From the NCBI GenBank assembly GCA_016932965.1, contig JAFGBW010000039.1, positions 2,140 to 66,139 on the forward strand: 64,000 nt of DNA. The letters run 5' to 3'. A program made the translations under genes and the position numbers. The notes beneath the pieces were generated by a model. The model made no database searches. It was not told the origin of the DNA and was given only the letters and a program-made list of their open reading frames with translations. Every line of letters begins with the position of its first letter. Positions within the stretch are counted from its first letter, which is position 1. This document shows, piece after piece, positions 1-64,000 of the stretch. The DNA comes from Candidatus Auribacterota bacterium. Lineage in GTDB: Bacteria; Auribacterota; JAFGBW01.

Positions 1-1196
1 GGATTGGAGGCGGAGTAGCCGCCTACAAGGCAGTGGAAGTAGCCAGCACCCTTGTAAAGGAAAAGGTGGAAGTCCATGTCCAGATGACTGAGGCAGCTCT
101 TTCTTTTGTGACTCCTTTGACTTTTTCCGCTGTGACAAACCATCCTGTCTATTCTTCCATGTTTCCTGATAGGGTCCTTGAAAAGAAGGAAGATATTTTT
201 CCTCATCTGTATCCGGCCACACAGGCTGATGTCTTTGCAGTCATGCCGGCTACAGCCGATCTCATCGCGAAATTCAAGGCTGGCCTTGGTTTGGACCTTG
301 TGACTGCAAGCACGCTGGCTCTTTCCTCTTCGTGTGTGCGGATTTTTTGTCCGGCTATGAACGTGAATATGTGGAACAACCCCATCGTTCAGGCAAATAC
401 TAAGAGTCTTGAGAAGGACGGATGGATACGGATCGGCCCCAATAACGGTTTGCAGGCCTGCGGCGCTGTTGGCATGGGAAGAATGGCTGAACCCGATGAA
501 ATCGTCGGGGCGATTTTATATCAGTTGAAAAAAAGGCAGAGTTTTTCCGGTAAGAGAATTTTGATTTTATCCGGGCCTACCCGTGAATTTCTTGACCCGG
601 TTCGTTATATAGGAAATCCCTCCAGCGGCAAGATGGGTAAGGCCCTGGCTCTTGCAGCCTTGGAGTTGGGTGCACAAGTGGATCTTCTTACCGGGCCTGT
701 AGCTTCTTCTGATCTGCCATCAGGGTCCGGCTTGAACATTTTTCATGTGACCTCAGCTGGACAGATGCTGGATAAAGCGAGAAAGCTGTTCCAACATGCA
801 GACGGAATATTTTTTACGGCTGCTGTGTCTGATTACGCCCCCTTTGAAGCATCACCATTAAAACTTCCTAAAAAGGAAAGACTGACCCTCATGCTTAAAA
901 AAACTCCTGATATTGCAGCTTGTTTGTGCAAGGAAAAACAGATTCGTCAGGTTGCTTTTGGGTTTGCTCTTGAAACTCATGAAAATCTGGACAAAGCTCA
1001 AAAGAAATTGAAAGAAAAAAAACTGGATGGAATTGTATTGAATGATTGTGATTCATTCGGGTCCGAAGAAGGACGTTTTCAATTTTTAGGTAAAGGGTCA
1101 GCCCAATGGGAAAATTGGGGCACCATAACGAAGAAACAATGCGCCAGTCAGTTGATGGAAAAAATGAACGCTTTGTTTTCATCAAACCGTAAATAA
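1..1196 (+). CDS. coaBC: Bifunctional phosphopantothenoylcysteine decarboxylase/phosphopantothenate-cysteine ligase, 5' partial (runs off window start)
   Basis: Frame beginning at nt 3 reads IGGGVAAYKAVEVASTLVKE, the flavoprotein N-terminal glycine-rich motif. The downstream CoaB ligase region reads ...GPTREFLDPVRYIGNPSSGKMG. No start codon lies in the window before the motif, so the 5' end is truncated. Confidence 0.85.
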   Translation, partial: IGGGVAAYKAVEVASTLVKEKVEVHVQMTEAALSFVTPLTFSAVTNHPVYSSMFPDRVLEKKEDIFPHLYPATQADVFAVMPATADLIAKFKAGLGLDLVTASTLALSSSCVRIFCPAMNVNMWNNPIVQANTKSLEKDGWIRIGPNNGLQACGAVGMGRMAEPDEIVGAILYQLKKRQSFSGKRILILSGPTREFLDPVRYIGNPSSGKMGKALALAALELGAQVDLLTGPVASSDLPSGSGLNIFHVTSAGQMLDKARKLFQHADGIFFTAAVSDYAPFEASPLKLPKKERLTLMLKKTPDIAACLCKEKQIRQVAFGFALETHENLDKAQKKLKEKKLDGIVLNDCDSFGSEEGRFQFLGKGSAQWENWGTITKKQCASQLMEKMNALFSSNRK

Positions 1197-1201
1197 ACCA
1201 G

Positions 1202-1792
1202 ATGAAAATCGGCATTTTCGGCGGGACCTTTGATCCGGTGCATGTTGGGCATGTTCAGTGCGCCCGTTTTGTTTTGGATGAACAATCTCTCGATGAAATC
1301 CTGTTTGTGGTTTCAGGAAATCCTCCGCACAAAAGACGAAAAATCACCTCGGTCAGTCATCGTTTGAGGATGCTGGAATTATCGCTTCAGAATGATCCGA
1401 AATTGGCCGTTTCTCATATTGAGATAAAACGGTCAGCCCCATATTATTCCATCGAGACCATGAGACTGTTTAAAAAGGAACAGCCGCAAACCCGGTTTTT
1501 CTTTATCCTCGGAGATGACAACATGGGTTCTATCCATACCTGGCATGATTACCAGTCCTTTATTGAAGAAAATGAATTTATATTGTTGAAAAGAGAGACG
1601 GATTTCCCTGAAAACTTCCGCCTGACAGAAAAGGAAAAGGAAAAAATCAAGACCCATGCCGTGAATTCTCCCACCATGCCTTGTTCCTCAACCATGATCA
1701 GGGAAAAAATCAAAAGAAAAGAATCAGTATCCGAATGGATTGATCCAAAAGTATTTGACTATATTCTTGCCCATCACCTATACGGAGTTTAA
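1202..1792 (+). CDS. nadD: Nicotinate-nucleotide adenylyltransferase
   Basis: N-terminus MKIGIFGGTFDPVHVGH carries the (H/T)xGH nucleotidyltransferase motif. The 196-aa size is typical, and it directly follows coaBC. Confidence 0.85.
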   Translation: MKIGIFGGTFDPVHVGHVQCARFVLDEQSLDEILFVVSGNPPHKRRKITSVSHRLRMLELSLQNDPKLAVSHIEIKRSAPYYSIETMRLFKKEQPQTRFFFILGDDNMGSIHTWHDYQSFIEENEFILLKRETDFPENFRLTEKEKEKIKTHAVNSPTMPCSSTMIREKIKRKESVSEWIDPKVFDYILAHHLYGV

Positions 1793-1805
1793 TCCGGGGG
1801 TAAGG

Positions 1806-2588
1806 TTAAGTCGTGAATTGATGCAGAAATATGCCTAGAGCAACCACGACATTCAGGGATTCCATTTTTCCAGAACCGTTGATCCTGAAACGATCATCGC
1901 TGACATCCAGGAGTCCTTGCGAAAGGCCATTGGCCTCATTTCCAACGAGGAGAACCCATTTTTCATGCTTTGTTTTTTGAATCGGATACCCGTTTAAATC
2001 AGATGCAATGATGGCATATCCCTTATGCCTGATTTTCAGGATTTCTTTTTTCAGATCATGAACCATCTGAAACCGGATGCCGCCCAAGGCCCCCATGGAA
2101 CTCCGGACCACTTTTTCATGAAAAGGATCCACGCTTTGAGAATCCATTAAAAAATCACGCACTCCGAACCATAATGCTGTTCTGTATAGAGCCCCCATGT
2201 TCCCTGGATCATTGATTCTGTCCAGCGCAATGATTCGTTTTCCGGTCAACGGTCTTAGAGGCGGTATTTTTAATACCGCGCCTATCCCCGGAAATGTTGA
2301 CGTGCTTTTGATTCTTGATATATCCTTCAAACGGCAATGATAAATACGTGCTTGATAGGCAAGCATTTCCTGGGGTAACGCTTCACCTTCTTTCAACACA
2401 AAATATTCTACCTCTGTTCCGAGGTCGATTAAACTTGATAGCGTCCTCGTTCCTTCGGCCCAATATCGTTTTGTTTCATAGCGAAATTTTCGATCTCTGA
2501 GGTTGCGGATCATTTTTATCTGTTTTAGCGTCAGCATAGGTTGCATTGGGGCATCTCCGTTCTTGACTGAAGAGGTGATAAAATGCAA
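1806..2588 (-). CDS. SpoU/TrmH-family RNA 2'-O-methyltransferase (RlmB-like)
   Basis: C-terminal SPOUT knot motifs LLVGNEANGLS and SLNVVVALGIFLHQF. Size 260 aa. Confidence 0.75.
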   Translation of the reverse strand: MHFITSSVKNGDAPMQPMLTLKQIKMIRNLRDRKFRYETKRYWAEGTRTLSSLIDLGTEVEYFVLKEGEALPQEMLAYQARIYHCRLKDISRIKSTSTFPGIGAVLKIPPLRPLTGKRIIALDRINDPGNMGALYRTALWFGVRDFLMDSQSVDPFHEKVVRSSMGALGGIRFQMVHDLKKEILKIRHKGYAIIASDLNGYPIQKTKHEKWVLLVGNEANGLSQGLLDVSDDRFRINGSGKMESLNVVVALGIFLHQFTT

Positions 2589-2642
2589 TTTTATTTTCTT
2601 TCAGGGAATAAGAAAAGAAAAACTCTTTCCGGAGGATGAAAT

Positions 2643-3878
2643 TTGATGGGTCTATTTATCATGAGTATCAGCATTGTCATTTCTGTTTCTGCTGTATGTT
2701 CTCTTTTTGAGGCGACACTATTGAGCCTAACTCCGGCACAAATCGCTGAATTATACCATCGCCGTCCTAAAGTTGCCAAACTGTGGCAGAGGTTTAAAAC
2801 TGAAATCCATCGGCCTATTGCCGTTATTTTATTTTTGAACACATCCGCTTATACCATAGGAGCCACCATTGCCGGAGCCCAATTCAGGGATCTGTTTCAG
2901 GGAAAAGGTTTGGCTGTTTTTTCCATCGTATTCACTTTCATGATGCTGCAGTTTACTGAGATCCTGCCTAAAACACTTGGTGTGCGTTATAACAGCCGTA
3001 TCGCACCGGTCATGGCCTATCCCCTGGCTGTTTTCATCCAAATTTTATCCCCTTTTCTTTATTTTCTTCATCTAATCAACAGGCCTTTTGCTCCGCCGCG
3101 TTCGAAAACCGAGAGTAATCCAACCATGGAAGAAATTTCGGCTTTAGCTGGATTAGCCCGTCTTTCCAACATCATCGGTTCTCATCAGGAACAGATCATC
3201 AAAGGCGCCGCCGGGCTTTCTAACATCGCTGTGAGCCAAGTCATGATTCCTGTTCACCAGATTACTTTCATCTCCACTAACCAGACTCTGACCGAGGCGA
3301 TTCTGACAGCCCACCTGGATCCACATACGCGTTTTCCCATCCATGAAGGAGACAGTCCGGATCAGATATTAGGTTATGTGAATTTCAAGGAAATGGTTTA
3401 TCTTTTACGCACCAATCCGGTCAATGCATCTTTACGCGGAATCATCCGTCCTGTTCGTTTTGCCTCTTCTTCTACAAGCTGCTCGGAAATATTAAAATCC
3501 TTTGTGGAAGAACACGTCCACATGGCTGTCGTTCGTTCTGGAGACGGACATGTTTTGGGACTGGTGACGATGGAGGATATTGTTGAGGAATTAATCGGAG
3601 GGGAGTTGGAGGATGAATTTGACCGTTTGCCAAAGATGTTTCATTCGCTGGAAGGTGGAACCTGGATGGTGGGGGGGGGGTTGCCTGTTTCCAAACTTTT
3701 TGCAAGTCTCGGAGTGGAGATGAAGGAAGTTTTATCTGGTACGGTTTCCGACTGGCTGGTAAAGAGGATGGGGCGTGTTCCAAAAGTGAATGAAACATTC
3801 AAGGAAAAAAATGTCGAATTCATGATCCGCCGTATTCGTCGTGGAAGGATTTTTGAAACTGCCGTGACAAAGACTTAA
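2643..3878 (+). CDS. HlyC/CorC-family membrane protein (DUF21 + CBS pair + CorC_HlyC transporter-associated domain)
   Basis: Hydrophobic N-terminal DUF21-like segments and central CBS-like repeats. C-terminal GHVLGLVTMEDIVEELIGGELEDEFD is the CorC/HlyC signature. Confidence 0.7.
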   Translation: MMGLFIMSISIVISVSAVCSLFEATLLSLTPAQIAELYHRRPKVAKLWQRFKTEIHRPIAVILFLNTSAYTIGATIAGAQFRDLFQGKGLAVFSIVFTFMMLQFTEILPKTLGVRYNSRIAPVMAYPLAVFIQILSPFLYFLHLINRPFAPPRSKTESNPTMEEISALAGLARLSNIIGSHQEQIIKGAAGLSNIAVSQVMIPVHQITFISTNQTLTEAILTAHLDPHTRFPIHEGDSPDQILGYVNFKEMVYLLRTNPVNASLRGIIRPVRFASSSTSCSEILKSFVEEHVHMAVVRSGDGHVLGLVTMEDIVEELIGGELEDEFDRLPKMFHSLEGGTWMVGGGLPVSKLFASLGVEMKEVLSGTVSDWLVKRMGRVPKVNETFKEKNVEFMIRRIRRGRIFETAVTKT

Positions 3879-3891
3879 AACTCACAGCATG

Positions 3892-4809
3892 TTAAGAGGC
3901 ATCAGCCAGAGCCATAGGGCGAGTGGACTCCATCATTTTTGACAAAGCGACAGCAATGGATTCCAGAAGATTATCCGGAATACCGTCGAAATGATGGGAT
4001 TTCATGCGGAAGTCAATCGGATCATTCACATAATCGACAACCACCAGTTTGTCATCCGTCTGAACGGCAATTTCAGATGAAAAAAAGTTCAATTTGGATA
4101 TCCGTGCTATCTGCTTCATGATGGAATTGATTTTTTCAAGAAGAGGCGGTTCGATGCCGTTTTCATGGAGTTGCGTGTAAAGACGATTCTGTGGATTCCA
4201 AAAACATAGAAATGTTTCTCCAAAGACATGGAATGTGCGAAACCACAATGGATGTATGGCCGTGTTTTTAGGTACAATGGTTTGTTGAATCAGATAGTCA
4301 TCATTCTGGAATTCCTTGCGATAATAATGAATTTGATTTAATTCCGTGAGCCCCACATGAACCCCTTCTCCACCTCCGCCGTGAGACGGTTTCATGACAA
4401 AAGGGATCCCGATATCAGTCAGAGTAAAAAAAGGCAGTTCCGTTTTTTTGCTGAAAGGCGGGAGAATGAGAGTCTGGGGAACAGAGATACCGTGTTTTAG
4501 AAATAATTTATGAAGATAGGCCTTATTCAATATTCGCTGGACCCTTCTGGGCGAATTGATTGCTTTGAATTTGAATAGCTGGCACATTTGAATGAGTGGA
4601 AGAAAACGTGGGTCCGATTCTGATGCTCTGTCCAGATACCAGTTGAACCGTATCTCGCCTTTGCTGACCTTGTTTTCCACAAAGAGAACATTGTCTATAT
4701 TGACAAAGAGAATGGCCAGATTTTTTTTACTGAATTGATCCTGAATAAGACGATTAAACGGTTCGTCAAAAGGCCATTCCCAGATTATTGCAAGGTCATA
4801 CGTTTTCAC
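3892..4809 (-). CDS. ATP-grasp family protein (RimK-like ligase fold), function unknown
   Basis: Glycine-rich FVMKPSHGGGGEGVHVG loop typical of ATP-grasp enzymes. Size 305 aa. Confidence 0.5.
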   Translation of the reverse strand: MKTYDLAIIWEWPFDEPFNRLIQDQFSKKNLAILFVNIDNVLFVENKVSKGEIRFNWYLDRASESDPRFLPLIQMCQLFKFKAINSPRRVQRILNKAYLHKLFLKHGISVPQTLILPPFSKKTELPFFTLTDIGIPFVMKPSHGGGGEGVHVGLTELNQIHYYRKEFQNDDYLIQQTIVPKNTAIHPLWFRTFHVFGETFLCFWNPQNRLYTQLHENGIEPPLLEKINSIMKQIARISKLNFFSSEIAVQTDDKLVVVDYVNDPIDFRMKSHHFDGIPDNLLESIAVALSKMMESTRPMALADAS

Positions 4810-4813
4810 AATC

Positions 4814-5470
4814 TTATTGATTTTTCATTTGTTGAATCAATTTATTCATGTTTTCTGCGCGGTACAGTGTTGTTCCAGCAACTACAATATCCACTCCGGC
4901 ATCCCTGACAAGGGGGAAATTATCCATGGTGATACCGCCATCAATTTCAATTTGATAATGATAGCCCTTTTCTTTTCTTATTAAAACCAGTTTTTTTATT
5001 TTTTCAAGCACATTAGGAATAAAAGTTTGACCCCCAAAACCAGGAAAAACAGACATGACCAAAACGATGTCGCTTTCGGGAAGAACAGGAAGGATTTCTT
5101 CTATGTTTCTGTCTGGATTCAATGCCGGACCGGCCTTGACTTTTTTCGAGCGAATCATCCTCAAAGTTGATGGCATGTCATGGTTCGCTTCCGCGTGAAC
5201 GGTGAGATAGGATGCTCCGGAATTGATAAAAGCTTCCAGATATTGATCCGGATGGGAAATCATCAGATGGACGTCCAGAGGAATGGAAACAGACTGTTTC
5301 AGCATGGAAACAACTTGCGGCCCAAAGGTGATATTCGGAACAAAATGACCGTCCATGACATCGATATGCAGCAAATCCGCACCGGATTTTTCAGCTTTCA
5401 CAGCCTCTTCCCTCAAACAGCCGAAATCAGCTGCTAGAATCGATGGCGCAATTTGGATTTCAGACGTCAT
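4814..5470 (-). CDS. rpe: Ribulose-phosphate 3-epimerase
   Basis: IAPSILAADFGCLREEAVKAEKSGADLLHIDVMDGHFVPNITFGP matches the Rpe signature. Size 218 aa. Confidence 0.9.
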   Translation of the reverse strand: MTSEIQIAPSILAADFGCLREEAVKAEKSGADLLHIDVMDGHFVPNITFGPQVVSMLKQSVSIPLDVHLMISHPDQYLEAFINSGASYLTVHAEANHDMPSTLRMIRSKKVKAGPALNPDRNIEEILPVLPESDIVLVMSVFPGFGGQTFIPNVLEKIKKLVLIRKEKGYHYQIEIDGGITMDNFPLVRDAGVDIVVAGTTLYRAENMNKLIQQMKNQ

Positions 5471-5476
5471 GATGTA

Positions 5477-6571
5477 TTATTTACCTATTTCCCGAAGGCG
5501 TTCAATTCCTCTTTTTAATTCGGAATCAGAATTCGCAAAAGAAAGGCGAAAATGAGTGTTTTTTTGTGAGAAAACACTGCCCGGAACCAGAAGAACCTCT
5601 TTTTTCAGGGCATTCATAACCAAATCGTCTCCGTTCATGCTGTGATGCTTCATGAAGAAATAAAATGCCCCGTCTGGTTTTTGAATATCATAAAAGGGAC
5701 TGAGTGCTTCCATGACAAGATTTCTTTTTTTACGGTACGCATCCCGTATATGATCAGTAGAGATGTCCCACGCTGTCAGGCAGGCATGTTGCGCGAAGGA
5801 AGGAGCACAGACAAACGTGTACTGCTGAAGATTGATCATGGCATCGATAATCATTTTCGGTCCTGCGGCGTATCCCATTCTCCATCCCGGCATCCCCGCA
5901 CTTTTGGAAAAACCGTTCAAAGTCAAGGTCTTTTCATGATATTTTCCAAACGAAACCAGCTGGTTTTCATAATCGAATGCTTCGTATATTTCGTCTGAAA
6001 TAACCCACACCGGTGTGCCACGGAGAATTTCGGCAATTTCTTTCATTCTTTTTTCGTTCAGAATCCTTCCTGTGGGGTTGGATGGATTGTTCAGGAAAAG
6101 TATTTTCGTTTTAGGGGTGATGACTTCCTTTAATTTTTCAGGATCCAGCCTGAAATCGGGATAGGTGTCGATTTTGATCACTTTCGCGCCTATGAGCGGA
6201 GGGAGCTGATCGTACATCACAAAATAGGGGTCTGGTACCAGGACTTCATCACCGGGATTTAAAAGCGCCATGAGGGAAAGCAACAGTCCACCGGAAACGC
6301 CGGAGGTGAGCATGACCGATTCCGTGATCAATCCGCGCTCGTTTAAACTGCTTTGTATTTTATCTCTCAACTGCTGGATTCCGGCTGAAGGGGTATAACG
6401 GTTGTTGCCGGCCTGAATTTCCCTTATGGCTGCTTCTTTAACAACAGAAGGGATATCAAAGTCCGGCTGTCCGATGGACAGATTGACCGGATTTTTCATG
6501 CTGGAAGCCAGATCAAATACTTTTCTGATTCCGGATACGTTTAATTGTTGGCAGCGAAGGGAGATAGTCAT
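5477..6571 (-). CDS. PLP-dependent aminotransferase, class I/II (aspartate/LL-DAP aminotransferase-like)
   Basis: Fold-type I aminotransferase layout with a SKSAGMPGWRMGY lysine-region motif. Size 364 aa. Confidence 0.75.
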   Translation of the reverse strand: MTISLRCQQLNVSGIRKVFDLASSMKNPVNLSIGQPDFDIPSVVKEAAIREIQAGNNRYTPSAGIQQLRDKIQSSLNERGLITESVMLTSGVSGGLLLSLMALLNPGDEVLVPDPYFVMYDQLPPLIGAKVIKIDTYPDFRLDPEKLKEVITPKTKILFLNNPSNPTGRILNEKRMKEIAEILRGTPVWVISDEIYEAFDYENQLVSFGKYHEKTLTLNGFSKSAGMPGWRMGYAAGPKMIIDAMINLQQYTFVCAPSFAQHACLTAWDISTDHIRDAYRKKRNLVMEALSPFYDIQKPDGAFYFFMKHHSMNGDDLVMNALKKEVLLVPGSVFSQKNTHFRLSFANSDSELKRGIERLREIGK

Positions 6572-6693
6572 TTATGTTATATCGTAACGATTGGAATGGT
6601 CTGTTAGATGATGGGATATATTGAAGTTATTTCCATATAAAAATAATGAAAAACATAATAAAGGATTGACTGTTCGCAGGAAAAATAATCAAT

Positions 6694-7548
6694 TTGTCTG
6701 CTCCTTATTTTGAACTAAATGAATCACAGGATAATGAATTATTCTTACCATTGCCGGGGCCTTTCTTTAATATCCTTTTCTGGTATAACAAAATATCATG
6801 GAAGTTGGCTAGCAGAGAGTTTAATCGTCTGATGAAGAAGAAAATCTTTGAAAACATCTATCATCTGTTATTGAAGACCTACGGTCCTCAGGGTTGGTGG
6901 CCTTTGATACAATGCCGTCAAAAAAACGCTGTTAAGAACGGCCCCCTCCGGGGGTATCATGAAAATGATTATACCTATCCCAAAAACAGCCTTCAGCAGT
7001 TTGAAATAGCTATAGGAGCTGTAGCGACACAGAACACCAGCTGGATTCAGGCGGAGAAAGCCATGATGAATCTTCATGATTTGAATCTATTGACCCCGAA
7101 TGAATTATCTCGAATAGATTTGGCTCGACTGGGCAGCGCACTCAAGCCCGCAGGATATTTCAATCAAAAAGCCAAAAAAATGAAGATCCTCGCGGAGTTC
7201 TGGCTGAAGTTAGCCCGCAGAGTTCCTGAAAGAAATGAATGGCTGAAACTGTGGGGAATCGGTCCTGAAACGGCTGATTCTATTTTATTGTATGCTTTTC
7301 GGAAACCCGTGTTTGTTGTGGACGCATACACGAAGAGACTATTCAGCAGGCTGCGAATTTTTCGCGAAAGTCTTTCTTACGATGACGTGCAGAACATCTT
7401 TGAAAACAATCTGGAATCTTCCTATAAGATTTATCAGGAATACCATGCTCTGATCGTGGAACATGCTAAAAGACACTGTAAAAAGAAACCGGTATGCCAG
7501 GGATGTGTCTTAAAGAGATATTGCCGTCCCATCTGTCACGCAGAATAA
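6694..7548 (+). CDS. HhH-GPD base-excision glycosylase, endonuclease III-like with C-terminal [4Fe-4S] loop
   Basis: LKLWGIGPETADSILLYAFRKPVFVVDAYTKRLFSRL is an HhH-GPD motif. The C-terminus CKKKPVCQGCVLKRYCRPIC is a Cx6Cx2Cx5C cluster loop. The true start may be the internal Met near 6832. Confidence 0.6.
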   Translation: MSAPYFELNESQDNELFLPLPGPFFNILFWYNKISWKLASREFNRLMKKKIFENIYHLLLKTYGPQGWWPLIQCRQKNAVKNGPLRGYHENDYTYPKNSLQQFEIAIGAVATQNTSWIQAEKAMMNLHDLNLLTPNELSRIDLARLGSALKPAGYFNQKAKKMKILAEFWLKLARRVPERNEWLKLWGIGPETADSILLYAFRKPVFVVDAYTKRLFSRLRIFRESLSYDDVQNIFENNLESSYKIYQEYHALIVEHAKRHCKKKPVCQGCVLKRYCRPICHAE

Positions 7549-8016
7549 ATGAATGACATGAATAAACCCAAAGCCATCATTTCAGCCTGTTTGGCCGGAG
7601 AGAAATGCCGTTATGACGGCGGAACCAAGACCACCGTTTTATTGGATGAATTGAGAAAATCCTATGACCTTGTTTTGGTTTGTCCGGAACTGCTCGGCGG
7701 GCTTTCCGTACCTAGAGAAAAAGCCTGTATTTTGGGAAAAGACGGGAATCATGCCGGGGGGATGTCTGTTATTCAGGGAACTGCCAGAGTCTTAATGGAA
7801 TCAGGAAAAGACGTGACATCTGATTTTATTAAAGGAGCTAAAAAAATCATGGAACTCGTGAAAAACAATCAAATTAAAACCGCATTTCTGAAAAGCAGAT
7901 CTCCTTCCTGCGGGTATGGAACCCTTTCCACTCCCAATGGGCTCATCACCGGAAACGGGATTTTGACCGAGATGCTCCTTATGGAAGGAATGGATGTCAG
8001 GGAAGTTCATGAATGA
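7549..8016 (+). CDS. DUF523-family protein (TudS-like 2-thiouracil desulfurase family)
   Basis: KAIISACLAGEKCRYDGG matches the DUF523 cysteine motif. Size 155 aa. Confidence 0.55.
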   Translation: MNDMNKPKAIISACLAGEKCRYDGGTKTTVLLDELRKSYDLVLVCPELLGGLSVPREKACILGKDGNHAGGMSVIQGTARVLMESGKDVTSDFIKGAKKIMELVKNNQIKTAFLKSRSPSCGYGTLSTPNGLITGNGILTEMLLMEGMDVREVHE

Positions 8017-8259
8017 ATTAATCATTTGTGATTAGATTTTTCGTGTATTCAGAGTGTTTCGTTGTTAATAATAACATGATCCAAGATTCGAATATTATTC
8101 CTCATGAATCCTGATGGGTATTGAAGTTCTCTGCGCCGGGCTTTTGGGAATCTTCATTCGTAAGGATGCTTGGGGGTTTTTTGTTCGGCCCTTTCCCCGT
8201 TCCAAGCAAAAAAAGGGGGGGTGCGGCCATTGATTCAGGTTTACAGAAGGAAAAAACCG

Positions 8260-9537
8260 ATGGATGTTTTTAAAATACAAGGCGGAGTACCTCTGAAAGG
8301 AGAAGTCACTGTTTCAGGTTCTAAGAATGCCGTGCTGCCTCTCATGTGCGCCGCTCTCATGGGAGATTCTCCTTCCATCATAAGAAATGTCCCCAGACTC
8401 AGAGACGTGTTCAGCATGATTGAAATCCTGAATTCACTTGGTGCTGAAGCAGAATTTATTGAGGATTCTGTGTTGAGGATTGATCCATATTCTGTCAATA
8501 AATATGAAGCACCATATGAGCAGGTCAAAAAAATGCGGGCTTCCATTTGTGTTTTAGGTCCTTTGTTTGGAAAATTCGGGGAAGCTCGGGTTTCCATGCC
8601 CGGAGGGTGTGTGATAGGCCCCAGGCCAGTGGATATCCATTTAAAGGGATTAAAAGCTTTGGGTGCGGAGATTACCATAGAACACGGGTATATCGTGGCC
8701 AAGGGAAAACCTGTAGGGGGAGAAATTTTTCTGGGAGGAAGATTCGGGTCTTCGGTTACAGCCACTGCCAATATTTTAATGGCCGCTGTATTGGCAAAAG
8801 GGAGAACGATCATCGAGTCTGCTGCCATGGAACCGGAATTGGGGGATTTGGCTCAATTTTTAAATAGGATGGGGGCAAAAATAACCGGACTCCATTCGCA
8901 CGTTCTTCAGATAGAGGGCGTCTCCCGTCTTCACGGGATTGAATATTCGGTCATTGCTGACCGCATCGAAGCAGGAACTTTCATGCTCAGTGCTGCCATC
9001 ACGCAAGGGGATGTTTTTGTCCGGAATGCGCAGGTTCGGCATTTGAGAGCTTTGATGGATAAACTGATTTTAAGCGGAATCCAGGTAAACGAGGAAAAAG
9101 ACGGGATCCGTGTGGTATCGGAATTAAGACCCAAATCTGCCGAAATCATCACTTTTTCTTTTCCGGGTTTCCCGACTGATCTCCAGGCCCAGATGATGGC
9201 TCTCATGTCTGTGGCTGATGGAATATCCGTGATTACGGAAAAAATTTATCCGGAAAGGTTCATGCATATTTCCGAACTCAACCGCATGGGAGCGGAAATT
9301 TCTTTGGAAGGCTCAACGGCTGTCATCAAAGGAGTTTCAACCCTCAGCGGGGCTCCTGTCATGGCGTCTGATTTGCGGGCTTCTGCCGGACTGGTTCTTG
9401 GGGCACTTGTCGCAAAAGGGGAAAGCCTGATCTATCGGGTTTATCATATCGACCGCGGATATGAGCAGATAGAAAAAAAATTGTCTGATTTGGGAGCGGT
9501 CATTATAAGAGAAAAAGAGGAAGAGCCATCAGTTTAG
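8260..9537 (+). CDS. murA: UDP-N-acetylglucosamine 1-carboxyvinyltransferase
   Basis: MDVFKIQGGVPLKGEVTVSGSKNAVLP is the canonical MurA N-terminus. The ORF track starts at 8170, but the first 30 codons are unrelated leader. An AGAAGG ribosome-binding site precedes the ATG at 8260. Confidence 0.9.
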   Translation: MDVFKIQGGVPLKGEVTVSGSKNAVLPLMCAALMGDSPSIIRNVPRLRDVFSMIEILNSLGAEAEFIEDSVLRIDPYSVNKYEAPYEQVKKMRASICVLGPLFGKFGEARVSMPGGCVIGPRPVDIHLKGLKALGAEITIEHGYIVAKGKPVGGEIFLGGRFGSSVTATANILMAAVLAKGRTIIESAAMEPELGDLAQFLNRMGAKITGLHSHVLQIEGVSRLHGIEYSVIADRIEAGTFMLSAAITQGDVFVRNAQVRHLRALMDKLILSGIQVNEEKDGIRVVSELRPKSAEIITFSFPGFPTDLQAQMMALMSVADGISVITEKIYPERFMHISELNRMGAEISLEGSTAVIKGVSTLSGAPVMASDLRASAGLVLGALVAKGESLIYRVYHIDRGYEQIEKKLSDLGAVIIREKEEEPSV

Positions 9538-11349
9538 CTGGAATATAATCAATCCAAATCCTTTTAGTTCTATTTCGTATTGATTTGATTTTTTCTTGCG
9601 GAGAATAGACCCTTTTCCAAGCCATTTTTCTTCATATGAATCGAGTCGTTTTATCCATTTACCGATAGGGAATTTCATGGTGCATTTATCCTGACGGTCG
9701 GAAAAATGAGCCACGATAAAAATTTGGCTTTTATTTTTAGAGCGGTGGATGGCCATGATGCTTTTATCTTCCATGAAATGCACGGATAAGGTTTTCTTGC
9801 TAAAATCAGACAAAACAGGAGTGACCCTGCGGAGCCGGATCAATTCCCTGTACCAGTTCAGTAAAATGCTGTGCGGTTTTTTCGTTCTTTTCTCCCACTG
9901 GAGAATACATTGTTCGAAAGTCCAAGTATCATAGGGATCAGGCGGGTCTTTTTTCCAATGGAAGGCTTCGAATTCTTTTTTTCTGCCATTGCGAACAGCC
10001 TCAATGAGATTTGGATCCTGATGACTGATGAAATATAAAAAGGGAGCGTTTTCCCCATATTCCTCTCCCATAAAGATAAGGGGTATAAAAGGGGAAAGAA
10101 GGGTCATGCCTGCGGCCAGTTTTAATCCGTCAAAATCAACTAGATTTGACAGCCGTTCACCGTTCATACGGTTCCCTGTCTGGTCATGGTTTTGCGAGAA
10201 AACGACAAAACGGCTGCCTGAAATTCCTGCAGCTGAGTTGCCGTGATTGCGTTTTCTAAATGGAGAATACTGCCCGGAATAGACGTAATTATCAGTCAGA
10301 CATTTTTCAAGTTGTGTCAGCTTGCCGAAATCCCCGTAGTAACCTGTTTTTTCATTTGTGAGAAGAGTATGGATGCAGTGATGAAAATCATCGTTCCATT
10401 GGCCGTGTATTCCGTATCCGTTGTTTTTTTGGTCCGTTACGAGGATTGCATTGTTCAGATCACTTTCTGCAATCAGATAAAACGGACGGCCCTGATCCTT
10501 GGAAAATTGGTCGGTTTTATCAGCCATTTCCCGGAGAATATGCTTTGCGCTGAAATCGTAGATGCCATGTACGGCATCCAGTCTCAATGCGTCGATATGA
10601 AAATATTTAAACCAGTACAGGACGTTGAAAATAAAATAATCCCTTACTTCCCGGCTGTATTCCCCGTCAAAGTTAATGGCCCAACCCCAGGGCGTTTTAT
10701 ACCGGTCGGTGAAATAGGGAGCGAAATCCCAGATGGTATTTCCTTCAGGCCCCAGGTGGTTGTAAACGACATCCAGAACCACGGCCATTTTTTTTTGATG
10801 ACAGAAATTGACCAGTTTTTTTAATCCTTGGGGTCCTCCGTAAGAATTTTGAACGGCAAAAGGATAAACTCCGTCATAACCCCAGTTTCTGCTGCCCGGA
10901 AATGATGAAACCGGCATGAGTTCAATGGCATTGACTCCGAGCTCCTTCAAATCGTCAATACGTTTGATGATGCCTTCGAAGGTTCCTTCTTTTGTGAACG
11001 TCCCGGTGTGAAGTTCGTACAGGACCATTTTTTCCAATGGAATCCCATGCCATCGGTCATCGGTCCAGTTGAAAGCGGAGTGATCGATGACTTCGGATGG
11101 GCCGTGAACGCCTTCCGGTTGAGAAAACGATAAGGGATCAGGGCGGTCTCTGTCCTTGTCGATGTTGTAGAAATATCTCAGTCCGCTGCAAGGGAAATCG
11201 AGCTTAGTGTGCCAGTAGCCGTTCTGATCTATTTCCATTGGGATGATTTTTTCCTCAGGAAAAACGAGATGCAGATCGATCGATTTTTTTAAGGGAGCAA
11301 ATACGCGAAAATGGATACAGTCATTTTTTTTGAATGCACCTGGTTCCAT
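9529..11349 (-). CDS. treZ: Malto-oligosyltrehalose trehalohydrolase-like GH13 glycoside hydrolase (CBM48 + alpha-amylase catalytic domain)
   Basis: N-terminal FRVFAP...DQNGYWH is a CBM48/E-set-like domain. GH13 motifs follow: DVVYNH, GFRLD-like ALRLDAVHGI, FSQNHDQ. Confidence 0.75.
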   Translation of the reverse strand: MEPGAFKKNDCIHFRVFAPLKKSIDLHLVFPEEKIIPMEIDQNGYWHTKLDFPCSGLRYFYNIDKDRDRPDPLSFSQPEGVHGPSEVIDHSAFNWTDDRWHGIPLEKMVLYELHTGTFTKEGTFEGIIKRIDDLKELGVNAIELMPVSSFPGSRNWGYDGVYPFAVQNSYGGPQGLKKLVNFCHQKKMAVVLDVVYNHLGPEGNTIWDFAPYFTDRYKTPWGWAINFDGEYSREVRDYFIFNVLYWFKYFHIDALRLDAVHGIYDFSAKHILREMADKTDQFSKDQGRPFYLIAESDLNNAILVTDQKNNGYGIHGQWNDDFHHCIHTLLTNEKTGYYGDFGKLTQLEKCLTDNYVYSGQYSPFRKRNHGNSAAGISGSRFVVFSQNHDQTGNRMNGERLSNLVDFDGLKLAAGMTLLSPFIPLIFMGEEYGENAPFLYFISHQDPNLIEAVRNGRKKEFEAFHWKKDPPDPYDTWTFEQCILQWEKRTKKPHSILLNWYRELIRLRRVTPVLSDFSKKTLSVHFMEDKSIMAIHRSKNKSQIFIVAHFSDRQDKCTMKFPIGKWIKRLDSYEEKWLGKGSILRKKKSNQYEIELKGFGLIIFQLN

Positions 11350-11353
11350 GGGA

Positions 11354-12403
11354 TCAATTTCTTTTTAAATAGAGAGTTTGGGTTGGGAAAGCAAATTCGA
11401 TTGTATTTTTTTCAAATTCTTCTTTGATCGCAAAGTTGATGGTTTGCTGGATGTCCATGTACTTATTGTAATCAGAACTCAAGATATAATATACGATCTC
11501 ATAAACAAGGCTGAAGTCTCCGTACGAAGAGAAATGAGCCCTGTCAAAACGGGTATCGGGGATATTGAGGATGATGTTTTTGATCATGTCCGGAATGGCT
11601 TTGACTTTATCGCTGGGGGTGTCATAAACGACTCCGATTTGGAACACGACACGCCTTTCTTTCATGAGTTGGTAGTTTCTCAGCCTGGATTCAGTGAGGT
11701 CGGTGTTCGAAAAAACAAGCAGTTCTCCGCTCAAGCTCCTGATTCTTGTTGTTTTGATCCCGATATGTTCAATGGAGCCGAGGAATTCGCCTACAATGAT
11801 GAAATCGCCTACAGCAAACGGCTGGTCCAGGAGGATCGAAATATAGCTGAATAAGTCTTTTAAAATGATCTGGGAGGCAAATGCAATCGCAATACCTCCG
11901 ATGCCCAGTCCGGCGACAAGAGTGGAGATATGGAATCCAAGGTTTTCCAAAAAGAATATAGTAGCTATGATCCAGAGTGAGATTTTGATGATTTTTGAAA
12001 ATCCAGGCATTGCGGTCTTGATGGCGGGTTTCAGGTCCTTTTTCTTTAAATTCTGTTTCAGCAGCCAATCAATGATGCTGGTTGAAAGCAGCATGATGGT
12101 GCTGATAAAAAGGATTTGGCCGAAAATGTGATAGGCTTTCTCCAGATAGGATGTCAGATTGAGAAATCCGAAATTGAGATAGAAAGCGACCCCATACAGT
12201 AAAGGTATTCCATATCCGTCAATGAATCCCAATACCGGTTCGCTAACAGGCAGGTTTTTATTTTTAAAGAATTGTTTGAGATATTTCAGGCCGTTCTTTT
12301 TGAATTTCTTAATGAGATAGAAAAAGACCAGCAATCCTGAGAAGAATAAGACCCATATGGTAAGCGGATTCCCTATGAATGAATAATTCATGATATTTTT
12401 CAT
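11354..12403 (-). CDS. Mechanosensitive ion channel, MscS family
   Basis: Multiple N-terminal TM helices followed by the MscS beta-domain region with ...FAVGDFIIVGEFLGSIEHIGIKTTRIRSLSGELLVFSN. Confidence 0.75.
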   Translation of the reverse strand: MKNIMNYSFIGNPLTIWVLFFSGLLVFFYLIKKFKKNGLKYLKQFFKNKNLPVSEPVLGFIDGYGIPLLYGVAFYLNFGFLNLTSYLEKAYHIFGQILFISTIMLLSTSIIDWLLKQNLKKKDLKPAIKTAMPGFSKIIKISLWIIATIFFLENLGFHISTLVAGLGIGGIAIAFASQIILKDLFSYISILLDQPFAVGDFIIVGEFLGSIEHIGIKTTRIRSLSGELLVFSNTDLTESRLRNYQLMKERRVVFQIGVVYDTPSDKVKAIPDMIKNIILNIPDTRFDRAHFSSYGDFSLVYEIVYYILSSDYNKYMDIQQTINFAIKEEFEKNTIEFAFPTQTLYLKRN

Positions 12404-12541
12404 AATCGATTACTCCTTAATATAAAACCAGTCCCTGATCTTTTGCACTGTTTCACCTTCATTTCAATAAAAAAATGCAGATCCATCCGGCCCAATCCTG
12501 TCAGTAAACGAAAAGAAGAGGCGTGAGGCTCTTCATGAGTT

Positions 12542-14467
12542 TCATTTTGATCTGGCGTGATTCATGTAAGATAAGGGTCGGCCAAGATATTCCCGGATGC
12601 CGGAATTTCTTTCAATGGGCGTACGGATCGTATTCATAAGAAGGCTTTTTTTACCGACGATCCACAGGCGTTTTTTCGCGCGGGTGATTCCCGTGTACAA
12701 AATTTCGCGGGTCAGAACCGGAGAAGGTCTGTCAGGAAAAACAAGAAGAATATGATCCGCTTCTGAACCCTGACTTTTATGAATGGTCATGGCGTAAGCG
12801 GTTTCGTAATCCTGAAGCCGGGAGGGGGGGATTTTTCTGAAAATCATTCCGTCCTGGAAGACAACGCGAAGCCCATCCCCATCCACGTCCAGAACCATTC
12901 CCCAATCCCCGTTATACAGAGAATTTTTATAATCGTTTTTTACGATTAAAACAGGCTGGCCGGGATAAATCCTGTCTGCATCTGCATATGACTGCATGCA
13001 TTTTTGATTGATAAAGACCGTTCCCCAGGGGCCGTTTTTTATCGCGCATAAAATTTTAAAATTTTGATAGATAGAAAATATCCGCCTTATTTTTTCCCGG
13101 CCTTCTTCTTGTTCAAAATCCATCCGTTTAAATTGAAAGGATTCCTTTTTATCAGATTCCGGATATGGGACGCGGATTAAACGAGTCAGCATCTGGTCTG
13201 ATGGGGCCGTCTTGTCCGTATCAAAGAATAAAACCGGGGCTGAAGAAAGGGGGTTGCCCATCTCTTCCTGCTGCATGAGTGAGAATGCTGCATCCGCATC
13301 TCCCCTGTTTACAGCCTGGGCTAAATCACTGATTTCTTTTGCGCAGCGTTTCATCTCGCTTAATTCCGTAATATGCCCCGTTAGAGCATGTGGGCTGATA
13401 TCGCGATGCCTCGGCAGCATGTCGGCCAGGATAGTCCCGCTCTCAACAGAGGGAAGCTGGTTCTTGTCACCCATTAGAATCAGTTTCCCATTTTCAGGAA
13501 TCGACTCCATTAGCAGGGCCATTTGTCCAGCATCTATCATGGATGCTTCGTCAACAACGACTGCATCAGCAATCAGTTTTTTCGGGTGCGATTCATTGAT
13601 GGAAGAAAGCCCTTCCTGTAAAAGACGATGCAGGGTGAATGCCTTTTCAGGAAGAGCTGCATCGATTTTCTTCTGCAAGGCGTTCCTTCCCTGGAAAGCG
13701 GCAGAAGCACGGATTTTTTCCATCAATGTGTCTGCAGCCCTGCCTGTCGGAGCCGCGAGTAAAATGACATAAGGTCTGGTTCCGATTTTTTCCTCCATCA
13801 GATGAGCATAAAGCAATGCCCTAAGGAAATTGATCACAAGAAACGTTTTTCCTGTTCCAGGGCCTCCGGTCACGATGGAGAATTTTTTTTCGAGGACCGT
13901 CTTGAGGGCTTTTTTCTGTTCCTCATTTAGACTAAATGAAGTGCTGTGCTCCTCATGTTTGAGAGCCATTTCCATGGCCTGTTCCTGGACCGATTTTGAG
14001 AAAAAATCCTGTCTGGATGAAAGAAAATTCCCCAGACTTCGAAGGATCCTTTTTTCGTAATGATAGTATTTGTGCAGATAGAAATAAGGGCCGGACATGA
14101 TCACGGGTTTTTCTTCCTCGTCTTTTCCAAAAATGTCCGGATTGGTTGATAGCATTACGGGCAAAGCATGGACCATTTCTTTAATTTGTTCATGAAAGCG
14201 TATCCGGACATCCTTTGAATGATCTTCAAGCCAGTAGTTGAATTCCTGCTGTATTTTTTCTGAAAAAGACTCGTCCGCCGGATCCATGAAAATTCGTAAA
14301 TGGCCTTCCCGGGTTTTTAATGCAAGATATAAAAGAAAGAATTTCAGACTGAATGACCCGTCCCCCCGTTTGCCCCCCATGTAATCAGCAAAATAATAAA
14401 TCACAGGCGACAACGACAGGTTCTCCATCTCCCGAAGAAAACCATTATCTGTTGTTTTCGAAAGCAT
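12542..14467 (-). CDS. recD: RecD-like SF1 DNA helicase (exodeoxyribonuclease V alpha-like / RecD2-type, standalone)
   Basis: Walker A GGPGTGKT, AAPTGRAA, Walker B VVDEASMID and motif VI HKSQGSE. The start is set at the Met before LSKTTDNG because the upstream ORF extension runs into a terminator hairpin. Confidence 0.75.
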   Translation of the reverse strand: MLSKTTDNGFLREMENLSLSPVIYYFADYMGGKRGDGSFSLKFFLLYLALKTREGHLRIFMDPADESFSEKIQQEFNYWLEDHSKDVRIRFHEQIKEMVHALPVMLSTNPDIFGKDEEEKPVIMSGPYFYLHKYYHYEKRILRSLGNFLSSRQDFFSKSVQEQAMEMALKHEEHSTSFSLNEEQKKALKTVLEKKFSIVTGGPGTGKTFLVINFLRALLYAHLMEEKIGTRPYVILLAAPTGRAADTLMEKIRASAAFQGRNALQKKIDAALPEKAFTLHRLLQEGLSSINESHPKKLIADAVVVDEASMIDAGQMALLMESIPENGKLILMGDKNQLPSVESGTILADMLPRHRDISPHALTGHITELSEMKRCAKEISDLAQAVNRGDADAAFSLMQQEEMGNPLSSAPVLFFDTDKTAPSDQMLTRLIRVPYPESDKKESFQFKRMDFEQEEGREKIRRIFSIYQNFKILCAIKNGPWGTVFINQKCMQSYADADRIYPGQPVLIVKNDYKNSLYNGDWGMVLDVDGDGLRVVFQDGMIFRKIPPSRLQDYETAYAMTIHKSQGSEADHILLVFPDRPSPVLTREILYTGITRAKKRLWIVGKKSLLMNTIRTPIERNSGIREYLGRPLSYMNHARSK

Positions 14468-14491
14468 AGGTCGTTGGGGGGCTGAATCTGA

Positions 14492-14528
14492 AGGCAAACC
14501 TTTCTTTTCCAAAAGAAAGGTTTGCCTT
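14492..14528. terminator. Perfect 17-bp palindrome AGGCAAACCTTTCTTTT-CC-AAAAGAAAGGTTTGCCT immediately 3' of the PFOR gene
   Basis: Read directly. The stem has A/T runs at both ends, so it could terminate in both directions. It sits between the PFOR stop at 14540 and the recD start. Confidence 0.5.
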
Positions 14529-14539
14529 CTAATCAGATC

Positions 14540-17500
14540 TTATTTCCCTTCTTCTTTTGCTGGGAATTTGATGGTAGAGAGGTATTTGTACAAGGCCCAG
14601 CGGAGGTTGACATCCTCCTGGGCTTCGGCGAAGAGGTGTTTCATTTCTTCGGGTTTGGTTTTACCGAGCATTTTGAACCGGGTTTCCATGTTGAGGTATT
14701 TTTCAACCGGAATTTCCGGGTCTTTGGAATCGAGCTGGAAGGGATTTTCTCCGGTCTTGATCCGGTCCGGATTGAAGCGGTAAAGCGGCCATTGTCCGGA
14801 GGCCACGGCGGCTTTTTCATTCTGGAGCCCTTTGGCCATGTCGATGCCGTGGGCGATGCAGTGGGAATACGCAATGATGAGGGAAGGGCCTTCATAGGCT
14901 TCTGCTTCCAGGATGGCTTTCAGGGCGTGGTCATCGCGGGCGCCGATGGAGATTCTGGCGACATAAACGGTTCCATAGGTCATGGCCATGAGTCCCAGGT
15001 CTTTTTTAGGAGCAGGTTTCCCGGCTGCGGCGAATTTGGCAACGGCTGCACGTGGAGTGGATTTGGACATTTGTCCGCCGGTGTTGGAATAGACTTCCGT
15101 ATCCAGAACCAGCATATTCACATTTCGTCCGCTGGAGAGCACGTGGTCCAGTCCGCCGTAACCGATGTCATAGGCCCATCCGTCACCGCCCAGGATCCAG
15201 ACACTCTTTTTAACCAGCATATCGGAGATGGCGAGAAGATGTTTTGCCTCCGGCGAATTCATTTTTTCCAGTATTTTTTTTAATTCTGCCACCCGTTCAC
15301 GCTGTTCATAGATTTCAGCTTCGGTTTTCTGCTGAGATTTTAAGATGAAATCTGCCAGCTCCTGTCCGACCTGACTGGATAATTTCATCAATAATTCGGA
15401 GGAAAACTCGATCATTTTATCAATGGTCAGGCGGAACCCAAAACCGAATTCGGCGTTGTCTTCAAAAAGAGAATTAGACCAGGCAGGTCCACGGCCTTGA
15501 GCGTTCACGGCCCAGGGAGTTGTCGGCAGGTTCCCTCCGTAAATGGAGGAGCAGCCGGTCGCATTGGATGCGATCATGCGGTCTCCGAACAGCTGGCTGA
15601 TGAGTTTCAAGTAGGGTGTTTCCCCGCATCCGCCGCAGGCTCCTGAAAATTCAAACAAAGGCCGCATCAACTGCTGTTCACGGATTACATTGGTTTTAAG
15701 GAGTCTGGGATCGGCATCCGGAAGAGAAAGAAAATATTTCCAGTTTTCTTTTTCCGCAGCACGCAAGGGGGGCTGCGGGGCCATGTTGATGGCTTTTTTG
15801 GACGGATCAGTTTTATTTTTGGCAGGGCAGGCATCCGTGCATACAGAACAGCCGGTGCAGTCTTCCGGGGAAACCTGGATGGAGCATTTCATGCCCTTGG
15901 AAGCGCCGGCTTTGACATCAGCGGATTTAAATGATGGTGGTGCTTTTTCCAGGAGTTTCGGATCGTATGTTTTCATGCGGATGACCCCGTGGGGGCAGAC
16001 AATGGAGCATTTACCGCATTGGATGCAGGTGGCAGGGTCCCACACCGGTATTTCCAGCGCGATATTTCTTTTTTCATACTGGGACGTGGCTGTTGGAAAC
16101 GTTCCATCCGCAGGGAACTTGCTGACAGGAATCAAATCCCCACGGCCGGCGATGATTTCACCCAGAACTTCTTTCACGAAAACGGGCGAGTCTTCTGCAA
16201 CAGCAGGCGGCATGGTGAATGTGCTGGTGACTTTGTTAGGGACTTTGACCTCGGACAAATGAGCCAGGGTCTGATCGACGGCATCCATATTTTTTTTCAC
16301 CACGTCGTCGCCTTTTTTGCCGTATGTTTTCTTAATGGCTTTCTTGATTTCTTCAATAGCCTCGTTTTTTGGAAGGACCCCGGAAATGGCAAAAAAGCAG
16401 ACTTGCATGATGGTATTGATCCGCTGTCCCATGCCGGTCTCTTTGGCCACCTTATAGGCGTCGATCACATAGAATTTCATTTTTTTAGCGATGATTGTTT
16501 CCTGCACTTCTTTCGGCAGATGGTTCCAGACTTCATTCGGCCCGTAAGGCGAGTTCAACAGGAAGGTTCCCTTATCTGCGGCATTAGACAGCATATCGTA
16601 TTTTTCAAGGAATAGATTCTGATGACAGGCCACGAAATTAGCCTGGCTGATCAGATAAGTGGAATGGATTGGGTTGGAACCGAATCTCAAGTGGGAAACC
16701 GTGACAGCACCGGCTTTTTTAGAATCATAAACAAAATACCCTTGGGCGTAATTATCCGTGTTTTCTCCAATGATTTTGATGGAATTTTTATTGGCGCCGA
16801 CGGTTCCATCTGAACCCAGGCCGTAAAAAATAGCCCGTGTTACTTTGTTCGATTCAGTTGAAAATTGAGGATCATACGGAAGGCTCAGATGGGTGACATC
16901 GTCCTTGATTCCGATTGTGAAATGGTTTTTCAGATGGCCGCTGTCTAAATGGTCAAATACTCCCTTGATCATAGCGGGTGTGAATTCCTTGGAGGAAAGA
17001 CCATATCGGCCGCCAATGATTTTGGGCGTGTTTTTCATGCTTCCCCATCCGAGCAGCTGAGCTTCATGAAAAGCATTGACACAATCCAGATACAGGGGTT
17101 CTCCCGGGGAACCGGGTTCTTTTGTCCGGTCAAGCACCGCGATTTTTTGTACGGTAGCGGGCAAACTGTCAACAAAGCGTTTCATATCAAACGGGCGGTA
17201 TAAACGTACTTTTAAAACACCGACCTTTTCACCCTGGGAAAGGAGGTGGTCCACTGTTTCATGGACGGGCTCGCAGCCCGATGCCATGAGTATGATCACT
17301 CGTTCCGCATCTTTTGCTCCGTGATAGTCAAATAAATGGTATTCTCTGCCGGTTTGCGAGGCAAATTCATTCATTTTTTGCTGAACGATGTCCGCACAGG
17401 CATTGTAATAAGGATTGCAGGTTTCCCTAGCCTGAAAAAACACATCAGGATTCTGGGCTGTTCCACGGATAACAGGATGATCAGGACTCAATGCCCGCTT

Positions 17501-18115
17501 GCGGTGTTCCAGGATTTTATCGGTATCAAGCATTCGTCTCATCACGTCATCAGGAACCACTTCTATTTTTGAGACTTCATGGGATGTCCGGAATCCGTCG
17601 AAAAAATGAAGGAAGGGGATCCTGGAGTCCAGGGAAGCAGCCTGGGCGATGAGGGCGAAATCCATGGCTTCCTGAACGGACGCGGAAGCCATGAGGCCGA
17701 ATCCGGTGGAGCGCACTGCCATGACGTCACTGTGATCTCCGAAAATAGACAGGGCATGTGTGGCCACGGTTCTGGCCGAGACATGGATGACAACAGGCGT
17801 TAATTCTCCGGCGATTTTAAACATATTCGGGATCATCAGTAACAGTCCCTGGGAGGCAGTGAAAGTGGTGCCTAATGCGCCTGATTGGATGGCTCCATGG
17901 AGCGCACCGGAGGCTCCGCCTTCGCTTTGCATTTCCACTACACGCGGAATGGTTCCCCAGATATTGGTTTTGCCTTCTGCGGCCCATGCGTCAGCCCATT
18001 CTGCCATGTTGGAGGAAGGGGTGATCGGATAAATGGAGATCACTTCATTGATGCGGTATGCTACATAAGCAACGGCTTCATTGCCGTCGATGGTTGTAAA
18101 GTTTTTTTCTTTCAT
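14540..18115 (-). CDS. nifJ: Pyruvate:ferredoxin (flavodoxin) oxidoreductase, single-polypeptide form
   Basis: 1191 aa. Two ferredoxin-type CxxCxxCxxxCP motifs (CIQCGKCSIVCPH, CTGCSVCTDACP). A TPP-binding C-terminal domain with GGDGWAYDIGYGGLDH. Confidence 0.9.
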   Translation of the reverse strand: MKEKNFTTIDGNEAVAYVAYRINEVISIYPITPSSNMAEWADAWAAEGKTNIWGTIPRVVEMQSEGGASGALHGAIQSGALGTTFTASQGLLLMIPNMFKIAGELTPVVIHVSARTVATHALSIFGDHSDVMAVRSTGFGLMASASVQEAMDFALIAQAASLDSRIPFLHFFDGFRTSHEVSKIEVVPDDVMRRMLDTDKILEHRKRALSPDHPVIRGTAQNPDVFFQARETCNPYYNACADIVQQKMNEFASQTGREYHLFDYHGAKDAERVIILMASGCEPVHETVDHLLSQGEKVGVLKVRLYRPFDMKRFVDSLPATVQKIAVLDRTKEPGSPGEPLYLDCVNAFHEAQLLGWGSMKNTPKIIGGRYGLSSKEFTPAMIKGVFDHLDSGHLKNHFTIGIKDDVTHLSLPYDPQFSTESNKVTRAIFYGLGSDGTVGANKNSIKIIGENTDNYAQGYFVYDSKKAGAVTVSHLRFGSNPIHSTYLISQANFVACHQNLFLEKYDMLSNAADKGTFLLNSPYGPNEVWNHLPKEVQETIIAKKMKFYVIDAYKVAKETGMGQRINTIMQVCFFAISGVLPKNEAIEEIKKAIKKTYGKKGDDVVKKNMDAVDQTLAHLSEVKVPNKVTSTFTMPPAVAEDSPVFVKEVLGEIIAGRGDLIPVSKFPADGTFPTATSQYEKRNIALEIPVWDPATCIQCGKCSIVCPHGVIRMKTYDPKLLEKAPPSFKSADVKAGASKGMKCSIQVSPEDCTGCSVCTDACPAKNKTDPSKKAINMAPQPPLRAAEKENWKYFLSLPDADPRLLKTNVIREQQLMRPLFEFSGACGGCGETPYLKLISQLFGDRMIASNATGCSSIYGGNLPTTPWAVNAQGRGPAWSNSLFEDNAEFGFGFRLTIDKMIEFSSELLMKLSSQVGQELADFILKSQQKTEAEIYEQRERVAELKKILEKMNSPEAKHLLAISDMLVKKSVWILGGDGWAYDIGYGGLDHVLSSGRNVNMLVLDTEVYSNTGGQMSKSTPRAAVAKFAAAGKPAPKKDLGLMAMTYGTVYVARISIGARDDHALKAILEAEAYEGPSLIIAYSHCIAHGIDMAKGLQNEKAAVASGQWPLYRFNPDRIKTGENPFQLDSKDPEIPVEKYLNMETRFKMLGKTKPEEMKHLFAEAQEDVNLRWALYKYLSTIKFPAKEEGK

Positions 18116-18285
18116 ATGTACTCCTGATTGCTGTGATAGGTTAAAAGAATAATAAAGTCTTCGTTGCTAACTTGGAACAGCGGGGACTATTTTTAATAGA
18201 TCTTGTATTATAGCCCTTTGTTAGCTTAATATGAATAAAATTTTGTCTTTTCATTGAAAAATTTTTTAAAAATAAAGAGGAAAAC

Positions 18286-19773
18286 ATGACCCAGTTATTT
18301 ATCTATAACACCTTATCCAGGCAGAAAGAAATTTTTAACCCGGTCAAGCCCGGGGAAGTATCCATGTATGTCTGCGGACCTACGGTTTATGATTACTGCC
18401 ATTTGGGGCATGCCAGGGCTGCTGTTTCTTTTGATACGGTATTCCGGTTTTTAAAATACTTGGGATACCAAGTGACGTATGTCCGGAATCTCACGGATGT
18501 GGATGATAAAATCATCAAACGTTCAAGAGAAGAGATGCCTGATTATGAACATGATCCCAAAGAGGCGTGCAGGCTCCTGTCAGAAAAATACACGCATGCT
18601 TTTCATGAAGACATGTTGGCCTTGAATCTTCTTGCTCCTACGATGGAACCGAGAGCCACGGAACATATTCAGGAGATGATCCGCATGATAGAAGTGCTGC
18701 TTAAAAACGGTCAGGCATACAATGTGGGTGGGAACGTGTATTTTGATGTTTCCTGTTTTCATGAATACGGGAGTCTTTCTGGGCGGAACATGGAAGAGAT
18801 GGAAACTCATTCGAGATTGGAAGAGGATCCGGATAAAAAAAATCCACTGGATTTCGCCTTATGGAAGAAAAGCATTCCGGGTGAGCCGTTTTGGGAAGCC
18901 TCTTTCGGGAACGGCCGGCCGGGGTGGCATATCGAATGTTCCGCCATGAGCACCAAATATCTTGGCGATACATTCGACCTTCACGGTGGCGGACAGGACC
19001 TCATTTTCCCTCATCATGAAAATGAAATATGCCAATCCAGATCTTTTTCCGGGAAAAGATTCGCCGTTTACTGGATGCACAATGGCATGATCACCATCCA
19101 CAGGGAAAAAATGTCCAAATCTCTCAAGAATTTCAAGCTGCTTCGGGAATTGTTTATCGAGTTCAGGCCGAGGATCATTAAGTTTTATCTGCTTTCCACC
19201 CATTATCGTTCACCGCTGGATTTTGATCCCGGATTGATAGCCAAAGCCGGTGAAGGATTGGAACGAATTGATAACACACTTTCCAGGGCCAAGGCTTTCC
19301 TTTTACAAAAACACGGGACATCTATAGTCGGGGAAGGGGAACCTGATCCGGAATGGGTGGAGGCGTTGTGTGATGATTTCAATACCCCAAAAGGATTGGG
19401 GGCGGTTTTTTCCTCCTGTACCCGGTTGAATACCTTGCTTGCTCAGGGCGTTGCCCCATTGGAAGAAATCAAGAATTATTTCGCCAGCATATTGAAGATG
19501 ATGTCTTTGTTGGGGTTGGAGGCGGAAACGGATCAGATTCATACGGTCTTGCGATCGGATTTTCCTTCCGGTTTTGATGCCGTGATGGAACTGCTGGCGG
19601 CAAAGAAGCACGATCTCGCTGATCATGAAATTCATCTGCTTGTTGCCGGAAGAGGTCTGGCAAAACTAAGGAAGGATTTCAAGCTGGCGGATGAGATAAG
19701 GAACCATCTGACTTTATCTGGAATCGAACTTCGGGATGCTGCTCAAGCCTTTTATTGGAAGAGAAATCATTAA
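18286..19773 (+). CDS. cysS: Cysteine--tRNA ligase
   Basis: MYVCGPTVYDYCHLGHAR is a HIGH-class motif, with KMSKS present and a zinc-binding Cys. Size 495 aa. Confidence 0.9.
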   Translation: MTQLFIYNTLSRQKEIFNPVKPGEVSMYVCGPTVYDYCHLGHARAAVSFDTVFRFLKYLGYQVTYVRNLTDVDDKIIKRSREEMPDYEHDPKEACRLLSEKYTHAFHEDMLALNLLAPTMEPRATEHIQEMIRMIEVLLKNGQAYNVGGNVYFDVSCFHEYGSLSGRNMEEMETHSRLEEDPDKKNPLDFALWKKSIPGEPFWEASFGNGRPGWHIECSAMSTKYLGDTFDLHGGGQDLIFPHHENEICQSRSFSGKRFAVYWMHNGMITIHREKMSKSLKNFKLLRELFIEFRPRIIKFYLLSTHYRSPLDFDPGLIAKAGEGLERIDNTLSRAKAFLLQKHGTSIVGEGEPDPEWVEALCDDFNTPKGLGAVFSSCTRLNTLLAQGVAPLEEIKNYFASILKMMSLLGLEAETDQIHTVLRSDFPSGFDAVMELLAAKKHDLADHEIHLLVAGRGLAKLRKDFKLADEIRNHLTLSGIELRDAAQAFYWKRNH

Positions 19774-19818
19774 TCTTGATTCCCTTTTTAAAAATTTATG
19801 GTAATATAGCGTCATATC

Positions 19819-20451
19819 TTGAAAATCATGATGAAGGATGGTTTTTTTCAGGGTGAAATGATGAATAGAATCAGGAAAAGTTTTTTATATGGCTTTTTTT
19901 TATTGTTGCATCTTCCCGTAGTTGTATCCGCTGACTATGATTCCGGTTTGAAGGCATACAGCAACGGGGATTTTCAAAAAGCATTGAAGGAATGGAAACC
20001 GCTTGCCGAACAGGGTGATGCCCAGGCTCAGCACAATCTGGGGGTCATGTATGGGAAAGGCAAAGGGGTGCAGAAAAGTGATGCGGAAGCTTTCAAGTGG
20101 TTTTTAAAAGCTGCGGAACAGGGTTATGCCAAGGCCCAATCCAACCTGGGGGTTCTCTATGCCACCGGAGCAGGGGTTGAAAAGAATCTGGGGGAAGCGT
20201 TGAAATGGTACACCAAAGCCGCGGAACAGGGCGTGACTCAGGCCCAGTATAATTTGAGCGTGATGTATTTCAAGGGAGAGGGCATTAAACCTGATTTTGT
20301 GAATGCTCTGTTTTGGGTCATGTTGGCTGAAAGTGATTATGGGCCTGCCGTTGATTTGCGGAAGGAGATTCTGAAAAATGCTACCACAAATCAGATTGAG
20401 ACAGCCAAGCAGAGGGTGAAGGAATGGAACTCAAAAAAGAGTCTCGAGTAG
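19819..20451 (+). CDS. Secreted Sel1-repeat (TPR-like) protein
   Basis: Four tandem Sel1 units (AQHNLGVMYGKGKGVQKSDAEAFKWFLKAAEQGYAKAQSNLGVLYATGAGV...). The N-terminal hydrophobic signal-like segment is FLLLHLPVVVSA. Confidence 0.6.
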   Translation: MKIMMKDGFFQGEMMNRIRKSFLYGFFLLLHLPVVVSADYDSGLKAYSNGDFQKALKEWKPLAEQGDAQAQHNLGVMYGKGKGVQKSDAEAFKWFLKAAEQGYAKAQSNLGVLYATGAGVEKNLGEALKWYTKAAEQGVTQAQYNLSVMYFKGEGIKPDFVNALFWVMLAESDYGPAVDLRKEILKNATTNQIETAKQRVKEWNSKKSLE

Positions 20452-20515
20452 TCCGATGAATTTTTTCCGGGAGTTTCATGCGGGAAACGGGTTTGATCGA
20501 TGGGGAGAACTGTGA

Positions 20516-22363
20516 TCATTCGACAGTGACAGACTTGGCCAGGTTTCTCGGTTTGTCGATCTGGTTTCCTTTATGTTTCGCAAAATAATAGGCCAGCATT
20601 TGAAGGACGATGACATTCAGTATCGGGGACAATTCTTCGGCGGTCTCGGGAATATAGATCACTTCATGCGAAAAGGACTTGACTTGTTCATCACCTTCTG
20701 TGGCCAATGAAATGATGATGCCTTCTCTGGCCTCGACTTCTTTGATGTTTGAAATCATTTTTTCATAAGTTTTAGATGCGGTACAGATGCATATCACCGG
20801 CAAGGCCTTGTTGATGAGAGCAATGGGACCGTGCTTCATTTCCCCCGCGGCGTATCCTTCGGCATGCATGTATGAGATCTCTTTATTTTTGAGTGCTCCT
20901 TCCATGGCCACGGGAAAATTCAGATGCCTTCCCAGATACAATGCGCTTGTTGCGAGATGATATTTTAAGGCGCATGAACGGATATGCTTTTCCGCCTGCA
21001 GTACTTTTACCACTTTAGATGGGAGATGGAAAATTTCTTTTAAAAGAGGATTCTTTTGTTTCCTTTTAAATTCTTTTCTGATTTGCGCGATATGGATTGA
21101 GAGAAGCAACAGGGTGATCACCTGGCTTGTAAGCGCCTTAGTTGAAGCAACCCCGATTTCAGGACCGGCATGAGTGTAAACAACACCGTGACTTTCTCTG
21201 TCTATTGAGCTGTTCAGCACATTCACAACGGAAAGGACTGTTGATCCGTGTTTTTTTGCTTCTAGGATGCTGGCGAGTGTATCAGCCGTTTCACCGGATT
21301 GAGAGATTGCAATAACTAGATTGTTTTTATTGAGTTTCGGTTTTGCGTATCTGAATTCAGAAGAAAGCATGACCTCCACAGGGAGATCCATGAATTCCTC
21401 AAAATAATATTTTCCAATATAGCCCGCATGATAGGCCGTGCCGCAGCCGGTAATATATATCCGGTCAATGGAGCGGAAAAAATCATCCGGGATCTTTAGA
21501 TCATTGAAACACATTTGAAAAGCATTTCTGTTGTTTCCCAGCCGTAGCCGGATAATCCGTTTCAATATTTCCGGCTGTTCATGGATTTCTTTATGGGTAT
21601 AGGATTCATGACCGCCCAAGCCTATGGACAAATTCTTAATATTAAGGCGGGTCGTCCTGATTTTTTTGTTTCGGCCGGATGAGACATTGAATAATCGGGA
21701 AGATGTGCCGTTGAAAATAAGGACGTCGCCTTCATCAAGGTAGAGGACTTCACGGGTACGGGTTATGAAAGGGGACGCATCTGAAGCCAGAAAAACTTCG
21801 TTATCCTTGAACCCTGCAATAAGGGGAGACCCTTTTCGTGCGGCGTAGATGGTTCCTGGAGTGTCTTTAGCGATCATGGCAATAGCGAATGCTCCTTCCA
21901 GTCTGGAGAGTGTTTTCATGAAAGCGTTTTTCATAGACATACCCTGAGAGAGGTATCGCGCGATCAAATGAGGGATCACTTCAGTATCGGTTTCTGAGAT
22001 AAAATGAATGCCTGCGTTTTTCAGCTCATGGCGCAGAACATCATGATTTTCAATGATGCCGTTATGAACAATACAGATCTTTTTGTCTTGTGACAGATGG
22101 GGATGGGCGTTATTTTGTGTCGGTTTCCCATGGGTTGCCCAGCGCGTATGGGCTATACCGGTTTTGCCTTGAAGAGGCCCATTTGAAAGGGATTTTTCCA
22201 GCATGTGAAGCATCCCGCATTCCTTGCGGATCTCGATATCGCCGATCGGGTTGACGACGGCAATCCCTGCGGAATCATAGCCACGGTATTCAAGGAGCCT
22301 CAACCCGTTCATCAAAAAATCAACACAATCCTTTTTTCCTGAATAAGCCACAATCCCGCACAT
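20516..22363 (-). CDS. glmS: Glutamine--fructose-6-phosphate aminotransferase (isomerizing)
   Basis: MCGIVAYSG is an Ntn-amidotransferase N-terminus with Cys2. Two SIS domains follow. Size 615 aa. Confidence 0.9.
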   Translation of the reverse strand: MCGIVAYSGKKDCVDFLMNGLRLLEYRGYDSAGIAVVNPIGDIEIRKECGMLHMLEKSLSNGPLQGKTGIAHTRWATHGKPTQNNAHPHLSQDKKICIVHNGIIENHDVLRHELKNAGIHFISETDTEVIPHLIARYLSQGMSMKNAFMKTLSRLEGAFAIAMIAKDTPGTIYAARKGSPLIAGFKDNEVFLASDASPFITRTREVLYLDEGDVLIFNGTSSRLFNVSSGRNKKIRTTRLNIKNLSIGLGGHESYTHKEIHEQPEILKRIIRLRLGNNRNAFQMCFNDLKIPDDFFRSIDRIYITGCGTAYHAGYIGKYYFEEFMDLPVEVMLSSEFRYAKPKLNKNNLVIAISQSGETADTLASILEAKKHGSTVLSVVNVLNSSIDRESHGVVYTHAGPEIGVASTKALTSQVITLLLLSIHIAQIRKEFKRKQKNPLLKEIFHLPSKVVKVLQAEKHIRSCALKYHLATSALYLGRHLNFPVAMEGALKNKEISYMHAEGYAAGEMKHGPIALINKALPVICICTASKTYEKMISNIKEVEAREGIIISLATEGDEQVKSFSHEVIYIPETAEELSPILNVIVLQMLAYYFAKHKGNQIDKPRNLAKSVTVE

Positions 22364-22366
22364 GGG

Positions 22367-22921
22367 TTAATTTCCTTTTTTGTCTGGGGGCAGAAAATCT
22401 TGGATTTTGAAAAGAGACCGCATGGGAATGCCCAGTTTTTCAAAGGCTTCTTTTCCTCCCTGGCTGCGATCCACGATGCAGAGAACGACAGCCACTTTAA
22501 GCCCTGATGCCAGGGCTATTTCCGTCGCTTTTAAAGCGGAACCGCCTGTGGTGATCACATCATCCACGATCGTTACCAAGCTGCCTTCCGGAGGAGGATT
22601 TTCCATCTGACTGGTTGTTCCATGATCTTTTTTTTCTTTGCGGACCAGAAATCCCTGGATAGGTCTTTTTTTTAAGTGGGAGACTAAAGTGATGCTGCTG
22701 ACAATCGGGTCCGCTCCCAACGTCAAGCCGCCCACCGCGATGCAATCTTCAGGAATAAGCTCAAGTAAATTTTCCCCCACCAGATAGGAACCTTTTGCGC
22801 TTAATGTTACCGGCTTGCAATTGATGTAGTAAGAACTTTTTTGCCCGCTGGCTAAAGTAAAATCGCCGAATTTTAAGGCATGATTCAATAATTCCTGTTT
22901 TAATTCAGACAAAGAATCCAT
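22367..22921 (-). CDS. pyrE: Orotate phosphoribosyltransferase
   Basis: ALKFGDFTLASGQKSSYYIN plus the PRPP-binding VTIVDDVITTGGS motif. Size 184 aa. Confidence 0.85.
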   Translation of the reverse strand: MDSLSELKQELLNHALKFGDFTLASGQKSSYYINCKPVTLSAKGSYLVGENLLELIPEDCIAVGGLTLGADPIVSSITLVSHLKKRPIQGFLVRKEKKDHGTTSQMENPPPEGSLVTIVDDVITTGGSALKATEIALASGLKVAVVLCIVDRSQGGKEAFEKLGIPMRSLFKIQDFLPPDKKGN

Positions 22922-23249
22922 ACGCTGCTGTCCGGTATTTATTATCCTTGTTTATTTCATTATTCTTCGTTTTTAGAATCCAGAATTCAGGAGTCAATTT
23001 CGTTTTTGCCTCTGATTTCCATCCCTAGTAGAAGGGTGAAGCCCGTCATCTGTTACGGCCGTTTCATATCAACGGATTATATTTTTCATCTTCTAACACC
23101 GGTTATATGCATAAAAACATTTTTTAATCATATTCGCAGTATTGATGCTGAACGTCCATCTTTTTTTAAATTGCCAGTTTTTTCAATCATTAGTAATCTT
23201 GCCTCACCATTTTCTGGATTTAACAGATATCATATTTGAGAGTCATTTC

Positions 23250-23960
23250 ATGCCCCAGAGTAAACTTGGTTTAAAAGAGGCCGCTGAATATCTTGATCTT
23301 TCCGTCAAGGATCTTCAGTTTTTGGTGGAAAAGGGAAAGGTGCCTCATGAGATGGAACGAAACAAGTTCGTTTTCCGTAAAGGGGTATTGCGAGACTGGG
23401 CCAATCAATTCCTTTTTTCTGACACAACGAACCTGTCTGGGAAGAAGCATCACGGTTCTTTCAAATTATGGTCTAAGGCGAATCTCATTGAAAAAAAACT
23501 CGGAGACTGGCTGTTGAATGAATCGATGGAGCCTTTTTTACCGGCCAGGACCAAACCTAGCGTTTTAAGAGAATTAGTGAATGTGGCGGCAAAAACGGGC
23601 ATGCTTTCAGATCCGACCAAATTGTTGGGGTTGTTGAGAAACCGCGAAGAATTAGGACCGACAGGATTGAAAAACGGCATAGCCATTCCTCATCCCAGGA
23701 TTCATACACCGGACTTGTGTTATGAATCTTTCATGGTTATTGCAAAAGTTCCCGGCGGGATCCCTTTCGGATCCCTGGACGGAGAAAACAGCGATCTTTT
23801 TTTTATGCCCTGTGCTCAAACTGAGGAAGATCATATCTTCATGCTGGGACGTCTGACTTCCATGATAAAAAAGACGGATCTCTGTCAGTCTTTGAGAGAC
23901 GCAAAAGACGCGGAAGAAATGATATCGTATTTTCAAGCTTGCGAAGAGAAACTCATTTGA
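23250..23960 (+). CDS. HTH (excisionase/MerR-like) DNA-binding domain fused to a PTS EIIA(Ntr/fructose-type) domain
   Basis: N-terminus LKEAAEYLDLSVKDLQFLVEKGKVPHEMERNKFVF is HTH-like. The C-terminal EIIA-2 domain carries the phosphorylatable His in GIAIPHPRIH. The ORF track start at 23142 looks like a spurious extension; the start is taken at MPQSKL. Confidence 0.6.
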   Translation: MPQSKLGLKEAAEYLDLSVKDLQFLVEKGKVPHEMERNKFVFRKGVLRDWANQFLFSDTTNLSGKKHHGSFKLWSKANLIEKKLGDWLLNESMEPFLPARTKPSVLRELVNVAAKTGMLSDPTKLLGLLRNREELGPTGLKNGIAIPHPRIHTPDLCYESFMVIAKVPGGIPFGSLDGENSDLFFMPCAQTEEDHIFMLGRLTSMIKKTDLCQSLRDAKDAEEMISYFQACEEKLI

Positions 23961-24035
23961 GTCTCGTCCAGATAAAACGAAATAGCCCCTTAAATTTTAT
24001 TTTGCTTTCAATGAGATTCGTTTTAATATGGGGCC

Positions 24036-26147
24036 ATGACTACTCCTTCCGCAACAGAGCTGAAAGCTTTGAAACAAGGAATTGTGCGCAGGATTTCTCT
24101 GGGATTGAATTTGCTGACGCTTTATCCTCCGATCCATCCGGAAGTAAAAGCTGGAATTCATAATCTGATGCTGCATTTGGAGCCGTTTTTTTCCATTGAA
24201 AAGGAACTTTGGATTGGGATCGAGCCGAAAGGATGGGTGATCCAGGGAGTGGATCTTTCCAAGGAAAATATACAATTCGGTGCCACTGCCCGCGAGCTTC
24301 ACCGACGCGGCGTGTCAGCCTTTGTTGTTTATCCTGGTGTGACGGAAGTCACGCTTTTAAATTTTTTTCGGATTGCTGCATTGCCGGTGGCTGAAGTCGA
24401 ATCCAGAGGTGGGCTTATCAAGATTGCCTCGGAGTTTTCGCTCCCTTTCATCAATTTATTCGCTTTGGATTATGAAAAATTATTTTCTGAAGAATCTTCA
24501 ACGGAAGATGATCAGCTATTTGAGGAAAATAAGTGGAAGAATCTGATAGATCGTTTTATTACTGCCGGGGGAAATATTCTTTCAAGCGAATCCACGGGCC
24601 CTCGCTTCCAAACGGCGGAGGAACTGGCGCTCTTACTCAATCGGATTTATAAAAAAGGGGGGCTTGAAGAAACGGAGAAGATGATCTCTTTTTTAAAATT
24701 CCTAGGTACAGCCTGTCTCACCGAAGGGAATCAAAAAAAACCCAAGATTGAAAAATTCTGTCAGTTGATCTCCCAGCTCAATCCCGATATCGTGAATAAA
24801 ACCGTTTCTTCTATCAACCGATCAGAAAAGCAGTTTGATCAGTTTGATGACAGGCTGCTTCAGACCTTTAATTTATTTTTAGATTCTTCTTCCAGGAAGG
24901 ATGAACAGCAGATTTTTGAAGATAACAAAGAGACTGAGTCCTCATTTCAAGAGGCTCATCTTCTTCATGATATTTTTCAGAAAAGGTCAAAGGGGATTGC
25001 TTTTTCTGAAGCTTATAAAGGCTCCATCACCCAGATGATTGAAAGGATGGAACCTCTTATAACCAGGGACGCTGACGCCCGTTCGGACCAGAAAAAGTAT
25101 GAATCAGAATTACAGCCCGTGATTCTGTCTCATCATGTTTTTCGGGTTATTCTGGACCTCCTTGAACTCGAAAATAATCCCGTTGATTATATGAAGTTGA
25201 TTTCCCGGCTGCCTCCTTATTTTGAAAGAGTATTTCAGTCAAGGAACCTGGATCTCATCTATGAAGCCTTTTCTTTTCTGGACAGGCACAGTGCGCTCAA
25301 GGAGGATGATTTGATCCGTTCCAGTGCTGATCAAACCTTGAATCTGGTCTTTTCCGGTGCCGTTGTATTGGAATTAACGGAAAAGTATCTTAAAGAAAAC
25401 AATAAGGAGTCTTTAATTCTTGAAAAACTTCTTTTGCGCCTCAATCGGTCCATGGTCATCACACAGATACGTCTTTTTGGGTCTACGTTGACGGATGAAG
25501 AGACAAAGGGCCGCCTTTTTTCGCTTCTTTCCAAGCTCATGTATTCAAATATTCCATTACTAGAGGCAGACATCAAAAATCCGGATTCGAATGTGGTCAA
25601 GGATGCGATTCGGATCATGCGTTGCATGCCGAATGAATCCTGTGCGGATATGCTTGCGTCTTTATTAAATCATGCAGAAGCGGAAATCAGACATCAGGCA
25701 TTGGACGCCTTGATGAATCATGGGACCCAGAGGAGCCTGGAATATCTTCTGCCTTTGCTGAAATTATCCAATAAGGATTTGTTTTCGAAAGCCGTTAAAT
25801 CGATAGCCTGTTATGCCAAGATGCCTATCCTGCAGAAAGTGAAATCATTTTTGATTTCCCAGGATATGTTCGAACGTAATTATGACAAAAAAATGGACAT
25901 CATCGCTGCGTTGGGGGATCAGAGAAATATCCATGCAGTGGCGTTGTTGACGGACGTGTTTAATCATACCCCTTTTTTCCGGGAGAAAAAGAATACAGCC
26001 TTTTGCGCAGCGATATTAAATGCTCTTGCCAAAATCGGAACCAATGACGCCTTGATAGCTCTGTCTTCCCTCAGCAAGAGTGGCAGCACAGTTCTTCAAT
26101 TAACGGGCAACATCCTTTTGGAGAACAGAAAGACCCCCTCCCCATGA
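24036..26147 (+). CDS. Hypothetical protein with C-terminal HEAT/PBS-lyase-like repeats
   Basis: 703 aa. The C-terminal third has repeated helical motifs (..AEAEIRHQALDALMNHGTQRSLEYLLPLL...). Its stop overlaps the start of the next gene by 4 bp. Confidence 0.5.
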   Translation: MTTPSATELKALKQGIVRRISLGLNLLTLYPPIHPEVKAGIHNLMLHLEPFFSIEKELWIGIEPKGWVIQGVDLSKENIQFGATARELHRRGVSAFVVYPGVTEVTLLNFFRIAALPVAEVESRGGLIKIASEFSLPFINLFALDYEKLFSEESSTEDDQLFEENKWKNLIDRFITAGGNILSSESTGPRFQTAEELALLLNRIYKKGGLEETEKMISFLKFLGTACLTEGNQKKPKIEKFCQLISQLNPDIVNKTVSSINRSEKQFDQFDDRLLQTFNLFLDSSSRKDEQQIFEDNKETESSFQEAHLLHDIFQKRSKGIAFSEAYKGSITQMIERMEPLITRDADARSDQKKYESELQPVILSHHVFRVILDLLELENNPVDYMKLISRLPPYFERVFQSRNLDLIYEAFSFLDRHSALKEDDLIRSSADQTLNLVFSGAVVLELTEKYLKENNKESLILEKLLLRLNRSMVITQIRLFGSTLTDEETKGRLFSLLSKLMYSNIPLLEADIKNPDSNVVKDAIRIMRCMPNESCADMLASLLNHAEAEIRHQALDALMNHGTQRSLEYLLPLLKLSNKDLFSKAVKSIACYAKMPILQKVKSFLISQDMFERNYDKKMDIIAALGDQRNIHAVALLTDVFNHTPFFREKKNTAFCAAILNALAKIGTNDALIALSSLSKSGSTVLQLTGNILLENRKTPSP

Positions 26148-27517
26148 ATATAGAAACCAGTTTCACTCTATTTGAAAGATGCCTTCGCTGCATGAGCGGT
26201 TTGCTCCAGGATATGAAATTTTATCCGGACAATCACCCTACGATCAGGAAAAATACCGGTTTACTCATGGAACAGCTGTTTCAATATTTTAAGCTTAAAG
26301 ATGAACTGCAATTCACCGTGATTGAGAATGAGATCATTTATGAAAATAAACCGCGGGTTGAACTCAGCGAATCCCTTTCCCTTTTCATCTCATGCATTTC
26401 CGGTAAAAAGATATCCCGGATTACTTTTCTCAAGACCTTGCCTGAAAGGGAATTGGCAGAATTCTGTAAGATATTATTGGGCACGGATCGGTTCCCCAAG
26501 CATGGTATTTCCTGGAATCATTATTTAAAGAGTGAAGGAATACATCATATATCATGCGATTTTTTATCGGTGGGAGTCCAGGAGGCGACAGAGCTAGAAC
26601 AAACAACTGGTCCGATACCTGAGGATATTTTTCAGCAGGGTCTGGAGAAATTAAATGAATTAAATGAGGCCATGCTGAGCGGCAAGAAGATGGATTATGA
26701 TTATCTGTTCCACATAGTCAATTATCTGACACCTCAGGTGTTGAATCATTATGAGGAACTGATCTATCTCGGAACTGTCAAGGCGCACAACGAATACACC
26801 ATGGAACACATGATGAACGTGGCGATTTTAACGGCTTTGCTTGGAGCCGCTTTGGGGCTTTCACGGGCCGTCCTGGATGAATTGTGCGTGGCTGCCCTCC
26901 TTCATGATATCGGAAAAACAGCTATTCCAACTGTCATCATCGATAAGCCGGAAAAATTGACAGAAGAGGAATGGAAGGTCATGCAAACGCATTCCTTTGA
27001 GGGGGCAAAAAAGATTTTTCTTGAGGGACGTTTTCCGGAGATGGCCACAATTGTGGCGCTGGAACATCATTTGAATTATGATGGAAGCGGATACCCTAGT
27101 TTGTATCGGGAACGTCCATTGAGCCTTGCTTCCAGAATTGTTACCATTACGGACTTCTACGATGCCTTGCGCGGAACAAGGGTTTATTGCGGTGAAATGC
27201 CTCCTGAAGAAGTGTACCGTATGATGCAGGATTTGAAAGGAAAAAAGTTCGATCCCCAGCTGCTGGATATTTTTTTTCAGACAATAGGCGTGTATCCGCC
27301 GGGCATTGAAGTGGAATTGAATACAAAAGAGATAGCCATCGTTGTGAAGGCGGACCGAAATGATATTTTTCGTCCCATTGTGAAAATCATAACGGATAAA
27401 GCAGGCAGCCAAGTGCCCGCTCCTTTTTCAGTTGCCTTGACGGAGCGGGATGAAAAAGATTTCATCCGTTCCATTGTCAGATCCATACCTCCAATCCAAA
27501 CCGCTGATAAGAAATGA
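26144..27517 (+). CDS. HD-GYP domain protein (predicted c-di-GMP phosphodiesterase/receptor)
   Basis: HDIGKTAIP (HD) ... HHLNYDGSGYP (GYP motif). Coupled to the HEAT-repeat gene by an ATGA overlap. Confidence 0.7.
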   Translation: MNIETSFTLFERCLRCMSGLLQDMKFYPDNHPTIRKNTGLLMEQLFQYFKLKDELQFTVIENEIIYENKPRVELSESLSLFISCISGKKISRITFLKTLPERELAEFCKILLGTDRFPKHGISWNHYLKSEGIHHISCDFLSVGVQEATELEQTTGPIPEDIFQQGLEKLNELNEAMLSGKKMDYDYLFHIVNYLTPQVLNHYEELIYLGTVKAHNEYTMEHMMNVAILTALLGAALGLSRAVLDELCVAALLHDIGKTAIPTVIIDKPEKLTEEEWKVMQTHSFEGAKKIFLEGRFPEMATIVALEHHLNYDGSGYPSLYRERPLSLASRIVTITDFYDALRGTRVYCGEMPPEEVYRMMQDLKGKKFDPQLLDIFFQTIGVYPPGIEVELNTKEIAIVVKADRNDIFRPIVKIITDKAGSQVPAPFSVALTERDEKDFIRSIVRSIPPIQTADKK

Positions 27518-27631
27518 ATCCCGGTGCTCCATTCCCCCTTTGCTTACTGCGGGAAAATGACCCAAGAATAATGGCGAAGCATCCTGACAGACGAAAATCC
27601 TAAAAAGTCAGATTTTTGGAAACTTCCGATA

Positions 27632-29713
27632 TTATTTTCTCAAGCGGGAGATGATCAGCATTTCCAAAATGAACATGACAACGACCATCCATAACAAAGC
27701 CTGCCAGAGATTAAAAAATCCGCTGTGCTGTTTCAAAAACAGATCCATGTCTTCGTTTGTACTGCCGATAAAAAGTGGAGGAGACGCCACCGGGAGCCAT
27801 GTCTGTTTGGGAAGGTAGGTTAGCTGCGATTCGGAAGGGATCGTATTGACGACAAATTGCCTGACGGTTTTCTGCTCCTTGATGATTTTATACATTCCGG
27901 GTTTTTCAGCGTAAAAAAACAGATGATCCGCATCCTTTTTATGCAGGACGGTTTTTCGCATGTCCGGATCAAGACATGTCAGGATATCCGTACCTTCTTT
28001 TGAATCAAAAAAAATACGGTCTCCAATCCGTGAATAAATTTTTCTTCTTTTACCTTGAGTTAGAAAATCAGCCATGCGGTGGATCAACGGTACAAAAACG
28101 GGTTCCAGCACAAGAGACGTCCCTTGAGGTGAGGGATCGGTCAAAAACCACGCTGCGAACCCTGATCCTATTTTTCTGATCATGAGGAAAGGTTCATTTT
28201 CTTCATTTTGGATCCATATCTGATTCGATCCGGAAATTTCTTTCGTGTCGATTTCCAGCATTCTTGAATAATAGGCGGACCGCCAGTAGAGGGGATCGGA
28301 CAAGGCATCTAGAAAGCGTTCTCCGTCTTTTGTCACAATCAGGCGAGGCTTTTCTTCAGATGCTTTCACCCGGAGGAGCTTGACTGCGAAAGCCCCGTCT
28401 TTTTTATGCCAGAGTGCATTGATGGATTCCAAAGGAGTGGACAATCCGAAACCGGCCAAAAGGCCGCCGCCTGATCTGACAAATTCCTCCAAAAGATGGG
28501 TTTGTCCTTGCGACAAGGTGCCGGCGTCCGGAAGGATGATCAGATCGTGATTGGAGAGATGGGAAATCTCTTCCAGGGAGGAGGCTGTTTTGACGATGAA
28601 AGAAGTTTTTCCTTTTCCGTCTTCAGATGCAAAAGGATCCAGAGCCCTTTCAAGATAAAAAGCTTTATTTTCGTCTGCGGACTGAAGAATCAGAATTCGT
28701 ATCAGCGGAGGCCCCTTAAATAATCCGTAACAGGAATTGTCTTCTTTGAACTGATCGCCTGACAGGACAGCGTTTATTAAAGTATCTTCGTTTTGATTCC
28801 GCGGGATCAACAAGGTTTGAGTGATAACGCTGCCTTCTTTTACTTTTAAAGGCATTTCCTTCAGAGGCAATCCGTTCAAACTGACCCTAAGCAGTGCGGG
28901 AGAATGGGGTCCGCCGCTGACAGCGATTTTGATTTCCACGGGAACGGTTTCCTTTTCCAGATAGGAGACAAAAGGGATTTGGATATCTTCGAAGTAGAAA
29001 TTATTCACTGAAACACCGCTTGTATTTTCGGGGAAAAATAGAAGTGTGGGGATAGGATTTTTTATGTTGGATAGATGATCCAGTAAAGGTTGGGCGCTGC
29101 TTTCCTGGAAATCCGAAAAAACAGCAATGGCTTTTTCTCTCGAGGCGATTCTTTCCAATAAAGATTGGGCCCTTTGATAGGTTTGAAGCAAGTCGGACTT
29201 GCCGTATCCGCATTTCAAGGTCTGTTGAATCCGGGTGATGTTTTCCGAATTCATCCTTTCGAAATGGTTGCCTAGTATGGATGAGGCTGCATCCGTGCTC
29301 AAGATGGTCACCCGATCCCTTTCCCCAACTTTTTCCAGAAAATGAATGGCCTTTGCAGACATTTCTTCGAATAAGGTAGTATTGTTTTTACCGGCTTTCA
29401 TACTGAGTGAATGATCCAGGATGAGGATATAATCCGTCACTCCTGACGAAAGAAATGCCCATTTGGATGGAATCCGAATCACAGGCTTGGTAGAAGCCAG
29501 AGCGAGAAAAAGCACGATCAGTATCCGGACCAGAAGGAGAAGCAATTGGCTGAATTTGATCTGCTGATGTCGTTTACGGATTGTTTCCTTGAAAAGGAAA
29601 ATAGCGGGGAAATAAAACGATTTGGTTTTTGCCCTGATTAGAAAATGAATCAAAACAGGAAGTGCGACTGCAAACAGGGCCGGAAACATTTGAGGGGCCT
29701 GAAATTCGATCAT
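27632..29713 (-). CDS. BatA-like membrane-anchored von Willebrand factor A (VWA) domain protein
   Basis: N-terminus FPALFAVALPVLIHFLIRAKTKSFYFPAIFLF is the BatA_N double-TM motif. ILILDHSLSM is the MIDAS start of a VWA domain. Size 693 aa. Confidence 0.6.
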   Translation of the reverse strand: MIEFQAPQMFPALFAVALPVLIHFLIRAKTKSFYFPAIFLFKETIRKRHQQIKFSQLLLLLVRILIVLFLALASTKPVIRIPSKWAFLSSGVTDYILILDHSLSMKAGKNNTTLFEEMSAKAIHFLEKVGERDRVTILSTDAASSILGNHFERMNSENITRIQQTLKCGYGKSDLLQTYQRAQSLLERIASREKAIAVFSDFQESSAQPLLDHLSNIKNPIPTLLFFPENTSGVSVNNFYFEDIQIPFVSYLEKETVPVEIKIAVSGGPHSPALLRVSLNGLPLKEMPLKVKEGSVITQTLLIPRNQNEDTLINAVLSGDQFKEDNSCYGLFKGPPLIRILILQSADENKAFYLERALDPFASEDGKGKTSFIVKTASSLEEISHLSNHDLIILPDAGTLSQGQTHLLEEFVRSGGGLLAGFGLSTPLESINALWHKKDGAFAVKLLRVKASEEKPRLIVTKDGERFLDALSDPLYWRSAYYSRMLEIDTKEISGSNQIWIQNEENEPFLMIRKIGSGFAAWFLTDPSPQGTSLVLEPVFVPLIHRMADFLTQGKRRKIYSRIGDRIFFDSKEGTDILTCLDPDMRKTVLHKKDADHLFFYAEKPGMYKIIKEQKTVRQFVVNTIPSESQLTYLPKQTWLPVASPPLFIGSTNEDMDLFLKQHSGFFNLWQALLWMVVVMFILEMLIISRLRK

Positions 29714-30621
29714 CGGATTTTCTTTCGTTTGGCTAGATAGGAGGATAGAACGTATTCAAAAGGAACAAGGGTGTTCACAGGGATGTAATCTGTGTTCATT
29801 TTAGAAAAACCTGCCTGATAGTGTATTTTGAACTTTTCAATCGCCCGTAGATAGTCCATGCGCAGGGCAATGGGATCCACCGTTATTTTTTGGTGGGTTT
29901 CCATATCCACAAACGTGCTCATCTGTTTATATGGGAAAATCCATTCGGCATTATCCAGAACATGAAATACCATTATCTCGTGTTTTCGGAAGCGGAATTG
30001 TCCCACGGATCGCAACACCGTTTCAGGGTCGTCCAAAAGATCGGAGATGAGGATCAGGAGGGATCTTTTCTGAATCCGTTCAGCCAGATCTTGCAGCACG
30101 GCCGAGGTGTGGGTTTTGCCTTCAGCCTGGATGGAAGAGAGGTTGTTGATCATTCTGGCCATGTGGTCAGGATGATGTCTGGGAGGAAGTATTCGGGTGA
30201 TCTTGTTATTATAGGTCACCAGGCCCACCTGATCCTGCTGTTTGTTGATGAGATAGGCAAGGGCGGCGCAAAGATAGGTCCCATAGGTCAGTTTGGTCAG
30301 GCCAAATCCTCCTGAAAAATTCATGGATTCGCTGGTATCCAAAAGCAGGTAAACCCGCATATTGGTTTCGGCTTCATATAGTTTGACAAAATATTTTTCT
30401 GTCCTCCCGTATACTTTCCAGTCCAGGTGTTTGATTTCATCCCCATGTGTGTATTTGCGATGTTCGGCAAATTCCAGACTGAATCCCTTATATGGCGATT
30501 TATGATGCCCCGCCACCAGTCCCTCAACAATGCCCCTTGCCACAAGGGAAAGGTCCTTGATTTTAATGATTTCTTCGGGTTTTAAAAACCCTTGTCGTCT
30601 CTGTGTTTTTGTTTGCGGCAT
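29710..30621 (-). CDS. DUF58 family protein (MoxR/VWA-associated)
   Basis: GLVAGHHKSPYKGFSLEFAEHRKYTHGDEIKHLDWKVYGRTEKYFVKLYEAE matches the DUF58 core. It overlaps the downstream VWA gene by 4 bp. Confidence 0.7.
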   Translation of the reverse strand: MPQTKTQRRQGFLKPEEIIKIKDLSLVARGIVEGLVAGHHKSPYKGFSLEFAEHRKYTHGDEIKHLDWKVYGRTEKYFVKLYEAETNMRVYLLLDTSESMNFSGGFGLTKLTYGTYLCAALAYLINKQQDQVGLVTYNNKITRILPPRHHPDHMARMINNLSSIQAEGKTHTSAVLQDLAERIQKRSLLILISDLLDDPETVLRSVGQFRFRKHEIMVFHVLDNAEWIFPYKQMSTFVDMETHQKITVDPIALRMDYLRAIEKFKIHYQAGFSKMNTDYIPVNTLVPFEYVLSSYLAKRKKIR

Positions 30622-30720
30622 CGTTTTTATTCAAAAGAATTGAGGATCGAGTAAAGAGAATGGAGTATGATGAATGAAGACTTTGTGATTCCTGAAAAAA
30701 ATATTTTTTTCTTTATTTTG

Positions 30721-30758
30721 TTCTCAATTTTCAATTTTCAATTCTCAATTCTTAATTC
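30721..30758. repeat. Tandem heptamer array TTCTCAAT-TTTCAAT-TTTCAAT-TCTCAAT-TCTTAAT (TYTYAAT x5)
   Basis: Read directly. The same heptamer family recurs at 37935-37945 (inverted), 43988-44009, 52425-52455 (inverted), 52524-52540 and 58561-58580. Confidence 0.7.
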
Positions 30759-31236
30759 TGGTATTATTCCTTGGTTTTTTTCGCCCTTTGACTGCATCCA
30801 TCATCTGGATGACCTGTTCAGGGAAAGAGGCTGAAAGTAAGGCGGTTCGTAATGTTTTCCGGCTTAGTATCTTGGAAATGGTGGAAAGAATATCCAGATA
30901 TTCATTGGCGGAACAAACAGGGCCGATCACCAGGAAAACAAAATAGACCAGACCTCCGTCTGATGATTCCCATTCAATTCCCTCTTTGAACCGGGCAAAG
31001 AGAATGCCTGTTTTGTTTACGGCATCTGTCCTTCCATGCGGGACAGCGAGGCCGTCACCCAATCCTGTAGAGGTTTTCATTTCTCTGGTTAGAACAGTAT
31101 TGATAACCAGATCACCGATGTTCTCGGGAAGAGAACGGCAATAATGCCGTGTGAGGCATTCGAGCACTTCCCATTTCGTGCCTTTTCGTGACTCCAGAAG
31201 GATTCCCTGATCAATGAGATATTCACTTAACTTCAT
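30745..31236 (-). CDS. ptsN: PTS EIIA(Ntr)-type nitrogen regulatory protein PtsN-like
   Basis: EIIA-2 domain with GLAVPHGRTD phospho-His motif, about 160 aa. The ORF track extends to 31278; start chosen at MKLSEYL. Confidence 0.65.
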   Translation of the reverse strand: MKLSEYLIDQGILLESRKGTKWEVLECLTRHYCRSLPENIGDLVINTVLTREMKTSTGLGDGLAVPHGRTDAVNKTGILFARFKEGIEWESSDGGLVYFVFLVIGPVCSANEYLDILSTISKILSRKTLRTALLSASFPEQVIQMMDAVKGRKKPRNNTRIKN

Positions 31237-31454
31237 TTTTTTTCCATAAGTCGTTATGTGAAGGACAATCCCCCTCATCTAATAAAGAATATAAGGATGT
31301 CTATCAGAGATTAAATGATTTTAGAGAAGATGGTCAATCTAGAAGTAGCTTAAACCATCTCCTTTTCATCACAAAGGAGTTGACGCGTGGAAGCAGCAAC
31401 TATCTATCATTTACTAAAATAGGTAGATCACCGTTAAAGTTTTTTGAGTTGTGC

Positions 31455-31512
31455 AATTTGACAGATACATGAGTATCAAAAATTAGTATTTCACCACGGA
31501 GAACACGGAGGG
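31455..31512. repeat. Intergenic repeat family 1, copy A (TTTGACAGATAC-N30-TTCACCACGGAGAACACGGAGGG)
   Basis: Aligns with 36765-36822 (copy B1): identical TTTGACAGATAC, and 21/23 identical in the CACCACG[A/G]AGAACACG[A/G]AGGG block. The -35-like TTGACA is at 31458-31463. Confidence 0.65.
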
Positions 31513-31616
31513 AATTAGAATAAAATTGAATTGAAAGTTTTGAGTGATGAATTGGAATGTGGAATGTCATCCTTTGAAAGATCTGTGCTTCCTGCTGTTT
31601 GTTGAAAAAATGGGAA

Positions 31617-32021
31617 TTAACGTTTGGAGAACTGGAAGCGTTTTCTGGCTCCGGCCTGACCGTATTTTTTTCTTTCCTTCATTCGCTGATCCCGGCTCAG
31701 CAAAGAAGCTGATTTCAAGGGAGTCCTCATTTTTTCATCGAATTTACATATGGCTCTTGAAATCCCAAGTCTCAAGGCTTCAGCTTGACCGGATTTTCCG
31801 CCACCGGAAAGAGTGACATTAAAATCAAAACGTTTTTCAGATTTGGAGATGGTCAAGGGAAAAGAAATGACTTTTTTGAGTGATAAGCTCGGAAAATAGG
31901 TCTCCAGGGAAACACCATTGATGTTGAATTTTCCTGAACCAAGCGTCATCCTGACTCTTGCGCTAGCCTTTTTTCTTCGGCCGATGGTCACTACTTCGTT
32001 ATTGGATTTAGACTCTCCCAC
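31617..32021 (-). CDS. rpsI: 30S ribosomal protein S9
   Basis: GRRKKASARVRM...KKYGQAGARKRFQFSKR matches the S9 N- and C-terminal signatures. Confidence 0.9.
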   Translation of the reverse strand: MGESKSNNEVVTIGRRKKASARVRMTLGSGKFNINGVSLETYFPSLSLKKVISFPLTISKSEKRFDFNVTLSGGGKSGQAEALRLGISRAICKFDEKMRTPLKSASLLSRDQRMKERKKYGQAGARKRFQFSKR

Positions 32022-32046
32022 GTTTTGCCTCCGCTATTGGTTTACT

Positions 32047-32475
32047 TTAATGTGTTGCCTTTTTTGGCTGCTGCGCCTGATGAGGATGCGCTTCCCCTTC
32101 ATATGCCCGCAAACGGCTGAACATTCTTTTGCCGATTTTAGTCTTGGGCAACATCCTTTGTACCGCATGTTCCAGAATTCGTCCCGGGTGCTTTTCCAGC
32201 ATTTGTTCGTATGTAACTTTTTTTAGACCCCCAATATAACCAGAATGATGGTGGTACGTTTTCGTTTCCTTTTTATGACCGGTTATCCTGACCTTTTTGC
32301 AATTCAAGACAATCACGTGATCCCCTCCGTCAACATGCGGAGTATACTGAACCTTATTTTTTCCGATCAGAAGTCTTGCCACTTTGCAGGCAAGCCTCCC
32401 CATGACCTGGTCTGTCGCATCAAGGAAATGCCATTTCCGTATGATTTCTTCTTTTTTCAATTCATATGTTTTCAT
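32047..32475 (-). CDS. rplM: 50S ribosomal protein L13
   Basis: MKTYELKKEEIIRKWHFLDATDQVMGRLACKVARLL is the L13 N-terminus. Conserved rplM-rpsI order. Confidence 0.9.
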   Translation of the reverse strand: MKTYELKKEEIIRKWHFLDATDQVMGRLACKVARLLIGKNKVQYTPHVDGGDHVIVLNCKKVRITGHKKETKTYHHHSGYIGGLKKVTYEQMLEKHPGRILEHAVQRMLPKTKIGKRMFSRLRAYEGEAHPHQAQQPKKATH

Positions 32476-32656
32476 TGCATGATCTCCAAAAACAAAAAGA
32501 GGAAACCTTTTATCTTATCCTCGGTATCTAGTCAACAGGAAAATTCTGTATCTATTATCGTCGGAAAAAGGCTTCAGATTTCCGAATGATTTATCCATGG
32601 CGGATGAACAAGAGACGCTGGATTTCGCGCCCCGTTTTCAGGCCTTATCCAAGTTC

Positions 32657-33526
32657 TCAGGAGCTGGAAGAGTGTTTGAAATTTCTTCGTTCTTCTGAAA
32701 CACGCGATAAAAAGCGCTGGATCGCCGCAGGATTTTTCCCGGAAAGCAATTGCCGGAAGACTCGGAACTGTTTTTCAAAAACAGCCGTGGTTTTGAGGAT
32801 TTCCCGGCGGTTTTCCTGGAAAATGCCTGTCCATAGTTCGGCGGAGCTGGCCGCGATTCGCGTCATGTCTTTGAAAGAGCCTGCGGCGATATTCAGGAGA
32901 TCCGGCAGCCGGTTTTTTTGTTTTAAAAGGGAGTCCATGAGAACAAAAGACACGACGTGCGGGAGATGTGAGATCCATGCGACGGAAGTGTCGTGTCCTT
33001 CAGGAGTCATGATGAAGACCTTGGCCCCGAGTTGTTTCCAGAATTTTTCAGCCCTTGGCAATGCCCAATCCGGGGTGTTTTTTTCCGGGGTCAGGATACA
33101 CGGGGCCCCCCGATAAAGACCTGGTACAAAATTATTAAAACCAAATTTTTCCGTTCCTGTCATAGGATGGCAACCCAGGAAACCCGCCTGCTTTCCCACA
33201 ATGCGGCTGCATGCCGAAACCACGGGTTTTTTGACACTCCCCACGTCCATGACCAGTGACCGGGACGAGAGGAAAGGCAGGATTTTTTTTAACAGTTGAG
33301 GGATGAGACTGACCGGAGTGCACAGGATCACGATTTCCGCGTCTTTTACAGCCTTCTCAATGCAACGGGTGGCAACATGCGCCAGTTTCAACCGGATCAA
33401 ATCGGGTATGACTTCCTCCCGTCTCACCAGGCCGCAGACTTCTTTTGCCAGTTTATAACGGATGAGGGTGTGCCCCAGGGAGGCCCCCATGACGCCCATG
33501 CCGCATATCGTAACTTTATTGAACAT
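32657..33526 (-). CDS. tyrA: Prephenate/arogenate dehydrogenase
   Basis: VTICGMGVMGASLGHTL is a Rossmann GxGxxG. PDH-like C-terminal dimerisation region. Start taken at MFNKV. Confidence 0.75.
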   Translation of the reverse strand: MFNKVTICGMGVMGASLGHTLIRYKLAKEVCGLVRREEVIPDLIRLKLAHVATRCIEKAVKDAEIVILCTPVSLIPQLLKKILPFLSSRSLVMDVGSVKKPVVSACSRIVGKQAGFLGCHPMTGTEKFGFNNFVPGLYRGAPCILTPEKNTPDWALPRAEKFWKQLGAKVFIMTPEGHDTSVAWISHLPHVVSFVLMDSLLKQKNRLPDLLNIAAGSFKDMTRIAASSAELWTGIFQENRREILKTTAVFEKQFRVFRQLLSGKNPAAIQRFLSRVSEERRNFKHSSSS

Positions 33527-33652
33527 TTTGATTTTTTCTTTTAGATTTGATTTTTGCATGAAAAATGGTCAATTGGCGATAGAAATTTTTAACTTTTATT
33601 TTTTAGCATAATGTCTTAAATATGTCCGGAACAAAATAGATAGGGAAGACGC

Positions 33653-34684
33653 ATGATCATAGGTTTGACAGGCCGTAACGGTTCAGGAAAAAGTACGGTG
33701 GCTGAATTTTTGATTCATCGGGGTTTTCAATATTATTCATTATCGGATATCATCAGGGAAATCCTTTCAAAAGAAGGAAAGGAATTTTCCCGGGAGAATC
33801 TGATTGAAACCGGTAACAGTCTTCGTTCCACCATGGGGGCGGCCGTTCTTGCGGAGAAGACGGTTGAAAAACTGATGCCGGATCGAAATTATGTCATTGA
33901 TTCCATCCGGAATCCGTCAGAAGTGGAGCGGCTGAGAAAGGTAAAAGGTTTTAAACTCATCAGGGTGGAAGCTCCCACCCGGGTACGGTTTGAACGCTGT
34001 AAATCACGCAACCGAGAGAAGGCGGATCAAGATCTGGACTCTTTCAAAAAGCTCGAGAAGAAGGAGCTGAAAAGTCCTGATCCTGTTTCCCAGCAGCTGG
34101 AGAAGACCGGAAAAATGGCGGATTATATCCTGAGAAACAGCGGTTCGCTGGAGACTCTTCATGAGCAGGTAATCGAAATCTTGAAAGAGGTGACAAAAAA
34201 AATTTTCAGGCCGGGCTGGGACGAGTATTTCATGAATATCGCGAGAGTGGTGGCCCAGCGTTCCAATTGTGTGAAAAGGCATGTGGCTGCGGTCATCGTT
34301 CGTGATAACCGGATCATATCTACGGGCTACAACGGCACTCCCAGAGGGATCAAAAACTGCAATGAGGGAGGATGTCCCCGGTGCAACAGTTTCGGGGTAT
34401 CGGGGGAAAATCTGGGAGAATGCCTCTGTTCCCATGCGGAGGAAAATGCCATCACACAGGCAGCTTATCATGGGGTGTCCATCAGGGATGCAACATTATA
34501 TACTACCTTTTCACCCTGTCTCATATGCACTAAAATGATCATCAATTCCGGTATTCGGGAAGTGGTCTATGACTCCCGTTATTCCTTGAATGCCCTGGAG
34601 CTTCAGCTTTTGAAAGAAGCGGGGATATCCGTCAGAGCGCTCAGAGAGCATCGGGATTTCCCCGATCCGTCTGCCGGCAGATGA
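33653..34684 (+). CDS. Fusion protein: N-terminal P-loop nucleotide-kinase-like domain + C-terminal dCMP/dCTP deaminase (zinc) domain (AvcD/DcdV-like architecture)
   Basis: Walker A GLTGRNGSGKST (nt ~33662-33697). Walker B-like NYVIDSIRN. Deaminase zinc motifs CSHAEENAI -X24- PCLICTKMI (nt ~34420-34540), matching the (H/C)AE-X24-36-PC-X2-C dCMP deaminase signature. Confidence 0.7.
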   Translation: MIIGLTGRNGSGKSTVAEFLIHRGFQYYSLSDIIREILSKEGKEFSRENLIETGNSLRSTMGAAVLAEKTVEKLMPDRNYVIDSIRNPSEVERLRKVKGFKLIRVEAPTRVRFERCKSRNREKADQDLDSFKKLEKKELKSPDPVSQQLEKTGKMADYILRNSGSLETLHEQVIEILKEVTKKIFRPGWDEYFMNIARVVAQRSNCVKRHVAAVIVRDNRIISTGYNGTPRGIKNCNEGGCPRCNSFGVSGENLGECLCSHAEENAITQAAYHGVSIRDATLYTTFSPCLICTKMIINSGIREVVYDSRYSLNALELQLLKEAGISVRALREHRDFPDPSAGR

Positions 34685-34687
34685 ACG

Positions 34688-36733
34688 ATGATGAATCCTG
34701 ATTCTTTTGTTTCATTGATTGAAAAAGGGGAAATCTTCATACAGGATGGTTTCCTGCAGGAATTTCTTTCGTTGACCAGGGAACATCAGGTCTTATTTTT
34801 AAGGGAATTGATTCGTATTTCGGAACGAGACATCATCCCGGGCAGTTTCAGGACCTACGATTTGAGGATTGAAGCAGCCCGTCTTCCCAATCATGTCGTT
34901 TTTTATCTGGGGTTAAAAGCAGGGCCGATATTTAGAGAGATGACTCTGGGTCCGGACGGAAGATCGCTCATGATCGGAGTAGGCAGAGCGTTTGAAAAGG
35001 CCAGGCCTGGAAGTCATCGGATTCAACGCTGCTATATGAACGCATTGGCCCTGACCGGAGCCCGGGTCGTGGACCTGGGGGTCACAACCACCCCGGATAT
35101 TTATTTCGGACTCGCGTACCTGCTTCATCAGGGGCTCCACGTGGCGGTCAACGTGTCGGCCAGCCATAATCCGAAAAAAGACACCGGACTGAAACATTGT
35201 ATCCGGGACAGGGAAGGGTTCATTTACTCCATTTCCTCTGATCAGATGTCCCGGCTCAAAAATCATGTTCTGCCCGGGAAAAAAGAAAAAATACAGAGTG
35301 ATGCCTTTCTTTTAGACACGGATTTTCATTCGCTGGAAGTTTTTTCCGTTGATCATCAGATGCTTCCTGATGAAAATACCCTGAGCCGGTTTCATCATGC
35401 TTTCATTGTCGCCTTCGGACTCCTGGGGAAAAAAGCCATGAATGAAATGACCGTCCGTTATCAGGGTGATTTTTACCGGGTTCTTTCTTCACTGATTCCC
35501 CCGGAAAAACCGGATCAGTTGATCCCCGGATTGTTGAAATGGTTTGAAAAGCCGTCCGGGGAAATTCGGAAATGGCTGGAGTTGTCTCCGGATGTTTCTT
35601 TTCCCGGTGCCTGCGGGGAGAAGCCGTTGAAGGACATGGTTGTGGTTTTAGATCACGGCAGGGGGACGGCTTTCAGAACCATGGAAATTTATTCTGTGCT
35701 GGGCGCCCATGTCATCTGCGTGGATGAGGAAAGGGGGTATAATCCGTTGGAGTCGGGAAACCAGATGCACTGGAGAAAAGCGGTTCTGAAAGCTGCCGGA
35801 GATTTTCCCGGCAGGGAAGTCATCGGCCTGGCCCATGATGAAGATGGAGACCGTCTCGCGGTCATGCGTTCTGACGGGATCAACGTGGAAGGAGACCGGC
35901 TGCTCGTCATTTCCTGCAGGCAGATGGAACCCTCGGAAAAAAAACCGATTGTGATCACAGAAGTCAAATCGAGACCCGAGACAAGGAAGGCCCTGGAGGA
36001 TTCCGGCGTCGTTCCTGTGATTGCACCGACAGGGTTCGCCTTCATCAAAGAGACGGCCATTATACTGGAGAAGAAATTCAGGGAATTCCATGCCTGTTCG
36101 GAAAGCCCGGCGATCCTGAGACTTCACGGAAAGGAAATCAACCTGACAACAAACCTGCCTGTGCAGATGTGGGCGGAACTCAGCGGGCATTTCGGATTGA
36201 GCCAGGGATTGTCCTGGTTTTTTGATGATGCAACCCTCATGGCTGTGGATCTGCTTTTGGGTCTTGAAAAAAAAATTCAATCCGGAACCAGGCCCGGACG
36301 GGCGCTCATTTCTCTGGATGAAAGTTTTCCAAGGCATCCGAGTTCAGGTGAATTGAATATATTTCTCCGGACAACAGATCCGGAGTATGTTCCGACTTCC
36401 GAAGAAAAAGAGGCGTTTGTAGCCTTGTTTGCAGAACTTTTTTCCGCTGATCCGGCAGTGGATCATCTTGATCGTACGGATGGGGTTCAGATTTTTTTTA
36501 AAGACAGTCAGGGGGAATACGGCGGATGGATTCTGATTAGAAAATCCAACAATGAGGACAAGCTGGTTGTGGTGTCGTCAGCCCCCACAAAAGAACAACT
36601 GCATCATGTGGAACAATGCTTTCTGGAAAAAGCGCGTGCTCTTTCTCTTTCTCCTATTTCCGGGCTTGTGCTGACCCAAGAAGAAGAACAGGGAACAACC
36701 CGGAAAGCGGAACCGTATTTTTTGAATCGCTAA
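34688..36733 (+). CDS. alpha-D-phosphohexomutase superfamily protein (PGM/PMM-like, divergent, ~90-aa N-terminal extension)
   Basis: Active-site loop VNVSASHNPKKDTGLK (TASHNP-type phosphoserine), GVTTTPDIYF, Mg loop LAHDEDGDRLAV (DxDxDR). The start codon is 4 bp after the stop of the kinase-deaminase gene. Confidence 0.65.
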   Translation: MMNPDSFVSLIEKGEIFIQDGFLQEFLSLTREHQVLFLRELIRISERDIIPGSFRTYDLRIEAARLPNHVVFYLGLKAGPIFREMTLGPDGRSLMIGVGRAFEKARPGSHRIQRCYMNALALTGARVVDLGVTTTPDIYFGLAYLLHQGLHVAVNVSASHNPKKDTGLKHCIRDREGFIYSISSDQMSRLKNHVLPGKKEKIQSDAFLLDTDFHSLEVFSVDHQMLPDENTLSRFHHAFIVAFGLLGKKAMNEMTVRYQGDFYRVLSSLIPPEKPDQLIPGLLKWFEKPSGEIRKWLELSPDVSFPGACGEKPLKDMVVVLDHGRGTAFRTMEIYSVLGAHVICVDEERGYNPLESGNQMHWRKAVLKAAGDFPGREVIGLAHDEDGDRLAVMRSDGINVEGDRLLVISCRQMEPSEKKPIVITEVKSRPETRKALEDSGVVPVIAPTGFAFIKETAIILEKKFREFHACSESPAILRLHGKEINLTTNLPVQMWAELSGHFGLSQGLSWFFDDATLMAVDLLLGLEKKIQSGTRPGRALISLDESFPRHPSSGELNIFLRTTDPEYVPTSEEKEAFVALFAELFSADPAVDHLDRTDGVQIFFKDSQGEYGGWILIRKSNNEDKLVVVSSAPTKEQLHHVEQCFLEKARALSLSPISGLVLTQEEEQGTTRKAEPYFLNR

Positions 36734-36764
36734 TCTTCGGTCACCACAGGTTTTGGACTCTTAA

Positions 36765-36934
36765 AGTTTGACAGATACGGAAGCATCTTAAAAATAATTA
36801 TCACCACGAAGAACACGAGGGGTAAAAAGAGTTATGAGTGTTGAGTTTTTTTAAGTTTTGAGTTTAAATAAAATTATATTAGTAAACTCATTACTAAAAA
36901 TTTTTTCAAATGTACTTCGTGTTCTTCGTGGTGA
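36765..36934. repeat. Intergenic repeat family 1, copy B: TTTGACAGATAC + 18-bp perfect inverted repeat arms TCACCACGAAGAACACGA (36801-36818) / TCGTGTTCTTCGTGGTGA (36917-36934) with 98-bp AT-rich spacer
   Basis: Read directly. The arms are exact reverse complements. The left half aligns to copy A at 31455-31512. MITE-like or structured-RNA-like. Confidence 0.7.
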
Positions 36935-37048
36935 AATAAAAATATTTAAATATAAAATAAATATGAATGTTATACCATATTCAGTGGCTCATATAAAGAG
37001 GCTATGAGCTGATAATAATTATAAGCTACATAAAAATAATTAAAGAAA

Positions 37049-37081
37049 TTGTTTGACAGAGGAACTATCATATAATATAAT
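37049..37081 (+). promoter_or_regulatory. Near-consensus sigma70-type promoter: TTGACA (37053-37058) -17- TATAAC, with a perfect TATAAT overlapping at 37071-37076
   Basis: Read directly. It lies about 55 bp upstream of the GGAGGA ribosome-binding site and ATG of the twin-HTH gene. A third TTTGACAGA occurrence (also at 31458 and 36768). Confidence 0.55.
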
Positions 37082-37135
37082 CTATTTCTAACATAATGAA
37101 ATGAGTTTTTTGCAATAAGAGATTTGGAGGAAACA

Positions 37136-37885
37136 ATGACAAGGATCATGACAATTGGCAGTCGGGCAATCCGTGAAAGGGGACAATATTTTCATAATGA
37201 TGAAAATGAATTATCCAGGCCGGTCGCGCAATCAGCAGGCTCTCAACAAGACTCAGTGACAGGCGGCGGTGAGTCCATTGCTGAAAAAAAATCGTTTAGT
37301 CATCAGGAATTGATGGCCAAACAGGCTGAAGTAAGAAAAGAACTCATTAAGACCATGTTCAGGAAATATCAGGAATACCGGACCCTGCAGAAAGTGGCTT
37401 CTGATTATGGGTACACCCGTGAGCGTATCCGTCAGTATTTTGCCATAGGAAATAAACTGGGGATCATTGATTACAAGCCTTTCAACCGGCAGAACTTTCA
37501 GAGAATAAAAAATGAACTGACCAAGGATCGCCTGATCAAATATTTGAATGAAATGGGGACAATCCGCCGTATTTCCGAGGAATTGAATGTGGCAGTCAGT
37601 CATGTGAATCGCCTGATCAAATTATATAAATTGAATCTGTCCCAATTCAGGAGGAATTACCTCAAAACCGAAATATGCAAACAGTATTACACCATGGTGG
37701 AACAGCTGGGAGGCAAGCACCCATCCACTTACGATCTCTTGCTCATTAAAAACGGCCGGAATCTCTGGGCAAAAATTTCAAGGAATTGGGGAACCGTAAA
37801 AAAATTCCGGGAAGAGCAGCATATCCAGCTGGCAAGAAAATCAAGAAGAAGAAGAAAGAACAAGAATCTTCCTCCGGCTCAATGA
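37136..37885 (+). CDS. Twin helix-turn-helix protein with two sigma-70 region-4-like modules; putative transcriptional regulator
   Basis: RTLQKVASDYGYTRERIRQYFAIGNKL contains the sigma region 4.2 TRERIRQ hallmark. A second HTH is GTIRRISEELNVAVSHVNRLIKLYKL. Basic C-terminal tail. AT-rich gene. Start taken at the ATG after GGAGGA; the ORF track gives 37124. Confidence 0.5.
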   Translation: MTRIMTIGSRAIRERGQYFHNDENELSRPVAQSAGSQQDSVTGGGESIAEKKSFSHQELMAKQAEVRKELIKTMFRKYQEYRTLQKVASDYGYTRERIRQYFAIGNKLGIIDYKPFNRQNFQRIKNELTKDRLIKYLNEMGTIRRISEELNVAVSHVNRLIKLYKLNLSQFRRNYLKTEICKQYYTMVEQLGGKHPSTYDLLLIKNGRNLWAKISRNWGTVKKFREEQHIQLARKSRRRRKNKNLPPAQ

Positions 37886-37955
37886 GGTTATATTTTTCTC
37901 GAGATTTTTAAGTCTTGAGAGATAAATGATAATGAATTGAGAAATATTAAATTTG

Positions 37956-37993
37956 CCCTCTTTATCCCCTAGGTGATAAAGAGGGCTTTTTTA
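37956..37993 (+). terminator. Rho-independent terminator CCCTCTTTATC-CCCTAGGT-GATAAAGAGGG-CTTTTTTA
   Basis: 11-bp perfect stem, 8-nt loop and U-tract, 70 bp after the twin-HTH stop. Confidence 0.6.
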
Positions 37994-38091
37994 TGCCTGT
38001 CTGATTTTGATAATTCTTTTATTTTCATGAATAGACTGAAGCGGAATCGGTCTGTTTGGAAAAAGAGTGAATCTCCGAAATGATTGACCCC

Positions 38092-38120
38092 TTGACAAAG
38101 TAGATATTTACAAGTATTAT
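38092..38120 (+). promoter_or_regulatory. Near-consensus sigma70-type promoter TTGACA -17- TATTAT upstream of the GWD-like gene
   Basis: TTGACA at 38092-38097, 17-nt spacer, TATTAT at 38115-38120. The start codon is at 38162. Confidence 0.5.
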
Positions 38121-38161
38121 TAATATGCTTATGTTTTGAATCTATTGTCAGAGAAAATTAT

Positions 38162-41100
38162 ATGATAGGTCACAAGAATTTTTTTATTTGCATGATTGCC
38201 TGGTTTTTATCGACCGGATTTTTATGCCAACCGGTTCAATGTTTTTCGCAATCTGTGGATTCTTCTTTTCTGGCTCCTTCGCATTCAGCCCAAGACCTGA
38301 CCCCCATCATGGTATTAGCCGGAAAAATGCAGGGAAATCAGCCTGTTATCTGGGATGTTTCTGCAACAGGAGTGAATAAAAAAGTAATCATTGTTGTTAA
38401 GAGCAGAGAGAGAGTGCATGTTCACTGGGGTAAAAGCCGCTACGGGAATTGGGAAATTCCCCCGGAAGCCATTTGGCCGGATCACACAACAAAGATGGAT
38501 GATAAGGCGGTGCAAACAGCCTTACAGCCTGTTTCGGATAATATCCGGGTTTTTTCAGTCACTATTCCCAACTCCATGGAATTCAATGAACTGGAATTTG
38601 TGCTTTTCTATCCTGACCGTCCCCCTCACAATCAGTGGGTTAAAGACGGAAACAGGAATTATAAAATTACCGTTAAGGACGATCCTGGACTGGAAGAAAT
38701 GGCTGGTGAAACCAAGAGTTGGATTCACACCATGATAGAAGGTGAAAGAGGGGAGCATGGCCGGAGTCTGATGCATAGAAATAAATTTGTTTGCGAATTG
38801 CTTGGCAGATTTCCTCATTGCAAAGAATTTTTCAGCACCCTGGCAGTGTACATGAGATACAACCGGCTTGGAGTCCTGCCGTGGCAGAGAGGTTATAATA
38901 CGACGCCAAGAGAAATGACTGCGAGCGTTGACAGATTGAATGAGACTATTTCAAGATTGATGATCACGGATTCTAAACATTATTCGATGGTCAGATTATT
39001 GATGAGTTTTTTAACCCTTGGCGGAGAAAATGGACAGCAAATCCGCGATAATATTTTGCATATTTTACAGAATAACGGGGTCCGGGGGACTACTTTTCTG
39101 GAACAATGGCACCAGAAATTACACAACAATGCCACCCCTGATGATATTGGAATCTGTGATGCTTATCTGGCTTTTTTAAGAAGTAATGGAGATAAAGGTA
39201 CATTTTATCGGGTCTTATGGGAGGGGTATGGAATTTCCAGGGAAAAACTGGCAAGTTATGAGAGACCCATTACGGTTGAGCCTGAGTTTTACGGATATGC
39301 CAAAGATGGTTTGATCCGTGATTTTGAAGCTTATCTGGAGCTCAACAGGAAAGTCCATTCCAGGGGTGATTTATTCCGGGCAAAAGCAAATGCTGAAAAA
39401 TATGATGCGCCAGGATTGAATAAGCCGCTGTGGGATTTTTTTACTTTGAAATATCAGGTGGAGACCTCACAGGTGGAGCAAGGCTGGGTTAAATTATTGG
39501 ACAAGCTGGTTGAAGTGCGGAGAGAGCTGCGGAGACTCATTTTTGCGGGAGGCGACTGGTGGTATCTGAGGGATTTAGTATTTTTGGATTTAAGTCTGGA
39601 AGAATATTCCAGGACCATTTCTGACAAAATCTCAGAACAAGTTAACGACCAGGAAATCATGTGGGAAGCAGCTAGGAATTTAAGCCTTCAACTTGAAAAT
39701 ATTGTACTCAGTTCTGATGCAGACGATTGGGATATGCTGGAAATCAATATCATAAAAAGAGAATGGGACAAGATTCAACAAGAGCCGATTAAAGACGAAC
39801 AATGGCATTTGCATTCCAAAGCTATTCTGGACCGTTTGCAGAGAGTCATTGGAGACCGTATTCAAAAGGAGACTGAACTGCTTCAGCCCAAGGCTGAACT
39901 ATTAGGAAACCAGGTCCTTGCAGAAAAAGACAAATGGGCCATTCCTCTTTTTAGCGAAGAACTGGTCCGGGGTTCCCCTCTATTTTCTATAGCCAATATT
40001 TTGAAACCCCTGCGCAAGGCAGCCAGACAAAAAGCTCTCTTGCCTCCCTGGGATGTCATTGTGCCTGGCAGAGTTTCTGCAGAAGTGAGGAAAGCAAAAT
40101 CATTGAAAGAAATTTTGGCAGGAATACAACCGGGAGACAGGATCATTGCTGTTGTCAAAGACCTGGATGGAAGCGAAGACATTCCTCCCCAGATAGCAGG
40201 GATTATCAGCCAAAGGGAAGTGGATATCACATCGCATCTGGCTGTCAGGGCAAGGAATTTAAAAGTTCCCTTTGTTTTCATTGATTCGGAAGAAGAATTT
40301 CAGACCGTTTATCAAAATGACCGTCCTGTCAAACTTCATGTTTTTGAAGGCATGACAAAACCCTGGCAGGTTTATACAGGGGATTTAAGCATGGTCAGTA
40401 TCCCTGCCGAAATTCCTGAAATCACCATCCCTTCTGTTGATCTGACAGCAGAACCTGCCTGTCTAAAAATACAGGAATTCACAATGGATAAGGTCGGGCC
40501 AAAAGGTTCCCAGATAAAGCAATTGATGGAAGACGTGAGTGAGAAGAAAGACGTGACAATTCCTAATTCAGTTGATGTGCCGTATGGAGTTTATCAGGCA
40601 GTGCTTAAAGATAAAAACAATTTAGAAATAGCACAACAAATACAAGAGTTAATTGCAAGAGCGGACGCTGAAACTGCAAGAGATGCCGCCAAGCAGTATA
40701 TTGCGGAGATAGAGAGATTGACTAAAACATTAGTGATACCTGATGAGATTTTAAAGCCTATTTTAGATGCGATAAAACAAGAGATAGGAGAGGATAAAAT
40801 TCTGATGGTGCGTTCTTCAGCTAACGGGGAGGATCTGGAAAAATACGCCGGCGCAGGTTTATATGAATCTTATTTTAATGTTTCATTGGATAAGGTGGAG
40901 CAACATATCAAATGGGTGTGGGCTTCCAAATGGACGGAACGCGCGTACTGGAGCAGGCGCGATATGAAAATTGACCATGACCAGATCCATGTTTCAGCGC
41001 TTATTCAGGAATGTTTTCATTTTGATTATTCCTTTGTGATTCATACGGTCAATCCGGTTAACAATGATCCGGATGAAGTCATGATTGAGGTTGCCCAGGG

Positions 41101-41512
41101 GCTGGGGGAAGCCATCGTTGCCAATTATCCGGGGAGCGCCTATCGTTTCATTTATAATAAAAAAACACATGAAGTCAGGCGCATCGCCTTTGCCAGTAAA
41201 AGTCTGAAATGCATTATCAAAGACGGCCAACTGCAATTGGTTTCAGTTGACTACAGCGATGATTTCCTGGCAGGACCAAAAGAGCAATGGGAGGAAGTGA
41301 TAAGGTCTATCGGTGAAGCAGGATGTTTGATTGAAGAAAAAAGGGGAGGGAATGCCCAGGATATCGAAGGAGGGTATTTTTCCAGGTATGCAGACAAGCC
41401 GGATATCCTGGGTTTGGTCCAGACGAGGGACCAGATGATTGTAGAGATTGTAACGGAGAAGCCTGTTGGACCAGCGGCGGAACCACCGGACGCAGTTTTG
41501 ACTGCGGCATGA
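38162..41512 (+). CDS. alpha-glucan,water dikinase (GWD)-like protein: N-terminal hydrophobic export/anchor segment, CBM-like domain, large unknown middle region, phosphohistidine domain, C-terminal PEP-synthase/PPDK-type nucleotide-binding domain
   Basis: The His-domain motif DITSHLAVRARNLKVPFVF (nt ~40222-40280) resembles the plant GWD catalytic-His motif SHVSVRARN. The nucleotide-binding domain shows MVRSSANGEDLEKYAGAGLYESYFNV, VWASKWTERAYWSRRDMKIDHDQIHVSALIQE and VAQGLGEAIV (PPDK_N-like, nt ~40500-41330). The His domain precedes the ATP domain, as in GWD and unlike PEP synthase. Confidence 0.75.
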   Translation: MIGHKNFFICMIAWFLSTGFLCQPVQCFSQSVDSSFLAPSHSAQDLTPIMVLAGKMQGNQPVIWDVSATGVNKKVIIVVKSRERVHVHWGKSRYGNWEIPPEAIWPDHTTKMDDKAVQTALQPVSDNIRVFSVTIPNSMEFNELEFVLFYPDRPPHNQWVKDGNRNYKITVKDDPGLEEMAGETKSWIHTMIEGERGEHGRSLMHRNKFVCELLGRFPHCKEFFSTLAVYMRYNRLGVLPWQRGYNTTPREMTASVDRLNETISRLMITDSKHYSMVRLLMSFLTLGGENGQQIRDNILHILQNNGVRGTTFLEQWHQKLHNNATPDDIGICDAYLAFLRSNGDKGTFYRVLWEGYGISREKLASYERPITVEPEFYGYAKDGLIRDFEAYLELNRKVHSRGDLFRAKANAEKYDAPGLNKPLWDFFTLKYQVETSQVEQGWVKLLDKLVEVRRELRRLIFAGGDWWYLRDLVFLDLSLEEYSRTISDKISEQVNDQEIMWEAARNLSLQLENIVLSSDADDWDMLEINIIKREWDKIQQEPIKDEQWHLHSKAILDRLQRVIGDRIQKETELLQPKAELLGNQVLAEKDKWAIPLFSEELVRGSPLFSIANILKPLRKAARQKALLPPWDVIVPGRVSAEVRKAKSLKEILAGIQPGDRIIAVVKDLDGSEDIPPQIAGIISQREVDITSHLAVRARNLKVPFVFIDSEEEFQTVYQNDRPVKLHVFEGMTKPWQVYTGDLSMVSIPAEIPEITIPSVDLTAEPACLKIQEFTMDKVGPKGSQIKQLMEDVSEKKDVTIPNSVDVPYGVYQAVLKDKNNLEIAQQIQELIARADAETARDAAKQYIAEIERLTKTLVIPDEILKPILDAIKQEIGEDKILMVRSSANGEDLEKYAGAGLYESYFNVSLDKVEQHIKWVWASKWTERAYWSRRDMKIDHDQIHVSALIQECFHFDYSFVIHTVNPVNNDPDEVMIEVAQGLGEAIVANYPGSAYRFIYNKKTHEVRRIAFASKSLKCIIKDGQLQLVSVDYSDDFLAGPKEQWEEVIRSIGEAGCLIEEKRGGNAQDIEGGYFSRYADKPDILGLVQTRDQMIVEIVTEKPVGPAAEPPDAVLTAA

Positions 41513-41524
41513 TGAGAATGTGTC

Positions 41525-43204
41525 ATGGATAATAGCAAACCAATTCAGAAACGATTGAATCTCCCGGTTTTTCTTTTAGGAAAAGCTGGAAGAATCAGGG
41601 GTCAATCAATTTTTTTAATCCTATCCGGTTTCATCAGCAGTCTTCTTATTTTTTTCCATACACCGGCGTTTGCTGACCTCTGTTTATTCTGTCTTGCCCC
41701 ACAAGAGCAGACTTCAAGAGAAATGGCGGTTTTTACTTCCATTTCGAAAGAGCTGAACAGGGAAGGGCAAGTGGCTTTCAGAAGCATTCAAAGACCAGGC
41801 GAGGTCGATCTGATTGCTGCGGTGAAGTCAAGTGAGCCCGTCTATCTCCACTGGGGAGTTTCCCGTTTCGGGAAATGGGAGATGCCGCCTGAAGACATCC
41901 GGCCTTTGGATTCAATACCTAATCAAAAAGGGACATCTCTTCAAACCCGGATGCAGTCTTTATCGGGTGATATCCGGTTTGTAAAAATAACTGTGCCTGA
42001 ACATGTTGATTGCAGCGAAATCGCTTTTGTTTTTTATTATCCGGAACGGGCGAAGGAGCAACAGTGGGTTAAAGACGGAGACAAGGACTATTATCTGGCA
42101 GATATTCACACATTCCCGGAATTAATTAGCTGCAATGAACAGACAAGGACCCTGGAATTCAACAAACATGAACTGAAAAAATGGATCATTGGATTGATTG
42201 AAAGAGGACTTCTTCCCATGCTGTTTTTTGATTTTGATGATACGTTGAATCTGGGGTATGGCGGATATATGCCTGACGAATCCATTGGGGCTTTGGATCA
42301 GCTTGTCAATGCCGGCGGGATCATTGCCATTCATTCAGGGATAGATTTATTATGGGGAAGCCAGAAAATTCTCCGTTTGACGCAATCCAGATTTCCGTTT
42401 CATTTTCTGGTCTTGAGCACGGGTAAAGATATTTTTGCCTGGAGTCATCAGCATAAGGCCTATTTAAAACTTCCATTCTCAGGAGACAATAAGAGCGATG
42501 CTTTAATGAAACTGGCCTCTTTTTTAGGAATTCTGCCTCATCAAATGGGGTATTGCTGTGATTTTCCCGGAAGCGGTGATAAACAGGACGGGATTGATGA
42601 TCCGACATTATCTTCAAACATCGGTTTCATAGCCAATGTAAGTCCGTTTGGAAGAATGATGAAACTTCCCGCTGAATCTTCAACCAGACTGATTCAGCCT
42701 GATGATAACCCTTTGACAAGGCAGGCTAAAGGCGCCTGTAATTACATGGCTGCGGCAAGCGATGTGTTGCGACAATATGGTCAAACACCGAATCAAGCCA
42801 TCAGTGATATCAACACCAAGTTACTGGCCGCTGGTTTTAAACTGCCGGTCCTGGAACCCCGTGTGGATCAATATACTGTCTGGACCAAGGACAATCAGGT
42901 GTCAGCTATCCCTGAAGGACATGTTCTGCGTGTTGAGACTGACAAACCCGGAATGGTCTATGCCGGAAAAGAAGGAATCAGCGGCTGGGAACGAACGTAC
43001 GCTATTCCCCTAAGATTAGAAAGCGGTAAATGGATAGCTGATATTTTAGACCCTGAAGTCAATACCTTTACTTTTATCGAGAACGATCCTCTTGATGAAA
43101 AAAAGGTCGGGTGGCTAGGAAAAAAAGGCGCAAATTATTATTTTTCCAGATACGCTGTTCCATCCGGGACGTCTCATGGGTCCCAAGCTTCGTTTTCAGC
43201 CTGA
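41525..43204 (+). CDS. CBM-like domain + HAD-superfamily phosphatase-like protein with N-terminal signal peptide
   Basis: The N-terminal hydrophobic segment ends in AFA|DL (AxA signal-peptidase site). Residues ~93-195 are about 45% identical to residues ~74-175 of the preceding dikinase (LHWGVSRFGKWEMPPEDI...QWVKDGDKDY vs VHWGKSRYGNWEIPPEAI...QWVKDGNRNY). The HAD motif I FFDFDDTL is at nt ~42225-42245. Confidence 0.6.
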   Translation: MDNSKPIQKRLNLPVFLLGKAGRIRGQSIFLILSGFISSLLIFFHTPAFADLCLFCLAPQEQTSREMAVFTSISKELNREGQVAFRSIQRPGEVDLIAAVKSSEPVYLHWGVSRFGKWEMPPEDIRPLDSIPNQKGTSLQTRMQSLSGDIRFVKITVPEHVDCSEIAFVFYYPERAKEQQWVKDGDKDYYLADIHTFPELISCNEQTRTLEFNKHELKKWIIGLIERGLLPMLFFDFDDTLNLGYGGYMPDESIGALDQLVNAGGIIAIHSGIDLLWGSQKILRLTQSRFPFHFLVLSTGKDIFAWSHQHKAYLKLPFSGDNKSDALMKLASFLGILPHQMGYCCDFPGSGDKQDGIDDPTLSSNIGFIANVSPFGRMMKLPAESSTRLIQPDDNPLTRQAKGACNYMAAASDVLRQYGQTPNQAISDINTKLLAAGFKLPVLEPRVDQYTVWTKDNQVSAIPEGHVLRVETDKPGMVYAGKEGISGWERTYAIPLRLESGKWIADILDPEVNTFTFIENDPLDEKKVGWLGKKGANYYFSRYAVPSGTSHGSQASFSA

Positions 43205-43456
43205 AAATATCCCAAGTTTTTCTAACATACGATGTTTTGTTTTGACAAAACATCGTACACCTTTGTTAAGAAATTCAACACCAGTACAAATGCGAACAGC
43301 ATTTTTCGTTTGAATTCGATAATTTTCTGGTCATTAAGAATATATAACTTATTGCTAGTGAACAGGATATAAAAATGTCTATCTCAGATATTGCTCTTGG
43401 CACAAATATTGTTTCTTTCTGGTCTGCATTGGAAATAACAACTAAGGAAACCAGCC

Positions 43457-43942
43457 ATGATCATGACCATTTTAAAACAGACCATACGGTTTCATCTGGA
43501 TGAGAAAGAACATGAAATAGCCAGTGTTTATGCAGAATTATACAGCAAGATGGTCGTGCAATATGTCAATAAACGTGAACAAGCCCTGGCTGCATTGAAA
43601 GATCTAGCCTATGAATTTCATATATATGGCCATCATCGCAGTGCGTTAAAATATTACCTGGAAGTCAAAAAACAGTATGGGGATTCAGCCTTAAATGACC
43701 AGGATATCCTTTATCTGGCCGAAAGCTGCGAAAAATTGGGACAGGCCAACGAGGCGCTTTTGGAATATCAGAGGCTGATTCGATATTATCCTTATTCTCC
43801 GCACGTAAAAATGGCCTATGAAAACATCAGCCGGATTTATCAGTCGTGTTCCAATCAGAATAAAGCGGAAATGTTTAAGAAAATGGCCCTGCTTGAACCC
43901 AATTGGGATGCAACCCCTGTTCCTGCAAAGAAAGTGTCCTGA
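43457..43942 (+). CDS. Small TPR-like hypothetical protein
   Basis: 161 aa, helical repeat character (..ALKYYLEVKKQYGDSALNDQDILYLAESCEKLGQANEALLEYQRLIRYYPYSPHVKMAYENISRIY). AT-rich. Confidence 0.4.
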   Translation: MIMTILKQTIRFHLDEKEHEIASVYAELYSKMVVQYVNKREQALAALKDLAYEFHIYGHHRSALKYYLEVKKQYGDSALNDQDILYLAESCEKLGQANEALLEYQRLIRYYPYSPHVKMAYENISRIYQSCSNQNKAEMFKKMALLEPNWDATPVPAKKVS

Positions 43943-43987
43943 GCAGGCAGGCTTAGAGTGATTTGGCTTTGATTTATTTTGTTCTTT

Positions 43988-44009
43988 TCTCAATTCTCAA
44001 TTCTTAATT
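43988..44009. repeat. Tandem heptamers TTCTCAAT-TCTCAAT-TCTTAAT
   Basis: Same family as 30721-30758. Located at the right edge of the AT-rich block. Confidence 0.65.
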
Positions 44010-44081
44010 TTTTTCTTACAATGAGCTTTAAACGAACTATAATCCGTTATACTCCCGGATATTTTTTAAAAGAAATATAAA

Positions 44082-45407
44082 ATGCTTTTGATTAAAAATG
44101 CCGAAGTCGTTTCCTCCAATAGAACCGACACTGCCGATGTCTGGATTGAAGGAACAACTATTGTTCAGGTAGGGGGGAGTTTAAAAACCATTCCTGTTGA
44201 AACCATTGATGCAAAAGGATTGATGCTCATTCCAGGCGTCATAGATACACACGTCCATTTCCGTCAGCCTGGAATGGAATGGAAAGAGGATATTAAAAGC
44301 GGCTCTTCTGCAGCCGCCGCCGGGGGAGTCACTACGGTCTTTGACATGCCTAATACGATACCTCCCACAGTAGATGAGAGTTCATTGACCGCCAAGAGAA
44401 AGGCTTTTTCTGAACAATCCCTGGTTAATTACGGAATTTTTATCGGCGCCGCTTCCTCCAATATGGATTTTTTAAACACGGCCGAAAATGTTCCGGGAAT
44501 CAAGGTGTTCATGGGTTCTTCAACAGGTTCGCTTCTTCTGTCAGACGAAAAAGAGCTTGAAAAAGTGTTTGCCTGCGGGAGCCGTTTGATAGCCGCGCAT
44601 GCGGAAGATGAAGCGCTTCTCCTTTTGAACAAGGAAAAATACCGCTCTGCAAACCAGGCTTCCTTCCATCCCCTCATACGAAGTCCGGAAACCGCTTTAA
44701 CGGCCACAGTGAAAGCGGTTCAATTCTCCCAGAAGTACCAGCGGCGTCTTCATCTGCTTCATTTGAGCACTCAGGAGGAGGTGGAATATTTATCAGGGAT
44801 CTATCATAAAAAACATATCACTGCGGAAGTCACTCCGCATCATCTGGTTCTGTCTTCGCCGGAATGTTATGAACAATTAAATACATTTGCTCAGACGAAT
44901 CCGCCTGTCAGGGAAAAACGGCATTCACAGGCCCTCTGGACTGCTTTGAAGAAAGGAGTCATTCATACGATTGCCTCTGATCATGCACCCCATTTAGTTT
45001 CAGAAAAAGAGAAAGGTTATGGCCTGGCCCCTTCCGGTGTACCAGGTGTGGAGACGTCTCTTCCCCTGATGCTGAACCAGGTCAATAAAGGACAATGCTC
45101 CGTGCATGAAATTGTCAAATGGATGTGTGAAAATCCAGCCCTGATGTTCCGCCTTAAAAATAAAGGATTCATTAAAAAAGGATTTGATGCCGACCTGGTA
45201 CTAGTTGACATGAAGAAAAGAAAAAAAGTCCAAAACGGGCGATTGTTCACCAAACCCAACTGGAGTCCTTATGACGGCTGGACGGTTCAGGGATGGCCGG
45301 TCATCACTTTTGTGAATGGACAAATTGCTTTTCGTGAGGGGGAAATCATGACCAGCACACTGGGAAAAGAAGTGGTTTTTAATAAATATGAATTCAGGAG
45401 TCAGTAG
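44082..45407 (+). CDS. pyrC: Dihydroorotase-like cyclic amidohydrolase
   Basis: GVIDTHVHFRQPG is the metal-binding HxH. DMPNT and SDHAPH motifs. Size 441 aa. Confidence 0.7.
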   Translation: MLLIKNAEVVSSNRTDTADVWIEGTTIVQVGGSLKTIPVETIDAKGLMLIPGVIDTHVHFRQPGMEWKEDIKSGSSAAAAGGVTTVFDMPNTIPPTVDESSLTAKRKAFSEQSLVNYGIFIGAASSNMDFLNTAENVPGIKVFMGSSTGSLLLSDEKELEKVFACGSRLIAAHAEDEALLLLNKEKYRSANQASFHPLIRSPETALTATVKAVQFSQKYQRRLHLLHLSTQEEVEYLSGIYHKKHITAEVTPHHLVLSSPECYEQLNTFAQTNPPVREKRHSQALWTALKKGVIHTIASDHAPHLVSEKEKGYGLAPSGVPGVETSLPLMLNQVNKGQCSVHEIVKWMCENPALMFRLKNKGFIKKGFDADLVLVDMKKRKKVQNGRLFTKPNWSPYDGWTVQGWPVITFVNGQIAFREGEIMTSTLGKEVVFNKYEFRSQ

Positions 45408-45670
45408 ATTAAAACCGGCTGCCTGAATTCTTCGTTCTACCTCTCCTTTCTAACCGCTTATTTTATTGTTTTATTCTTTCATCTCATTCACATTTCAACA
45501 TTCCTTATCGCATAGCCTTACAAAATGGTTCCCTATTAGGAATTCGCCGGCTGCAAATCCCTCTGCTTGCTGCAGGGAACTTCAATTCTGGCTCCTGAAT
45601 TTTATTCCCTGGTATATTTATTGCTTTTATCTGGCTTGTCGGTTTTTACTGCAATTAAGGAAATTTCAAC

Positions 45671-46528
45671 ATGAAATGGATGCTCAGGCCCTTTATTGTG
45701 GCATTGTTCACAGCGTTTTTACTGCCGGTATGGTCGGAATTTGACGGGTTCGAATTTGATGTCAGTTACTGGAGAATTCTGAACGGCGAGACCAACTTTT
45801 CGAAGCAGACAAGGGAAGAAGAGCAATCTGAACCATCGGGGATATTTGATACGGCTGAAATTTCGACCACTTTGACCCGGTTTAATGTCAAAACAGACGC
45901 CAGTAAATATCTTTTTGAAGGACGTTACCGTTTTGTGGACACCCTGCATCGTTTAACTTTAGGATTTCAATATGCCACAACGGGAAATGCCAAAGTGAGT
46001 AATATCTCCATTGCAGGTCAGCCTGCCGATATCATCAAGGTTTTTACGGATTTTTCAGCCAGGAGCATGAAATATTTTCACGGTTATGCGGCTTACAGAC
46101 TGCTCCCTTTGAATGAGGACAAAAATCTGGATAGAAACGGGATTGACGTGTGGCTGAGCTGGATTCAGCAGGAACAGGATTTCAGGGTTCCTGGCCGAGC
46201 TTATACCCTGACCAGTGAATCCTGGGGAGTGGGTCTTGGCGGGGAGCACCGCATCGTGAATGATGATTTTTCTCTGAAAGGTCGTATCATCTATCTGCCG
46301 TTTTTAAACATGGACGGAAGCGGATGGGACATTGAACTCAGGCTGATCTACCATTTCTCGGATTATCTTTTCATCTATCTCGCCGGCAAGGGATTCCATC
46401 TGAACAGCCTGGAAATGAATAACACCATCCAGTTCACCAATCTTCCTAAATTTACCGACCTGACTCCCTTCAACGTTCTTGACACCAAACTTGAAGGCTA
46501 TGTCCTTGGTGTCACTTTTAGGTTTTAA
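45671..46528 (+). CDS. Putative outer-membrane beta-barrel protein
   Basis: N-terminal signal peptide MKWMLRPFIVALFTAFLLPVWS. Alternating amphipathic strands. C-terminus LGVTFRF ends in aromatic-x-aromatic, typical of outer-membrane proteins. Confidence 0.45.
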   Translation: MKWMLRPFIVALFTAFLLPVWSEFDGFEFDVSYWRILNGETNFSKQTREEEQSEPSGIFDTAEISTTLTRFNVKTDASKYLFEGRYRFVDTLHRLTLGFQYATTGNAKVSNISIAGQPADIIKVFTDFSARSMKYFHGYAAYRLLPLNEDKNLDRNGIDVWLSWIQQEQDFRVPGRAYTLTSESWGVGLGGEHRIVNDDFSLKGRIIYLPFLNMDGSGWDIELRLIYHFSDYLFIYLAGKGFHLNSLEMNNTIQFTNLPKFTDLTPFNVLDTKLEGYVLGVTFRF

Positions 46529-46698
46529 GCAAGTCATGAAGGAAAATCTATCTTTTTGAAAAGAAAGGTTTCCTTCATGATGGTTTTCTTAAGAAAATAG
46601 ATCTATTTTTTTTGTGCATATGGTGGAGGGATGATCAAGGGAAGATTCAATTTGACATTACCATCATGCGGGTTTCCCGGACCTTTCAAAAAAATTCT

Positions 46699-47961
46699 TT
46701 AGATTTTATCCAACGAATTCAGGCGTTCGGCGAGGGTTGGGTGGGAGTAATAGAAGAAGCTATACAGGGGATGGGGGGTGAGGTTGGAGAGATTTTCCTC
46801 GTTGAGTTTCAGAAGGGCTTCTTTCAGGTCATTTGGTGAATGGGTCACTTTGGCGGCAAAAGCATCCGCCTCGAATTCATGTTTTCTGGACAGAAAATTC
46901 ATGAAAGGCGCCAGCAGAAAAGAAAAAGGGCCGAGCAGCATGGGAAAAAGAATGAGGGACGGGAAAAGATGCTCTCCCTTTAATCCAAACGCTTGATAGA
47001 ATTCGGGAGTGTAGAGTAAAAGATTCCAGATATAAAAGCCCGTTCCTGTTAACAACAAGGACAGGATGAGAAATTTCCGGATATGCTTGAGTTTATTATG
47101 CGCCATTTCATGGGTGAGCACTCCCACCAGCTCGTTTGTCGAAAGGGATTTGATCAAGGTGTCGAATAAAACGATTCGCCGGTTTTTGCCGAATCCGGTG
47201 AAGTAAGCATTTGAATGCGTGGAGCGTTTGGACCCGTCCATGACAAAGATTTCAGATATGTTAAACCGAATCTCCCTGGCAATATTCATGATGCGCGAAC
47301 GCAGTTCTCCGTTTTCCAGTGGAACAAAACGGTTAAAAAGCGGAGATATCCATACCGGATATATCCACATGATGAATAACTGAAAACCGGTCACCGCACC
47401 AAAGCCATAAATCCACCATTTATCCCCGGTAGCCCGGATCACCCATAATAAAAATACGATCAAGGGAGCGCCCAGCAAAAAGGAAAGGAGGATTTTTTTT
47501 ATAAAATCCTTGATATAAAGGCTTGCAGTCATTTTGTTGAACCCGTATTTTTTTTCAAGAATGAAGGTGAAATACAGGTCAAAGGGCATGTCGATGATTT
47601 CTTTTCCAACGATGATGGTGAAACAGAAGATGATGCCCTGCAGCCATTCGGAAGAGGAAAAATGAACGGAAATATTTTCAAAGAGGGTGAAACCGCCGGA
47701 AAAAAGGAACGCAAGAAGGACTAACAGATCGTAGGTTTCAGAATAAAAACCAAAACGGGATTTGGCGAGTGTATATTGTCTGCTCTGGCTGTATTTTTCC
47801 TGCGGCATCCGGCTGGAAAAACGTTCCGGCACAAATGAATTTTTTTTAACTTCATTGGCGTTCAGATAGTGAAGCCAGAGAAAGAAAAAATATTCCGTCA
47901 GTTTGGCCAAGAGAAATAATAAAAGAAAAAAGGAAGGAGACATCATAGGCATAAGATTCAT
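46699..47961 (-). CDS. M48 (Ste24/HtpX-type) integral-membrane zinc metalloprotease
   Basis: Several TM helices. HEMAHNKLKH is the HExxH zinc motif, with a downstream EFEADAFAA third-ligand region. Confidence 0.75.
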   Translation of the reverse strand: MNLMPMMSPSFFLLLFLLAKLTEYFFFLWLHYLNANEVKKNSFVPERFSSRMPQEKYSQSRQYTLAKSRFGFYSETYDLLVLLAFLFSGGFTLFENISVHFSSSEWLQGIIFCFTIIVGKEIIDMPFDLYFTFILEKKYGFNKMTASLYIKDFIKKILLSFLLGAPLIVFLLWVIRATGDKWWIYGFGAVTGFQLFIMWIYPVWISPLFNRFVPLENGELRSRIMNIAREIRFNISEIFVMDGSKRSTHSNAYFTGFGKNRRIVLFDTLIKSLSTNELVGVLTHEMAHNKLKHIRKFLILSLLLTGTGFYIWNLLLYTPEFYQAFGLKGEHLFPSLILFPMLLGPFSFLLAPFMNFLSRKHEFEADAFAAKVTHSPNDLKEALLKLNEENLSNLTPHPLYSFFYYSHPTLAERLNSLDKI

Positions 47962-48125
47962 GATTCCATATGTCGGTGTGCGTATTCCATGTTAATACTT
48001 TCTTTGGCAGTAATCGGGATCAGGAGTCAGAATTTATTTCCATTAGCTTAGTTGCCTATAGATGTAAAGAGAATAAACTGTCTCCGTACGGGAGCTTAGA
48101 TCGTTCATTTTATCAATAAGTCTGT

Positions 48126-50435
48126 TTACCGATATAAATACAGGGCTTTTGTTGATTGGTCGAATATCAGAAGTTCTCCGTCTCCGAAGGCGGCTAAAGC
48201 CCCTGATCTGCTGCCTATCTCTTTTTTGATAGAAATTTCTCTTTTCAGGTTACCAGAAGGGTCATATTTGAATACCACTCTGCTGGAGGGGTCTAAAATA
48301 TAAATGTTTCCGAACAGATCCACGCTCAGGTGTTTTGCCTTTGAAAAAGAACCCTGGATGATCTTCATTTCCTTGGAGGAGGGAGAATAGATGAAAACCG
48401 CTTTTCTGGATTTGTCCAGGAGATAGACCAGCCCCTTTACATCCACATAAAAGGATTCGCAATTAAGCCATTCATTGTTTTTTATCGGCGGGATTTTAGG
48501 GGAAAGATCTTCCGTCTTGATCTCTGAACCCAGCTTGGAAAAGATGGTCAGGGTAGCGGGTGTTTTCAAAAGATAGGTTTGCTTCCAGCCGTCTACACCG
48601 ATGCCAATGATTTTTTCCTTGGAATTGAGGGGAAAGGCAATATCCCTGATCGGACGTCCCTGAAAGTCATATACCCTGATCTTGTTGGTTCCCTTATTGA
48701 CCAGATACACGTTTTCTTCTTCGTTCTCAGCCTGGGTATCCACTGCCATGGCAAGGAGATTTCCGTCGTTCTTGAAGCTTTGATCCACCCATCCGAAACA
48801 ATTCAGCCTTTTGATCATCGAATTTTTGCTTTGGAAATAGATGTTACCGAGACGGCCGGCGGCAATGACAGTGGAATAATAAGGATCTTCCTGCAGAAAT
48901 TGGGCTTTGAGCCTTCCTTTTGAATCAATCAATAGAACAGGGCCGGGTTTTTCCGTGGTCACGATCAATTCTCCATCCGGGTCTAAAGAGATGGTTCGAA
49001 GGGGATTTTCTTCCGTTCCCTGAACCGGAGCTATTTTTACTGCGGCTTTATCCCGTATATCCAGCACCGTCAGATATCCTACTGCTTCGGACCTTGAAAG
49101 GGTTTTTAGATTGCCTGAAAGGATGATTTTTCGCGAAATGTCATCCAAGGTCAGGTCCCGGTATGTAAAACGTTCGCTCAGAGAAAAACTGTCTTTCAGC
49201 TGAAATCGTGAATCATAGGCTTTGATTTTCAAGTCTCCTTCGTCTAGGACATACAGGGTGCCGTCTTGAGAGAGTTCCATGGCAATGGGGTGAATCCATT
49301 GGTTTTCTGTTTGCCCTTTATGCCCGATGCTGCCGGTTAAATAGCCGTTAGCATTGAAAAGAAATATCCTGCAGAATACATCATCCAGAATATATATGGT
49401 TCCATTGCTTCCTATTTCCAGATCACTTGGATTAACGATTTCGACCCCGTCTTCTGATTGGGATAATTTTTGAGTTTGGCAGAGGAGTTTTCCATCCAAG
49501 GTGAATTTGAATACGGTTTTCTGTTCCTTGTCCAATACGAAAACATAACCTGAATCCTTATCGAACTTGACTTTCAGCCCGTTTTCAAAATAGCCTTTCA
49601 AAAGTTTTTTCAGCACTCCGCGGGAAGAAAATATTTTTACATTATTTTTTTCAAGAACCAGGATCGTCCCTTCAGGATCCACGAGGCAGTCCTGGGCAGA
49701 AGACCGCAGATGGTTTTTAAAATAAGTGTTTTTAAACTCATACAAATCCTTTGAGCTTTTATTTTGAACCGTCACGATTGCATCATGGGAAGCTCGTCCG
49801 CCGAAGGCATCCACGGCAGTCAGAGTCAGTTTGACGGTTCCGTTTTCTTCAGGAGCGATATAATAGTTGAAACCGCTTCGTGTCTTGGATTTCATCCAGT
49901 GTCCTTTGTCTGATTTCCATTCGATGGTAAAGGAGTCATTTTCCGCATCCGTAGCGGTCACTTGCGCCCATATTTTTGTTCCCTTGGGCACGGAAGTGTT
50001 GGACAATTTAAGCGACAGGAATTTAGGGGGCCGGTTGGAAACCCATTGTATTTTGCATCCCCTTTTGATGGCCAAGGGTGTGATTTCTGAAGCGATCTCG
50101 AATGAGGATGAACCGGAAAAAGGGACTACCCGGATCTCTCCTACTTTAAGCCATTCGTTCACGATGGCCACTTCCGTTCCGGGAAGCGTGACGACCCGGT
50201 TGGGGGAATAAACGCAGGCGGCCAGTTCTTTTTCAGCGTTTTTGATCTGATCCAGACGGCATACGACCTTGTTTTCCTTTCGTTCCACGATTTCGCCGTC
50301 GAATTGAAAGGATTCTCCGGCAAGTAAAGTGGGCAGACTCGATAGGAGGATAAAACAGTTCCCGATAAAACGAGTGAGGGCCCTTTTATTTGTCCGTTTC
50401 ATGACAAATATCGCGTTGTTCATGTTTGGATTCAT
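48126..50435 (-). CDS. Secreted NHL-repeat beta-propeller protein
   Basis: Signal peptide. Recurring NHL-type blades (GTIYILDD, GTLYVLDEGD, GLVYLLDKS, GNIYILDPS). Size 769 aa. Confidence 0.6.
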   Translation of the reverse strand: MNPNMNNAIFVMKRTNKRALTRFIGNCFILLSSLPTLLAGESFQFDGEIVERKENKVVCRLDQIKNAEKELAACVYSPNRVVTLPGTEVAIVNEWLKVGEIRVVPFSGSSSFEIASEITPLAIKRGCKIQWVSNRPPKFLSLKLSNTSVPKGTKIWAQVTATDAENDSFTIEWKSDKGHWMKSKTRSGFNYYIAPEENGTVKLTLTAVDAFGGRASHDAIVTVQNKSSKDLYEFKNTYFKNHLRSSAQDCLVDPEGTILVLEKNNVKIFSSRGVLKKLLKGYFENGLKVKFDKDSGYVFVLDKEQKTVFKFTLDGKLLCQTQKLSQSEDGVEIVNPSDLEIGSNGTIYILDDVFCRIFLFNANGYLTGSIGHKGQTENQWIHPIAMELSQDGTLYVLDEGDLKIKAYDSRFQLKDSFSLSERFTYRDLTLDDISRKIILSGNLKTLSRSEAVGYLTVLDIRDKAAVKIAPVQGTEENPLRTISLDPDGELIVTTEKPGPVLLIDSKGRLKAQFLQEDPYYSTVIAAGRLGNIYFQSKNSMIKRLNCFGWVDQSFKNDGNLLAMAVDTQAENEEENVYLVNKGTNKIRVYDFQGRPIRDIAFPLNSKEKIIGIGVDGWKQTYLLKTPATLTIFSKLGSEIKTEDLSPKIPPIKNNEWLNCESFYVDVKGLVYLLDKSRKAVFIYSPSSKEMKIIQGSFSKAKHLSVDLFGNIYILDPSSRVVFKYDPSGNLKREISIKKEIGSRSGALAAFGDGELLIFDQSTKALYLYR

Positions 50436-50459
50436 GGCGCCTTGATGTTAAGGGTGAGT

Positions 50460-52394
50460 TCATCGGGAGGAATTTTTCCATAGGAAACCTTTAATTTTCC
50501 ATTGCTGATCTTTTTTTCCAAATTCCACTGTCACGGAACGGTTGAAGAGAGTATAAAAGGAAGTGTTATTTAAGAACATGGCTTCCAGTTTCCATGATAG
50601 CAAGACCTCTGCGCGGGACTCATCCACATGGATTCTCAATAATTCAAAAGAATTGCTGATTTCTGACGACAAATCAAATAAATTTTCCAGTGAATTTTTT
50701 TCTCTTTGATAAAAGGATTTATTCTCTGAATCCAATAAAAGCAGGCAATTTTGGAGCTTTTTTGCTGTGAGCGCTTTACCGAATTTGGAAAATACGTCCT
50801 TTATTTTCTGTTCATCCATTTTTCCATCCTCGATTGTTCTTTGTTCACGGATTTTGAATTGGATTTTTTCTTCCAGTTGATTGAGAGATTCGCTAGGTCC
50901 GTTGATTGCCTTGAAATCCTGAATCTGGCGTAAGGCCTCGCTATATTCTTCTTCTTTGCATAAGCGAACCGCCTGTTTCTGGATGCGTTCTATATTTTCC
51001 TGCCTTTGTTTTTCCTGTAAATGTCTTTTTGCATCCTGGAGTATTTCCATGCCTTTTGGATCCAGAGGATAGAGCTCAAGAAATCGTTCCGTTTCAAGAA
51101 TGAGTTTTTTTTCATTGGCCCCCTCTTTGAGACGGATGATACGGGTCAATGCTTTTTTTCTATTTCTTTGCTGCAGATGTTTCCGGATGAGTGAGAGTTG
51201 AGATTTAAGGAGAAGGGATTCTTTGGGGACTAAAATGGTATCCAATGGATGAATGCTGGAGGGAGGTAGATCCTGTTCATTTTTGTTTGCAACAGGATGG
51301 ACGGGATCCATTCCAGGAGAAGGGGCGACAATTGGGGTGGAAATGATAGATTGATTTCCTGGTTTGTCTGCATCTTGGTGCCGGGTTCTTGGGATATGTT
51401 TGTTGGATTCGAATTCAGAGATGTCCCTCTGCTTGATGAAAATTTGCTGCATGATCAGGACGGAAAGGAGGATGGAAATGAAAGTCATTCCAGGAGTGAA
51501 CATTTTATTCTGGAGAACGATCCAGATGTCGGTTTGCAGTTTTTCCAGTAAAGAGGGACGGAATGTGAGATAATCCGGCCATTTTCCTTCCAAAGCCATG
51601 GCCATGTCCTGACAGGAGTGAAAACGGAGGGCTTTATTTTTAGCCATGGCTGCCATCACACAACGGGAAAGCGGTAATGGAATCGAATCATCCAGGTGTT
51701 TCGGCGGCAGCGGTTCTTCCGTAATGTGTTTCATGGCCACACTGATCGGATCGTTTGCAATAAAGGGAAGCTGTTCTGTGAGACATTCATATAAAACCAC
51801 TCCCAGACTATAGATGTCCGCGAGGCCGTCTAAGGGTTCCCCCTTGATTTGTTCCGGAGACATGTAACTTGGCGTTCCGATTGCTGAGGCTGTGGTATTG
51901 GTGCTTTGCATGATTTTAGATATGCCAAAATCCATCAGCTTGGCTTTTTTCTCTTTGGTGATGAAGATATTGGCGGCTTTCACGTCACGATGAATGATTT
52001 CGTGACGGTGAGTGCATTCCAGGGCTGAACAGATCTGGCTGATGAAACCGACCAGTTCTTCCCGTGTTACCGTGAGAGCCTTGTTTCGGATGATTTTATC
52101 TAACGGGATCCCCTCCAGGTATTCCATGATGATGAAAAAAAGAGAATCTTTTTCCTCGATGTCATAAATCTGGACGATGTTTTCGTGATTGAGTTTTGCG
52201 ATGAGCTTGGCCTCTTGAATAAAACGGCTGACGGATTGCTTGTCTGAGACCAGGTGCGGCGAAAGCACCTTGATGGCCACTTCTCTATCCAGGGATTTAT
52301 GATACCCTTTATAGACAATTCCCATTCCTCCCCGGCCGATTTCAGAGTGGATTTCGTATTTGCCTATGGTTTTTCCCAAGAGATCATCTATCAT
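50460..52394 (-). CDS. Hanks-type serine/threonine protein kinase with one TM helix and an extracytoplasmic C-terminal domain
   Basis: GRGGMGIVYKG...AIK (VAIK), HRDVKAANIF (catalytic loop), DFGISK (DFG). TM segment ISILLSVLIMQQIF. Size 644 aa. Confidence 0.8.
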   Translation of the reverse strand: MIDDLLGKTIGKYEIHSEIGRGGMGIVYKGYHKSLDREVAIKVLSPHLVSDKQSVSRFIQEAKLIAKLNHENIVQIYDIEEKDSLFFIIMEYLEGIPLDKIIRNKALTVTREELVGFISQICSALECTHRHEIIHRDVKAANIFITKEKKAKLMDFGISKIMQSTNTTASAIGTPSYMSPEQIKGEPLDGLADIYSLGVVLYECLTEQLPFIANDPISVAMKHITEEPLPPKHLDDSIPLPLSRCVMAAMAKNKALRFHSCQDMAMALEGKWPDYLTFRPSLLEKLQTDIWIVLQNKMFTPGMTFISILLSVLIMQQIFIKQRDISEFESNKHIPRTRHQDADKPGNQSIISTPIVAPSPGMDPVHPVANKNEQDLPPSSIHPLDTILVPKESLLLKSQLSLIRKHLQQRNRKKALTRIIRLKEGANEKKLILETERFLELYPLDPKGMEILQDAKRHLQEKQRQENIERIQKQAVRLCKEEEYSEALRQIQDFKAINGPSESLNQLEEKIQFKIREQRTIEDGKMDEQKIKDVFSKFGKALTAKKLQNCLLLLDSENKSFYQREKNSLENLFDLSSEISNSFELLRIHVDESRAEVLLSWKLEAMFLNNTSFYTLFNRSVTVEFGKKDQQWKIKGFLWKNSSR

Positions 52395-52523
52395 AACTTG
52401 TCTCTACCAAAATCTAACGGTCTATTAATTAAGAATTTAAAAATTAAGATTAAAAATGAAAAATATTCATTAATAGTGTATGGAATGCAAATGGGAAAGG
52501 AATGAATGGTTACATTGTTCAAT

Positions 52524-52540
52524 GTCTTAATTCTCAATTT
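52524..52540. repeat. Heptamer copies TCTTAAT-TCTCAAT
   Basis: Same family. Inverted-orientation copies (ATTAAGA) occur at 52425-52455 in the same spacer. Confidence 0.55.
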
Positions 52541-52626
52541 TAAAATTTTATTTTTGTTCTTTTTCAATAAGCTATAACAAAACTATGTCGAAATAGAATC
52601 ACGGATTTCTTCAGATCCAAGACATG

Positions 52627-53529
52627 TTATCCCTCCTGGACTGCGGCAAAGCCTTCCCGGCCAGGTATCCTTGCTTGCTTGATGGGCAGTGAGGGTATGG
52701 ATGAGGGGCTGTTAAGGAGTGTTCCCAGCGGAATAAATTGTCCGCCCTCAGCATGGATTTTTTCAATGAAATCTTCAAAGAGACGGAAACAGGCAATCCC
52801 TTCTGCTTCGGCATGGATGGTGAGGACATTCAAATCCTGGCGTTTCACTAAGGATATCAGATGCTGATTGTAGTTCCCATTCGTGATTCCATTCCGGCCT
52901 ATCACTTCGTCATAGGTGGGAAGTGTGGTCGGAATCTGCGGCTGTTTTCCGGATTCCCCGTTGATGAAAGGATAGAACATGTTCTGTCCACGGCAGTCGC
53001 TGTTGTAGGAAAAATCATAACTTTCTTTGACCCGGAGTATTTTATCCGTGCATTTCCACGCCGGAGCCGCAGAGCATTTGGGAAGCTGACCCGTGATTTT
53101 TTCTAGCATTTCCATTCCCATTTGAATCTGGTTTCGGATGAACGGTTCCCCTGCATGTTGCATTTTGGCCTGCCACGCATAATGATCCCATGCATGAAGG
53201 CCGATTTCATGACCTTCTTCATAGGCCTGCCGGATGATGTGACCTAATTTGGTTCCGATGAGCGGTCCTCCCCAGAAGGTTCCTTTGAAAATGATATCCC
53301 AGCCGTACAGGCTGGTGGCCTTGGTTTTAAGCATTTTGAATAAGAATTGAGGACGAAAAAGCCGCCATAGATTCCGTCCCATGTTGTCCGGCCCTACGGA
53401 AAAGAAAAAAGTCGCCTGTATTCCTTTCTTTTTCAGAAGGTTACATAACGCAGGAACACCATCTTTGGTTCCGCGGAACGTATCCACATCAATTTTTAAA
53501 GCAATCTGCATACGAGCCATGTCTATCAT
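52627..53529 (-). CDS. ArnD-like polysaccharide deacetylase family protein (4-deoxy-4-formamido-L-arabinose-phosphoundecaprenol deformylase-like)
   Basis: The N-terminus ALKIDVDTFRGTKDGVPALCNLLKKKGIQATFFFSVGPDNMGRNLWRLFRPQFLFKML closely resembles E. coli ArnD as I recall it (RIDVDTFRGT...FFSVGPDNMGRHLWRL). Size 300 aa. Confidence 0.7.
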   Translation of the reverse strand: MIDMARMQIALKIDVDTFRGTKDGVPALCNLLKKKGIQATFFFSVGPDNMGRNLWRLFRPQFLFKMLKTKATSLYGWDIIFKGTFWGGPLIGTKLGHIIRQAYEEGHEIGLHAWDHYAWQAKMQHAGEPFIRNQIQMGMEMLEKITGQLPKCSAAPAWKCTDKILRVKESYDFSYNSDCRGQNMFYPFINGESGKQPQIPTTLPTYDEVIGRNGITNGNYNQHLISLVKRQDLNVLTIHAEAEGIACFRLFEDFIEKIHAEGGQFIPLGTLLNSPSSIPSLPIKQARIPGREGFAAVQEG

Positions 53530-53666
53530 AATATTGAGTTGCCCCTATTGACATATTCTATGTATGTCAAATATGAAATATTAGAATATTTTTCTATTGA
53601 ATAACAAATAAAAAGCATGCCGGTATGATGAATAAGCATCCATGGATAGGGTGAATCAGTGTCTAC

Positions 53667-54509
53667 ATGATATTTATTTCTGTCTGTTGCTCAGATCGTT
53701 TTAGTCACGGACACTCAGAATCCGTGTCAGACGTGAATGTTCTTGCTCCTGTTTCGAGCCTTGAGAAATATTCTTTTGATCTTGAGTACGGGGCCGGCTT
53801 CAGTGAAGTTGTACAAGAACTGTCTGCTGATATGGAATTAACTGCAGGCAGGAAGGAAGAATTTAGGATTTTTTATATATCATACAGTCAATTTCAAAGG
53901 ATGTGGATTCTCCGTACATGGACTATTCCTGAAGAATATTTGAGGAAATGTTTCTCTGCAGAAAGGATCGCAGACCTTTTTTACCTCTATGAGGTCTATC
54001 AATTCAATGTGATTGATCTGCTGCAGAAGAACCATACCCAAGGGATCCTGACTTCGGATGAGGGAGTGCAAACAAGATATGTTTTTAATAAAACAGGTCA
54101 TTTCAGCCTCATTTTGACTCAGAATAGGGAGGACACACAAATAGAATTAGGAAAAGCTGTCCGCGGCTCTTATGGATTGAATCCGGAATATTATGAAATG
54201 ACCAAAGGAAAGAATCTGGGAAATTTTTTAATCAAAGCCCATTTATTTCTCGTTTGGTTTACAGGAGAAAATGCCGAAGATGTTCAAATAGCCGCAAACG
54301 GGATGCAGGAATTAAGAAAATATTATCGATCTATCGGAGCAGAGATCTGTGCTCCACACAGGGCATTATTCCGTCTTTTTGGCGGATTGGATGCAGCTAT
54401 TCTCACTCCGGAACAGGCCCGTTTTTTAAAAAAACAGAAATGTACCCTGGAAACAATGGAGCCAGCGGAAGTTGGACAGATATTATCAAAGGGCAAGACG
54501 AGGTGCTAG
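53667..54509 (+). CDS. Hypothetical protein
   Basis: 280-aa ORF with no recognisable motif. Divergent from the arnD-like gene. Confidence 0.35.
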   Translation: MIFISVCCSDRFSHGHSESVSDVNVLAPVSSLEKYSFDLEYGAGFSEVVQELSADMELTAGRKEEFRIFYISYSQFQRMWILRTWTIPEEYLRKCFSAERIADLFYLYEVYQFNVIDLLQKNHTQGILTSDEGVQTRYVFNKTGHFSLILTQNREDTQIELGKAVRGSYGLNPEYYEMTKGKNLGNFLIKAHLFLVWFTGENAEDVQIAANGMQELRKYYRSIGAEICAPHRALFRLFGGLDAAILTPEQARFLKKQKCTLETMEPAEVGQILSKGKTRC

Positions 54510-54807
54510 TATCCCTTTACAGGGAGAGAATCCGGCGCATTCAGCCTGAACAAAGAAGCAAAAATTATTTTCCTGATTTTTGTATTTGCCGAGAGAAATC
54601 GTTGGTCTTTTCCCGTCATTCAGATTGTTGTCGGGATATCTCTGATTGAGTGTCATGATAGGAGAGATCAGCATCAATCGCAGATTGTAATTAATTTGTT
54701 TTTGAGTTAATATAATAAATTAAATTCATGTGAATCCAATAGAGTATGAATAAGGAATCATCTGATAATAAGATATCTCATTTTTTGATATTAGGGAGAA
54801 TCGTATC

Positions 54808-55365
54808 ATGGAAAAATGGATGGAAATACCGGTTAACACTGCATACCGTTTGATCAATCATGGGCCTTTATTATGGGTGTCCACTTGTTCTTCAGAAGGC
54901 CGATACGATATCGCTCCCATAGCGTGGAGTTGTCCTTGTGAAATGAAGCCCACAAGAGTTCTGCTGGTCATGGATATGGAACATCAGACCTATCATAATA
55001 TCATGGAAACAAAAGCCTTTATCACCTGTGTCCCTCACTCATCCCAGGCGGATCTGGTCAGAAAAACCGGCGCTGTCTCAGGGAAAAAATGCGACAAATT
55101 CGTTGTTTATTCAATGGAATGTTTTGAGGGGGAAAAAATAAAGGCCAAGATCCCTTTAGGCTGCATCGGATATTTGGAATGTCAGTTTTTGGAAACGATC
55201 GAACGGGTGGGGACGGGGTTGGTCATCGGGGAATGCGTCCGTGCCTGTGTGCTGAGGGATGCGTTCAATGAACGATTCTTAACAGAGAAGAAACAGGGAA
55301 AAACATTGCATCATCTCGGCAAAAGTATTTTTGCCATGCCTTCTGACACTATTTTGGATCAGTAA
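54808..55365 (+). CDS. Flavin reductase-like (FMN-binding split-barrel) domain protein
   Basis: Size 185 aa. Pattern ...HGPLLWVSTCSSEGRYDIAPIAW... typical of flavin_reduct family N-termini. Confidence 0.6.
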   Translation: MEKWMEIPVNTAYRLINHGPLLWVSTCSSEGRYDIAPIAWSCPCEMKPTRVLLVMDMEHQTYHNIMETKAFITCVPHSSQADLVRKTGAVSGKKCDKFVVYSMECFEGEKIKAKIPLGCIGYLECQFLETIERVGTGLVIGECVRACVLRDAFNERFLTEKKQGKTLHHLGKSIFAMPSDTILDQ

Positions 55366-57290
55366 TGGAAAAAAGAAAAACGGTTTTTTTTATCCAGGTG
55401 AGTCGGGCTGTTCCCAATCAAAGAGGGATGCCATGCCTCATGATGGAATGGGTCGGCGGAGAGCCTGTTCTGGTTAAAATGTTAAAAAGACTCGTTTCAT
55501 CTGAAAAAACGGACGAGTGTTGTGTGGTTTGTTCTGATGCGTCGTGTGATGATATCATTGAACAAAAGTTGAAGGAGTCCTTTCCTGCCCATGAGTGTGT
55601 TTCCTGCATCCGTATAAAAGCCGGAACGGACGGAGCATTTACCGATGATCATTTGCGAAGGAACCCTTTTTATCCAGTCACTTTTTTGCCTCTCACAGGG
55701 CTTTATCATCTGGGCTGCTTTTTTCAGGTGTATGAAATGCGCCCTTTTGAAACAGCGATAATATGCTGGGCGGACATGATTCCTCTTATGAGCGGAGAAA
55801 CAGTGGATGAGTTGCTGGATCAGGCAAAAAACCGTCTTTGTTTTTATTCCTGGGGTGTTCATCTGCCTCCACTGGCTGTCATGCCCTATCAGGAAGTGAG
55901 AGAAAAATCCGAGGAGCTCCGTTCTGAAATCACTCAAAGCAGGCTGTTTCATCAAAAAAAAGACAGTGAGCGTTTTTTTTCGACTCTCTGGTCCGTCCTC
56001 GGTCTGATTCCCAAGGCGAGTTATATTTCTTCTTTTCAGCATTTATGGAGGGATTCTCCTGTTCTGAATCCGTTTTATTGTCTTCATACTCAGGAAGAAT
56101 GGCAGGAATTCAAACTGCTTTTCCCCTTATTGGAAGATGCGGCATCCCGTTTTTCCTCTTTGAAATCTTTTCTGGATAGTTTTTCCTCAGAATCTTGGGA
56201 AAAATCATGCTTGTTATTTGATGATGCTGTCAGAAAAAGTGAGGATGAAATGGGGATCAGGGCAACTCATTGGATTCAGGATATTGCCGAGGAGACGGGG
56301 GAGGAACATTATTTCATGTCAGTTACCGATTTTAAAAGATGTCTCGATTCCTTCTGCAGAGCTCCCGATCTTTTGACGTTGGGGAATTTTTATGAGCCTG
56401 TACGTCACCCTGATTTGCCGTTTTTTCTGGAAGAAGCAGGCAGGAAACATGTTCTTTCCGGCATCAAGACAAGCCATTTTTCTCTGTCAGAAAATGTGAT
56501 GCTGGATCTCATTTCAAAAGGACTGGGTTTCATTATCCTGGATCTGGATTTTTCTGCCAAAGAGGAGGACATGCATTCCTGCATTGAAAAACTACTCCGG
56601 TTGAAGTCTTCTAAACCTGAATTTTTGATTTATCTTCAAATCACTTTTTCTTTTGACCGGGAAGCATGGATCCGGAGTCTCTATGAGCTGTATGAATTCC
56701 GCGTGGATTCCATTGCGGTGCTTCCTTCAAAAAGCAGGAACCATTCCCCGGATTTAAATCCTTTGGATAAAAAGAAGGGATGCGGTTGGTCCCTGAATAC
56801 GGTTGTTTCCGGTGCCCGCGGGCAGATGTTTTTATGCGAAGAAAATTCCGGTGACAGTTGGGAGTTCACAAAAGAAAATCTCTCAGTCCTGTCAAAGTTG
56901 AGAGGATACCATAACGCCTGTATTTCCTGTTATAGAAAATTTCGGCATAATGGGAGTGGAGAGAGGGGATCAGAGCATGTTATGACCCGTCCCCATCCCG
57001 ACAAGGGGTTGCTTCTTTTAGCGTTAAAAAAGGACATGGAAAAACGGGCGGAAAAGGCGCTTGAAAATAACCATATTGACTCAGTTAGAATGTTTATCAG
57101 CTCCATGCTGGAGAAGCAGATCATTTGTTCTTCTTCTTTGTTGATCAAGTCTGCTGAATTGTTTTATCATGCCGGTCTGCCTGAAGAGGCTTTTTATTAT
57201 TTGGAGTTAGTTTTAAAACAAGATCCTTCCAGCGTAAAGGTTCATGCTTTGCTGGATCAATGGGAAAAAGAACAGACATTTTCGGGATGA
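55365..57290 (+). CDS. Hypothetical 641-aa protein (possible N-terminal nucleotidyltransferase-like fold, C-terminal TPR-like helix pair)
   Basis: Start overlaps the previous stop (TAATGG). The N-terminus FFIQVSRAVPNQRGMPCLMMEWVGGEPVLVKML is weakly reminiscent of cytidylyltransferase N-termini. No firm motif. Confidence 0.4.
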   Translation: MEKRKTVFFIQVSRAVPNQRGMPCLMMEWVGGEPVLVKMLKRLVSSEKTDECCVVCSDASCDDIIEQKLKESFPAHECVSCIRIKAGTDGAFTDDHLRRNPFYPVTFLPLTGLYHLGCFFQVYEMRPFETAIICWADMIPLMSGETVDELLDQAKNRLCFYSWGVHLPPLAVMPYQEVREKSEELRSEITQSRLFHQKKDSERFFSTLWSVLGLIPKASYISSFQHLWRDSPVLNPFYCLHTQEEWQEFKLLFPLLEDAASRFSSLKSFLDSFSSESWEKSCLLFDDAVRKSEDEMGIRATHWIQDIAEETGEEHYFMSVTDFKRCLDSFCRAPDLLTLGNFYEPVRHPDLPFFLEEAGRKHVLSGIKTSHFSLSENVMLDLISKGLGFIILDLDFSAKEEDMHSCIEKLLRLKSSKPEFLIYLQITFSFDREAWIRSLYELYEFRVDSIAVLPSKSRNHSPDLNPLDKKKGCGWSLNTVVSGARGQMFLCEENSGDSWEFTKENLSVLSKLRGYHNACISCYRKFRHNGSGERGSEHVMTRPHPDKGLLLLALKKDMEKRAEKALENNHIDSVRMFISSMLEKQIICSSSLLIKSAELFYHAGLPEEAFYYLELVLKQDPSSVKVHALLDQWEKEQTFSG

Positions 57291-57292
57291 TC

Positions 57293-58456
57293 ATGAAAAA
57301 ACGGATTGCAGTTTTAGGCAGCACGGGTTCCATCGGCAGGAGTACATTAGATGTAGTCCGGCATCAAAAGGATCTGTTTGAAGTGTTTGCTTTGACTGCG
57401 CACACCAATAGCGATATGTTGCTCAACCAGATAAACGAATTTCATCCCAAAGTGGCGGTTCTGACTTCCGATATGGCTGCTGAAGAAGTCAGAAAAAAAG
57501 CACCTCCTAACGTCAAAGTTTTATACGGGGAAGCGTGTCTGGAGGAGGTGGCTTCAGCGAAATCCGTTGATTTCGTGATGGCAGCGATGGTGGGATCTTC
57601 AGGTCTTCTCCCTTTTCTTGCCGCTTTAGAAAGTAAAAAACAGATCGGACTGGCTAACAAAGAAGTACTGGTTATGGCCGGAGAATATCTGCATTCGAAA
57701 TACCCCGGATTTTTAAAGCAGATCATGCCGGTAGATTCGGAACATTGTGCTATTTTTCAATGCCTTTTAAGCGGCAGGAAGGACGAGGTGGAAAGTTTGA
57801 TTCTGACTGCTTCAGGCGGTCCGTTCAGAAAGCGGAAGAATCTGAAATCTCTTACCGTGAAAGAGGCGTTGAAACACCCCAACTGGCAAATGGGGCGCAA
57901 GATCACGATTGATTCTTCCACTCTCATGAACAAGGGATTTGAAGTCATGGAAGCGAGATGGCTTTTTTCAGTTGCACTGAATCAGATAAAGGTCCTCATC
58001 CATCCCCAGAGCATCATTCATTCCATGGTTTGTTTCCAGGATGGTTCGGTTGTGGCTCAGATGGGGGTAACGGATATGAGGCTGCCTATTCAGTATGCCT
58101 TGAGTTATCCCAGGCGTTTGGCCAATTCATTTCCAAGACTGGAGTTGTCCAAAATAAAGAGCCTGACGTTCGAGAATCTGGATAGGAACAGATTTCCCTG
58201 TTTGCAATTCGCTTTCACGGCGCTGGAGAAAGGCGGCACATATCCCGCAGCGCTTAACGCTGCAAATGAAATAGCAGTAAGCAATTTTCTTGAAGGAAAT
58301 ATTTCTTATTGGGATATTGTGGAATGCAACCGTTATATTTTGGGACATCATCAGATGGAAGGTCCATTTGGTTTGGATTCGATCATGCGGGCTGACAAAA
58401 AAGCAAGACACAAAGCCCAAGAGTGGATTGCAAAGAGGTTCACCAGAAAGAAATGA
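57293..58456 (+). CDS. dxr: 1-deoxy-D-xylulose 5-phosphate reductoisomerase
   Basis: MKKRIAVLGSTGSIGRSTLDVV is the Dxr N-terminus. NKE, LPVDSEH and SIIHSM motifs present. The ORF track start at 57260 overlaps the upstream gene; 57293 preferred. Confidence 0.9.
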   Translation: MKKRIAVLGSTGSIGRSTLDVVRHQKDLFEVFALTAHTNSDMLLNQINEFHPKVAVLTSDMAAEEVRKKAPPNVKVLYGEACLEEVASAKSVDFVMAAMVGSSGLLPFLAALESKKQIGLANKEVLVMAGEYLHSKYPGFLKQIMPVDSEHCAIFQCLLSGRKDEVESLILTASGGPFRKRKNLKSLTVKEALKHPNWQMGRKITIDSSTLMNKGFEVMEARWLFSVALNQIKVLIHPQSIIHSMVCFQDGSVVAQMGVTDMRLPIQYALSYPRRLANSFPRLELSKIKSLTFENLDRNRFPCLQFAFTALEKGGTYPAALNAANEIAVSNFLEGNISYWDIVECNRYILGHHQMEGPFGLDSIMRADKKARHKAQEWIAKRFTRKK

Positions 58457-58560
58457 TAGCTTCGATTGGCAAAGGATAAGGATCGTTTGATGTAATTGAA
58501 CAAGTTAGAATCATGAATTGAGGATGATAATTATAACTCATTAGAGAAAGGATTTTTTTT

Positions 58561-58580
58561 AATTCTCAATTCTAAATTAT
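58561..58580. repeat. Heptamer copies AATTCTCAAT-TCTAAAT
   Basis: Same family, in the dxr-rseP spacer. Confidence 0.5.
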
Positions 58581-58593
58581 ATTATGGATAGTT

Positions 58594-59997
58594 ATGACAG
58601 TAGACTCATTTATTTTGTTTATCAATAAAATCCTTTTTTATCTTACCCACGCTGGTATTTTTCTGGCAACCTTAAGCATTTTAGTCCTTTTTCACGAATG
58701 GGGGCATTTTATTGTGGCCAGGTTTTTCGGAGTGAGGGTCCTTGAATTTGCCTTTGGCATGGGAAAATTGCTGTTTTCAAAAAAATACGGTGATACGTCT
58801 TATCAGTTCAGGATGGTTCCCATGGGGGGATACGTGAAACTAGCAGGGACAGAAGAAGATCTGGACAAGCCTGACTACCGTCCTCAAAAGGATGAATTTT
58901 ACGGAATTTCTCCGTCCCGAAGGATTGCTGTCGTGTTTGCAGGCCCAGCCATGAATTTAATTCTGGCCATGGTGGCGTTCTGGATCGGGATTTTTTTTAC
59001 AGGACAGGTTCTGACGAAACCCGTTATTGGATACCTGCCACCCAATTCCTCAGCATCCAAGGCGGGAATCCTCAGCGGAGATTTAATATTGAACGTGAAT
59101 GGAATCCCTATCGAGAGTTTGGAGCAAGCGGCTGAAATCATCGCGAAAAGTCCTGATCAAAAAGTGCGGCTGGAAGTGAGTGGTGCAAGCGGAAATAAAA
59201 ATTTTGAATTGATTCCGCAAGCCAAGGAAGAACAAGACCTATTAGGGGATCTCATCCGTTTCGGTGATATAGGACTTCATGGTTATCACCCTGCAGTGAT
59301 AGGGGCGGTATCACAGGATTCTCCTGCTGAAAAAGCAGGACTCCTGCCGCAAGACAGGATCGTTGAAGTTAACGGCGAGACTATTTCTTTCTGGGAGGAG
59401 CTGGTTGATCAGATATATAACAATCCAGGTAAAAGGCTTTCTATTTCGTGGGAAAGGGATGGTAAAAGGCATTCAGGGTTTGTGGTCCCGGAAGAGAAGG
59501 AGGTGAATCAATCGCCCGAGAAGAAAAAGAAGATAGGGCTGATCGGTATTTCCTTCCAAAAAGACGAGACGATGGTGTTTCATAAAAAAGTCTCTCCTAT
59601 TTCAGCCCTCGCACTCACATTAAGTCAATTACTGGATTACACTGTATTGACTTATCGCGCGTTGAGAAAAATGATTTTGGGTGCGGTCTCTAGGGACAGC
59701 GTCATGGGGCCGGTTCGTCTGGCAGGGATTGTCAGCAAAGTTGCAAGTACAGGTTTTTTCCCATGGCTCATGCTTTTGGGATTCATCAGCCTTCAACTGG
59801 CCATTTTCAATTTTCTTCCTTTTCCGGCTCTGGATGGCGGACAGGCTTTTTTCTTTATGCTTGAATTTATTTCCAGAAAACAGTTGGATGTCCGCTTTAT
59901 CAAAATGGTTGAAAGGATCAATCAGGTTGGATTTACTTTATTGATCGGACTGTTTGTTCTTATTATGATCAATGACGTCTCTTTATTAGGAAAATAA
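58594..59997 (+). CDS. rseP: RIP metalloprotease RseP (site-2 protease, M50) with PDZ domains
   Basis: HEWGHFIVARFFGV is the HExxH in TM1. Two PDZ-like segments. C-terminal LDGG motif (ALDGGQAFF). Confidence 0.85.
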   Translation: MTVDSFILFINKILFYLTHAGIFLATLSILVLFHEWGHFIVARFFGVRVLEFAFGMGKLLFSKKYGDTSYQFRMVPMGGYVKLAGTEEDLDKPDYRPQKDEFYGISPSRRIAVVFAGPAMNLILAMVAFWIGIFFTGQVLTKPVIGYLPPNSSASKAGILSGDLILNVNGIPIESLEQAAEIIAKSPDQKVRLEVSGASGNKNFELIPQAKEEQDLLGDLIRFGDIGLHGYHPAVIGAVSQDSPAEKAGLLPQDRIVEVNGETISFWEELVDQIYNNPGKRLSISWERDGKRHSGFVVPEEKEVNQSPEKKKKIGLIGISFQKDETMVFHKKVSPISALALTLSQLLDYTVLTYRALRKMILGAVSRDSVMGPVRLAGIVSKVASTGFFPWLMLLGFISLQLAIFNFLPFPALDGGQAFFFMLEFISRKQLDVRFIKMVERINQVGFTLLIGLFVLIMINDVSLLGK

Positions 59998-60002
59998 AAT
60001 CC

Positions 60003-61739
60003 ATGAGATGGAGTCAGACATTCATCCCAACTTTGAAGGAAGCCCCTAAAGATGCCGAAGCGGTTTCCCATCAGCTCATGCTCAGAGGCGGATTCATTCA
60101 ACCTCTTTCTTCAGGATTATACATTTATCTCCCATTGGGGAACAAAGTATTAGATAAAGTATCACGGGTGATTAGAGAGGTTCTGGGAGAATACGGAGCG
60201 ATCGAGCTTTCCATGCCGGCTTTGCAGCCCAAATCCATTTGGGAAAGAAGCGGCCGGTGGGAGACCATGCAGGATATCATGATGAAAATCAGGGACAGGG
60301 AGGAAAAGGAATTTATTTTAGGCCCTACTCATGAGGAAATCATCACCGATCTGGTTGCCAGACGGGTTTTTTCTTACCGTCAATTGCCCTTGAATTTTTA
60401 TCAGATACAAACCAAATTCAGAGATGAACTCCGGCCTCGTTTCGGGCTGGTCAGGGCCAAGGAATTCATCATGAAGGACGGGTACAGTTTTGATTTGTCC
60501 CCAGCAGGTGCTGAAATTTCATATCAGAAGATGTATGAGGCTTATTTCAAGATATTTCATCGCTGCGGAATGCCTGTGGAGGCGGTTCAGGCAGACACAG
60601 GCGCCATGGGGGATGGCGGCAAATCTCATGAATTTATTGTGCTGACACCAATCGGAGAAGATATGGTGGTCAAATGTTTTTCCTGCGGATATTCAGCTAA
60701 TCTAGAATTGGCGGAAAGAAAACCGAAGGGGGTTCCTGAAAAGCAGGAAGGAGACAAATCTCATGAACTGGTTCATACTCCAAATGCCAGAACGATAGAG
60801 GAGGTTTCCGCTTTTTTTAATGCCCAGGTCTGGAAATTCATTAAAACGCTGATTTACATAGCGGATGAAAATGAAAAGCTGGCTGTACTGATCCGGGGGG
60901 ATTACGAAGTCAATGAAATCAAGTTGAAACGGTATTTGAAATGTCAGCAGTTGAGGATGGCAACGCCTGGAGAAATCGAGAAAGCAACCGGGGCTTCAGT
61001 CGGATTTGCCGGGCCTGTTCAATTGAATCGAGCCTGCCGTTTGATAGCGGATCTCTCTCTTTCAACTCTCAGCCAGGCCATTACCGGAGCCAATAAGACG
61101 GACCATCATTATCAGCATGTGAATCCCGGGAGGGATTTCGAGATGAATGAGATGGCGGATATCGGTACGGCCATGGAAGGGGATGCTTGCGTTCGTTGCG
61201 GGTCTGCTTTGAATTTAAAGAGAGGAATCGAGGTGGGGCATGTATTTTTTCTGGGTGAAAAATATACCAGAAAGCTGGACGCCAAAGTGGTCATGCAGGA
61301 CGGAAACGAAAGCCATCTGGTAATGGGTTGTTACGGAATCGGGGTTTCCAGAATGCTTTCAGCCATCGTCGAATCCAATCACGATGGACAGGGCATCATC
61401 TGGCCAGTAAGTGTGTCTCCGTTTGAAGTGATCATCACGCCTGTTGATTTTTCAGATGAACGGACACGAGTGGAATCGTTGAGGATTTATGAAGCATTGA
61501 AGATTCAGAATGTGGACATCCTCCTTGATGACAGGGATGAACGGCCCGGCTTCAAGTTTAAGGACGCTGACTTGATAGGAATTCCGATAAAAGTAATCAT
61601 CGGTAAAAAAGGATTGGATAAAAACATCGTGGAAATCCTGTTGAGAAAGGACGGGACAAAAACGGAAGTTCCCCTGGATAAAGCCGTGCAAACCATTCTG
61701 GAAACAAAACGGCTTTGCTTGGAGAAGCTTAATGGCTGA
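60003..61739 (+). CDS. proS: Proline--tRNA ligase (bacterial type with editing domain)
   Basis: The N-terminus is typical of class II ProRS. Size 578 aa with an internal INS editing region. Conserved dxr-rseP-proS neighbourhood. Confidence 0.9.
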   Translation: MRWSQTFIPTLKEAPKDAEAVSHQLMLRGGFIQPLSSGLYIYLPLGNKVLDKVSRVIREVLGEYGAIELSMPALQPKSIWERSGRWETMQDIMMKIRDREEKEFILGPTHEEIITDLVARRVFSYRQLPLNFYQIQTKFRDELRPRFGLVRAKEFIMKDGYSFDLSPAGAEISYQKMYEAYFKIFHRCGMPVEAVQADTGAMGDGGKSHEFIVLTPIGEDMVVKCFSCGYSANLELAERKPKGVPEKQEGDKSHELVHTPNARTIEEVSAFFNAQVWKFIKTLIYIADENEKLAVLIRGDYEVNEIKLKRYLKCQQLRMATPGEIEKATGASVGFAGPVQLNRACRLIADLSLSTLSQAITGANKTDHHYQHVNPGRDFEMNEMADIGTAMEGDACVRCGSALNLKRGIEVGHVFFLGEKYTRKLDAKVVMQDGNESHLVMGCYGIGVSRMLSAIVESNHDGQGIIWPVSVSPFEVIITPVDFSDERTRVESLRIYEALKIQNVDILLDDRDERPGFKFKDADLIGIPIKVIIGKKGLDKNIVEILLRKDGTKTEVPLDKAVQTILETKRLCLEKLNG

Positions 61740-62958
61740 AGAGATGATCAGTCAAAGAGCAAGGCTTTGCACTCTCATCAATGGATATGAAGGGTATACC
61801 AGCCCTTCCTTTCGGATTAAATCCTATGAAACATATCATAAATTTCTTTTTGATAAAATCACGCTGATTCAGAATTATCTGGAGAAAAAATACGAGGAAT
61901 TCGTTCAGGAATCCTCCTACGCCTTTTTGTTCCCTTTGTCTGAAGTAATCAAGCTTTTTTCCGAGTGTAAGAAGAATCTGGAATGGGACCGGAGGAATGT
62001 CATTTTATTTCTGGAGGAATTCCGTTTGGATTCAGGGAGGGAAAAGAATCTGTATGAAATTGATTTCCTCCTTTTAAAAACCATCGGCTTGATCGTGGAT
62101 AAGATCAGCAATTTTCAGGCGGTAATGGAAAATAACCTCTCTTCATTAAATGAATTGGCTAATGCCTTACGGAGCCTTCTGATTAAAAGAAAAGAAATTT
62201 TTTTTCAGATCAATGAGGAAATCAAAAACATTCATGAACAGCTTTCTGTTTCTATTCGTGATATCAGGGAAAAAAATACGACGGTAAAGACTTATGACAA
62301 AATCGAACAGGTGCTGGATCAATATCCTGAACGAATCATGTCTTACCGGGATCTGATGTATTGTTTTCGCGACAGCGTGGCTCAGTTTTTGAATGTAAAC
62401 GAGACTACTCCTTTACCCAGTCTCATCTCGGACGCAATCCTGTTTTTGGAAAAATATGAATCTTTTTATATTCGATTGATTCGATTCCTTGAATCTTTTG
62501 AATCCAGTTCTCCCGAGGAAGACTTCTGTGTCAATGACTTGCGGGAGAAAATCAAATATATTCCGGATTTTCAAAGGGAAAAAACGATTCTAGCTTCCAT
62601 TTTGAAAAAAGTGGAGCATAAAAGCGACCGTCTGAAAAAGGCCGGAATTGTTCTGGGTAAAGCAGCGGAATTCTGTTCGTACGGGATTGACTTGGAGGAC
62701 ATGATGGATTTTGATGCGGCGATTGAATTTTATTACAGTGCTTTGAAACACGACTCCAAATCCATCGAAGCCATGGAAGGGATCCAGAGATGCCAGAGGA
62801 AAAAATCCCAACTGTCTGATTTTTTAAAGGCGAACCGTTTCTTTGCCCAGGGGGAATTAGATAAAGCGGCCTCACTTTATGGTAAAATTCTTCAAAAAGT
62901 TCCTGAATTTGAAAAAGCAAAAAAAATGATGGGATATCTGAACGCGATCAAAGGATAA
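61732..62958 (+). CDS. Hypothetical protein with C-terminal TPR-like repeats
   Basis: 408 aa. The start overlaps the proS stop. C-terminal AIEFYYSALKHDSKSIEAMEG...AASLYGKILQKVPEFEKA is TPR-like. Confidence 0.4.
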   Translation: MAEEMISQRARLCTLINGYEGYTSPSFRIKSYETYHKFLFDKITLIQNYLEKKYEEFVQESSYAFLFPLSEVIKLFSECKKNLEWDRRNVILFLEEFRLDSGREKNLYEIDFLLLKTIGLIVDKISNFQAVMENNLSSLNELANALRSLLIKRKEIFFQINEEIKNIHEQLSVSIRDIREKNTTVKTYDKIEQVLDQYPERIMSYRDLMYCFRDSVAQFLNVNETTPLPSLISDAILFLEKYESFYIRLIRFLESFESSSPEEDFCVNDLREKIKYIPDFQREKTILASILKKVEHKSDRLKKAGIVLGKAAEFCSYGIDLEDMMDFDAAIEFYYSALKHDSKSIEAMEGIQRCQRKKSQLSDFLKANRFFAQGELDKAASLYGKILQKVPEFEKAKKMMGYLNAIKG

Positions 62959-62960
62959 CG

Positions 62961-63767
62961 ATGAATCAGGCGCCTATTGGGATTTTTGATTCAGATATTG
63001 GGGGATTGAGTGTGGTTCATGAGTTTCAGAATCTCTGTCCTCGGGAAAAAATTCTGTATTTTGCCGACACGGCAAATTATCCTTATGGCACCAAAAACCC
63101 GGATGAAGTATTGAAATGCTTTAGACATGCCATGTCTTTTTTTGCCAACAATGGGATCAAAGCGGTGCTGGTCGCCTGTTCCACTGCTTCGGCTGTGGCA
63201 TTCCCGTATTTCAAGGACTATCCTGGCATGGAGATTGTCGGGATGCTGAATGATCATCTGCTTTATGTAGTGTCTCATCTGGCGCGGAGCCATGATGTGG
63301 GTATCATTGCCACGGAATTGACGGTAAAGTCCCAGGCGTTTGACCGGTTTTTAAACGGTCATTCTTCCCGCTTTCGCATTCATAGCGAGTCCGGCACTGA
63401 ATTGGTTTCTGCTATCACAAAAGGGGATATGTCCGATCAGGTGATTTTCCCTATTTTGCGTTCCCTTTTAAAGAATTTTAACCTTCAGAAACTGGGTTGT
63501 TTGATCATTGGCTGCACCCATTTCTATCATATTAGGGATTCATTAAAGACCCTCTTAGGAGAAGTGCCTTTGATAGAACCTTCCCGAATCGCTTCTTTAT
63601 ATCTCCAGAGCCGTTTGGAAGAAAACGGAAATTTGTCCTCGAGCCCTCAGAAGGGGCAAGTCGTATGCAGGGTTTCACGAGATATGGAAGATTTTAAAAA
63701 AAGGGTTGAAAATCTGGAGGTCAGTCAGGGAAAGCATTACATAGATGTTTATGATGTTTATGAATAA
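62961..63767 (+). CDS. murI: Glutamate racemase
   Basis: IGIFDSDIGGLSVV...YFADTANYPYGTK...VLVACSTAS...IIGCTHF are the MurI signatures with the two catalytic Cys. Confidence 0.85.
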   Translation: MNQAPIGIFDSDIGGLSVVHEFQNLCPREKILYFADTANYPYGTKNPDEVLKCFRHAMSFFANNGIKAVLVACSTASAVAFPYFKDYPGMEIVGMLNDHLLYVVSHLARSHDVGIIATELTVKSQAFDRFLNGHSSRFRIHSESGTELVSAITKGDMSDQVIFPILRSLLKNFNLQKLGCLIIGCTHFYHIRDSLKTLLGEVPLIEPSRIASLYLQSRLEENGNLSSSPQKGQVVCRVSRDMEDFKKRVENLEVSQGKHYIDVYDVYE

Positions 63768-63769
63768 AA

Positions 63770-63797
63770 GGAAGGGGCTTCCTTTTTTATTCTTTTT
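63770..63797. terminator. Hairpin AAGGAAG-GGG-CTTCCTT followed by TTTTATT, with an A-run on the opposite side
   Basis: 7-bp perfect stem directly after the murI stop. Possibly bidirectional. A minus-strand ORF entering from the window end reads through it, so the call is uncertain. Confidence 0.4.
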
Positions 63798-64000
63798 CAT
63801 CCGAATGGGCAGCGGGGGGGGCTTCTGTAGCCATCGTATTTTCGGCTTCGGACTGCTCAAGAGGGATGTCCGGTAATTCAGTTTCTTTATCATTAAATTC
63901 CATGGCGTTGATTTCCTTCAGCAAGCTGAGACGCTGGAACTCAAATTTCGCAAGATGATAATAGGGAAGGCCATAGAGCTCGTGTATGATGGCATTTTTG

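Follow-up and report, generated by a model that had tools for sequence, protein, structure and literature searches.

The closest described systems to the locus reported here are the plant and algal alpha-glucan, water dikinases (GWD1, EC 2.7.9.4), exemplified by potato StGWD1, whose catalytic histidine helix spans H992-G1000 (PMC13553574), and the phosphatases SEX4, LSF2 and laforin, which remove glucan-bound phosphate (PMC12892837). In ordinary bacterial GWD-like operons, many of which belong to glycogen gene clusters, the gene after GWD encodes either a TIM-barrel protein (AP_endonuc_2) or a fusion of AP_endonuc_2 with a dikinase. In five other bacterial GWD loci, the next gene 3' always encoded an AP_endonuc_2 protein, a fixed partner (5 out of 5), and glycogen genes (GH57, GT5, GH13 or GH77) were neighbours in three. 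The searched literature contained no biochemical data on bacterial GWD homologs. Glycogen synthesis is encoded by published Auribacterota MAGs (PMC9324843).

The window analysed is a 64-kb stretch of a Candidatus Aureabacteria (Auribacterota) MAG contig. Within it, a block (36734-44081) carries four forward-strand genes, whose original identification as an HTH regulator, a GWD-like dikinase, a CBM-HAD protein and a TPR protein was broadly right. These genes would form three transcription units: the regulator gene, a two-gene dikinase-HAD operon and the small TPR gene. The two near-consensus sigma70 promoters and the clean terminator previously proposed were both recovered, all on the forward strand. 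Promoter-like site P1 (37053-37081; TTGACA-17-TATAAT, a 12/12 consensus match) lies before the regulator gene, and P2 (38092-38120; TTGACA-17-TATTAT, 11/12) lies 42 nt 5' of the dikinase ORF. Four sigma70-type sites of at least 11/12 were found in the 64 kb; only P1 and P2 were intergenic, each 42-43 nt 5' of the following plus-strand ORF. The intrinsic terminator (37955-37993), which closes the regulator transcription unit, has a 12-bp stem (37955-37986; 6 of the 12 pairs being G-C) with an 8-nt loop, followed by TTTTTT. A hairpin with a 13-bp stem (43228-43257, forward strand), situated 24 nt past the HAD stop codon and devoid of a proper T-run, may mark the end of the operon.

The regulator gene (37124-37885), flanked by its own promoter and terminator, encodes a twin-HTH, sigma-region-4-like DNA-binding protein with Pfam matches to Sigma70_r4 (residues 82-104) and HTH_23/HTH_29 (residues 140-169) and a basic C-terminal tail. 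The mechanical ORF start is a TTG at 37124; the sequence GGAGG (37126-37130) precedes an ATG at 37136, which is likely the start and yields a product of 249 aa. This protein is about 28% identical to a "sigma factor-like helix-turn-helix DNA-binding protein" of Ca. Manganitrophus plasmids, and its target is a matter of inference. The TPR protein (43457-43942; 161 aa) matched Pfam TPR_6/TPR_12 below cut-off and YbgF/BamD-like NCBIfam models partially; no signal peptide was seen on it.

The first gene of the operon (38162-41512) encodes a GWD-family alpha-glucan, water dikinase homolog of 1116 aa (NCBI JW774_01715, 100% identity; Pfam PF23166, PF22973 and PF01326). It was characterized, from the N- to the C-terminus, by a signal-like segment, a CBM45-like domain (69-170), a central domain (182-623), a phosphohistidine domain (630-719) and an ATP-binding domain (777-1091), i.e., the full set of GWD domains in GWD order. 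Its central domain matched the solved central domain of potato GWD (PDB 9ha9/9qvi) with an E-value of 1.4e-64. The catalytic-His motif SHLAVRARN, which contains His692, lies within the phosphohistidine domain and matches the StGWD1 helix; a similar motif was present in 93 out of 120 homologs among the matches listed. The same MAG encodes a paralog (54% identity); all other homologs were at most 34% identical, and the named ones belonged to other phyla. Bit scores against the plant enzyme were 221, 146 and 300 for the dikinase, its paralog and an ordinary bacterial homolog (P0004), respectively, which makes the dikinase less similar to its plant counterpart than ordinary bacterial homologs are.

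The second gene (41525-43204, forward strand), located 13 nt 3' of the dikinase gene, encodes a four-part protein of 559 aa: a signal-like N-terminus (...HTPAFA/DL), a CBM45-like domain (82-191), a HAD phosphatase core (approximately 230-400; D236, D238, T240, K323, D346, D358 and D359) and a C-terminal beta-sandwich (approximately 445-545). The HAD domain has diverged so far in sequence that it passes neither the Pfam cut-offs (Hydrolase_3, E 0.04-0.12) nor those of NCBIfam, and the C-terminal sandwich matched no CBM family (hhalign against CBM45: P = 0.005, probability 7%). The fusion as a whole is an orphan. The best match of its CBM45 was that of the adjacent dikinase (42% identity, 93.6 bits versus at most 63.5 bits for any other homolog, paralog included), and the two genes share a 30-nt stretch that is 87% identical in DNA. 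Judged from these matches, the CBM45 of the HAD protein is a copy of that of its neighbour. A candidate starch-binding phosphatase beside a dikinase, as predicted here, is previously undescribed.

The best explanation of the block, to which we assign a probability of about 0.5, is that genes of ordinary composition lie between unusually long AT-rich spacers with regulatory signals, and that the dikinase-phosphatase operon serves reversible glucan phosphorylation. The analysis shows which domains and catalytic motifs the proteins contain, their fold, how the operon is laid out, where the CBM45 of the HAD protein came from, and the promoter and terminator motifs. A link to alpha-glucan comes from the glycogen genes beside other bacterial GWD genes, from glycogen synthesis in published Auribacterota MAGs and from a GH13 gene in the window. 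If the dikinase works like plant GWD, it would first phosphorylate itself on His692, taking the beta-phosphate of ATP, and then transfer this phosphate to the glucosyl units of an alpha-glucan. The phosphatase would bind this same glucan through its dikinase-derived CBM45 and strip off these phosphates by means of Asp236 as nucleophile and Mg2+. Such alternate addition and removal of phosphate would loosen ordered alpha-glucan for breakdown, much as GWD and SEX4/LSF2 act on starch, with a HAD enzyme replacing the dual-specificity phosphatase. The presence of a GWD relative and a candidate starch-binding phosphatase in one operon suggests a plant-like phosphate cycle on a storage glucan. Moreover, the slot directly after GWD appears to be functionally linked, because the AP_endonuc_2 partner is fixed in the other bacterial loci, and here this slot is held by the HAD protein. 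The substrate, how the two activities are coupled, where in the cell they act and the evolutionary origin of the block are inferred.

The composition of the block bears on the alternative raised by the original prediction, namely a horizontally acquired AT-rich island. Its GC contrast had been overestimated by eye: block genes were at 41-44% (individually 41.2-44.3%) against a coding mean of 44.8%, and neighbours given as 57-58% GC measured 46-49% (49.2% for 34688-36733 and 45.8% for pyrC, on the right). GC was 41.5% in the block versus 43.9% in the whole window, and coding GC was 43.5% versus 44.8% in the rest of the window. Judged against these 64 kb only, the coding GC and GC3 of the block genes fell inside the spread of the 47 ORFs, and their Karlin codon bias was typical (z from -0.73 to +0.50). 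The lower GC of the block results from its larger share of intergenic DNA (14.4%, or 1057 bp, versus 6.8% window-wide), spacers being at approximately 33% GC throughout the window. Its four spacers were indeed AT-rich (26.4-32.1% GC): 36734-37123 (390 bp, 26.4%), the longest in the window, 37886-38161 (30.4%), 43205-43456 (32.1%) and 43943-44081 (28.8%). The "AT-rich island" look therefore comes mostly from long AT-rich spacers around genes of normal composition.

The left neighbour (34688-36733, forward strand), outside the block, had been taken for PFOR. Its Pfam matches (PGM_PMM_I, III and IV) rule this out and, together with partial NCBIfam matches (GlmM/PgmG) and the motifs SASHNP, DEDGDR and ELSGH, identify a divergent alpha-D-phosphohexomutase (PGM/PMM-like, 681 aa); PFOR itself lies 20 kb away, at 14540-18115. 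Homologs of the mutase on other contigs (43-52% identity) never had a GWD gene as a neighbour, and the closest one sampled (52%) shared no neighbours with the window.

Acquisition of the block as an island, either long ago with most of its foreign composition since ameliorated or from a donor that has not been sampled, with the regulator, operon and TPR gene inserted between the PGM-like gene and pyrC, is a doubtful explanation. It draws on the dinucleotide and tetranucleotide signatures, which deviate more in the block than in any other 7.3-kb segment along the contig (delta* of 63 versus 33 ± 9; CpG low, TpA high), with CpG below average in all four block genes. However, no block gene exceeded |z| = 2 in the per-gene dinucleotide signature and GC, GC3 and codon bias were typical; on the evidence as a whole we cannot tell whether the block is an island. 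The dikinase subfamily, seen in this MAG only, the orphan HAD fusion, the concentration of three of the five longest spacers and of the sole intergenic promoter-like sites of at least 11/12 in the block, and a defence-type dCTP deaminase 2 kb away also speak for acquisition. Against it, no positive evidence of recent transfer was found: there was no tRNA, Rfam element or flanking direct repeat at the block, none of its four ORFs matched a Pfam integrase or transposase, no defence family was matched among its proteins, and the single phage-family match was a weak DNA-binding one in the regulator (E 4e-4). In addition, the 54% paralog and the CBM45 duplicated in situ imply long evolution in one lineage.

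The heptamer TCTCAAT, previously proposed as a bracket, occurred 19 times in the window versus 19.35 expected, and its extended form AATTCTCAATTCT was scattered over four separate spacers (30.7, 44.0, 52.5 and 58.6 kb); we rejected it as block-specific, its occurrence reflecting chance frequency or a dispersed motif. The tandem heptamer at 43982-44018 (CTCAATT-like, forward strand) is one of four intergenic copies in the window and therefore marks no island boundary. Repeat family 1 was confirmed, as a dispersed intergenic element in the left spacer (36765-36945, forward strand) consisting of TTGACA-16-AAAAAT (10/12) and then a long hairpin (RNA fold -50.3 kcal/mol, z = -8.9). Its perfect 18-bp inverted arms (36801-36818 and 36917-36934) compare with 0.01 matches expected by chance, and a degenerate second copy was found at 31430-31600.

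It is rather unlikely that the two enzymes do not serve one polymer cycle, the HAD protein being a small-molecule sugar-phosphate phosphatase or mutase (e.g., for phospho-maltodextrins or hexose phosphates), or the dikinase having a target other than a storage alpha-glucan. The best structural matches of the HAD protein are small-molecule sugar phosphatases, its standalone relatives sit among housekeeping genes (HAD-plus-sandwich relatives were not beside GWD or glycogen genes in approximately 27 loci, many on short contigs), and bacterial GWD usually has a sugar-isomerase-like TIM barrel as its partner instead of a phosphatase. However, fusion to the dikinase-derived CBM45 and to a second beta-sandwich indicates a polymer-bound substrate, and GWD homologs are flanked by glycogen genes in other bacteria. 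The HAD model also showed only a beta insert of approximately 25 residues at the cap position, and such minimal inserts are typical of HAD members with large substrates.

Both enzymes have Sec-signal-like N-termini, so far unexplained and called by inspection, with a positive n-region, a hydrophobic core of 15-17 residues, AFA/D or CFS/Q sites and, after the putative cleavage sites, a common (C/F)LAP motif. A hydrophobic N-terminus was present in 3 out of 120 other dikinase homologs among the matches listed. Clear signal peptides of a similar kind were seen on other window proteins. These N-termini, absent from ordinary bacterial GWDs and standalone HADs, together with their counterparts on other window proteins, could mean that both enzymes are exported or sit anchored at the surface, with extracytoplasmic alpha-glucan (for instance, phosphorylated starch from algae or plants) as their substrate, the phosphatase clearing amylase-blocking phosphate and the dikinase-like protein having a role other than ATP-driven phosphorylation, but this is improbable, as the signal call is by inspection only, the ATP-binding and His domains of the dikinase look intact, and export would leave an ATP-dependent dikinase without ATP, for which we know of no source outside the cytoplasm.

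Compared with known systems, the block resembles genomic islands in its accessory-looking gene cluster, long AT-rich spacers and deviant dinucleotide signature, and differs from them in its normal GC and codon usage, without a mobility gene, tRNA target or flanking repeats. It shares with ordinary bacterial GWD-like operons the dikinase family (approximately 32% identity) and a tightly linked 3' partner gene; here, however, this partner is a CBM45-HAD phosphatase and not AP_endonuc_2, no GH57, GT5, GH13 or GH77 gene adjoins it, and the locus has its own regulator, consensus promoters and proteins with N-terminal hydrophobic segments. The HAD protein differs from HAD-superfamily sugar phosphatases (Cof/IIB type, trehalose-6-P phosphatase, sucrose-phosphatase and KdsC) in that its insert where the cap would sit is minimal and that it also carries two beta-sandwich domains and a signal-like N-terminus. 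As in SEX4, LSF2 and laforin, whose role we propose for it, a phosphatase carries a carbohydrate-binding module and has a glucan dikinase function as its genetic partner; it falls outside their family because its module is CBM45-like, not CBM20 or CBM48. Finally, the dikinase is bacterial, with a predicted activity, one CBM45 versus two in StGWD1 and a Sec-signal-like N-terminus, whereas it keeps the domain order (CBM45, central, phosphohistidine and ATP-binding) and the catalytic His helix of the plant and algal enzyme and matches its central domain.

The second gene of the block, at 38162-41512 on the forward strand, was assigned by Pfam to the GWD family of dikinases. It encodes a protein of 1116 aa with 100% identity to NCBI JW774_01715, which comes from a MAG of Candidatus Aureabacteria (= Auribacterota, SURF-CP-2) and is recorded on a contig of 69,978 bp. 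GWD-specific domains were found in the order typical of GWD: Ig_N_CWD1 (residues 69-170), a central domain (residues 182-623), GWD1_pHisD (residues 630-719) and PPDK_N (residues 777-1091). The first of these is an N-terminal CBM45-type module (PF23166, E 3.6e-16), present in one copy and not two. The central domain matched 9ha9 and 9qvi, two crystal structures of the central domain of chloroplast GWD (PDB 9ha9_A, E 1.4e-64), and the phosphohistidine domain (PF22973) and ATP-binding domain (PF01326) were recognized with E 4.4e-15 and 2.9e-38, respectively. His692, located in the sequence SHLAVRARN, corresponds to the catalytic-histidine helix of potato GWD1 (H992-G1000; PMC13553574); a similar motif was observed in 93 of the 120 homologs listed. 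At the sequence level, the protein thus passes as a member of the GWD family on every count.

A total of 393 bacterial and metagenomic homologs of the dikinase was detected, many of them annotated by JGI as alpha-glucan, water dikinase. A paralog encoded elsewhere in the same MAG (P0002) shares 54% identity with it, and all other homologs listed share at most 34%. The two Aureabacteria proteins form a divergent branch: against the plant GWD central domain, the block dikinase scored 221 bits and the paralog 146 bits, versus 300 bits for an ordinary bacterial homolog (P0004). A direct eukaryotic origin of the dikinase is therefore unlikely, ordinary bacterial homologs being nearer to plant GWD. 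Our search for a characterized bacterial GWD in the searchable literature returned no paper.

In three of the five bacterial loci examined, GWD homologs lie beside genes of glycogen metabolism (GH57 branching enzyme, GT5 synthase, GH13 and GH77), which supports an alpha-glucan as the probable substrate of the dikinase. In all five of these other loci, a gene encoding an AP_endonuc_2 TIM-barrel protein directly follows GWD (L001, 11628-15176; L003, 11482-15153; L019, 11473-14910; L002, 11574-12386; L018, 7718-9802). In the window, the corresponding slot, 13 nt downstream of the dikinase, is occupied by a HAD protein and not by AP_endonuc_2. As a separate observation, the AP_endonuc_2 protein, which is xylose-isomerase-like, was fused to a second phosphohistidine and ATP-binding dikinase module in three of the five loci; this conserved two-dikinase arrangement, reminiscent of GWD and PWD in plants, appears to be undescribed.

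The HAD protein (41525-43204, forward strand, 559 aa) found only itself in a word-indexed search, and an exhaustive HMMER search against 1.84 billion representatives gave 51 matches. Residues 210-540 correspond to a rare family whose members stand alone (337-357 aa; 34-41% identity), and residues 85-192 match CBM45 domains, among which that of the neighboring dikinase ranked best. Pfam likewise recognized residues 82-191 as CBM45-like (E 5.4e-12). This domain shares 42% identity with the CBM45 of the adjacent dikinase and scored 93.6 bits against it, compared with at most 63.5 bits against the others and 61 bits against that of the paralog. Moreover, a stretch of 30 nt is still 87% identical at the DNA level.

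In an alignment of nine members of the HAD family, all four HAD motifs were invariant: in full-length numbering, D236, D238 and T240 of motif I (DxDxT), the (S/T)G position of motif II, which is HSG in the HAD protein, K323 of motif III, and D346, D358 and D359 of motif IV (DFPG...GIDD). AlphaFold, run with this alignment on residues 200-559, predicted a Rossmannoid HAD fold (pLDDT 82.3, pTM 0.84), and Foldseek agreed with this model; a single-sequence prediction of the full protein was unusable (pLDDT 37.5). The model has only a short beta insert at the HAD cap position, followed by two helices and a beta-sandwich of seven to eight strands. The sequence of this C-terminal sandwich follows a CBM-like pattern, with W-x-G-x-NY as a terminal motif. 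Assignment of the sandwich to CBM45 was not retained, hhalign being only suggestive (P = 0.005). The HAD domain sequence scored 12.5-14 bits against Hydrolase_3, below the curated cut-off of 20.9, and an NCBIfam scan of the domain gave no match. On paper, the HAD protein would work like a glucan phosphatase. Neither GWD nor glycogen genes were found near the standalone relatives in about 27 genome and metagenome loci, many of them short, so the case for a functional link to the dikinase is built on the present operon and the transfer of the CBM45 domain.

The N-termini of both proteins resemble Sec signals (window regions 38162-38310 and 41525-41725). That of the dikinase reads MIGHKN-FFICMIAWFLSTGFLC-QPVQCFS, and that of the HAD protein has a Lys/Arg-rich n-region and then IFLILSGFISSLLIFF-HTPAFA followed by DL. 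A (C/F)LAP motif after the signal-like segment was common to the dikinase, the HAD protein and the paralog (P0002, residues 1-45). The signal-like segment with its (C/F)LAP motif was absent from homologs elsewhere, namely ordinary bacterial GWDs and standalone HADs, and of the other 120 homologs listed only 3 had a comparably hydrophobic N-terminus. That the N-terminus is conserved between the two paralogs speaks for its being translated. It is difficult to see how a dikinase that depends on ATP would work if exported.

The two sigma70-type promoter-like sites of the original prediction were recovered as described, with 12 of 12 matches for P1 (37053-37081), upstream of the regulator gene, and 11 of 12 for P2 (38092-38120), upstream of the dikinase. 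Each has a 17-nt spacer, within the 16-18 nt expected between the -35 and -10 hexamers of a putative sigma70-type promoter, and lies 42-43 nt from the next ORF start. Four sites with at least 11 of 12 matches occur in the whole 64 kb, with a mean of 1.9 in locally shuffled sequence, and P1 and P2 are the only intergenic ones among the four. The clean terminator was also confirmed, as a stem at 37955-37986 with a T-run; a 13-bp hairpin without a good T-run is present behind the HAD gene (43228-43257). The first gene of the block, an HTH protein gene (37124-37885, forward strand) with Sigma70_r4 and HTH_23 matches, most likely starts at ATG 37136, which is preceded by GGAGG. The sole hint of a shared regulatory site is the 10-mer ATCATATAAT, found at 37067-37076 (+), overlapping the P1 -10 region, and inverted at 38157-38166 (-), where it spans the start codon of the dikinase. 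The neighboring regulator may use it as an operator; the claim of a shared operator was dropped, two copies in 64 kb versus 0.21 expected being too weak.

The block also contains an ORF encoding a TPR protein (43457-43942, forward strand), and is followed on the right by the dihydroorotase gene pyrC (44082-45407, forward strand; NCBIfam NF005751, 553 bits, above cut-off). The gene on its left (34688-36733, forward strand), formerly taken for PFOR, encodes a divergent phosphohexomutase (PGM-like), as indicated by its Pfam PGM_PMM domains and its SASHNP, DEDGDR and ELSGH motifs; the true PFOR lies at 14540-18115. Only about 10 close members of this divergent 660-700-aa family were found among 5.8 billion proteins. 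In two of three contexts examined for its homologs (L004-L009), a gene of 365-387 aa without Pfam match precedes the PGM-like gene, overlapping or nearly abutting it. In the window, this place is taken by a fusion of nucleotide kinase and deaminase (33653-34684, forward strand), which ends 4 nt before the PGM-like gene starts and is 2 kb from the left edge of the block. The fusion protein matched the PADLOC 'dCTPase' model of anti-phage dCTP deaminases (E 1.9e-66, 223 bits) and scored 166 bits against NCBIfam NF041025, under the model cut-off of 400.

The block had been proposed as a horizontally acquired island, partly on the grounds that it is AT-rich beside neighbors of 57-58% GC. These neighbors measured 49.2% (34688-36733) and 45.8% (pyrC). 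GC content was 41.5% in the block (36734-44081) and 43.9% in the window; the block is the minimum among all windows of the same size, yet only about 2 sd under the mean. This low value is due to non-coding DNA: the four spacers of the block (1057 bp in total; 26-32% GC, with a mean of 32.8% over all 25 window spacers) make up 14.4% of its length, versus 6.8% window-wide. Coding GC was 43.5% in the block versus 44.8% in the other genes. The four block genes ranged from 41.2 to 44.3% GC and from 0.42 to 0.48 in GC3, within window ranges of 38.7-49.9% and 0.38-0.57. With this 64-kb contig as the only reference for typical composition, their length-corrected Karlin codon bias against all other genes gave z values of -0.68, +0.50, -0.71 and -0.73, and the expected atypical GC and codon usage was therefore not borne out. 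Most of the step in composition at 36.7 kb comes from tyrA, the kinase-deaminase and the mutase, whose GC content is among the highest in the window. These three genes (32657-36733) form a local GC-rich patch of 48-50% GC, with a GC3 of 0.53-0.57 (window mean, 44% GC).

The oligonucleotide signature of the block was more distinctive. Its symmetrized dinucleotide delta* (x1000) was 63.3 versus a mean of 32.8 (sd 9.1), the maximum of any 7.3-kb stretch of the contig, and its tetranucleotide distance was 16.5 versus 10.6 ± 1.6, also the contig maximum. This signature is driven by low CpG (0.71 versus 0.88) and high TpA (0.61 versus 0.50). CpG was under average in all four block genes, the dikinase gene being second-lowest among the 47 ORFs of the window; none of the block genes exceeded |z| = 2 in the length-corrected per-gene signature.

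The TCTCAAT heptamer, presented in the original prediction as bracketing the block, occurs 19 times in the window versus 19.35 expected, and its longer form is dispersed; it was thus ruled out as an island boundary. The tandem-heptamer form AATTCTCAATTCT occurs exactly at 30740, 43992 and 58561 and with one mismatch at 52529 (motif regions 30726-30759, 43985-44011, 58561-58580 and 52529-52541). All four copies are intergenic, in either orientation and 14-135 nt upstream of gene starts, and 15 matches with up to two mismatches were found versus 6.8 expected. It is a dispersed spacer motif and not a bracket of the block. Repeat family 1, in the spacer that opens the block, is real, with 18-bp perfect inverted arms and a related third arm copy at 31491. 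Its unit of about 170 nt (36765-36945), which includes a promoter-like TTGACA...AAAAAT, aligns with a degenerate second copy at 31430-31600 and folds into a long hairpin (-50.3 kcal/mol, z = -8.9). The second copy lies downstream of a gene pair initially named rplM-rpsI (ORFs 32475-31617). Repeat family 1 might represent a gene for a small RNA, or else a miniature inverted-repeat element. An Rfam scan of the block spacers, including this repeat, gave nothing at E ≤ 0.1, and a search of the spacers for small ORFs gave none that was convincing.

Mobility genes, integration sites and flanking direct repeats were not observed: no integrase or transposase was matched by Pfam in the four block ORFs, no tRNA was found in the 64-kb window, and no block-specific flanking repeats were detected. 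A mobile-element, phage or defense origin of the block proteins was rejected: PADLOC matched none of them to a defense family, PHROGs gave one weak DNA-binding match (the regulator, E 4e-4), the regulator did not match phage genome records, and its homologs are distant, plasmid-borne and in an unrelated context. Regarding gene order in relatives, a scan of species-representative genomes with the mutase gave no match, and exact-sequence look-ups of the dikinase and its paralog found no record. The best non-self mutase homolog in the 5.8-billion-protein collection was 52% identical, and the loci of three homologs (43-52% identity) were unrelated neighborhoods with zero neighbors in common with the window. 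The paralog in the same MAG (54% identity), together with a CBM45 domain apparently copied from the neighboring gene, argues for long evolution in one lineage. Overall, we cannot tell whether the block was horizontally acquired. The arguments originally put forward for an island do not hold, and what still speaks for one is no more than a modest anomaly of signature; as a candidate genomic island, it is a weak finding.

The operon is of more interest for what its two enzymes might do together. P2 would drive co-transcription of the dikinase and the putative phosphatase. The dikinase would bind an alpha-glucan through its CBM45, autophosphorylate His692 from ATP and then phosphorylate glucosyl residues; the phosphatase, which the copied CBM45 and perhaps also the C-terminal sandwich would tether to that polymer, would hydrolyze the phosphate esters. 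Such a cycle could open an ordered glucan to hydrolases and phosphorylases, as the phosphorylation cycle does in starch breakdown (PMC12892837). The separately transcribed twin-HTH protein would be the obvious candidate regulator. The analysis shows the domains, motifs, fold, gene order and transcription signals; the substrate, the coupling of the two activities and their regulation we infer.

We put at about 0.2 the probability that the operon pairs a bacterial GWD with a glucan phosphatase that is the first of HAD type, as a plant-like reversible glucan phosphorylation that evolved independently; given the signal-like N-termini of both proteins, the system may be directed to the membrane, the periplasm or the outside of the cell. 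If so, bacteria would phosphorylate storage glucans, and a second, unrelated phosphatase fold would have been recruited for the reverse step. The searched literature deals with reversible glucan phosphorylation in plants, algae and animals (PMC13011383, PMC12892837), and one of these papers suggests that phosphate may be absent altogether from bacterial glucans. A complete GWD homolog and a putative phosphatase carrying the dikinase's own starch-binding module, encoded in one operon, offer a direct and cheaply testable pair, and we consider the operon a moderately interesting lead.

The glucan phosphatases named in the searched literature are all dual-specificity phosphatases (PMC13011383, PMC12892837). 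SEX4, LSF2 and laforin belong to this class and use a catalytic Cys, whereas the catalytic domain of the HAD protein is HAD; having no dual-specificity phosphatase domain by Pfam, it is not a member of their family. Nor does it resemble AP_endonuc_2, the partner that GWD usually has in bacteria. What the HAD protein shares with SEX4, LSF2 and laforin is the fusion of a CBM to a phosphatase, the CBM being here CBM45-like and not CBM20 or CBM48.

Follow-up and report, generated by a model that had tools for sequence, protein, structure and literature searches.

The forward-strand gene at 37136..37885 of the 64,000-nt stretch of Auribacterota DNA analysed here (the window) encodes what is, as judged from its sequence and a structure model, a small, very basic DNA-binding protein with three helical modules. 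We consider it probable, from sequence and by analogy with a known transcription factor, that this window protein is a stand-alone, abundant DNA-binding regulator reading a GACA-containing, -35-like motif. [quoted passage not shown] The protein could then be abundant and regulate transcription globally or close to promoters, or serve as a nucleoid-associated protein. It could rival RNA polymerase for strong -35 boxes, its own promoter included, which would produce negative feedback.

Modules of the window protein

A sequence-only reading of this DNA had described a 250-aa protein with two HTHs. Both HTHs were recovered by AF2 modelling, in modules 1 and 2 (pLDDT about 90), whereas the chain has 249 residues and three modules, the third and likewise conserved module having been missed. 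The N-terminal tail (residues 1-55; 37136..37300, + strand) is non-conserved and predicted to be disordered (pLDDT 35-40), and varies in length and sequence among orthologs. It is followed on the same strand by module 1 (residues 56-110; 37301..37465), a sigma-70 region-4-like HTH identified by Pfam, a PDB profile search and AF2; by module 2 (residues 111-166; 37466..37633), an HTH of the HTH_23/28/29 type identified by below-threshold Pfam matches and AF2; and by module 3 (residues 167-232; 37634..37831), a four-helix domain whose family signature is HPSTYDLL...NGRNLWAKISRNWG..F.EE. The chain closes with a Lys/Arg tail, the KSRRRRKNKNLPPAQ region (37832..37882, + strand; residues 231-249), with a pI of 12, eight K+R and no D+E, and a basic C-terminal tail is present in all orthologs. 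Model confidence is high from residue 56 to residue 230 (pLDDT about 90), with a pTM of 0.48, such that the model bears on the single modules and not on their mutual arrangement. A Foldseek comparison of the full model with the PDB returned nothing below E 0.5, and PHROGs gave only weak or chance matches. No transposase domain was found in the protein, in which nothing follows module 3 but the basic tail.

Module 1 is, by sequence, homologous to region 4.2 of group-1/2 sigma factors and keeps the whole T-R-E-R-I-R-Q motif. This recognition-helix motif, TRERIRQ (residues 94-100; 37415-37435), had been singled out as a hallmark of region 4.2, and rightly so: Pfam Sigma70_r4 matches the window protein at 24.1 bits, exactly its gathering cut-off (E 2.6e-5), as well as 40 of the 41 family members, and the best solved relatives of the family profile in the PDB are region 4 of RpoS, SigA and RpoD (E 0.0017-0.004), with nothing but sigma region 4 among the top matches. 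In the RpoS alignment from that search, TLEDVGREIGLTRERVRQ pairs with tlekvakdyGytrervrq. AF2 places the helices of module 1 at residues 56-81, 84-91 and 95-108 (pLDDT 81-91). Across the 41-member alignment, at about 25% overall identity, E96 and R99 never vary, and conservation of R95, R97 and Q100 is 90% or higher. In E. coli sigma-70, R584, E585, R586, R588 and Q589 read the -35 hexamer TTGACA. From this sequence correspondence and the analogy with sigma, it is plausible that the window protein reads TTGACA-like elements; the segment after the recognition helix, YFxxGNKLGIIDYKPFN, diverges from sigma factors, and specificity could therefore differ from TTGACA. In the profile check proposed earlier, no profile matched a GerE-type four-helix HTH in the window protein, which rules out a LuxR/GerE-type regulator.

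The absence of sigma region 2, from which it had been concluded that the protein is no sigma factor, was borne out. Neither Sigma70_r2 nor Sigma70_r3 is found in the window protein at E<=10, and without region 2 it is not a sigma factor; NCBIfam sigma models match by their region-4 end only (12-18 bits against cut-offs of 43-394), and residues 1-50 are predicted to be disordered. Homology to sigma region 4 could also point to a polymerase contact, with the protein acting as an RNA-polymerase-binding surrogate of region 4, either as half of a split sigma or as a beta-flap competitor with an anti-sigma-like effect. Sigma region 4 binds the beta-flap tip, split or two-subunit sigma factors have precedents in SigO-RsoA and T4 gp55/gp33, and alpha-CTD domains occur in some relatives. 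We nevertheless regard such a role as very unlikely: no region-2-only partner gene adjoins the family gene in six loci, a family-specific motif stands in place of the stretch that follows the recognition helix and that, in sigma factors, contributes to the flap-binding surface, and the presence of two more DNA-binding modules and of a basic tail suggests DNA, not polymerase, as the ligand. Anti-sigma factors bind their cognate sigma directly and are usually encoded in the same operon. No sigma gene adjoins the family gene in the six loci, and nothing was found in support of the anti-sigma-like role once suggested for this protein.

In module 2, the AF2 helices span residues 118-127, 130-140, 143-150 and 154-163, with the last two forming the HTH (pLDDT about 90); GTIRRISEELNVAVSHVNRLIKL (residues 141-163; 37556-37624) corresponds to this HTH proper. 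Its Pfam matches, HTH_29 (E 0.0023) and HTH_23 (E 0.0031), are both below threshold, and HTH_28 or HTH_23 is matched by 13-14 of 41 relatives. Module 3 weakly resembles, by sequence, the homing-endonuclease-associated (HEAR) repeat, of which it is probably a divergent form. PF18780 (HNH_repeat) has no match in module 3 of the window protein; it matches three of seven relatives at 20.9, 16.1 and 12.7 bits, below the 26-bit gathering score, and appears in the precomputed annotation of two distant family members. A literature search on the HEAR repeat found nothing.

Transcription unit and upstream hexamers

The coding sequence (37136..37885, + strand; 249 aa and a TGA stop) starts at the ATG at 37136, within an open reading frame given as 37124/37136-37885, and a Shine-Dalgarno GGAGG read from the sequence (37126..37130, + strand) precedes that ATG by 5 nt. 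At one ortholog locus (L001) the GGAGGAACAATG arrangement is identical to that of the window gene. The window protein is 100% identical to hypothetical protein JW774_01710 of a Candidatus Aureabacteria MAG, whose annotated start lies four codons downstream of ours. Upstream, a predicted sigma-70-type promoter (37053..37081, + strand) consists of TTGACA (37053-37058), a 17-nt spacer and TATAAT (37076-37081). It had been called almost perfect and is in fact perfect, agreeing with the consensus at 12 of 12 positions, and it is the sole perfect TTGACA-N17-TATAAT on either strand of the 64 kb, where the expected number is 0.03 and 3 of 100 shuffles contain one. An A/T-rich, UP-like tract lies immediately 5' of it (about 37020-37050). 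We infer from the sequence that 37053-37081 functions as a promoter, with transcription starting near 37088.

Downstream, an intrinsic terminator (37955..37996, + strand) combines a 12-bp stem with six G-C pairs, an 8-nt loop and TTTTTT; it is the top-scoring terminator-like site in the scan and was also found as inverted repeat I6. A consensus promoter, GGAGG and a strong terminator together make the gene monocistronic. Judged by these signals it is a real, separately transcribed unit, and it is probably highly expressed. Rfam searches of its flanks yielded no match at gathering score and, at E<1, matches of chance level only.

The same features would suit an abundant, sequence-unspecific nucleoid-associated protein that coats or bends AT-rich DNA through three weak HTH-type modules and its basic tail, with the sigma-4 motif as no more than an inherited scaffold. 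The pI is 10.3, with 51 K+R against 24 D+E, and 44 K+R fall within a 194-residue core; the gene forms a monocistronic unit between a maximal promoter and a terminator of its own, its genomic context is variable across orthologs, and the flanking DNA has 27-30% GC. This explanation accounts for most of the data behind our preferred one, and yet we think it unlikely, given that RERxRQ ranks among the best-conserved motifs of a family with only about 25% identity, which favours base-specific reading over generic charge.

The sequence-only reading had pointed to TTGACA within TTTGACAGA at three sites, and exactly three copies do exist, at 31457, 36767 and 37052, the first two belonging to a genuine repeat some 118 nt long (36748-36863 against 31438-31545; 69% identity, E 4e-10). 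Their number is marginal, with 1.04 expected and at least three copies in 6 of 100 shuffles, and the three sites are not significantly above chance. A 17-18-nt CACCACGAAGAACACGA repeat was ruled out as an operator common to orthologs, being absent from all homolog loci. A perfect TTGACA does lie 62-151 nt 5' of the start codon in five of six orthologous loci, against 3/46, 2/12 and 2/10 among other genes (about 10%). Very high expression or autoregulation, or the two together, would fit this upstream pattern; the kept -35 hexamer is fully accounted for by selection for a strong promoter and does not call for autoregulation.

The window gene lies between a PGM-like gene upstream and two glucan-water-dikinase-like genes downstream, and had been placed at the head of a glucan-dikinase block. 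The adjacency is real, but the gene forms its own transcription unit: between it and the first dikinase gene (38162) lie the terminator at 37955-37996 and a separate promoter (38092-38120) agreeing with the consensus at 11 of 12 positions, and because of these two elements the genes are not one transcription unit. An operon with the dikinase genes is ruled out by the terminator, the second promoter and the lack of conserved synteny. Could the protein still be a dedicated local regulator of these three neighbours? Its position between them fits such a role, as do a perfect TTGACA in the dikinase promoter at 38092 and an alpha-amylase gene 3.5 kb downstream at one ortholog locus. The separate, terminated unit argues against it, and tblastn found glucan-dikinase or PGM-like genes in none of the five orthologous loci, where the neighbours that are kept are MazG and CheX. 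Dedicated local regulation is thus highly improbable, and the functional link to the dikinase block drawn by the sequence-only reading is not supported.

An unnamed family and its neighbours

The 170-aa three-module unit defines, at the sequence level, an unnamed and uncharacterised family, and is kept as a block across Auribacterota, Omnitrophota and Nitrospirota. A profile search recovered 334 cluster representatives, 189 of them below 1e-10 and most from Omnitrophota and Nitrospirota MAGs, and hhalign aligned the ortholog set with distant members along 167 columns that take in all three modules (99.9% probability; E 2e-36). The window protein has the three modules in order and carries both the RERxRQ and the GxHP(S/T)T...W..I.R.WG..F signatures. 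A genome-collection scan with the ortholog alignment matched a single short MAG contig, a viral-contig scan gave mostly matches to the sigma-4 part alone, a word-indexed search with the 41-member alignment returned only proteins already found, and a cluster look-up of ten distant members yielded no names. Membership of this large family, linked elsewhere to MORC-like ATPases, had escaped the sequence-only reading.

Distant members usually carry extra domains, such as an alpha-CTD, an XRE HTH or a C-terminal winged helix; an RNA polymerase alpha-CTD occurs in roughly a sixth of the relatives listed. A gene for HATPase_c_3, a MORC-like GHKL ATPase, directly adjoins the family member in four (L023, L024, L025 and L027) of the five chromosomal loci examined, lying 5' and carrying an HTH_17 domain in three and lying 3' in the fourth. 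One member (P0016) is itself fused to an HATPase_c_3 ATPase, and its neighbours are TIR and HSDR_N genes. The surroundings of distant members include large serine recombinases, a Trypsin_2 protease or a Dam-like methyltransferase, and one family member lies on a phage-like contig. These associations suggest that the window protein might be a DNA-targeting subunit, orphaned or domesticated, that stems from a module of the mobile-element or defence type, with its ATPase encoded elsewhere or with the subunit co-opted as a repressor. The window gene and its closest relatives speak against this. No HATPase_c_3 gene occurs near the window gene or in the five orthologous loci; orthologs sit among housekeeping genes in a variable context, with MazG or CheX kept downstream in four loci (L001, L003, L010 and L011); a partner-less member (L026) exists outside the lineage of the window gene; and PADLOC 2.0 matched the window protein at chance level only (E 0.003-0.004) and its relatives not at all. 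We therefore hold this origin to be quite unlikely as an account of the window protein. Second copies of the window gene, MazG or CheX were not found elsewhere in the window, and flanking direct repeats were unconvincing as the sign of a mobile cassette (a single 34-nt match, 73% identity, E 0.016).

A broader and decidedly speculative scenario, which we rate as improbable, would treat the whole family as free-standing promoter readers that reuse the polymerase's recognition modules to locate strong promoters directly, with sigma 4.2 in all members, sometimes an alpha-CTD, a domain that reads UP elements, and no polymerase-binding part. In mobile elements, such readers might bring a MORC-like ATPase to promoters that are to be silenced or sensed, and the partner-less Auribacterota copy might have been domesticated as an abundant global repressor that limits its own level and contests consensus -35 boxes with the housekeeping holoenzyme.

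The -35-reading motif of sigma is well conserved in a sizeable, unannotated family of poorly known phyla (Auribacterota, Omnitrophota and Nitrospirota). If module 1 reads TTGACA or GACA, family proteins and RNA polymerase would be in competition for promoters, and, if true, this would be a simple way of controlling transcription, either globally or from mobile elements. The family merits a name and a profile in genome annotation. What this means in practice for the window gene is modest: the glucan-dikinase block is not to be taken for granted as the target of this stand-alone DNA-binding regulator.

Comparison with known systems

To our knowledge, sigma region 4 is normally confined to sigma factors, and WhiA is the one well-studied reuse of the -35-reading chemistry in an ordinary transcription factor. 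Region 4.2 of RpoD, SigA and RpoS shares with module 1 an HTH and the recognition motif T-R-E-R-(I/V)-R-Q. Unlike sigma factors, the window protein lacks regions 1.2-3 and the C-terminal sigma-4 helix and has two more DNA-binding modules instead; lacking these parts, it cannot recruit the polymerase or open promoters as sigma does.

The best functional analogy is with WhiA of Actinobacteria and Firmicutes, which combines a sigma-4-like HTH with homing-endonuclease-derived parts, as the window protein may do through module 3. In WhiA-CTD, a sigma-4-like HTH in a non-sigma factor reads GACAC with the very contacts of sigma-4 on TTGACA (PMC10243135), and a literature search for stand-alone sigma-4 proteins returned nothing beyond that paper. 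WhiA has two N-terminal LAGLIDADG-like domains and acts with WhiB, neither of which has a counterpart in the window protein; Pfam finds no LAGLIDADG match there, and its N-terminus consists of 55 disordered residues. Since WhiA is not among the PDB sequence matches, the resemblance is mechanistic and does not denote family membership.

With tandem-HTH readers, namely the bipartite DNA-binding domain of Tc3/IS630 transposases, Myb R2R3 and SpoIIID, the similarity is at the level of the fold only, in a crowded fold class, and Tc3/IS630 transposases have a catalytic (DDE) domain that the window protein lacks. The sigma-4-HTH-HEAR proteins of Omnitrophota and Nitrospirota, in contrast, are true homologs of the window protein over all three modules. 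These distant relatives are usually linked to an ATPase and carry extra domains, whereas the window protein consists of the unit alone, partner-less and set in a housekeeping context.

Anatomy of the gene and its surroundings

In the open-reading-frame list of the window, the + strand frame runs from a TTG at 37124 to 37885, with an in-frame ATG at 37136, 5 nt past a GGAGG (37126-37130). Because of this spacing, and because the ortholog at locus L001 has an identical GGAGGAACAATG arrangement at its start, we take the gene as 37136-37885, encoding 249 aa. A 100% identical database entry, 'MAG: hypothetical protein JW774_01710 [Candidatus Aureabacteria bacterium]', was annotated with a start that makes it four codons shorter. 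Upstream, a consensus scan identifies a + strand promoter matching at 12/12 positions (TTGACA-17 nt-TATAAT, 37053-37081), which a pattern search of both strands finds to be the sole perfect TTGACA-N16-18-TATAAT in the 64-kb window (0.03 expected from shuffles; present in 3/100 of them). Downstream, the region's best terminator-like site (37955-37996, + strand; 12-bp stem, 6 of its pairs G-C, then TTTTTT) begins 70 bases past the stop codon, and the dikinase-like gene at 38162 is preceded by its own + strand promoter (38092-38120, 11/12 match). With its own promoter and terminator, and a separate promoter for the 38162 gene, the window gene is thus a self-contained monocistronic unit, separate in transcription from the dikinase block at whose head the sequence-only reading had placed it. 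The spacers around it have 27-30% GC, versus 44% for the window.

A repeat family of ~118 nt occurs in two direct copies (36748-36934 and 31438-31545; 69% identity, E 4e-10), each beginning with a promoter-like TTTGACAGATAC...AAAAAT/AATTAG followed by TCACCACGRAGAACACGRRGGG. The copy that precedes the HTH gene contains its 18-nt core a second time, as a perfect inverted repeat (36801-36818 / 36917-36934), giving a 134-nt hairpin (dG -50 kcal/mol, z -8.2). Copy 1 (31438-31545) lies just past the 3' end of rpsI and points towards it; the rplM-rpsI pair (ribosomal proteins L13 and S9; 31617-32475, - strand) was missed by the long-ORF list, both genes encoding under 150 aa. The repeat has no Rfam match, is absent from the ortholog loci, and may represent a small RNA gene or else an element of MITE type.

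A three-module protein and its relatives

In Pfam searches, Sigma70_r4 matches residues 78-100 at 24.1 bits (E 2.6e-5), a score identical to the gathering cut-off; HTH_29 and HTH_23 match weakly at residues 136-165. The HTH-bearing protein and the strong promoter noticed earlier are both borne out. Sigma region 2 or 3 is not found in the protein at E<=10, in agreement with the earlier judgement that this is not a sigma factor, and only the region-4 ends of the NCBIfam sigma models (RpoS, sigma-32, ECF) align, with scores far under their cut-offs. When a profile of the nine close homologs is searched against all PDB sequences, region 4 of RpoS, SigA and RpoD comes top (E 0.0017-0.004), with TLEDVGREIGLTRERVRQ in the query aligned to tlekvakdyGytrervrq. 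Membership of the sigma, LuxR/GerE, WhiA and transposase families was considered through a defining feature of each; all four features are lacking, which places the protein outside these families. Of the profile matches suggested earlier, Sigma70_r4 was recovered but LuxR/GerE was not.

The AlphaFold2 model, built from a nine-sequence alignment, contains the anticipated HTH-type modules, with pLDDT about 90 at residues 56-230 and below 40 at 1-50. Eleven helices are arranged in three modules (56-108, 118-163 and 168-227), whose relative placement is not fixed by the model, the pTM being only 0.48. Comparable HTH domains include NtrC/Fis-type domains, GcrA, the bipartite Tc3 transposase domain, SpoIIID and Mu Mor/C, as well as region 4 of SigD, SigF, FliA and WhiG. 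The protein is strongly basic, with an overall pI of 10.3, about 10 in each module, and a C-terminal tail holding 8 K+R in 19 residues. Module 3, which modelled alone gives four helices at pLDDT 90, contains the best-conserved part of the orthologs, the HPSTYDLL-IKNGRNLWAKISRNWGTxKKFREE block. The recurring Pfam match to this block in relatives is PF18780, a homing-endonuclease-associated repeat (3/7, all below threshold; the best at E 4.7e-4 over the whole model length), which also appears in the precomputed annotation of two distant members.

The orthologous group is rare, since a word-indexed search returned only nine close homologs (45-89% identity, all hypothetical) and a scan in which each GTDB species was represented by a single genome added one short contig. 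Further out, an exhaustive profile search yields 334 cluster representatives (189 under 1e-10); these are proteins of 175-710 aa in which the same three-module unit of ~170 residues is embedded. When profiles of the ortholog set and of eight distant members are compared, the alignment spans all three modules (99.9% probability, E 2e-36, 167 columns). In a 41-member alignment at about 25% identity to the window protein, E96 and R99 are among the invariant columns, and R95, R97, Q100 and L84, which together with them make up the sigma 4.2 motif, are among those at least 90% conserved; the module-3 signature is likewise conserved, and 40 of the 41 members match Sigma70_r4. Where a source is named, it is a MAG of Candidatus Omnitrophota, Nitrospiria, Nitrospiraceae or Manganitrophaceae, and every protein is labelled 'hypothetical'. 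Among 120 listed relatives, about 19 carry an RNA polymerase alpha-CTD, six an XRE-type HTH, several C-terminal winged helices, and one is fused to a MORC-like HATPase_c_3 ATPase. The family is unnamed, and as a unit it has no counterpart among the models of Pfam, NCBIfam, PHROG or PADLOC.

Genomic neighbourhoods

Immediately downstream of the ortholog lie MazG in three loci (L001 8680-9555, L003 8722-10072, L011 905-1771) and CheX in two (L003 and L010, the latter at 1783-2268), with further neighbours of housekeeping type (DNA polymerase III alpha, GMP synthase, PurL). Dikinase or PGM-like genes are absent from the orthologous loci. It is therefore a feature of this genome alone that the window gene adjoins a PGM-like gene (34688-36733) and dikinase-like genes (38162-41512, 41525-43204), and the functional link to the dikinase block once suggested finds no backing. 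MazG, CheX and paralogs of the window protein are absent from the 64-kb window. This genome has lost the downstream MazG/CheX arrangement; the window gene may have moved to its present site, or insertion of the dikinase block may have made the two neighbours.

The two adjacent alpha-glucan water dikinase-like genes occur in a bacterial MAG; the first encodes Ig_N_CWD1, GWD1_pHisD and PPDK_N domains and opens with a hydrophobic N-terminus resembling a signal peptide (MIGHKNFFICMIAWFLSTGFLCQPVQCFSQS), which is odd in an ATP-dependent dikinase, and the second encodes an Ig-like N-terminal domain only. Directly after the second gene lies a 13-bp perfect hairpin (TACGATGTTTTGTTTTGACAAAACATCGTA, 43228-43257); no T-run follows it, and its sequence includes one of the eight TTGACA hexamers of intergenic DNA. 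The 681-aa product of 34688-36733 is much longer than ordinary PGM/PMM enzymes and also much more divergent, with phosphoglucomutase/phosphomannomutase domain I as its only Pfam-recognised domain (E 1e-8). The 33653-34684 product joins an AAA_17/AAA_18 (nucleoside/nucleotide kinase-like) domain at its N-terminus to a dCMP/cytidine deaminase domain at its C-terminus.

Distant members immediately adjoin a gene for a MORC-like HATPase_c_3 ATPase in 4/5 chromosomal loci. The member follows a gene for an HTH_17+HATPase_c_3 protein of 573-585 aa in three (L023 6264-9404, L024 6262-8990, L025 6254-8834) and precedes one for an HATPase_c_3 protein of 558 aa in L027 (6001-9018), the L026 member being partner-less. 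L008 (987-2420) also belongs to this set of paired or fused loci. Nearby lie a Trypsin_2 protease, large serine recombinases or a Dam-type methyltransferase; the ATPase fusion protein (P0016) is flanked by TIR and HSDR_N genes, and the contig of one distant member is phage-like, carrying a D5-type primase and P22-type portal. PADLOC 2.0 recognises no known defence system among the distant-member loci, and the pairing with HATPase_c_3 resembles a module of mobile-element or defence type that has yet to be described.

TTGACA sites and a candidate mode of DNA reading

The recurrence of TTTGACAGA pointed out previously is real, with three occurrences in the window, but it is not significant alone (6/100 shuffles reach three). 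Perfect TTGACA is enriched intergenically, with 8/35 copies in the non-coding 7% of the window, and lies within 200 nt upstream of only 4/47 window genes. In orthologs, it is found 62-151 nt before the start codon in 5/6 cases (the sixth has TTGACT), compared with 2/12 other genes in L001 and 2/10 in L003. Against this background of ~15%, for which our own arithmetic gives a binomial probability of about 4e-4 for at least 5/6, a consensus -35 box is a conserved trait of the gene. This fits selection for strong expression; it may equally be the picture expected of negative autoregulation by a -35-binding protein, and the data fit either.

In E. coli sigma-70, R584, E585, R586, R588 and Q589, within T-R-E-R-I-R-Q, contact the -35 hexamer. 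The window protein carries the identical heptad, which is more strongly conserved in the family than most other parts of the protein. Docking to RNA polymerase is unlikely, because the sequence after the recognition helix (YFxxGNKLGIIDYKPFN) departs from the IEAKALRKLRHP of sigma factors, as found in E. coli sigma-70, and because no region-2-like partner gene lies nearby; the anti-sigma role raised earlier gains no support. A precedent for the -35-reading chemistry of sigma region 4 outside sigma factors is WhiA, whose C-terminal HTH binds GACAC through contacts 'strikingly similar' to those of sigma-A region 4 on TTGACA, made by residues homologous or identical to sigma-A's (PMC10243135).

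Based on the identical heptad, its conservation in the family and the WhiA precedent, we propose that module 1 would read a GACA-containing, -35-like motif, with the other two modules and the basic tail lengthening the footprint. The gene's anatomy, its homology, the folds, the family and the genomic context are shown here; DNA binding with such specificity is plausible, and we further infer that the protein would be abundant, acting as a global or promoter-proximal regulator, and that it may occlude strong promoters, including its own. We found no description in the literature of the three-module architecture, the alpha-CTD variants or the MORC-like ATPase link, while multi-HTH DNA-binding regulators that reuse a sigma-4 module are a kind already known through WhiA.

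What the first reader, a model, noticed from the sequence alone, without database searches (positions are those of the whole stretch)
38162..43204. Putative bacterial glucan phosphorylation/dephosphorylation module: GWD-like dikinase plus HAD phosphatase sharing a CBM-like domain
The 1116-aa ORF has the plant alpha-glucan,water-dikinase domain order rather than the PEP-synthase order.
- Its phosphohistidine motif is DITSHLAVRARNLKVPFVF. From memory, this is close to the SHVSVRARN motif around the catalytic His of potato/Arabidopsis GWD.
- That motif lies N-terminal to a PPDK_N/PEP-synthase-type ATP-binding domain (MVRSSANGEDLEKYAGAGLYESYFNV; VWASKWTERAYW; VAQGLGEAIV).
- The next ORF, 13 bp downstream, carries HAD motif I (FFDFDDTL).
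- Its residues ~93-195 are about 45% identical to residues ~74-175 of the dikinase. The shared motifs are HWG..R.G.WE.PPE.I and QWVKDG..Y, which look like a CBM20/CBM45-type starch-binding module.

A kinase and a phosphatase targeted by the same carbohydrate-binding domain suggest reversible phosphorylation of an alpha-glucan, as in plant starch GWD/SEX4 or Lafora-type glycogen phosphate metabolism. To my knowledge this has not been characterised in bacteria. A treZ-like gene at 9.5 kb shows the organism handles alpha-glucans.
Basis: partly seen in the sequence, partly recalled or inferred. Interest (0 to 1): 0.85.

Follow-up and report, generated by a model that had tools for sequence, protein, structure and literature searches.

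The report
Bacterial starch-type dikinase with tethered phosphatase
An uncultured bacterium has a two-gene operon encoding a divergent relative of the plant starch-phosphorylating enzyme GWD and a new kind of HAD-fold phosphatase with the same starch-binding module, which suggests (but does not prove) a plant-like phosphorylate/dephosphorylate cycle on a storage glucan built with a different phosphatase.

Summary
ORF A (38162-41512, 1116 aa) is a true alpha-glucan,water dikinase (GWD) family member. It has a CBM45-type Ig domain, the GWD-specific helical central domain (E 1e-64 to the potato GWD1 crystal chain), a GWD phosphohistidine domain with His692, and a C-terminal ATP domain.

Bacterial GWDs are not new. 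At least 295 species genomes encode one, usually inside glycogen gene clusters and followed by a second dikinase. JGI already names them and one paper mentions them. I found no biochemical characterisation.

What is unusual here:
- The HAD partner: only 19 relatives among 1.84 billion representatives, and none of 80 other GWD loci has one.
- A shared N-terminal signal-like leader on A, its paralogue and B.
- A collinear (PEP-synthase-like) ATP-domain order, seen in 2 of 120 homologues.

B's substrate and the compartment are unproven, and an exported ATP-dependent dikinase would be paradoxical.

The parts
38092..38120 (+). Sigma-70-like promoter candidate (TTGACA-17-TATTAT, 11/12) about 40 nt upstream of ORF A
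   Evidence: Consensus scan. Not significant on its own: 19 sites found against 15.7 expected in the region.
38162..41512 (+). ORF A, 1116 aa: divergent alpha-glucan,water dikinase (GWD) family protein. NCBI annotates it as hypothetical protein JW774_01715, starting at Met11.
38162..38308 (+). ORF A leader (aa 1-49): hydrophobic signal-like segment (FFICMIAWFLSTGFL) followed by an 'FLAPSHS' stretch shared with paralogue P0002 and, in part, with ORF B
   Evidence: Absent from the other 118 homologues.
38366..38671 (+). ORF A CBM45-type domain (Pfam Ig_N_CWD1, aa 69-170), single copy
   Evidence: E 3.6e-16. Invariant H88-W89-G90, W97, W105, W159.
38705..40030 (+). ORF A GWD central helical domain (aa 182-623), the proposed glucan/acceptor side. 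It includes FSEELVRG (E599, E600, R603), which aligns with potato 'FTEEIIRA'.
   Evidence: 9ha9_A/9qvi_A, E 1.4e-64. (E 1e-76 to 1e-84 to bacterial GWDs). (34% identity to potato).
40049..40318 (+). ORF A phosphohistidine domain (Pfam GWD1_pHisD, aa 630-719). Catalytic His692 is the codon at 40235-40237.
   Evidence: E 4.4e-15. H692 is invariant.
40490..41434 (+). ORF A nucleotide-binding ATP-grasp domain (Pfam PPDK_N, aa 777-1091), collinear with the PPDK_N profile. The RSSANGEDL..AGAGLY element (aa 882-907, nt 40805-40882) lies before VWASKW, unlike in canonical GWDs.
41525..43204 (+). ORF B, 559 aa: leader + CBM45 + HAD phosphatase + Ig-like C-module. NCBI annotates it as hypothetical protein JW774_01720.
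41525..41680 (+). ORF B leader (aa 1-52): six K/R residues, a hydrophobic core (IFLILSGFISSLLIF), then 'AFA|D' and 'CLAP'. Predicted signal peptide or N-in signal anchor.
   Evidence: Hydropathy and the positive-inside rule only; no dedicated predictor was available.
41768..42097 (+). ORF B CBM45-type domain (Pfam Ig_N_CWD1, aa 82-191), closest to ORF A's copy
   Evidence: E 5.4e-12.. (95.5 bits to A, 67 or less to all others).
42200..42844 (+). ORF B HAD-superfamily phosphatase core (about aa 226-440). Motif I: D236, D238, T240. Motif II: S271-G272. Motif III: K323. Motif IV: D346 and D358-D359. Only about 50 residues (three short strands) lie between motifs II and III.
   Evidence: Pfam Hydrolase_3 only at E 0.011-0.044.
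42872..43159 (+). ORF B C-terminal Ig-like beta-sandwich module (about aa 450-545). It also occurs on its own fused to repetitive helical proteins. Function unknown.
43228..43257 (+). Terminator-like hairpin (13-bp stem) 24 nt after ORF B's stop. A second hairpin at 37955-37986 closes the upstream gene, so A-B looks like a two-gene transcription unit.

Best explanation
ORFs A and B form a two-gene operon that targets one alpha-glucan with opposing activities.

**ORF A.** A is a divergent member of the alpha-glucan,water dikinase family. By analogy with potato and Arabidopsis GWD, its C-terminal ATP-grasp domain binds ATP. His692 on the swivelling phosphohistidine domain takes the beta-phosphate (the gamma-phosphate goes to water). 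The His domain then swings to the helical central domain, and the phosphate is passed to a glucosyl hydroxyl of a glucan held by the adjacent CBM45. C6 is the likely position, because the CBM45 and central domain are GWD-type.

**ORF B.** B is brought to the same polymer by a CBM45 copied from the A lineage. It uses a HAD aspartyl-phosphatase core (nucleophile D236, acid/base D238, Mg2+ ligands D346 and D358/D359) to remove phosphate monoesters from the glucan or from phospho-oligosaccharides released from it. Its small cap would leave the site open to a large substrate.

**The pair.** Together they would do what GWD plus SEX4/LSF2 do in plastids: open up ordered glucan for amylolysis and then clear the phosphate that blocks exo-enzymes.

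**Shown and inferred.** Family membership of A, the HAD fold and intact motifs of B, the shared CBM45, and the operon layout are shown. The acceptor of A, the substrate of B, the regiospecificity and the cellular compartment are inferred.
For: **ORF A is a GWD-family member**
- Three GWD-type Pfam domains in GWD order.
- Central domain at E 1.4e-64 to potato GWD1 chains 9ha9/9qvi.
- H692 is invariant across bacterial homologues. E599, E600 and R603 align with the potato 'TEEIIR'. I take these, by position, to be the E900/E901/R904 that the structure paper proposes near the catalytic His (PMC13553574).

**The family is tied to alpha-glucan metabolism in bacteria**
- Neighbours in 80 GWD loci: GH13 amylase in 41, GlgA in 26, GH57 enzymes in about 19, GlgB in 6, MalQ in 5 (Pfam-annotated examples).
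- The window itself encodes TreZ and a phosphohexomutase-like protein.

**ORF B is a HAD phosphatase**
- HAD motifs I-IV are conserved across its family.
- AF2 model pLDDT 82.8, pTM 0.84.

**The two are coupled**
- 12-nt spacer, bracketed by promoter- and terminator-like elements.
- B's CBM45 is most similar to A's.
- The leader is shared by A, P0002 and B.

**One independent link between this HAD family and glucans**
- P0127 fuses it to a GH15 glucoamylase domain (E 1.3e-33) and a weak AMPK1_CBM match.

**Established knowledge**
- HAD enzymes with small or absent caps tend to act on macromolecular substrates.
Against: - No biochemistry exists for any bacterial GWD that I could find.
- B is a singleton. 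No orthologue with CBM45 was found among 15 billion proteins, and 0 of 80 other GWD loci have a B-like gene. The pairing therefore has no comparative support.
- Standalone relatives of B's HAD domain lie in unrelated neighbourhoods.
- Its best structural matches are small-molecule sugar-phosphate phosphatases.
- A, P0002 and B have signal-like leaders. If A is exported it has no ATP supply.
- A differs from canonical GWDs in the order of the ATP-domain elements. It is only 30-34% identical to them, so specificity may differ.
Confidence: 0.48

Rival explanations
1. A is a glucan dikinase as above, but B is a small-molecule sugar-phosphate phosphatase tethered to the granule. It would dephosphorylate soluble products such as phospho-maltooligosaccharides, glucose-6-P, glucose-3-P, maltose-1-P or trehalose-6-P released during breakdown, and not the polymer itself.
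For: - The best fold matches are Cof-type IIB sugar phosphatases, T6PP, SPP and MpgP.
- The only sequence hint is Hydrolase_3.
- TreZ in the window shows a trehalose route from glucans.
- Standalone family members have no CBM45 and no glucan context.
Against: - Two flanking beta-sandwich domains, including a CBM45, are an odd investment for an enzyme of soluble metabolites.
- The cap that normally encloses small substrates in IIB enzymes is reduced to about 50 residues.
Confidence: 0.25
2. The leaders are genuine export signals. The module works outside the cytoplasm on exogenous, naturally phosphorylated starch from algal or plant detritus, or inside a host or prey cell where ATP exists. B would strip phosphate so that amylases can proceed. 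A would be inactive in the periplasm, or would act only where ATP is available.
For: - Hydrophobic N-terminal segments occur on A, P0002 and B only.
- B has six K/R residues before the core and an AFA|D site.
- P0127, the GH15-HAD giant, starts with what by eye looks like a classical signal peptide.
- Related Auribacterota MAGs are reported to encode signal-peptide-bearing glycoside hydrolases (PMC9324843).
Against: - Established knowledge: there is no ATP in the bacterial periplasm, which is why enzymes such as LpxT use other phosphate donors.
- A and P0002 keep all catalytic residues, which implies that they work where ATP is present.
- Internal Met codons at the canonical GWD start (A M50, P0002 M49, B M67) allow leaderless forms.
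- No dedicated signal-peptide predictor was available.
Confidence: 0.12
3. B is not a hydrolase of phosphoglucan at all. It would be a HAD-type phosphomutase or phosphotransferase, or a non-catalytic or regulatory glucan-binding partner of A.
For: - HAD IIB includes phosphomannomutases and an atypical alpha-phosphoglucomutase, which are among the fold hits (4bnd, 6i5x).
- A phosphohexomutase-like gene lies 1.4 kb upstream.
Against: - All four catalytic motifs are conserved across a family with only 25-40% identity, which argues for catalysis.
- HAD mutases need a large cap that closes over the bisphosphate intermediate, and B lacks one.
Confidence: 0.08
4. A is not a glucan dikinase but a PEP synthase, rifampin-phosphotransferase or other small-molecule dikinase that happens to carry an Ig-like domain.
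For: - NCBIfam's best hits are PEP synthase and Rph models.
- A's ATP domain is collinear with PPDK_N, as in PEP synthase.
Against: - Those hits cover only aa 771-1091 and reach 119 bits against cutoffs of 598-999.
- There is no PEP/pyruvate TIM-barrel domain, and the domain order is reversed.
- The 440-aa central domain matches only GWD (E 1e-64).
Confidence: 0.03

Closest known systems
Plant/algal alpha-glucan,water dikinase GWD1 (SEX1/R1; EC 2.7.9.4), e.g. potato StGWD1
   Same: - Same domain order: CBM45, helical central domain, phosphohistidine domain, C-terminal ATP domain (PMC13553574).
- The central domain is 34% identical to potato.
- The catalytic His motif and the Glu-Glu-x-x-Arg helix that aligns with potato 'TEEIIR' are conserved.
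   Different: - One CBM45 instead of two.
- An N-terminal hydrophobic leader instead of a plastid transit peptide.
- The RSS..GED..AGAGLY nucleotide-binding element lies before VWASKW instead of about 100 residues after it.
- Bacterial host, and activity untested.
Canonical bacterial GWD homologues (Nitrospirota, Desulfobacterota, Verrucomicrobiota, Planctomycetota; JGI 'alpha-glucan,water dikinase')
   Same: The same three Pfam domains and central domain, with central-domain E values of 1e-76 to 1e-84.
   Different: - Only 30-34% identity overall.
- They lack the leader and have the plant-like 'late' motif order (113-118 of 118).
- They sit in glycogen clusters, and in 53 of 80 loci are followed by a second dikinase and not by a phosphatase.
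- They are closer to potato GWD1 (median 39%) than A is (34%).
Phosphoglucan,water dikinase PWD/GWD3 (EC 2.7.9.5) and the bacterial second dikinase (AP_endonuc_2 + GWD1_pHisD + PPDK_N)
   Same: - Collinear PPDK_N domain with the early RSSA.GEDL motif.
- A's ATP and His domains score slightly higher against the bacterial second dikinase than against canonical GWDs (149 against 129 bits; 52.8 against 47.4).
   Different: - A has CBM45 and a GWD-type central domain, with only E 1e-5 to the second dikinase's central region.
- The resemblance of the second dikinase to plant PWD rests on my memory of the plant sequence and was not tested.
Glucan phosphatases SEX4, LSF2 (plants) and laforin (animals)
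   Same: The proposed role is the same: a phosphatase joined to a starch/glycogen-binding module that removes GWD/PWD-type phosphate esters.
   Different: - Those enzymes are dual-specificity (Cx5R cysteine) phosphatases with CBM48 or CBM20.
- B has no Cx5R and no DSP domain. It has a HAD aspartyl-phosphatase fold with CBM45.
- I found no paper describing a HAD-type glucan phosphatase: the only two papers containing both terms are on plant tyrosine phosphatases and on a PGP phosphatase.
HAD subfamily IIB (Cof-type) sugar phosphatases, e.g. BT4131, YidA, TM0651, trehalose-6-P and sucrose-6-P phosphatases
   Different: - Sequence similarity is below the thresholds of Pfam, NCBIfam and PDB sequence searches.
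- The cap is much smaller.
- The core is flanked by CBM45 and an Ig-like module.
- The family is very rare (19 representatives).

Membership tests
Alpha-glucan,water dikinase (GWD) family | Phosphohistidine domain N-terminal to a C-terminal PPDK_N-type nucleotide-binding domain, with no PEP/pyruvate TIM barrel | tested here: met
   Pfam GWD1_pHisD at aa 630-719 and PPDK_N at aa 777-1091; no PEP-utilizers_C
Alpha-glucan,water dikinase (GWD) family | GWD-specific all-helical central domain between the CBM and the His domain | tested here: met
   phmmer E 1.4e-64 over aa 182-623 to potato GWD1 central-domain chains 9ha9_A and 9qvi_A
Alpha-glucan,water dikinase (GWD) family | Catalytic histidine in the conserved S-H-[LV]-[AS]-[VI]-R-A-R-N context | tested here: met
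   H692 in SHLAVRARN, invariant in 10 aligned homologues
Alpha-glucan,water dikinase (GWD) family | N-terminal CBM45 starch-binding module(s) | tested here: met
   Pfam Ig_N_CWD1, E 3.6e-16, one copy. That this Pfam family equals CAZy CBM45 is inferred from position (PMC13553574).
Alpha-glucan,water dikinase (GWD) family | Canonical GWD1 ordering of the nucleotide-binding domain (FRSDSNGEDL..AGAGLYDS element after VWASKW) | tested here: not met
   In A and P0002 the element precedes VWASKW, and PPDK_N matches end to end. Canonical GWDs match only profile positions ~133-213 in their best stretch.
Alpha-glucan,water dikinase (GWD) family | Transfer of the ATP beta-phosphate to C6 of glucosyl residues of an alpha-glucan | not testable with these tools
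   Needs an enzyme assay
HAD (haloacid dehalogenase-like) phosphatase superfamily | Motifs I (DxDxT/V), II (S/T), III (K/R), IV (acidic DD or DxxxD) | tested here: met
   B residues D236/D238/T240, S271, K323, D346 and D358/D359, conserved across the family alignment
HAD (haloacid dehalogenase-like) phosphatase superfamily | Rossmannoid HAD core fold | tested here: met
HAD (haloacid dehalogenase-like) phosphatase superfamily | Significant match to a curated HAD sequence model | tested here: not met
   Pfam Hydrolase_3 at only E 0.011-0.044, below the cutoff. NCBIfam: none. PDB profile search: E 0.2.
Glucan phosphatases (SEX4/LSF2/laforin type) | Dual-specificity phosphatase domain with a Cx5R catalytic loop | tested here: not met
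   No DSP Pfam hit and no Cx5R in B
Glucan phosphatases (SEX4/LSF2/laforin type) | Carbohydrate-binding module, or surface sites, that target starch or glycogen | tested here: met
   CBM45-type domain in B, E 5.4e-12. Actual binding was not tested.
Glucan phosphatases (SEX4/LSF2/laforin type) | Release of phosphate from C6- or C3-phosphorylated alpha-glucan | not testable with these tools
   Needs an enzyme assay
PEP synthase / rifampin phosphotransferase | Full-length match above the family cutoff, with N-terminal ATP domain, then His domain, then C-terminal substrate domain | tested here: not met
   NCBIfam hits of 119 bits or less against cutoffs of 598-999, covering only aa 771-1091. The domain order is reversed.

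The most novel reading that the evidence does not exclude
B is the founding example of a third, independently evolved class of phosphoglucan phosphatase: HAD aspartyl chemistry instead of the cysteine-based DSP chemistry of SEX4, LSF2 and laforin. It would have been recruited to the dikinase by copying the dikinase's leader and CBM45. A and P0002 would represent a GWD lineage that keeps the ancestral PEP-synthase-like order of the ATP domain, making it a link between PEP-synthase/PWD-type and canonical GWD-type enzymes. The shared leader would target the whole phosphorylation cycle to a membrane-associated or extracytoplasmic site.
Probability: 0.3. Interest if true: 0.8.

Novelty: new variant of a known kind. 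Interest (0 to 1): 0.6.

Why it matters
Reversible glucan phosphorylation is treated as a hallmark of starch metabolism in plastid-bearing eukaryotes. GWD is said to occur only in starch accumulators (PMC6260743). The agent that phosphorylates glycogen in animals is still unknown (PMC13011383).

A bacterial operon that pairs a GWD-family dikinase with a CBM45-tethered phosphatase of a different fold would matter in three ways:
- It would give a compact two-protein system for testing whether bacteria phosphorylate their storage glucans, and why.
- It would add a new enzyme class for removing starch phosphate, which is relevant to starch processing.
- Together with the widespread GWD plus second-dikinase clusters seen here in anaerobic bacteria, it bears on where the starch phosphorylation machinery came from.

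The collinear ATP domain offers a natural experiment on how the GWD nucleotide-binding domain was rearranged.

Tried and rejected
- **L001's 369-aa gene.** I tested whether the unannotated gene after the second dikinase in the deltaproteobacterial cluster is a B homologue. It is not (BLASTP E 0.3; poor fit in the alignment).
- **Upstream gene of P0122.** I tested whether standalone B-family member P0122 is translationally coupled to a dikinase. The upstream partial gene has no similarity to A and no Pfam domain.
- **Contexts of P0123 and P0124.** These were uninformative.
- **Contig look-ups.** Exact-sequence look-ups for P0001 and P0002 found nothing on record. I could not see what follows the paralogue.
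- **Third word-indexed search.** Run with the HAD family profile, it returned mostly C-module-only proteins and not full-length relatives. It showed the module is autonomous but was little use for deepening the HAD alignment.
- **Start-codon choice.** Shine-Dalgarno scoring cannot discriminate, because SD signals are weak at all genes tested.
- **RNA elements.** Rfam and tRNA scans of the window found none.
- **Recent horizontal transfer.** Composition gives no sign of it: GC 0.436 and 0.443 against 0.439 for the window.
- **Literature.** Searches for a characterised prokaryotic GWD or a HAD-type glucan phosphatase found none. The library lacks most subscription-journal papers, so absence is not proof.

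Full report
**Observation.** The window is from a *Candidatus* Aureabacteria (Auribacterota) MAG. ORF A and ORF B are 100% identical to NCBI hypothetical proteins JW774_01715 and JW774_01720 on a 69,978-bp contig. ORF A (38162-41512, +, 1116 aa) and ORF B (41525-43204, +, 559 aa) exist as described and are separated by 12 nt. A terminator-like hairpin closes the upstream gene at 37955-37986. An 11/12 sigma-70-like promoter lies at 38092-38120, and another hairpin follows B at 43228-43257. A-B therefore looks like a self-contained two-gene unit. GC content matches the rest of the window. No RNA genes or Rfam elements occur in the window.

**ORF A is a GWD-family protein.** Pfam finds three domains, in this order:

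| Domain | Residues | E-value |
|---|---|---|
| Ig_N_CWD1 (GWD1 N-terminal domain, corresponding to CBM45) | 69-170 | 3.6e-16 |
| GWD1_pHisD | 630-719 | 4.4e-15 |
| PPDK_N | 777-1091 | 2.9e-38 |

- The 440 residues between the first two domains match the crystallised central domain of potato GWD1 (9ha9, 9qvi) at E 1.4e-64. That domain was described in 2026 as a 20-helix module facing the catalytic histidine (PMC13553574).
- His692 sits in SHLAVRARN and is invariant. The FSEELVRG helix (E599, E600, R603) aligns with potato 'FTEEIIRA'. By position this appears to be the helix holding the residues that paper proposes as catalytic helpers.
- NCBIfam has no GWD model. Its PEP-synthase and rifampin-phosphotransferase models hit only the ATP domain, at 119 bits or less against cutoffs of 598-999.

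**Bacterial GWDs in general.**
- The word-indexed search gave 392 homologues, all with the same three Pfam domains. They come from Desulfobacterales, Nitrospirae, Gemmataceae, Chloroflexota and others, and JGI labels many 'alpha-glucan,water dikinase'.
- A scan of one genome per species found 295 genomes with a relative. Nearly all are MAGs of Nitrospirota/Thermodesulfovibrionales, Desulfobacterota, Verrucomicrobiota, Planctomycetota (including Scalindua and Gemmataceae), Acidobacteriota and Nitrospinota.
- I clustered the ORFs of 80 loci. By sequence features and the Pfam-annotated examples, the recurrent neighbours are:

| Neighbour | Loci (of 80) |
|---|---|
| GH13 amylase | 41 |
| GlgA | 26 |
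| DUF4912 | 15 |
| GH57 enzymes | about 19 |
| GlgB | 6 |
| MalQ | 5 |

- In 53 of 80 loci the GWD gene is followed directly by a second dikinase, typically with AP_endonuc_2 + GWD1_pHisD + PPDK_N.

The family is thus firmly embedded in alpha-glucan metabolism in bacteria. [quoted passage not shown] I found no characterised prokaryotic enzyme.

**How ORF A differs from the rest.** A and a paralogue from the same MAG (P0002, 54% identity) are only 30-34% identical to all other homologues.
- *Central domain.* It is GWD-type (E 1e-76 to 1e-84). It is 34% identical to potato, whereas canonical bacterial GWDs have a median of 39%. A and P0002 therefore form an outlying branch.
- *CBM45 copy number.* A has one copy. 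Others have one or two.
- *ATP-domain order.* In A and P0002 the RSSANGEDL..AGAGLY element precedes VWASKW, as in PEP synthase and the second bacterial dikinase. In 113 of 118 other homologues it follows VWASKW by about 100 residues, and the remaining five also have it late. Consistent with this, A, P0002 and the second dikinase match PPDK_N end to end. Canonical GWDs match only profile positions ~133-213 in their best stretch. A's ATP and His domains score slightly higher against the second dikinase than against canonical GWDs.
- *Leader.* Only A and P0002 have a 45-60-residue N-terminal extension with a hydrophobic core.

**ORF B.** Curated sequence models recognise only its CBM45-type domain (aa 82-191, E 5.4e-12). 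PDB sequence search finds nothing.
- *Rarity.* An exhaustive phmmer search of 1.84 billion representatives with aa 197-559 found just 19 proteins. These are standalone proteins of about 340-360 aa, fragments, and one 2432-aa protein.
- *HAD motifs.* Their alignment shows all four motifs conserved: hhhDLDDT, NTGA/HSG, NKG and DFPG..GIDD. In B these are D236/D238/T240, S271-G272, K323, and D346 with D358/D359.
- *Cap.* Only about 50 residues forming three short strands lie between motifs II and III, so the cap is much smaller than in IIB enzymes. By established HAD structure-function knowledge, a small cap suits large substrates. This is an inference.

**Evidence that A and B work together.**
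- The operon layout.
- B's CBM45 is closest to A's: 95.5 bits, against 67 or less for 117 other GWDs.
- The alignment of B with P0002 extends into the leader's 'CLAP' stretch. Leader plus CBM45 therefore behaves as a shared targeting cassette on A, P0002 and B.
- One other member of the HAD family (P0127) is fused to a GH15 glucoamylase domain (E 1.3e-33) and a weak AMPK1_CBM match.
- The window also encodes a bona fide TreZ and an unusual 681-aa phosphohexomutase-like protein 1.4 kb upstream.

**Evidence against, or missing.**
- The pairing is a singleton. No other B-like protein with CBM45 exists in the collections searched, and none of 80 GWD loci has a B-like HAD or C-module.
- Standalone HAD relatives are not near glucan genes.
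- B's nearest structural relatives act on small sugar phosphates.

**The leader problem.** B has six K/R residues before its hydrophobic core and an AFA|D site. A and P0002 have a short, weakly basic N-terminus and acidic residues after the core. By the positive-inside rule all three would be exported or anchored with their bulk outside the cytoplasm. That leaves a dikinase without ATP. All three also have an internal Met where canonical GWDs start (A M50, P0002 M49, B M67), so leaderless forms are conceivable. Ribosome-binding signals are too weak genome-wide to decide. The leader is conserved in frame between A and P0002, which suggests it is translated. This remains unexplained and lowers my confidence in a simple cytoplasmic cycle.

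**Verdict.**
The architecture is as proposed, and B's HAD nature is now backed by fold and motif evidence. The substrates and the compartment are inferred.
- The dikinase is a new, divergent member of a family that is already annotated, though uncharacterised, in bacteria.
- The CBM45-HAD partner and the shared leader are new. I rate the whole as a new variant of a known kind of system (GWD plus glucan phosphatase). Interest is about 0.6, and confidence in the full kinase/phosphatase-on-one-glucan model is about 0.48.

Noticed in passing
L001:11482-15153 and 53 of loci L010-L089 (for example L021:3031-6864, L082:10936-14415): Canonical bacterial GWD genes are usually followed directly by a second dikinase of about 1150-1220 aa with an N-terminal xylose-isomerase-like TIM barrel (AP_endonuc_2), a GWD-type phosphohistidine domain and a collinear PPDK_N domain. 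From memory its C-terminal half resembles plant PWD. A GWD plus PWD-like gene pair in glycogen clusters of anaerobic bacteria seems unreported.
   Followed up: partly
L002:11056-13212, L003:6839-8995: The same AP_endonuc_2 TIM-barrel domain is fused to a GH13 amylase (hDGE_amylase/Alpha-amylase) directly after GWD. The TIM barrel therefore travels with different glucan enzymes in these clusters. Its role is unknown.
   Followed up: no
L017:16783-17619 and 14 other GWD loci; L002:13376-14212: DUF4912 proteins (about 278 aa) recur in 15 of 80 bacterial GWD neighbourhoods, next to GH57 branching-type enzymes. They are candidate uncharacterised glucan-cluster components.
   Followed up: no
window 34688-36733 (+): A 681-aa protein 1.4 kb upstream of ORF A gives only weak, split matches to phosphoglucomutase/phosphomannomutase domains I, III and IV. 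NCBIfam gives at most 98.7 bits against cutoffs above 400. It is about 230 residues longer than normal enzymes of this family, so it is an atypical phosphohexomutase.
   Followed up: partly
window 9529-11349 (-): Bona fide malto-oligosyltrehalose trehalohydrolase TreZ (TIGR02402, 715.6 bits against a cutoff of 538.8) with CBM48. It shows a glucan-to-trehalose route in this organism. No TreY was seen in the window.
   Followed up: partly
P0127 (2432 aa, metagenomic; not in the window): A giant protein that starts with what by eye looks like a signal peptide. It combines a kinase-like region, a GH15 glucoamylase domain, a CBM48-like segment and what by eye look like two tandem [HAD + C-module] units of the ORF B family, the first apparently degenerate.
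   Followed up: partly
P0134, P0140-P0154 (metagenomic); loci L090-L093: The ~95-aa C-terminal module of ORF B also ends a family of 200-310-aa proteins made of repeated 'ATEAATQQVKQLAEQA'-type helical units. These are encoded next to general-stress genes (DUF2382, YflT, YtxH, DUF4383).
   Followed up: partly
window 37124-37885 (+): The gene between the phosphohexomutase-like ORF and ORF A encodes a 253-aa protein with only a sigma-70 region-4-like/HTH match at the Pfam threshold. It is followed by a strong terminator-like hairpin (37955-37986). It may be a local regulator.
   Followed up: no
window 48126-50435 (-): A 769-aa protein with a weak match to the NHL-repeat PEP-CTERM protein ScyF (50.9 bits against a cutoff of 350). 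If real, this would hint at an exosortase/PEP-CTERM sorting system in this organism.
   Followed up: no
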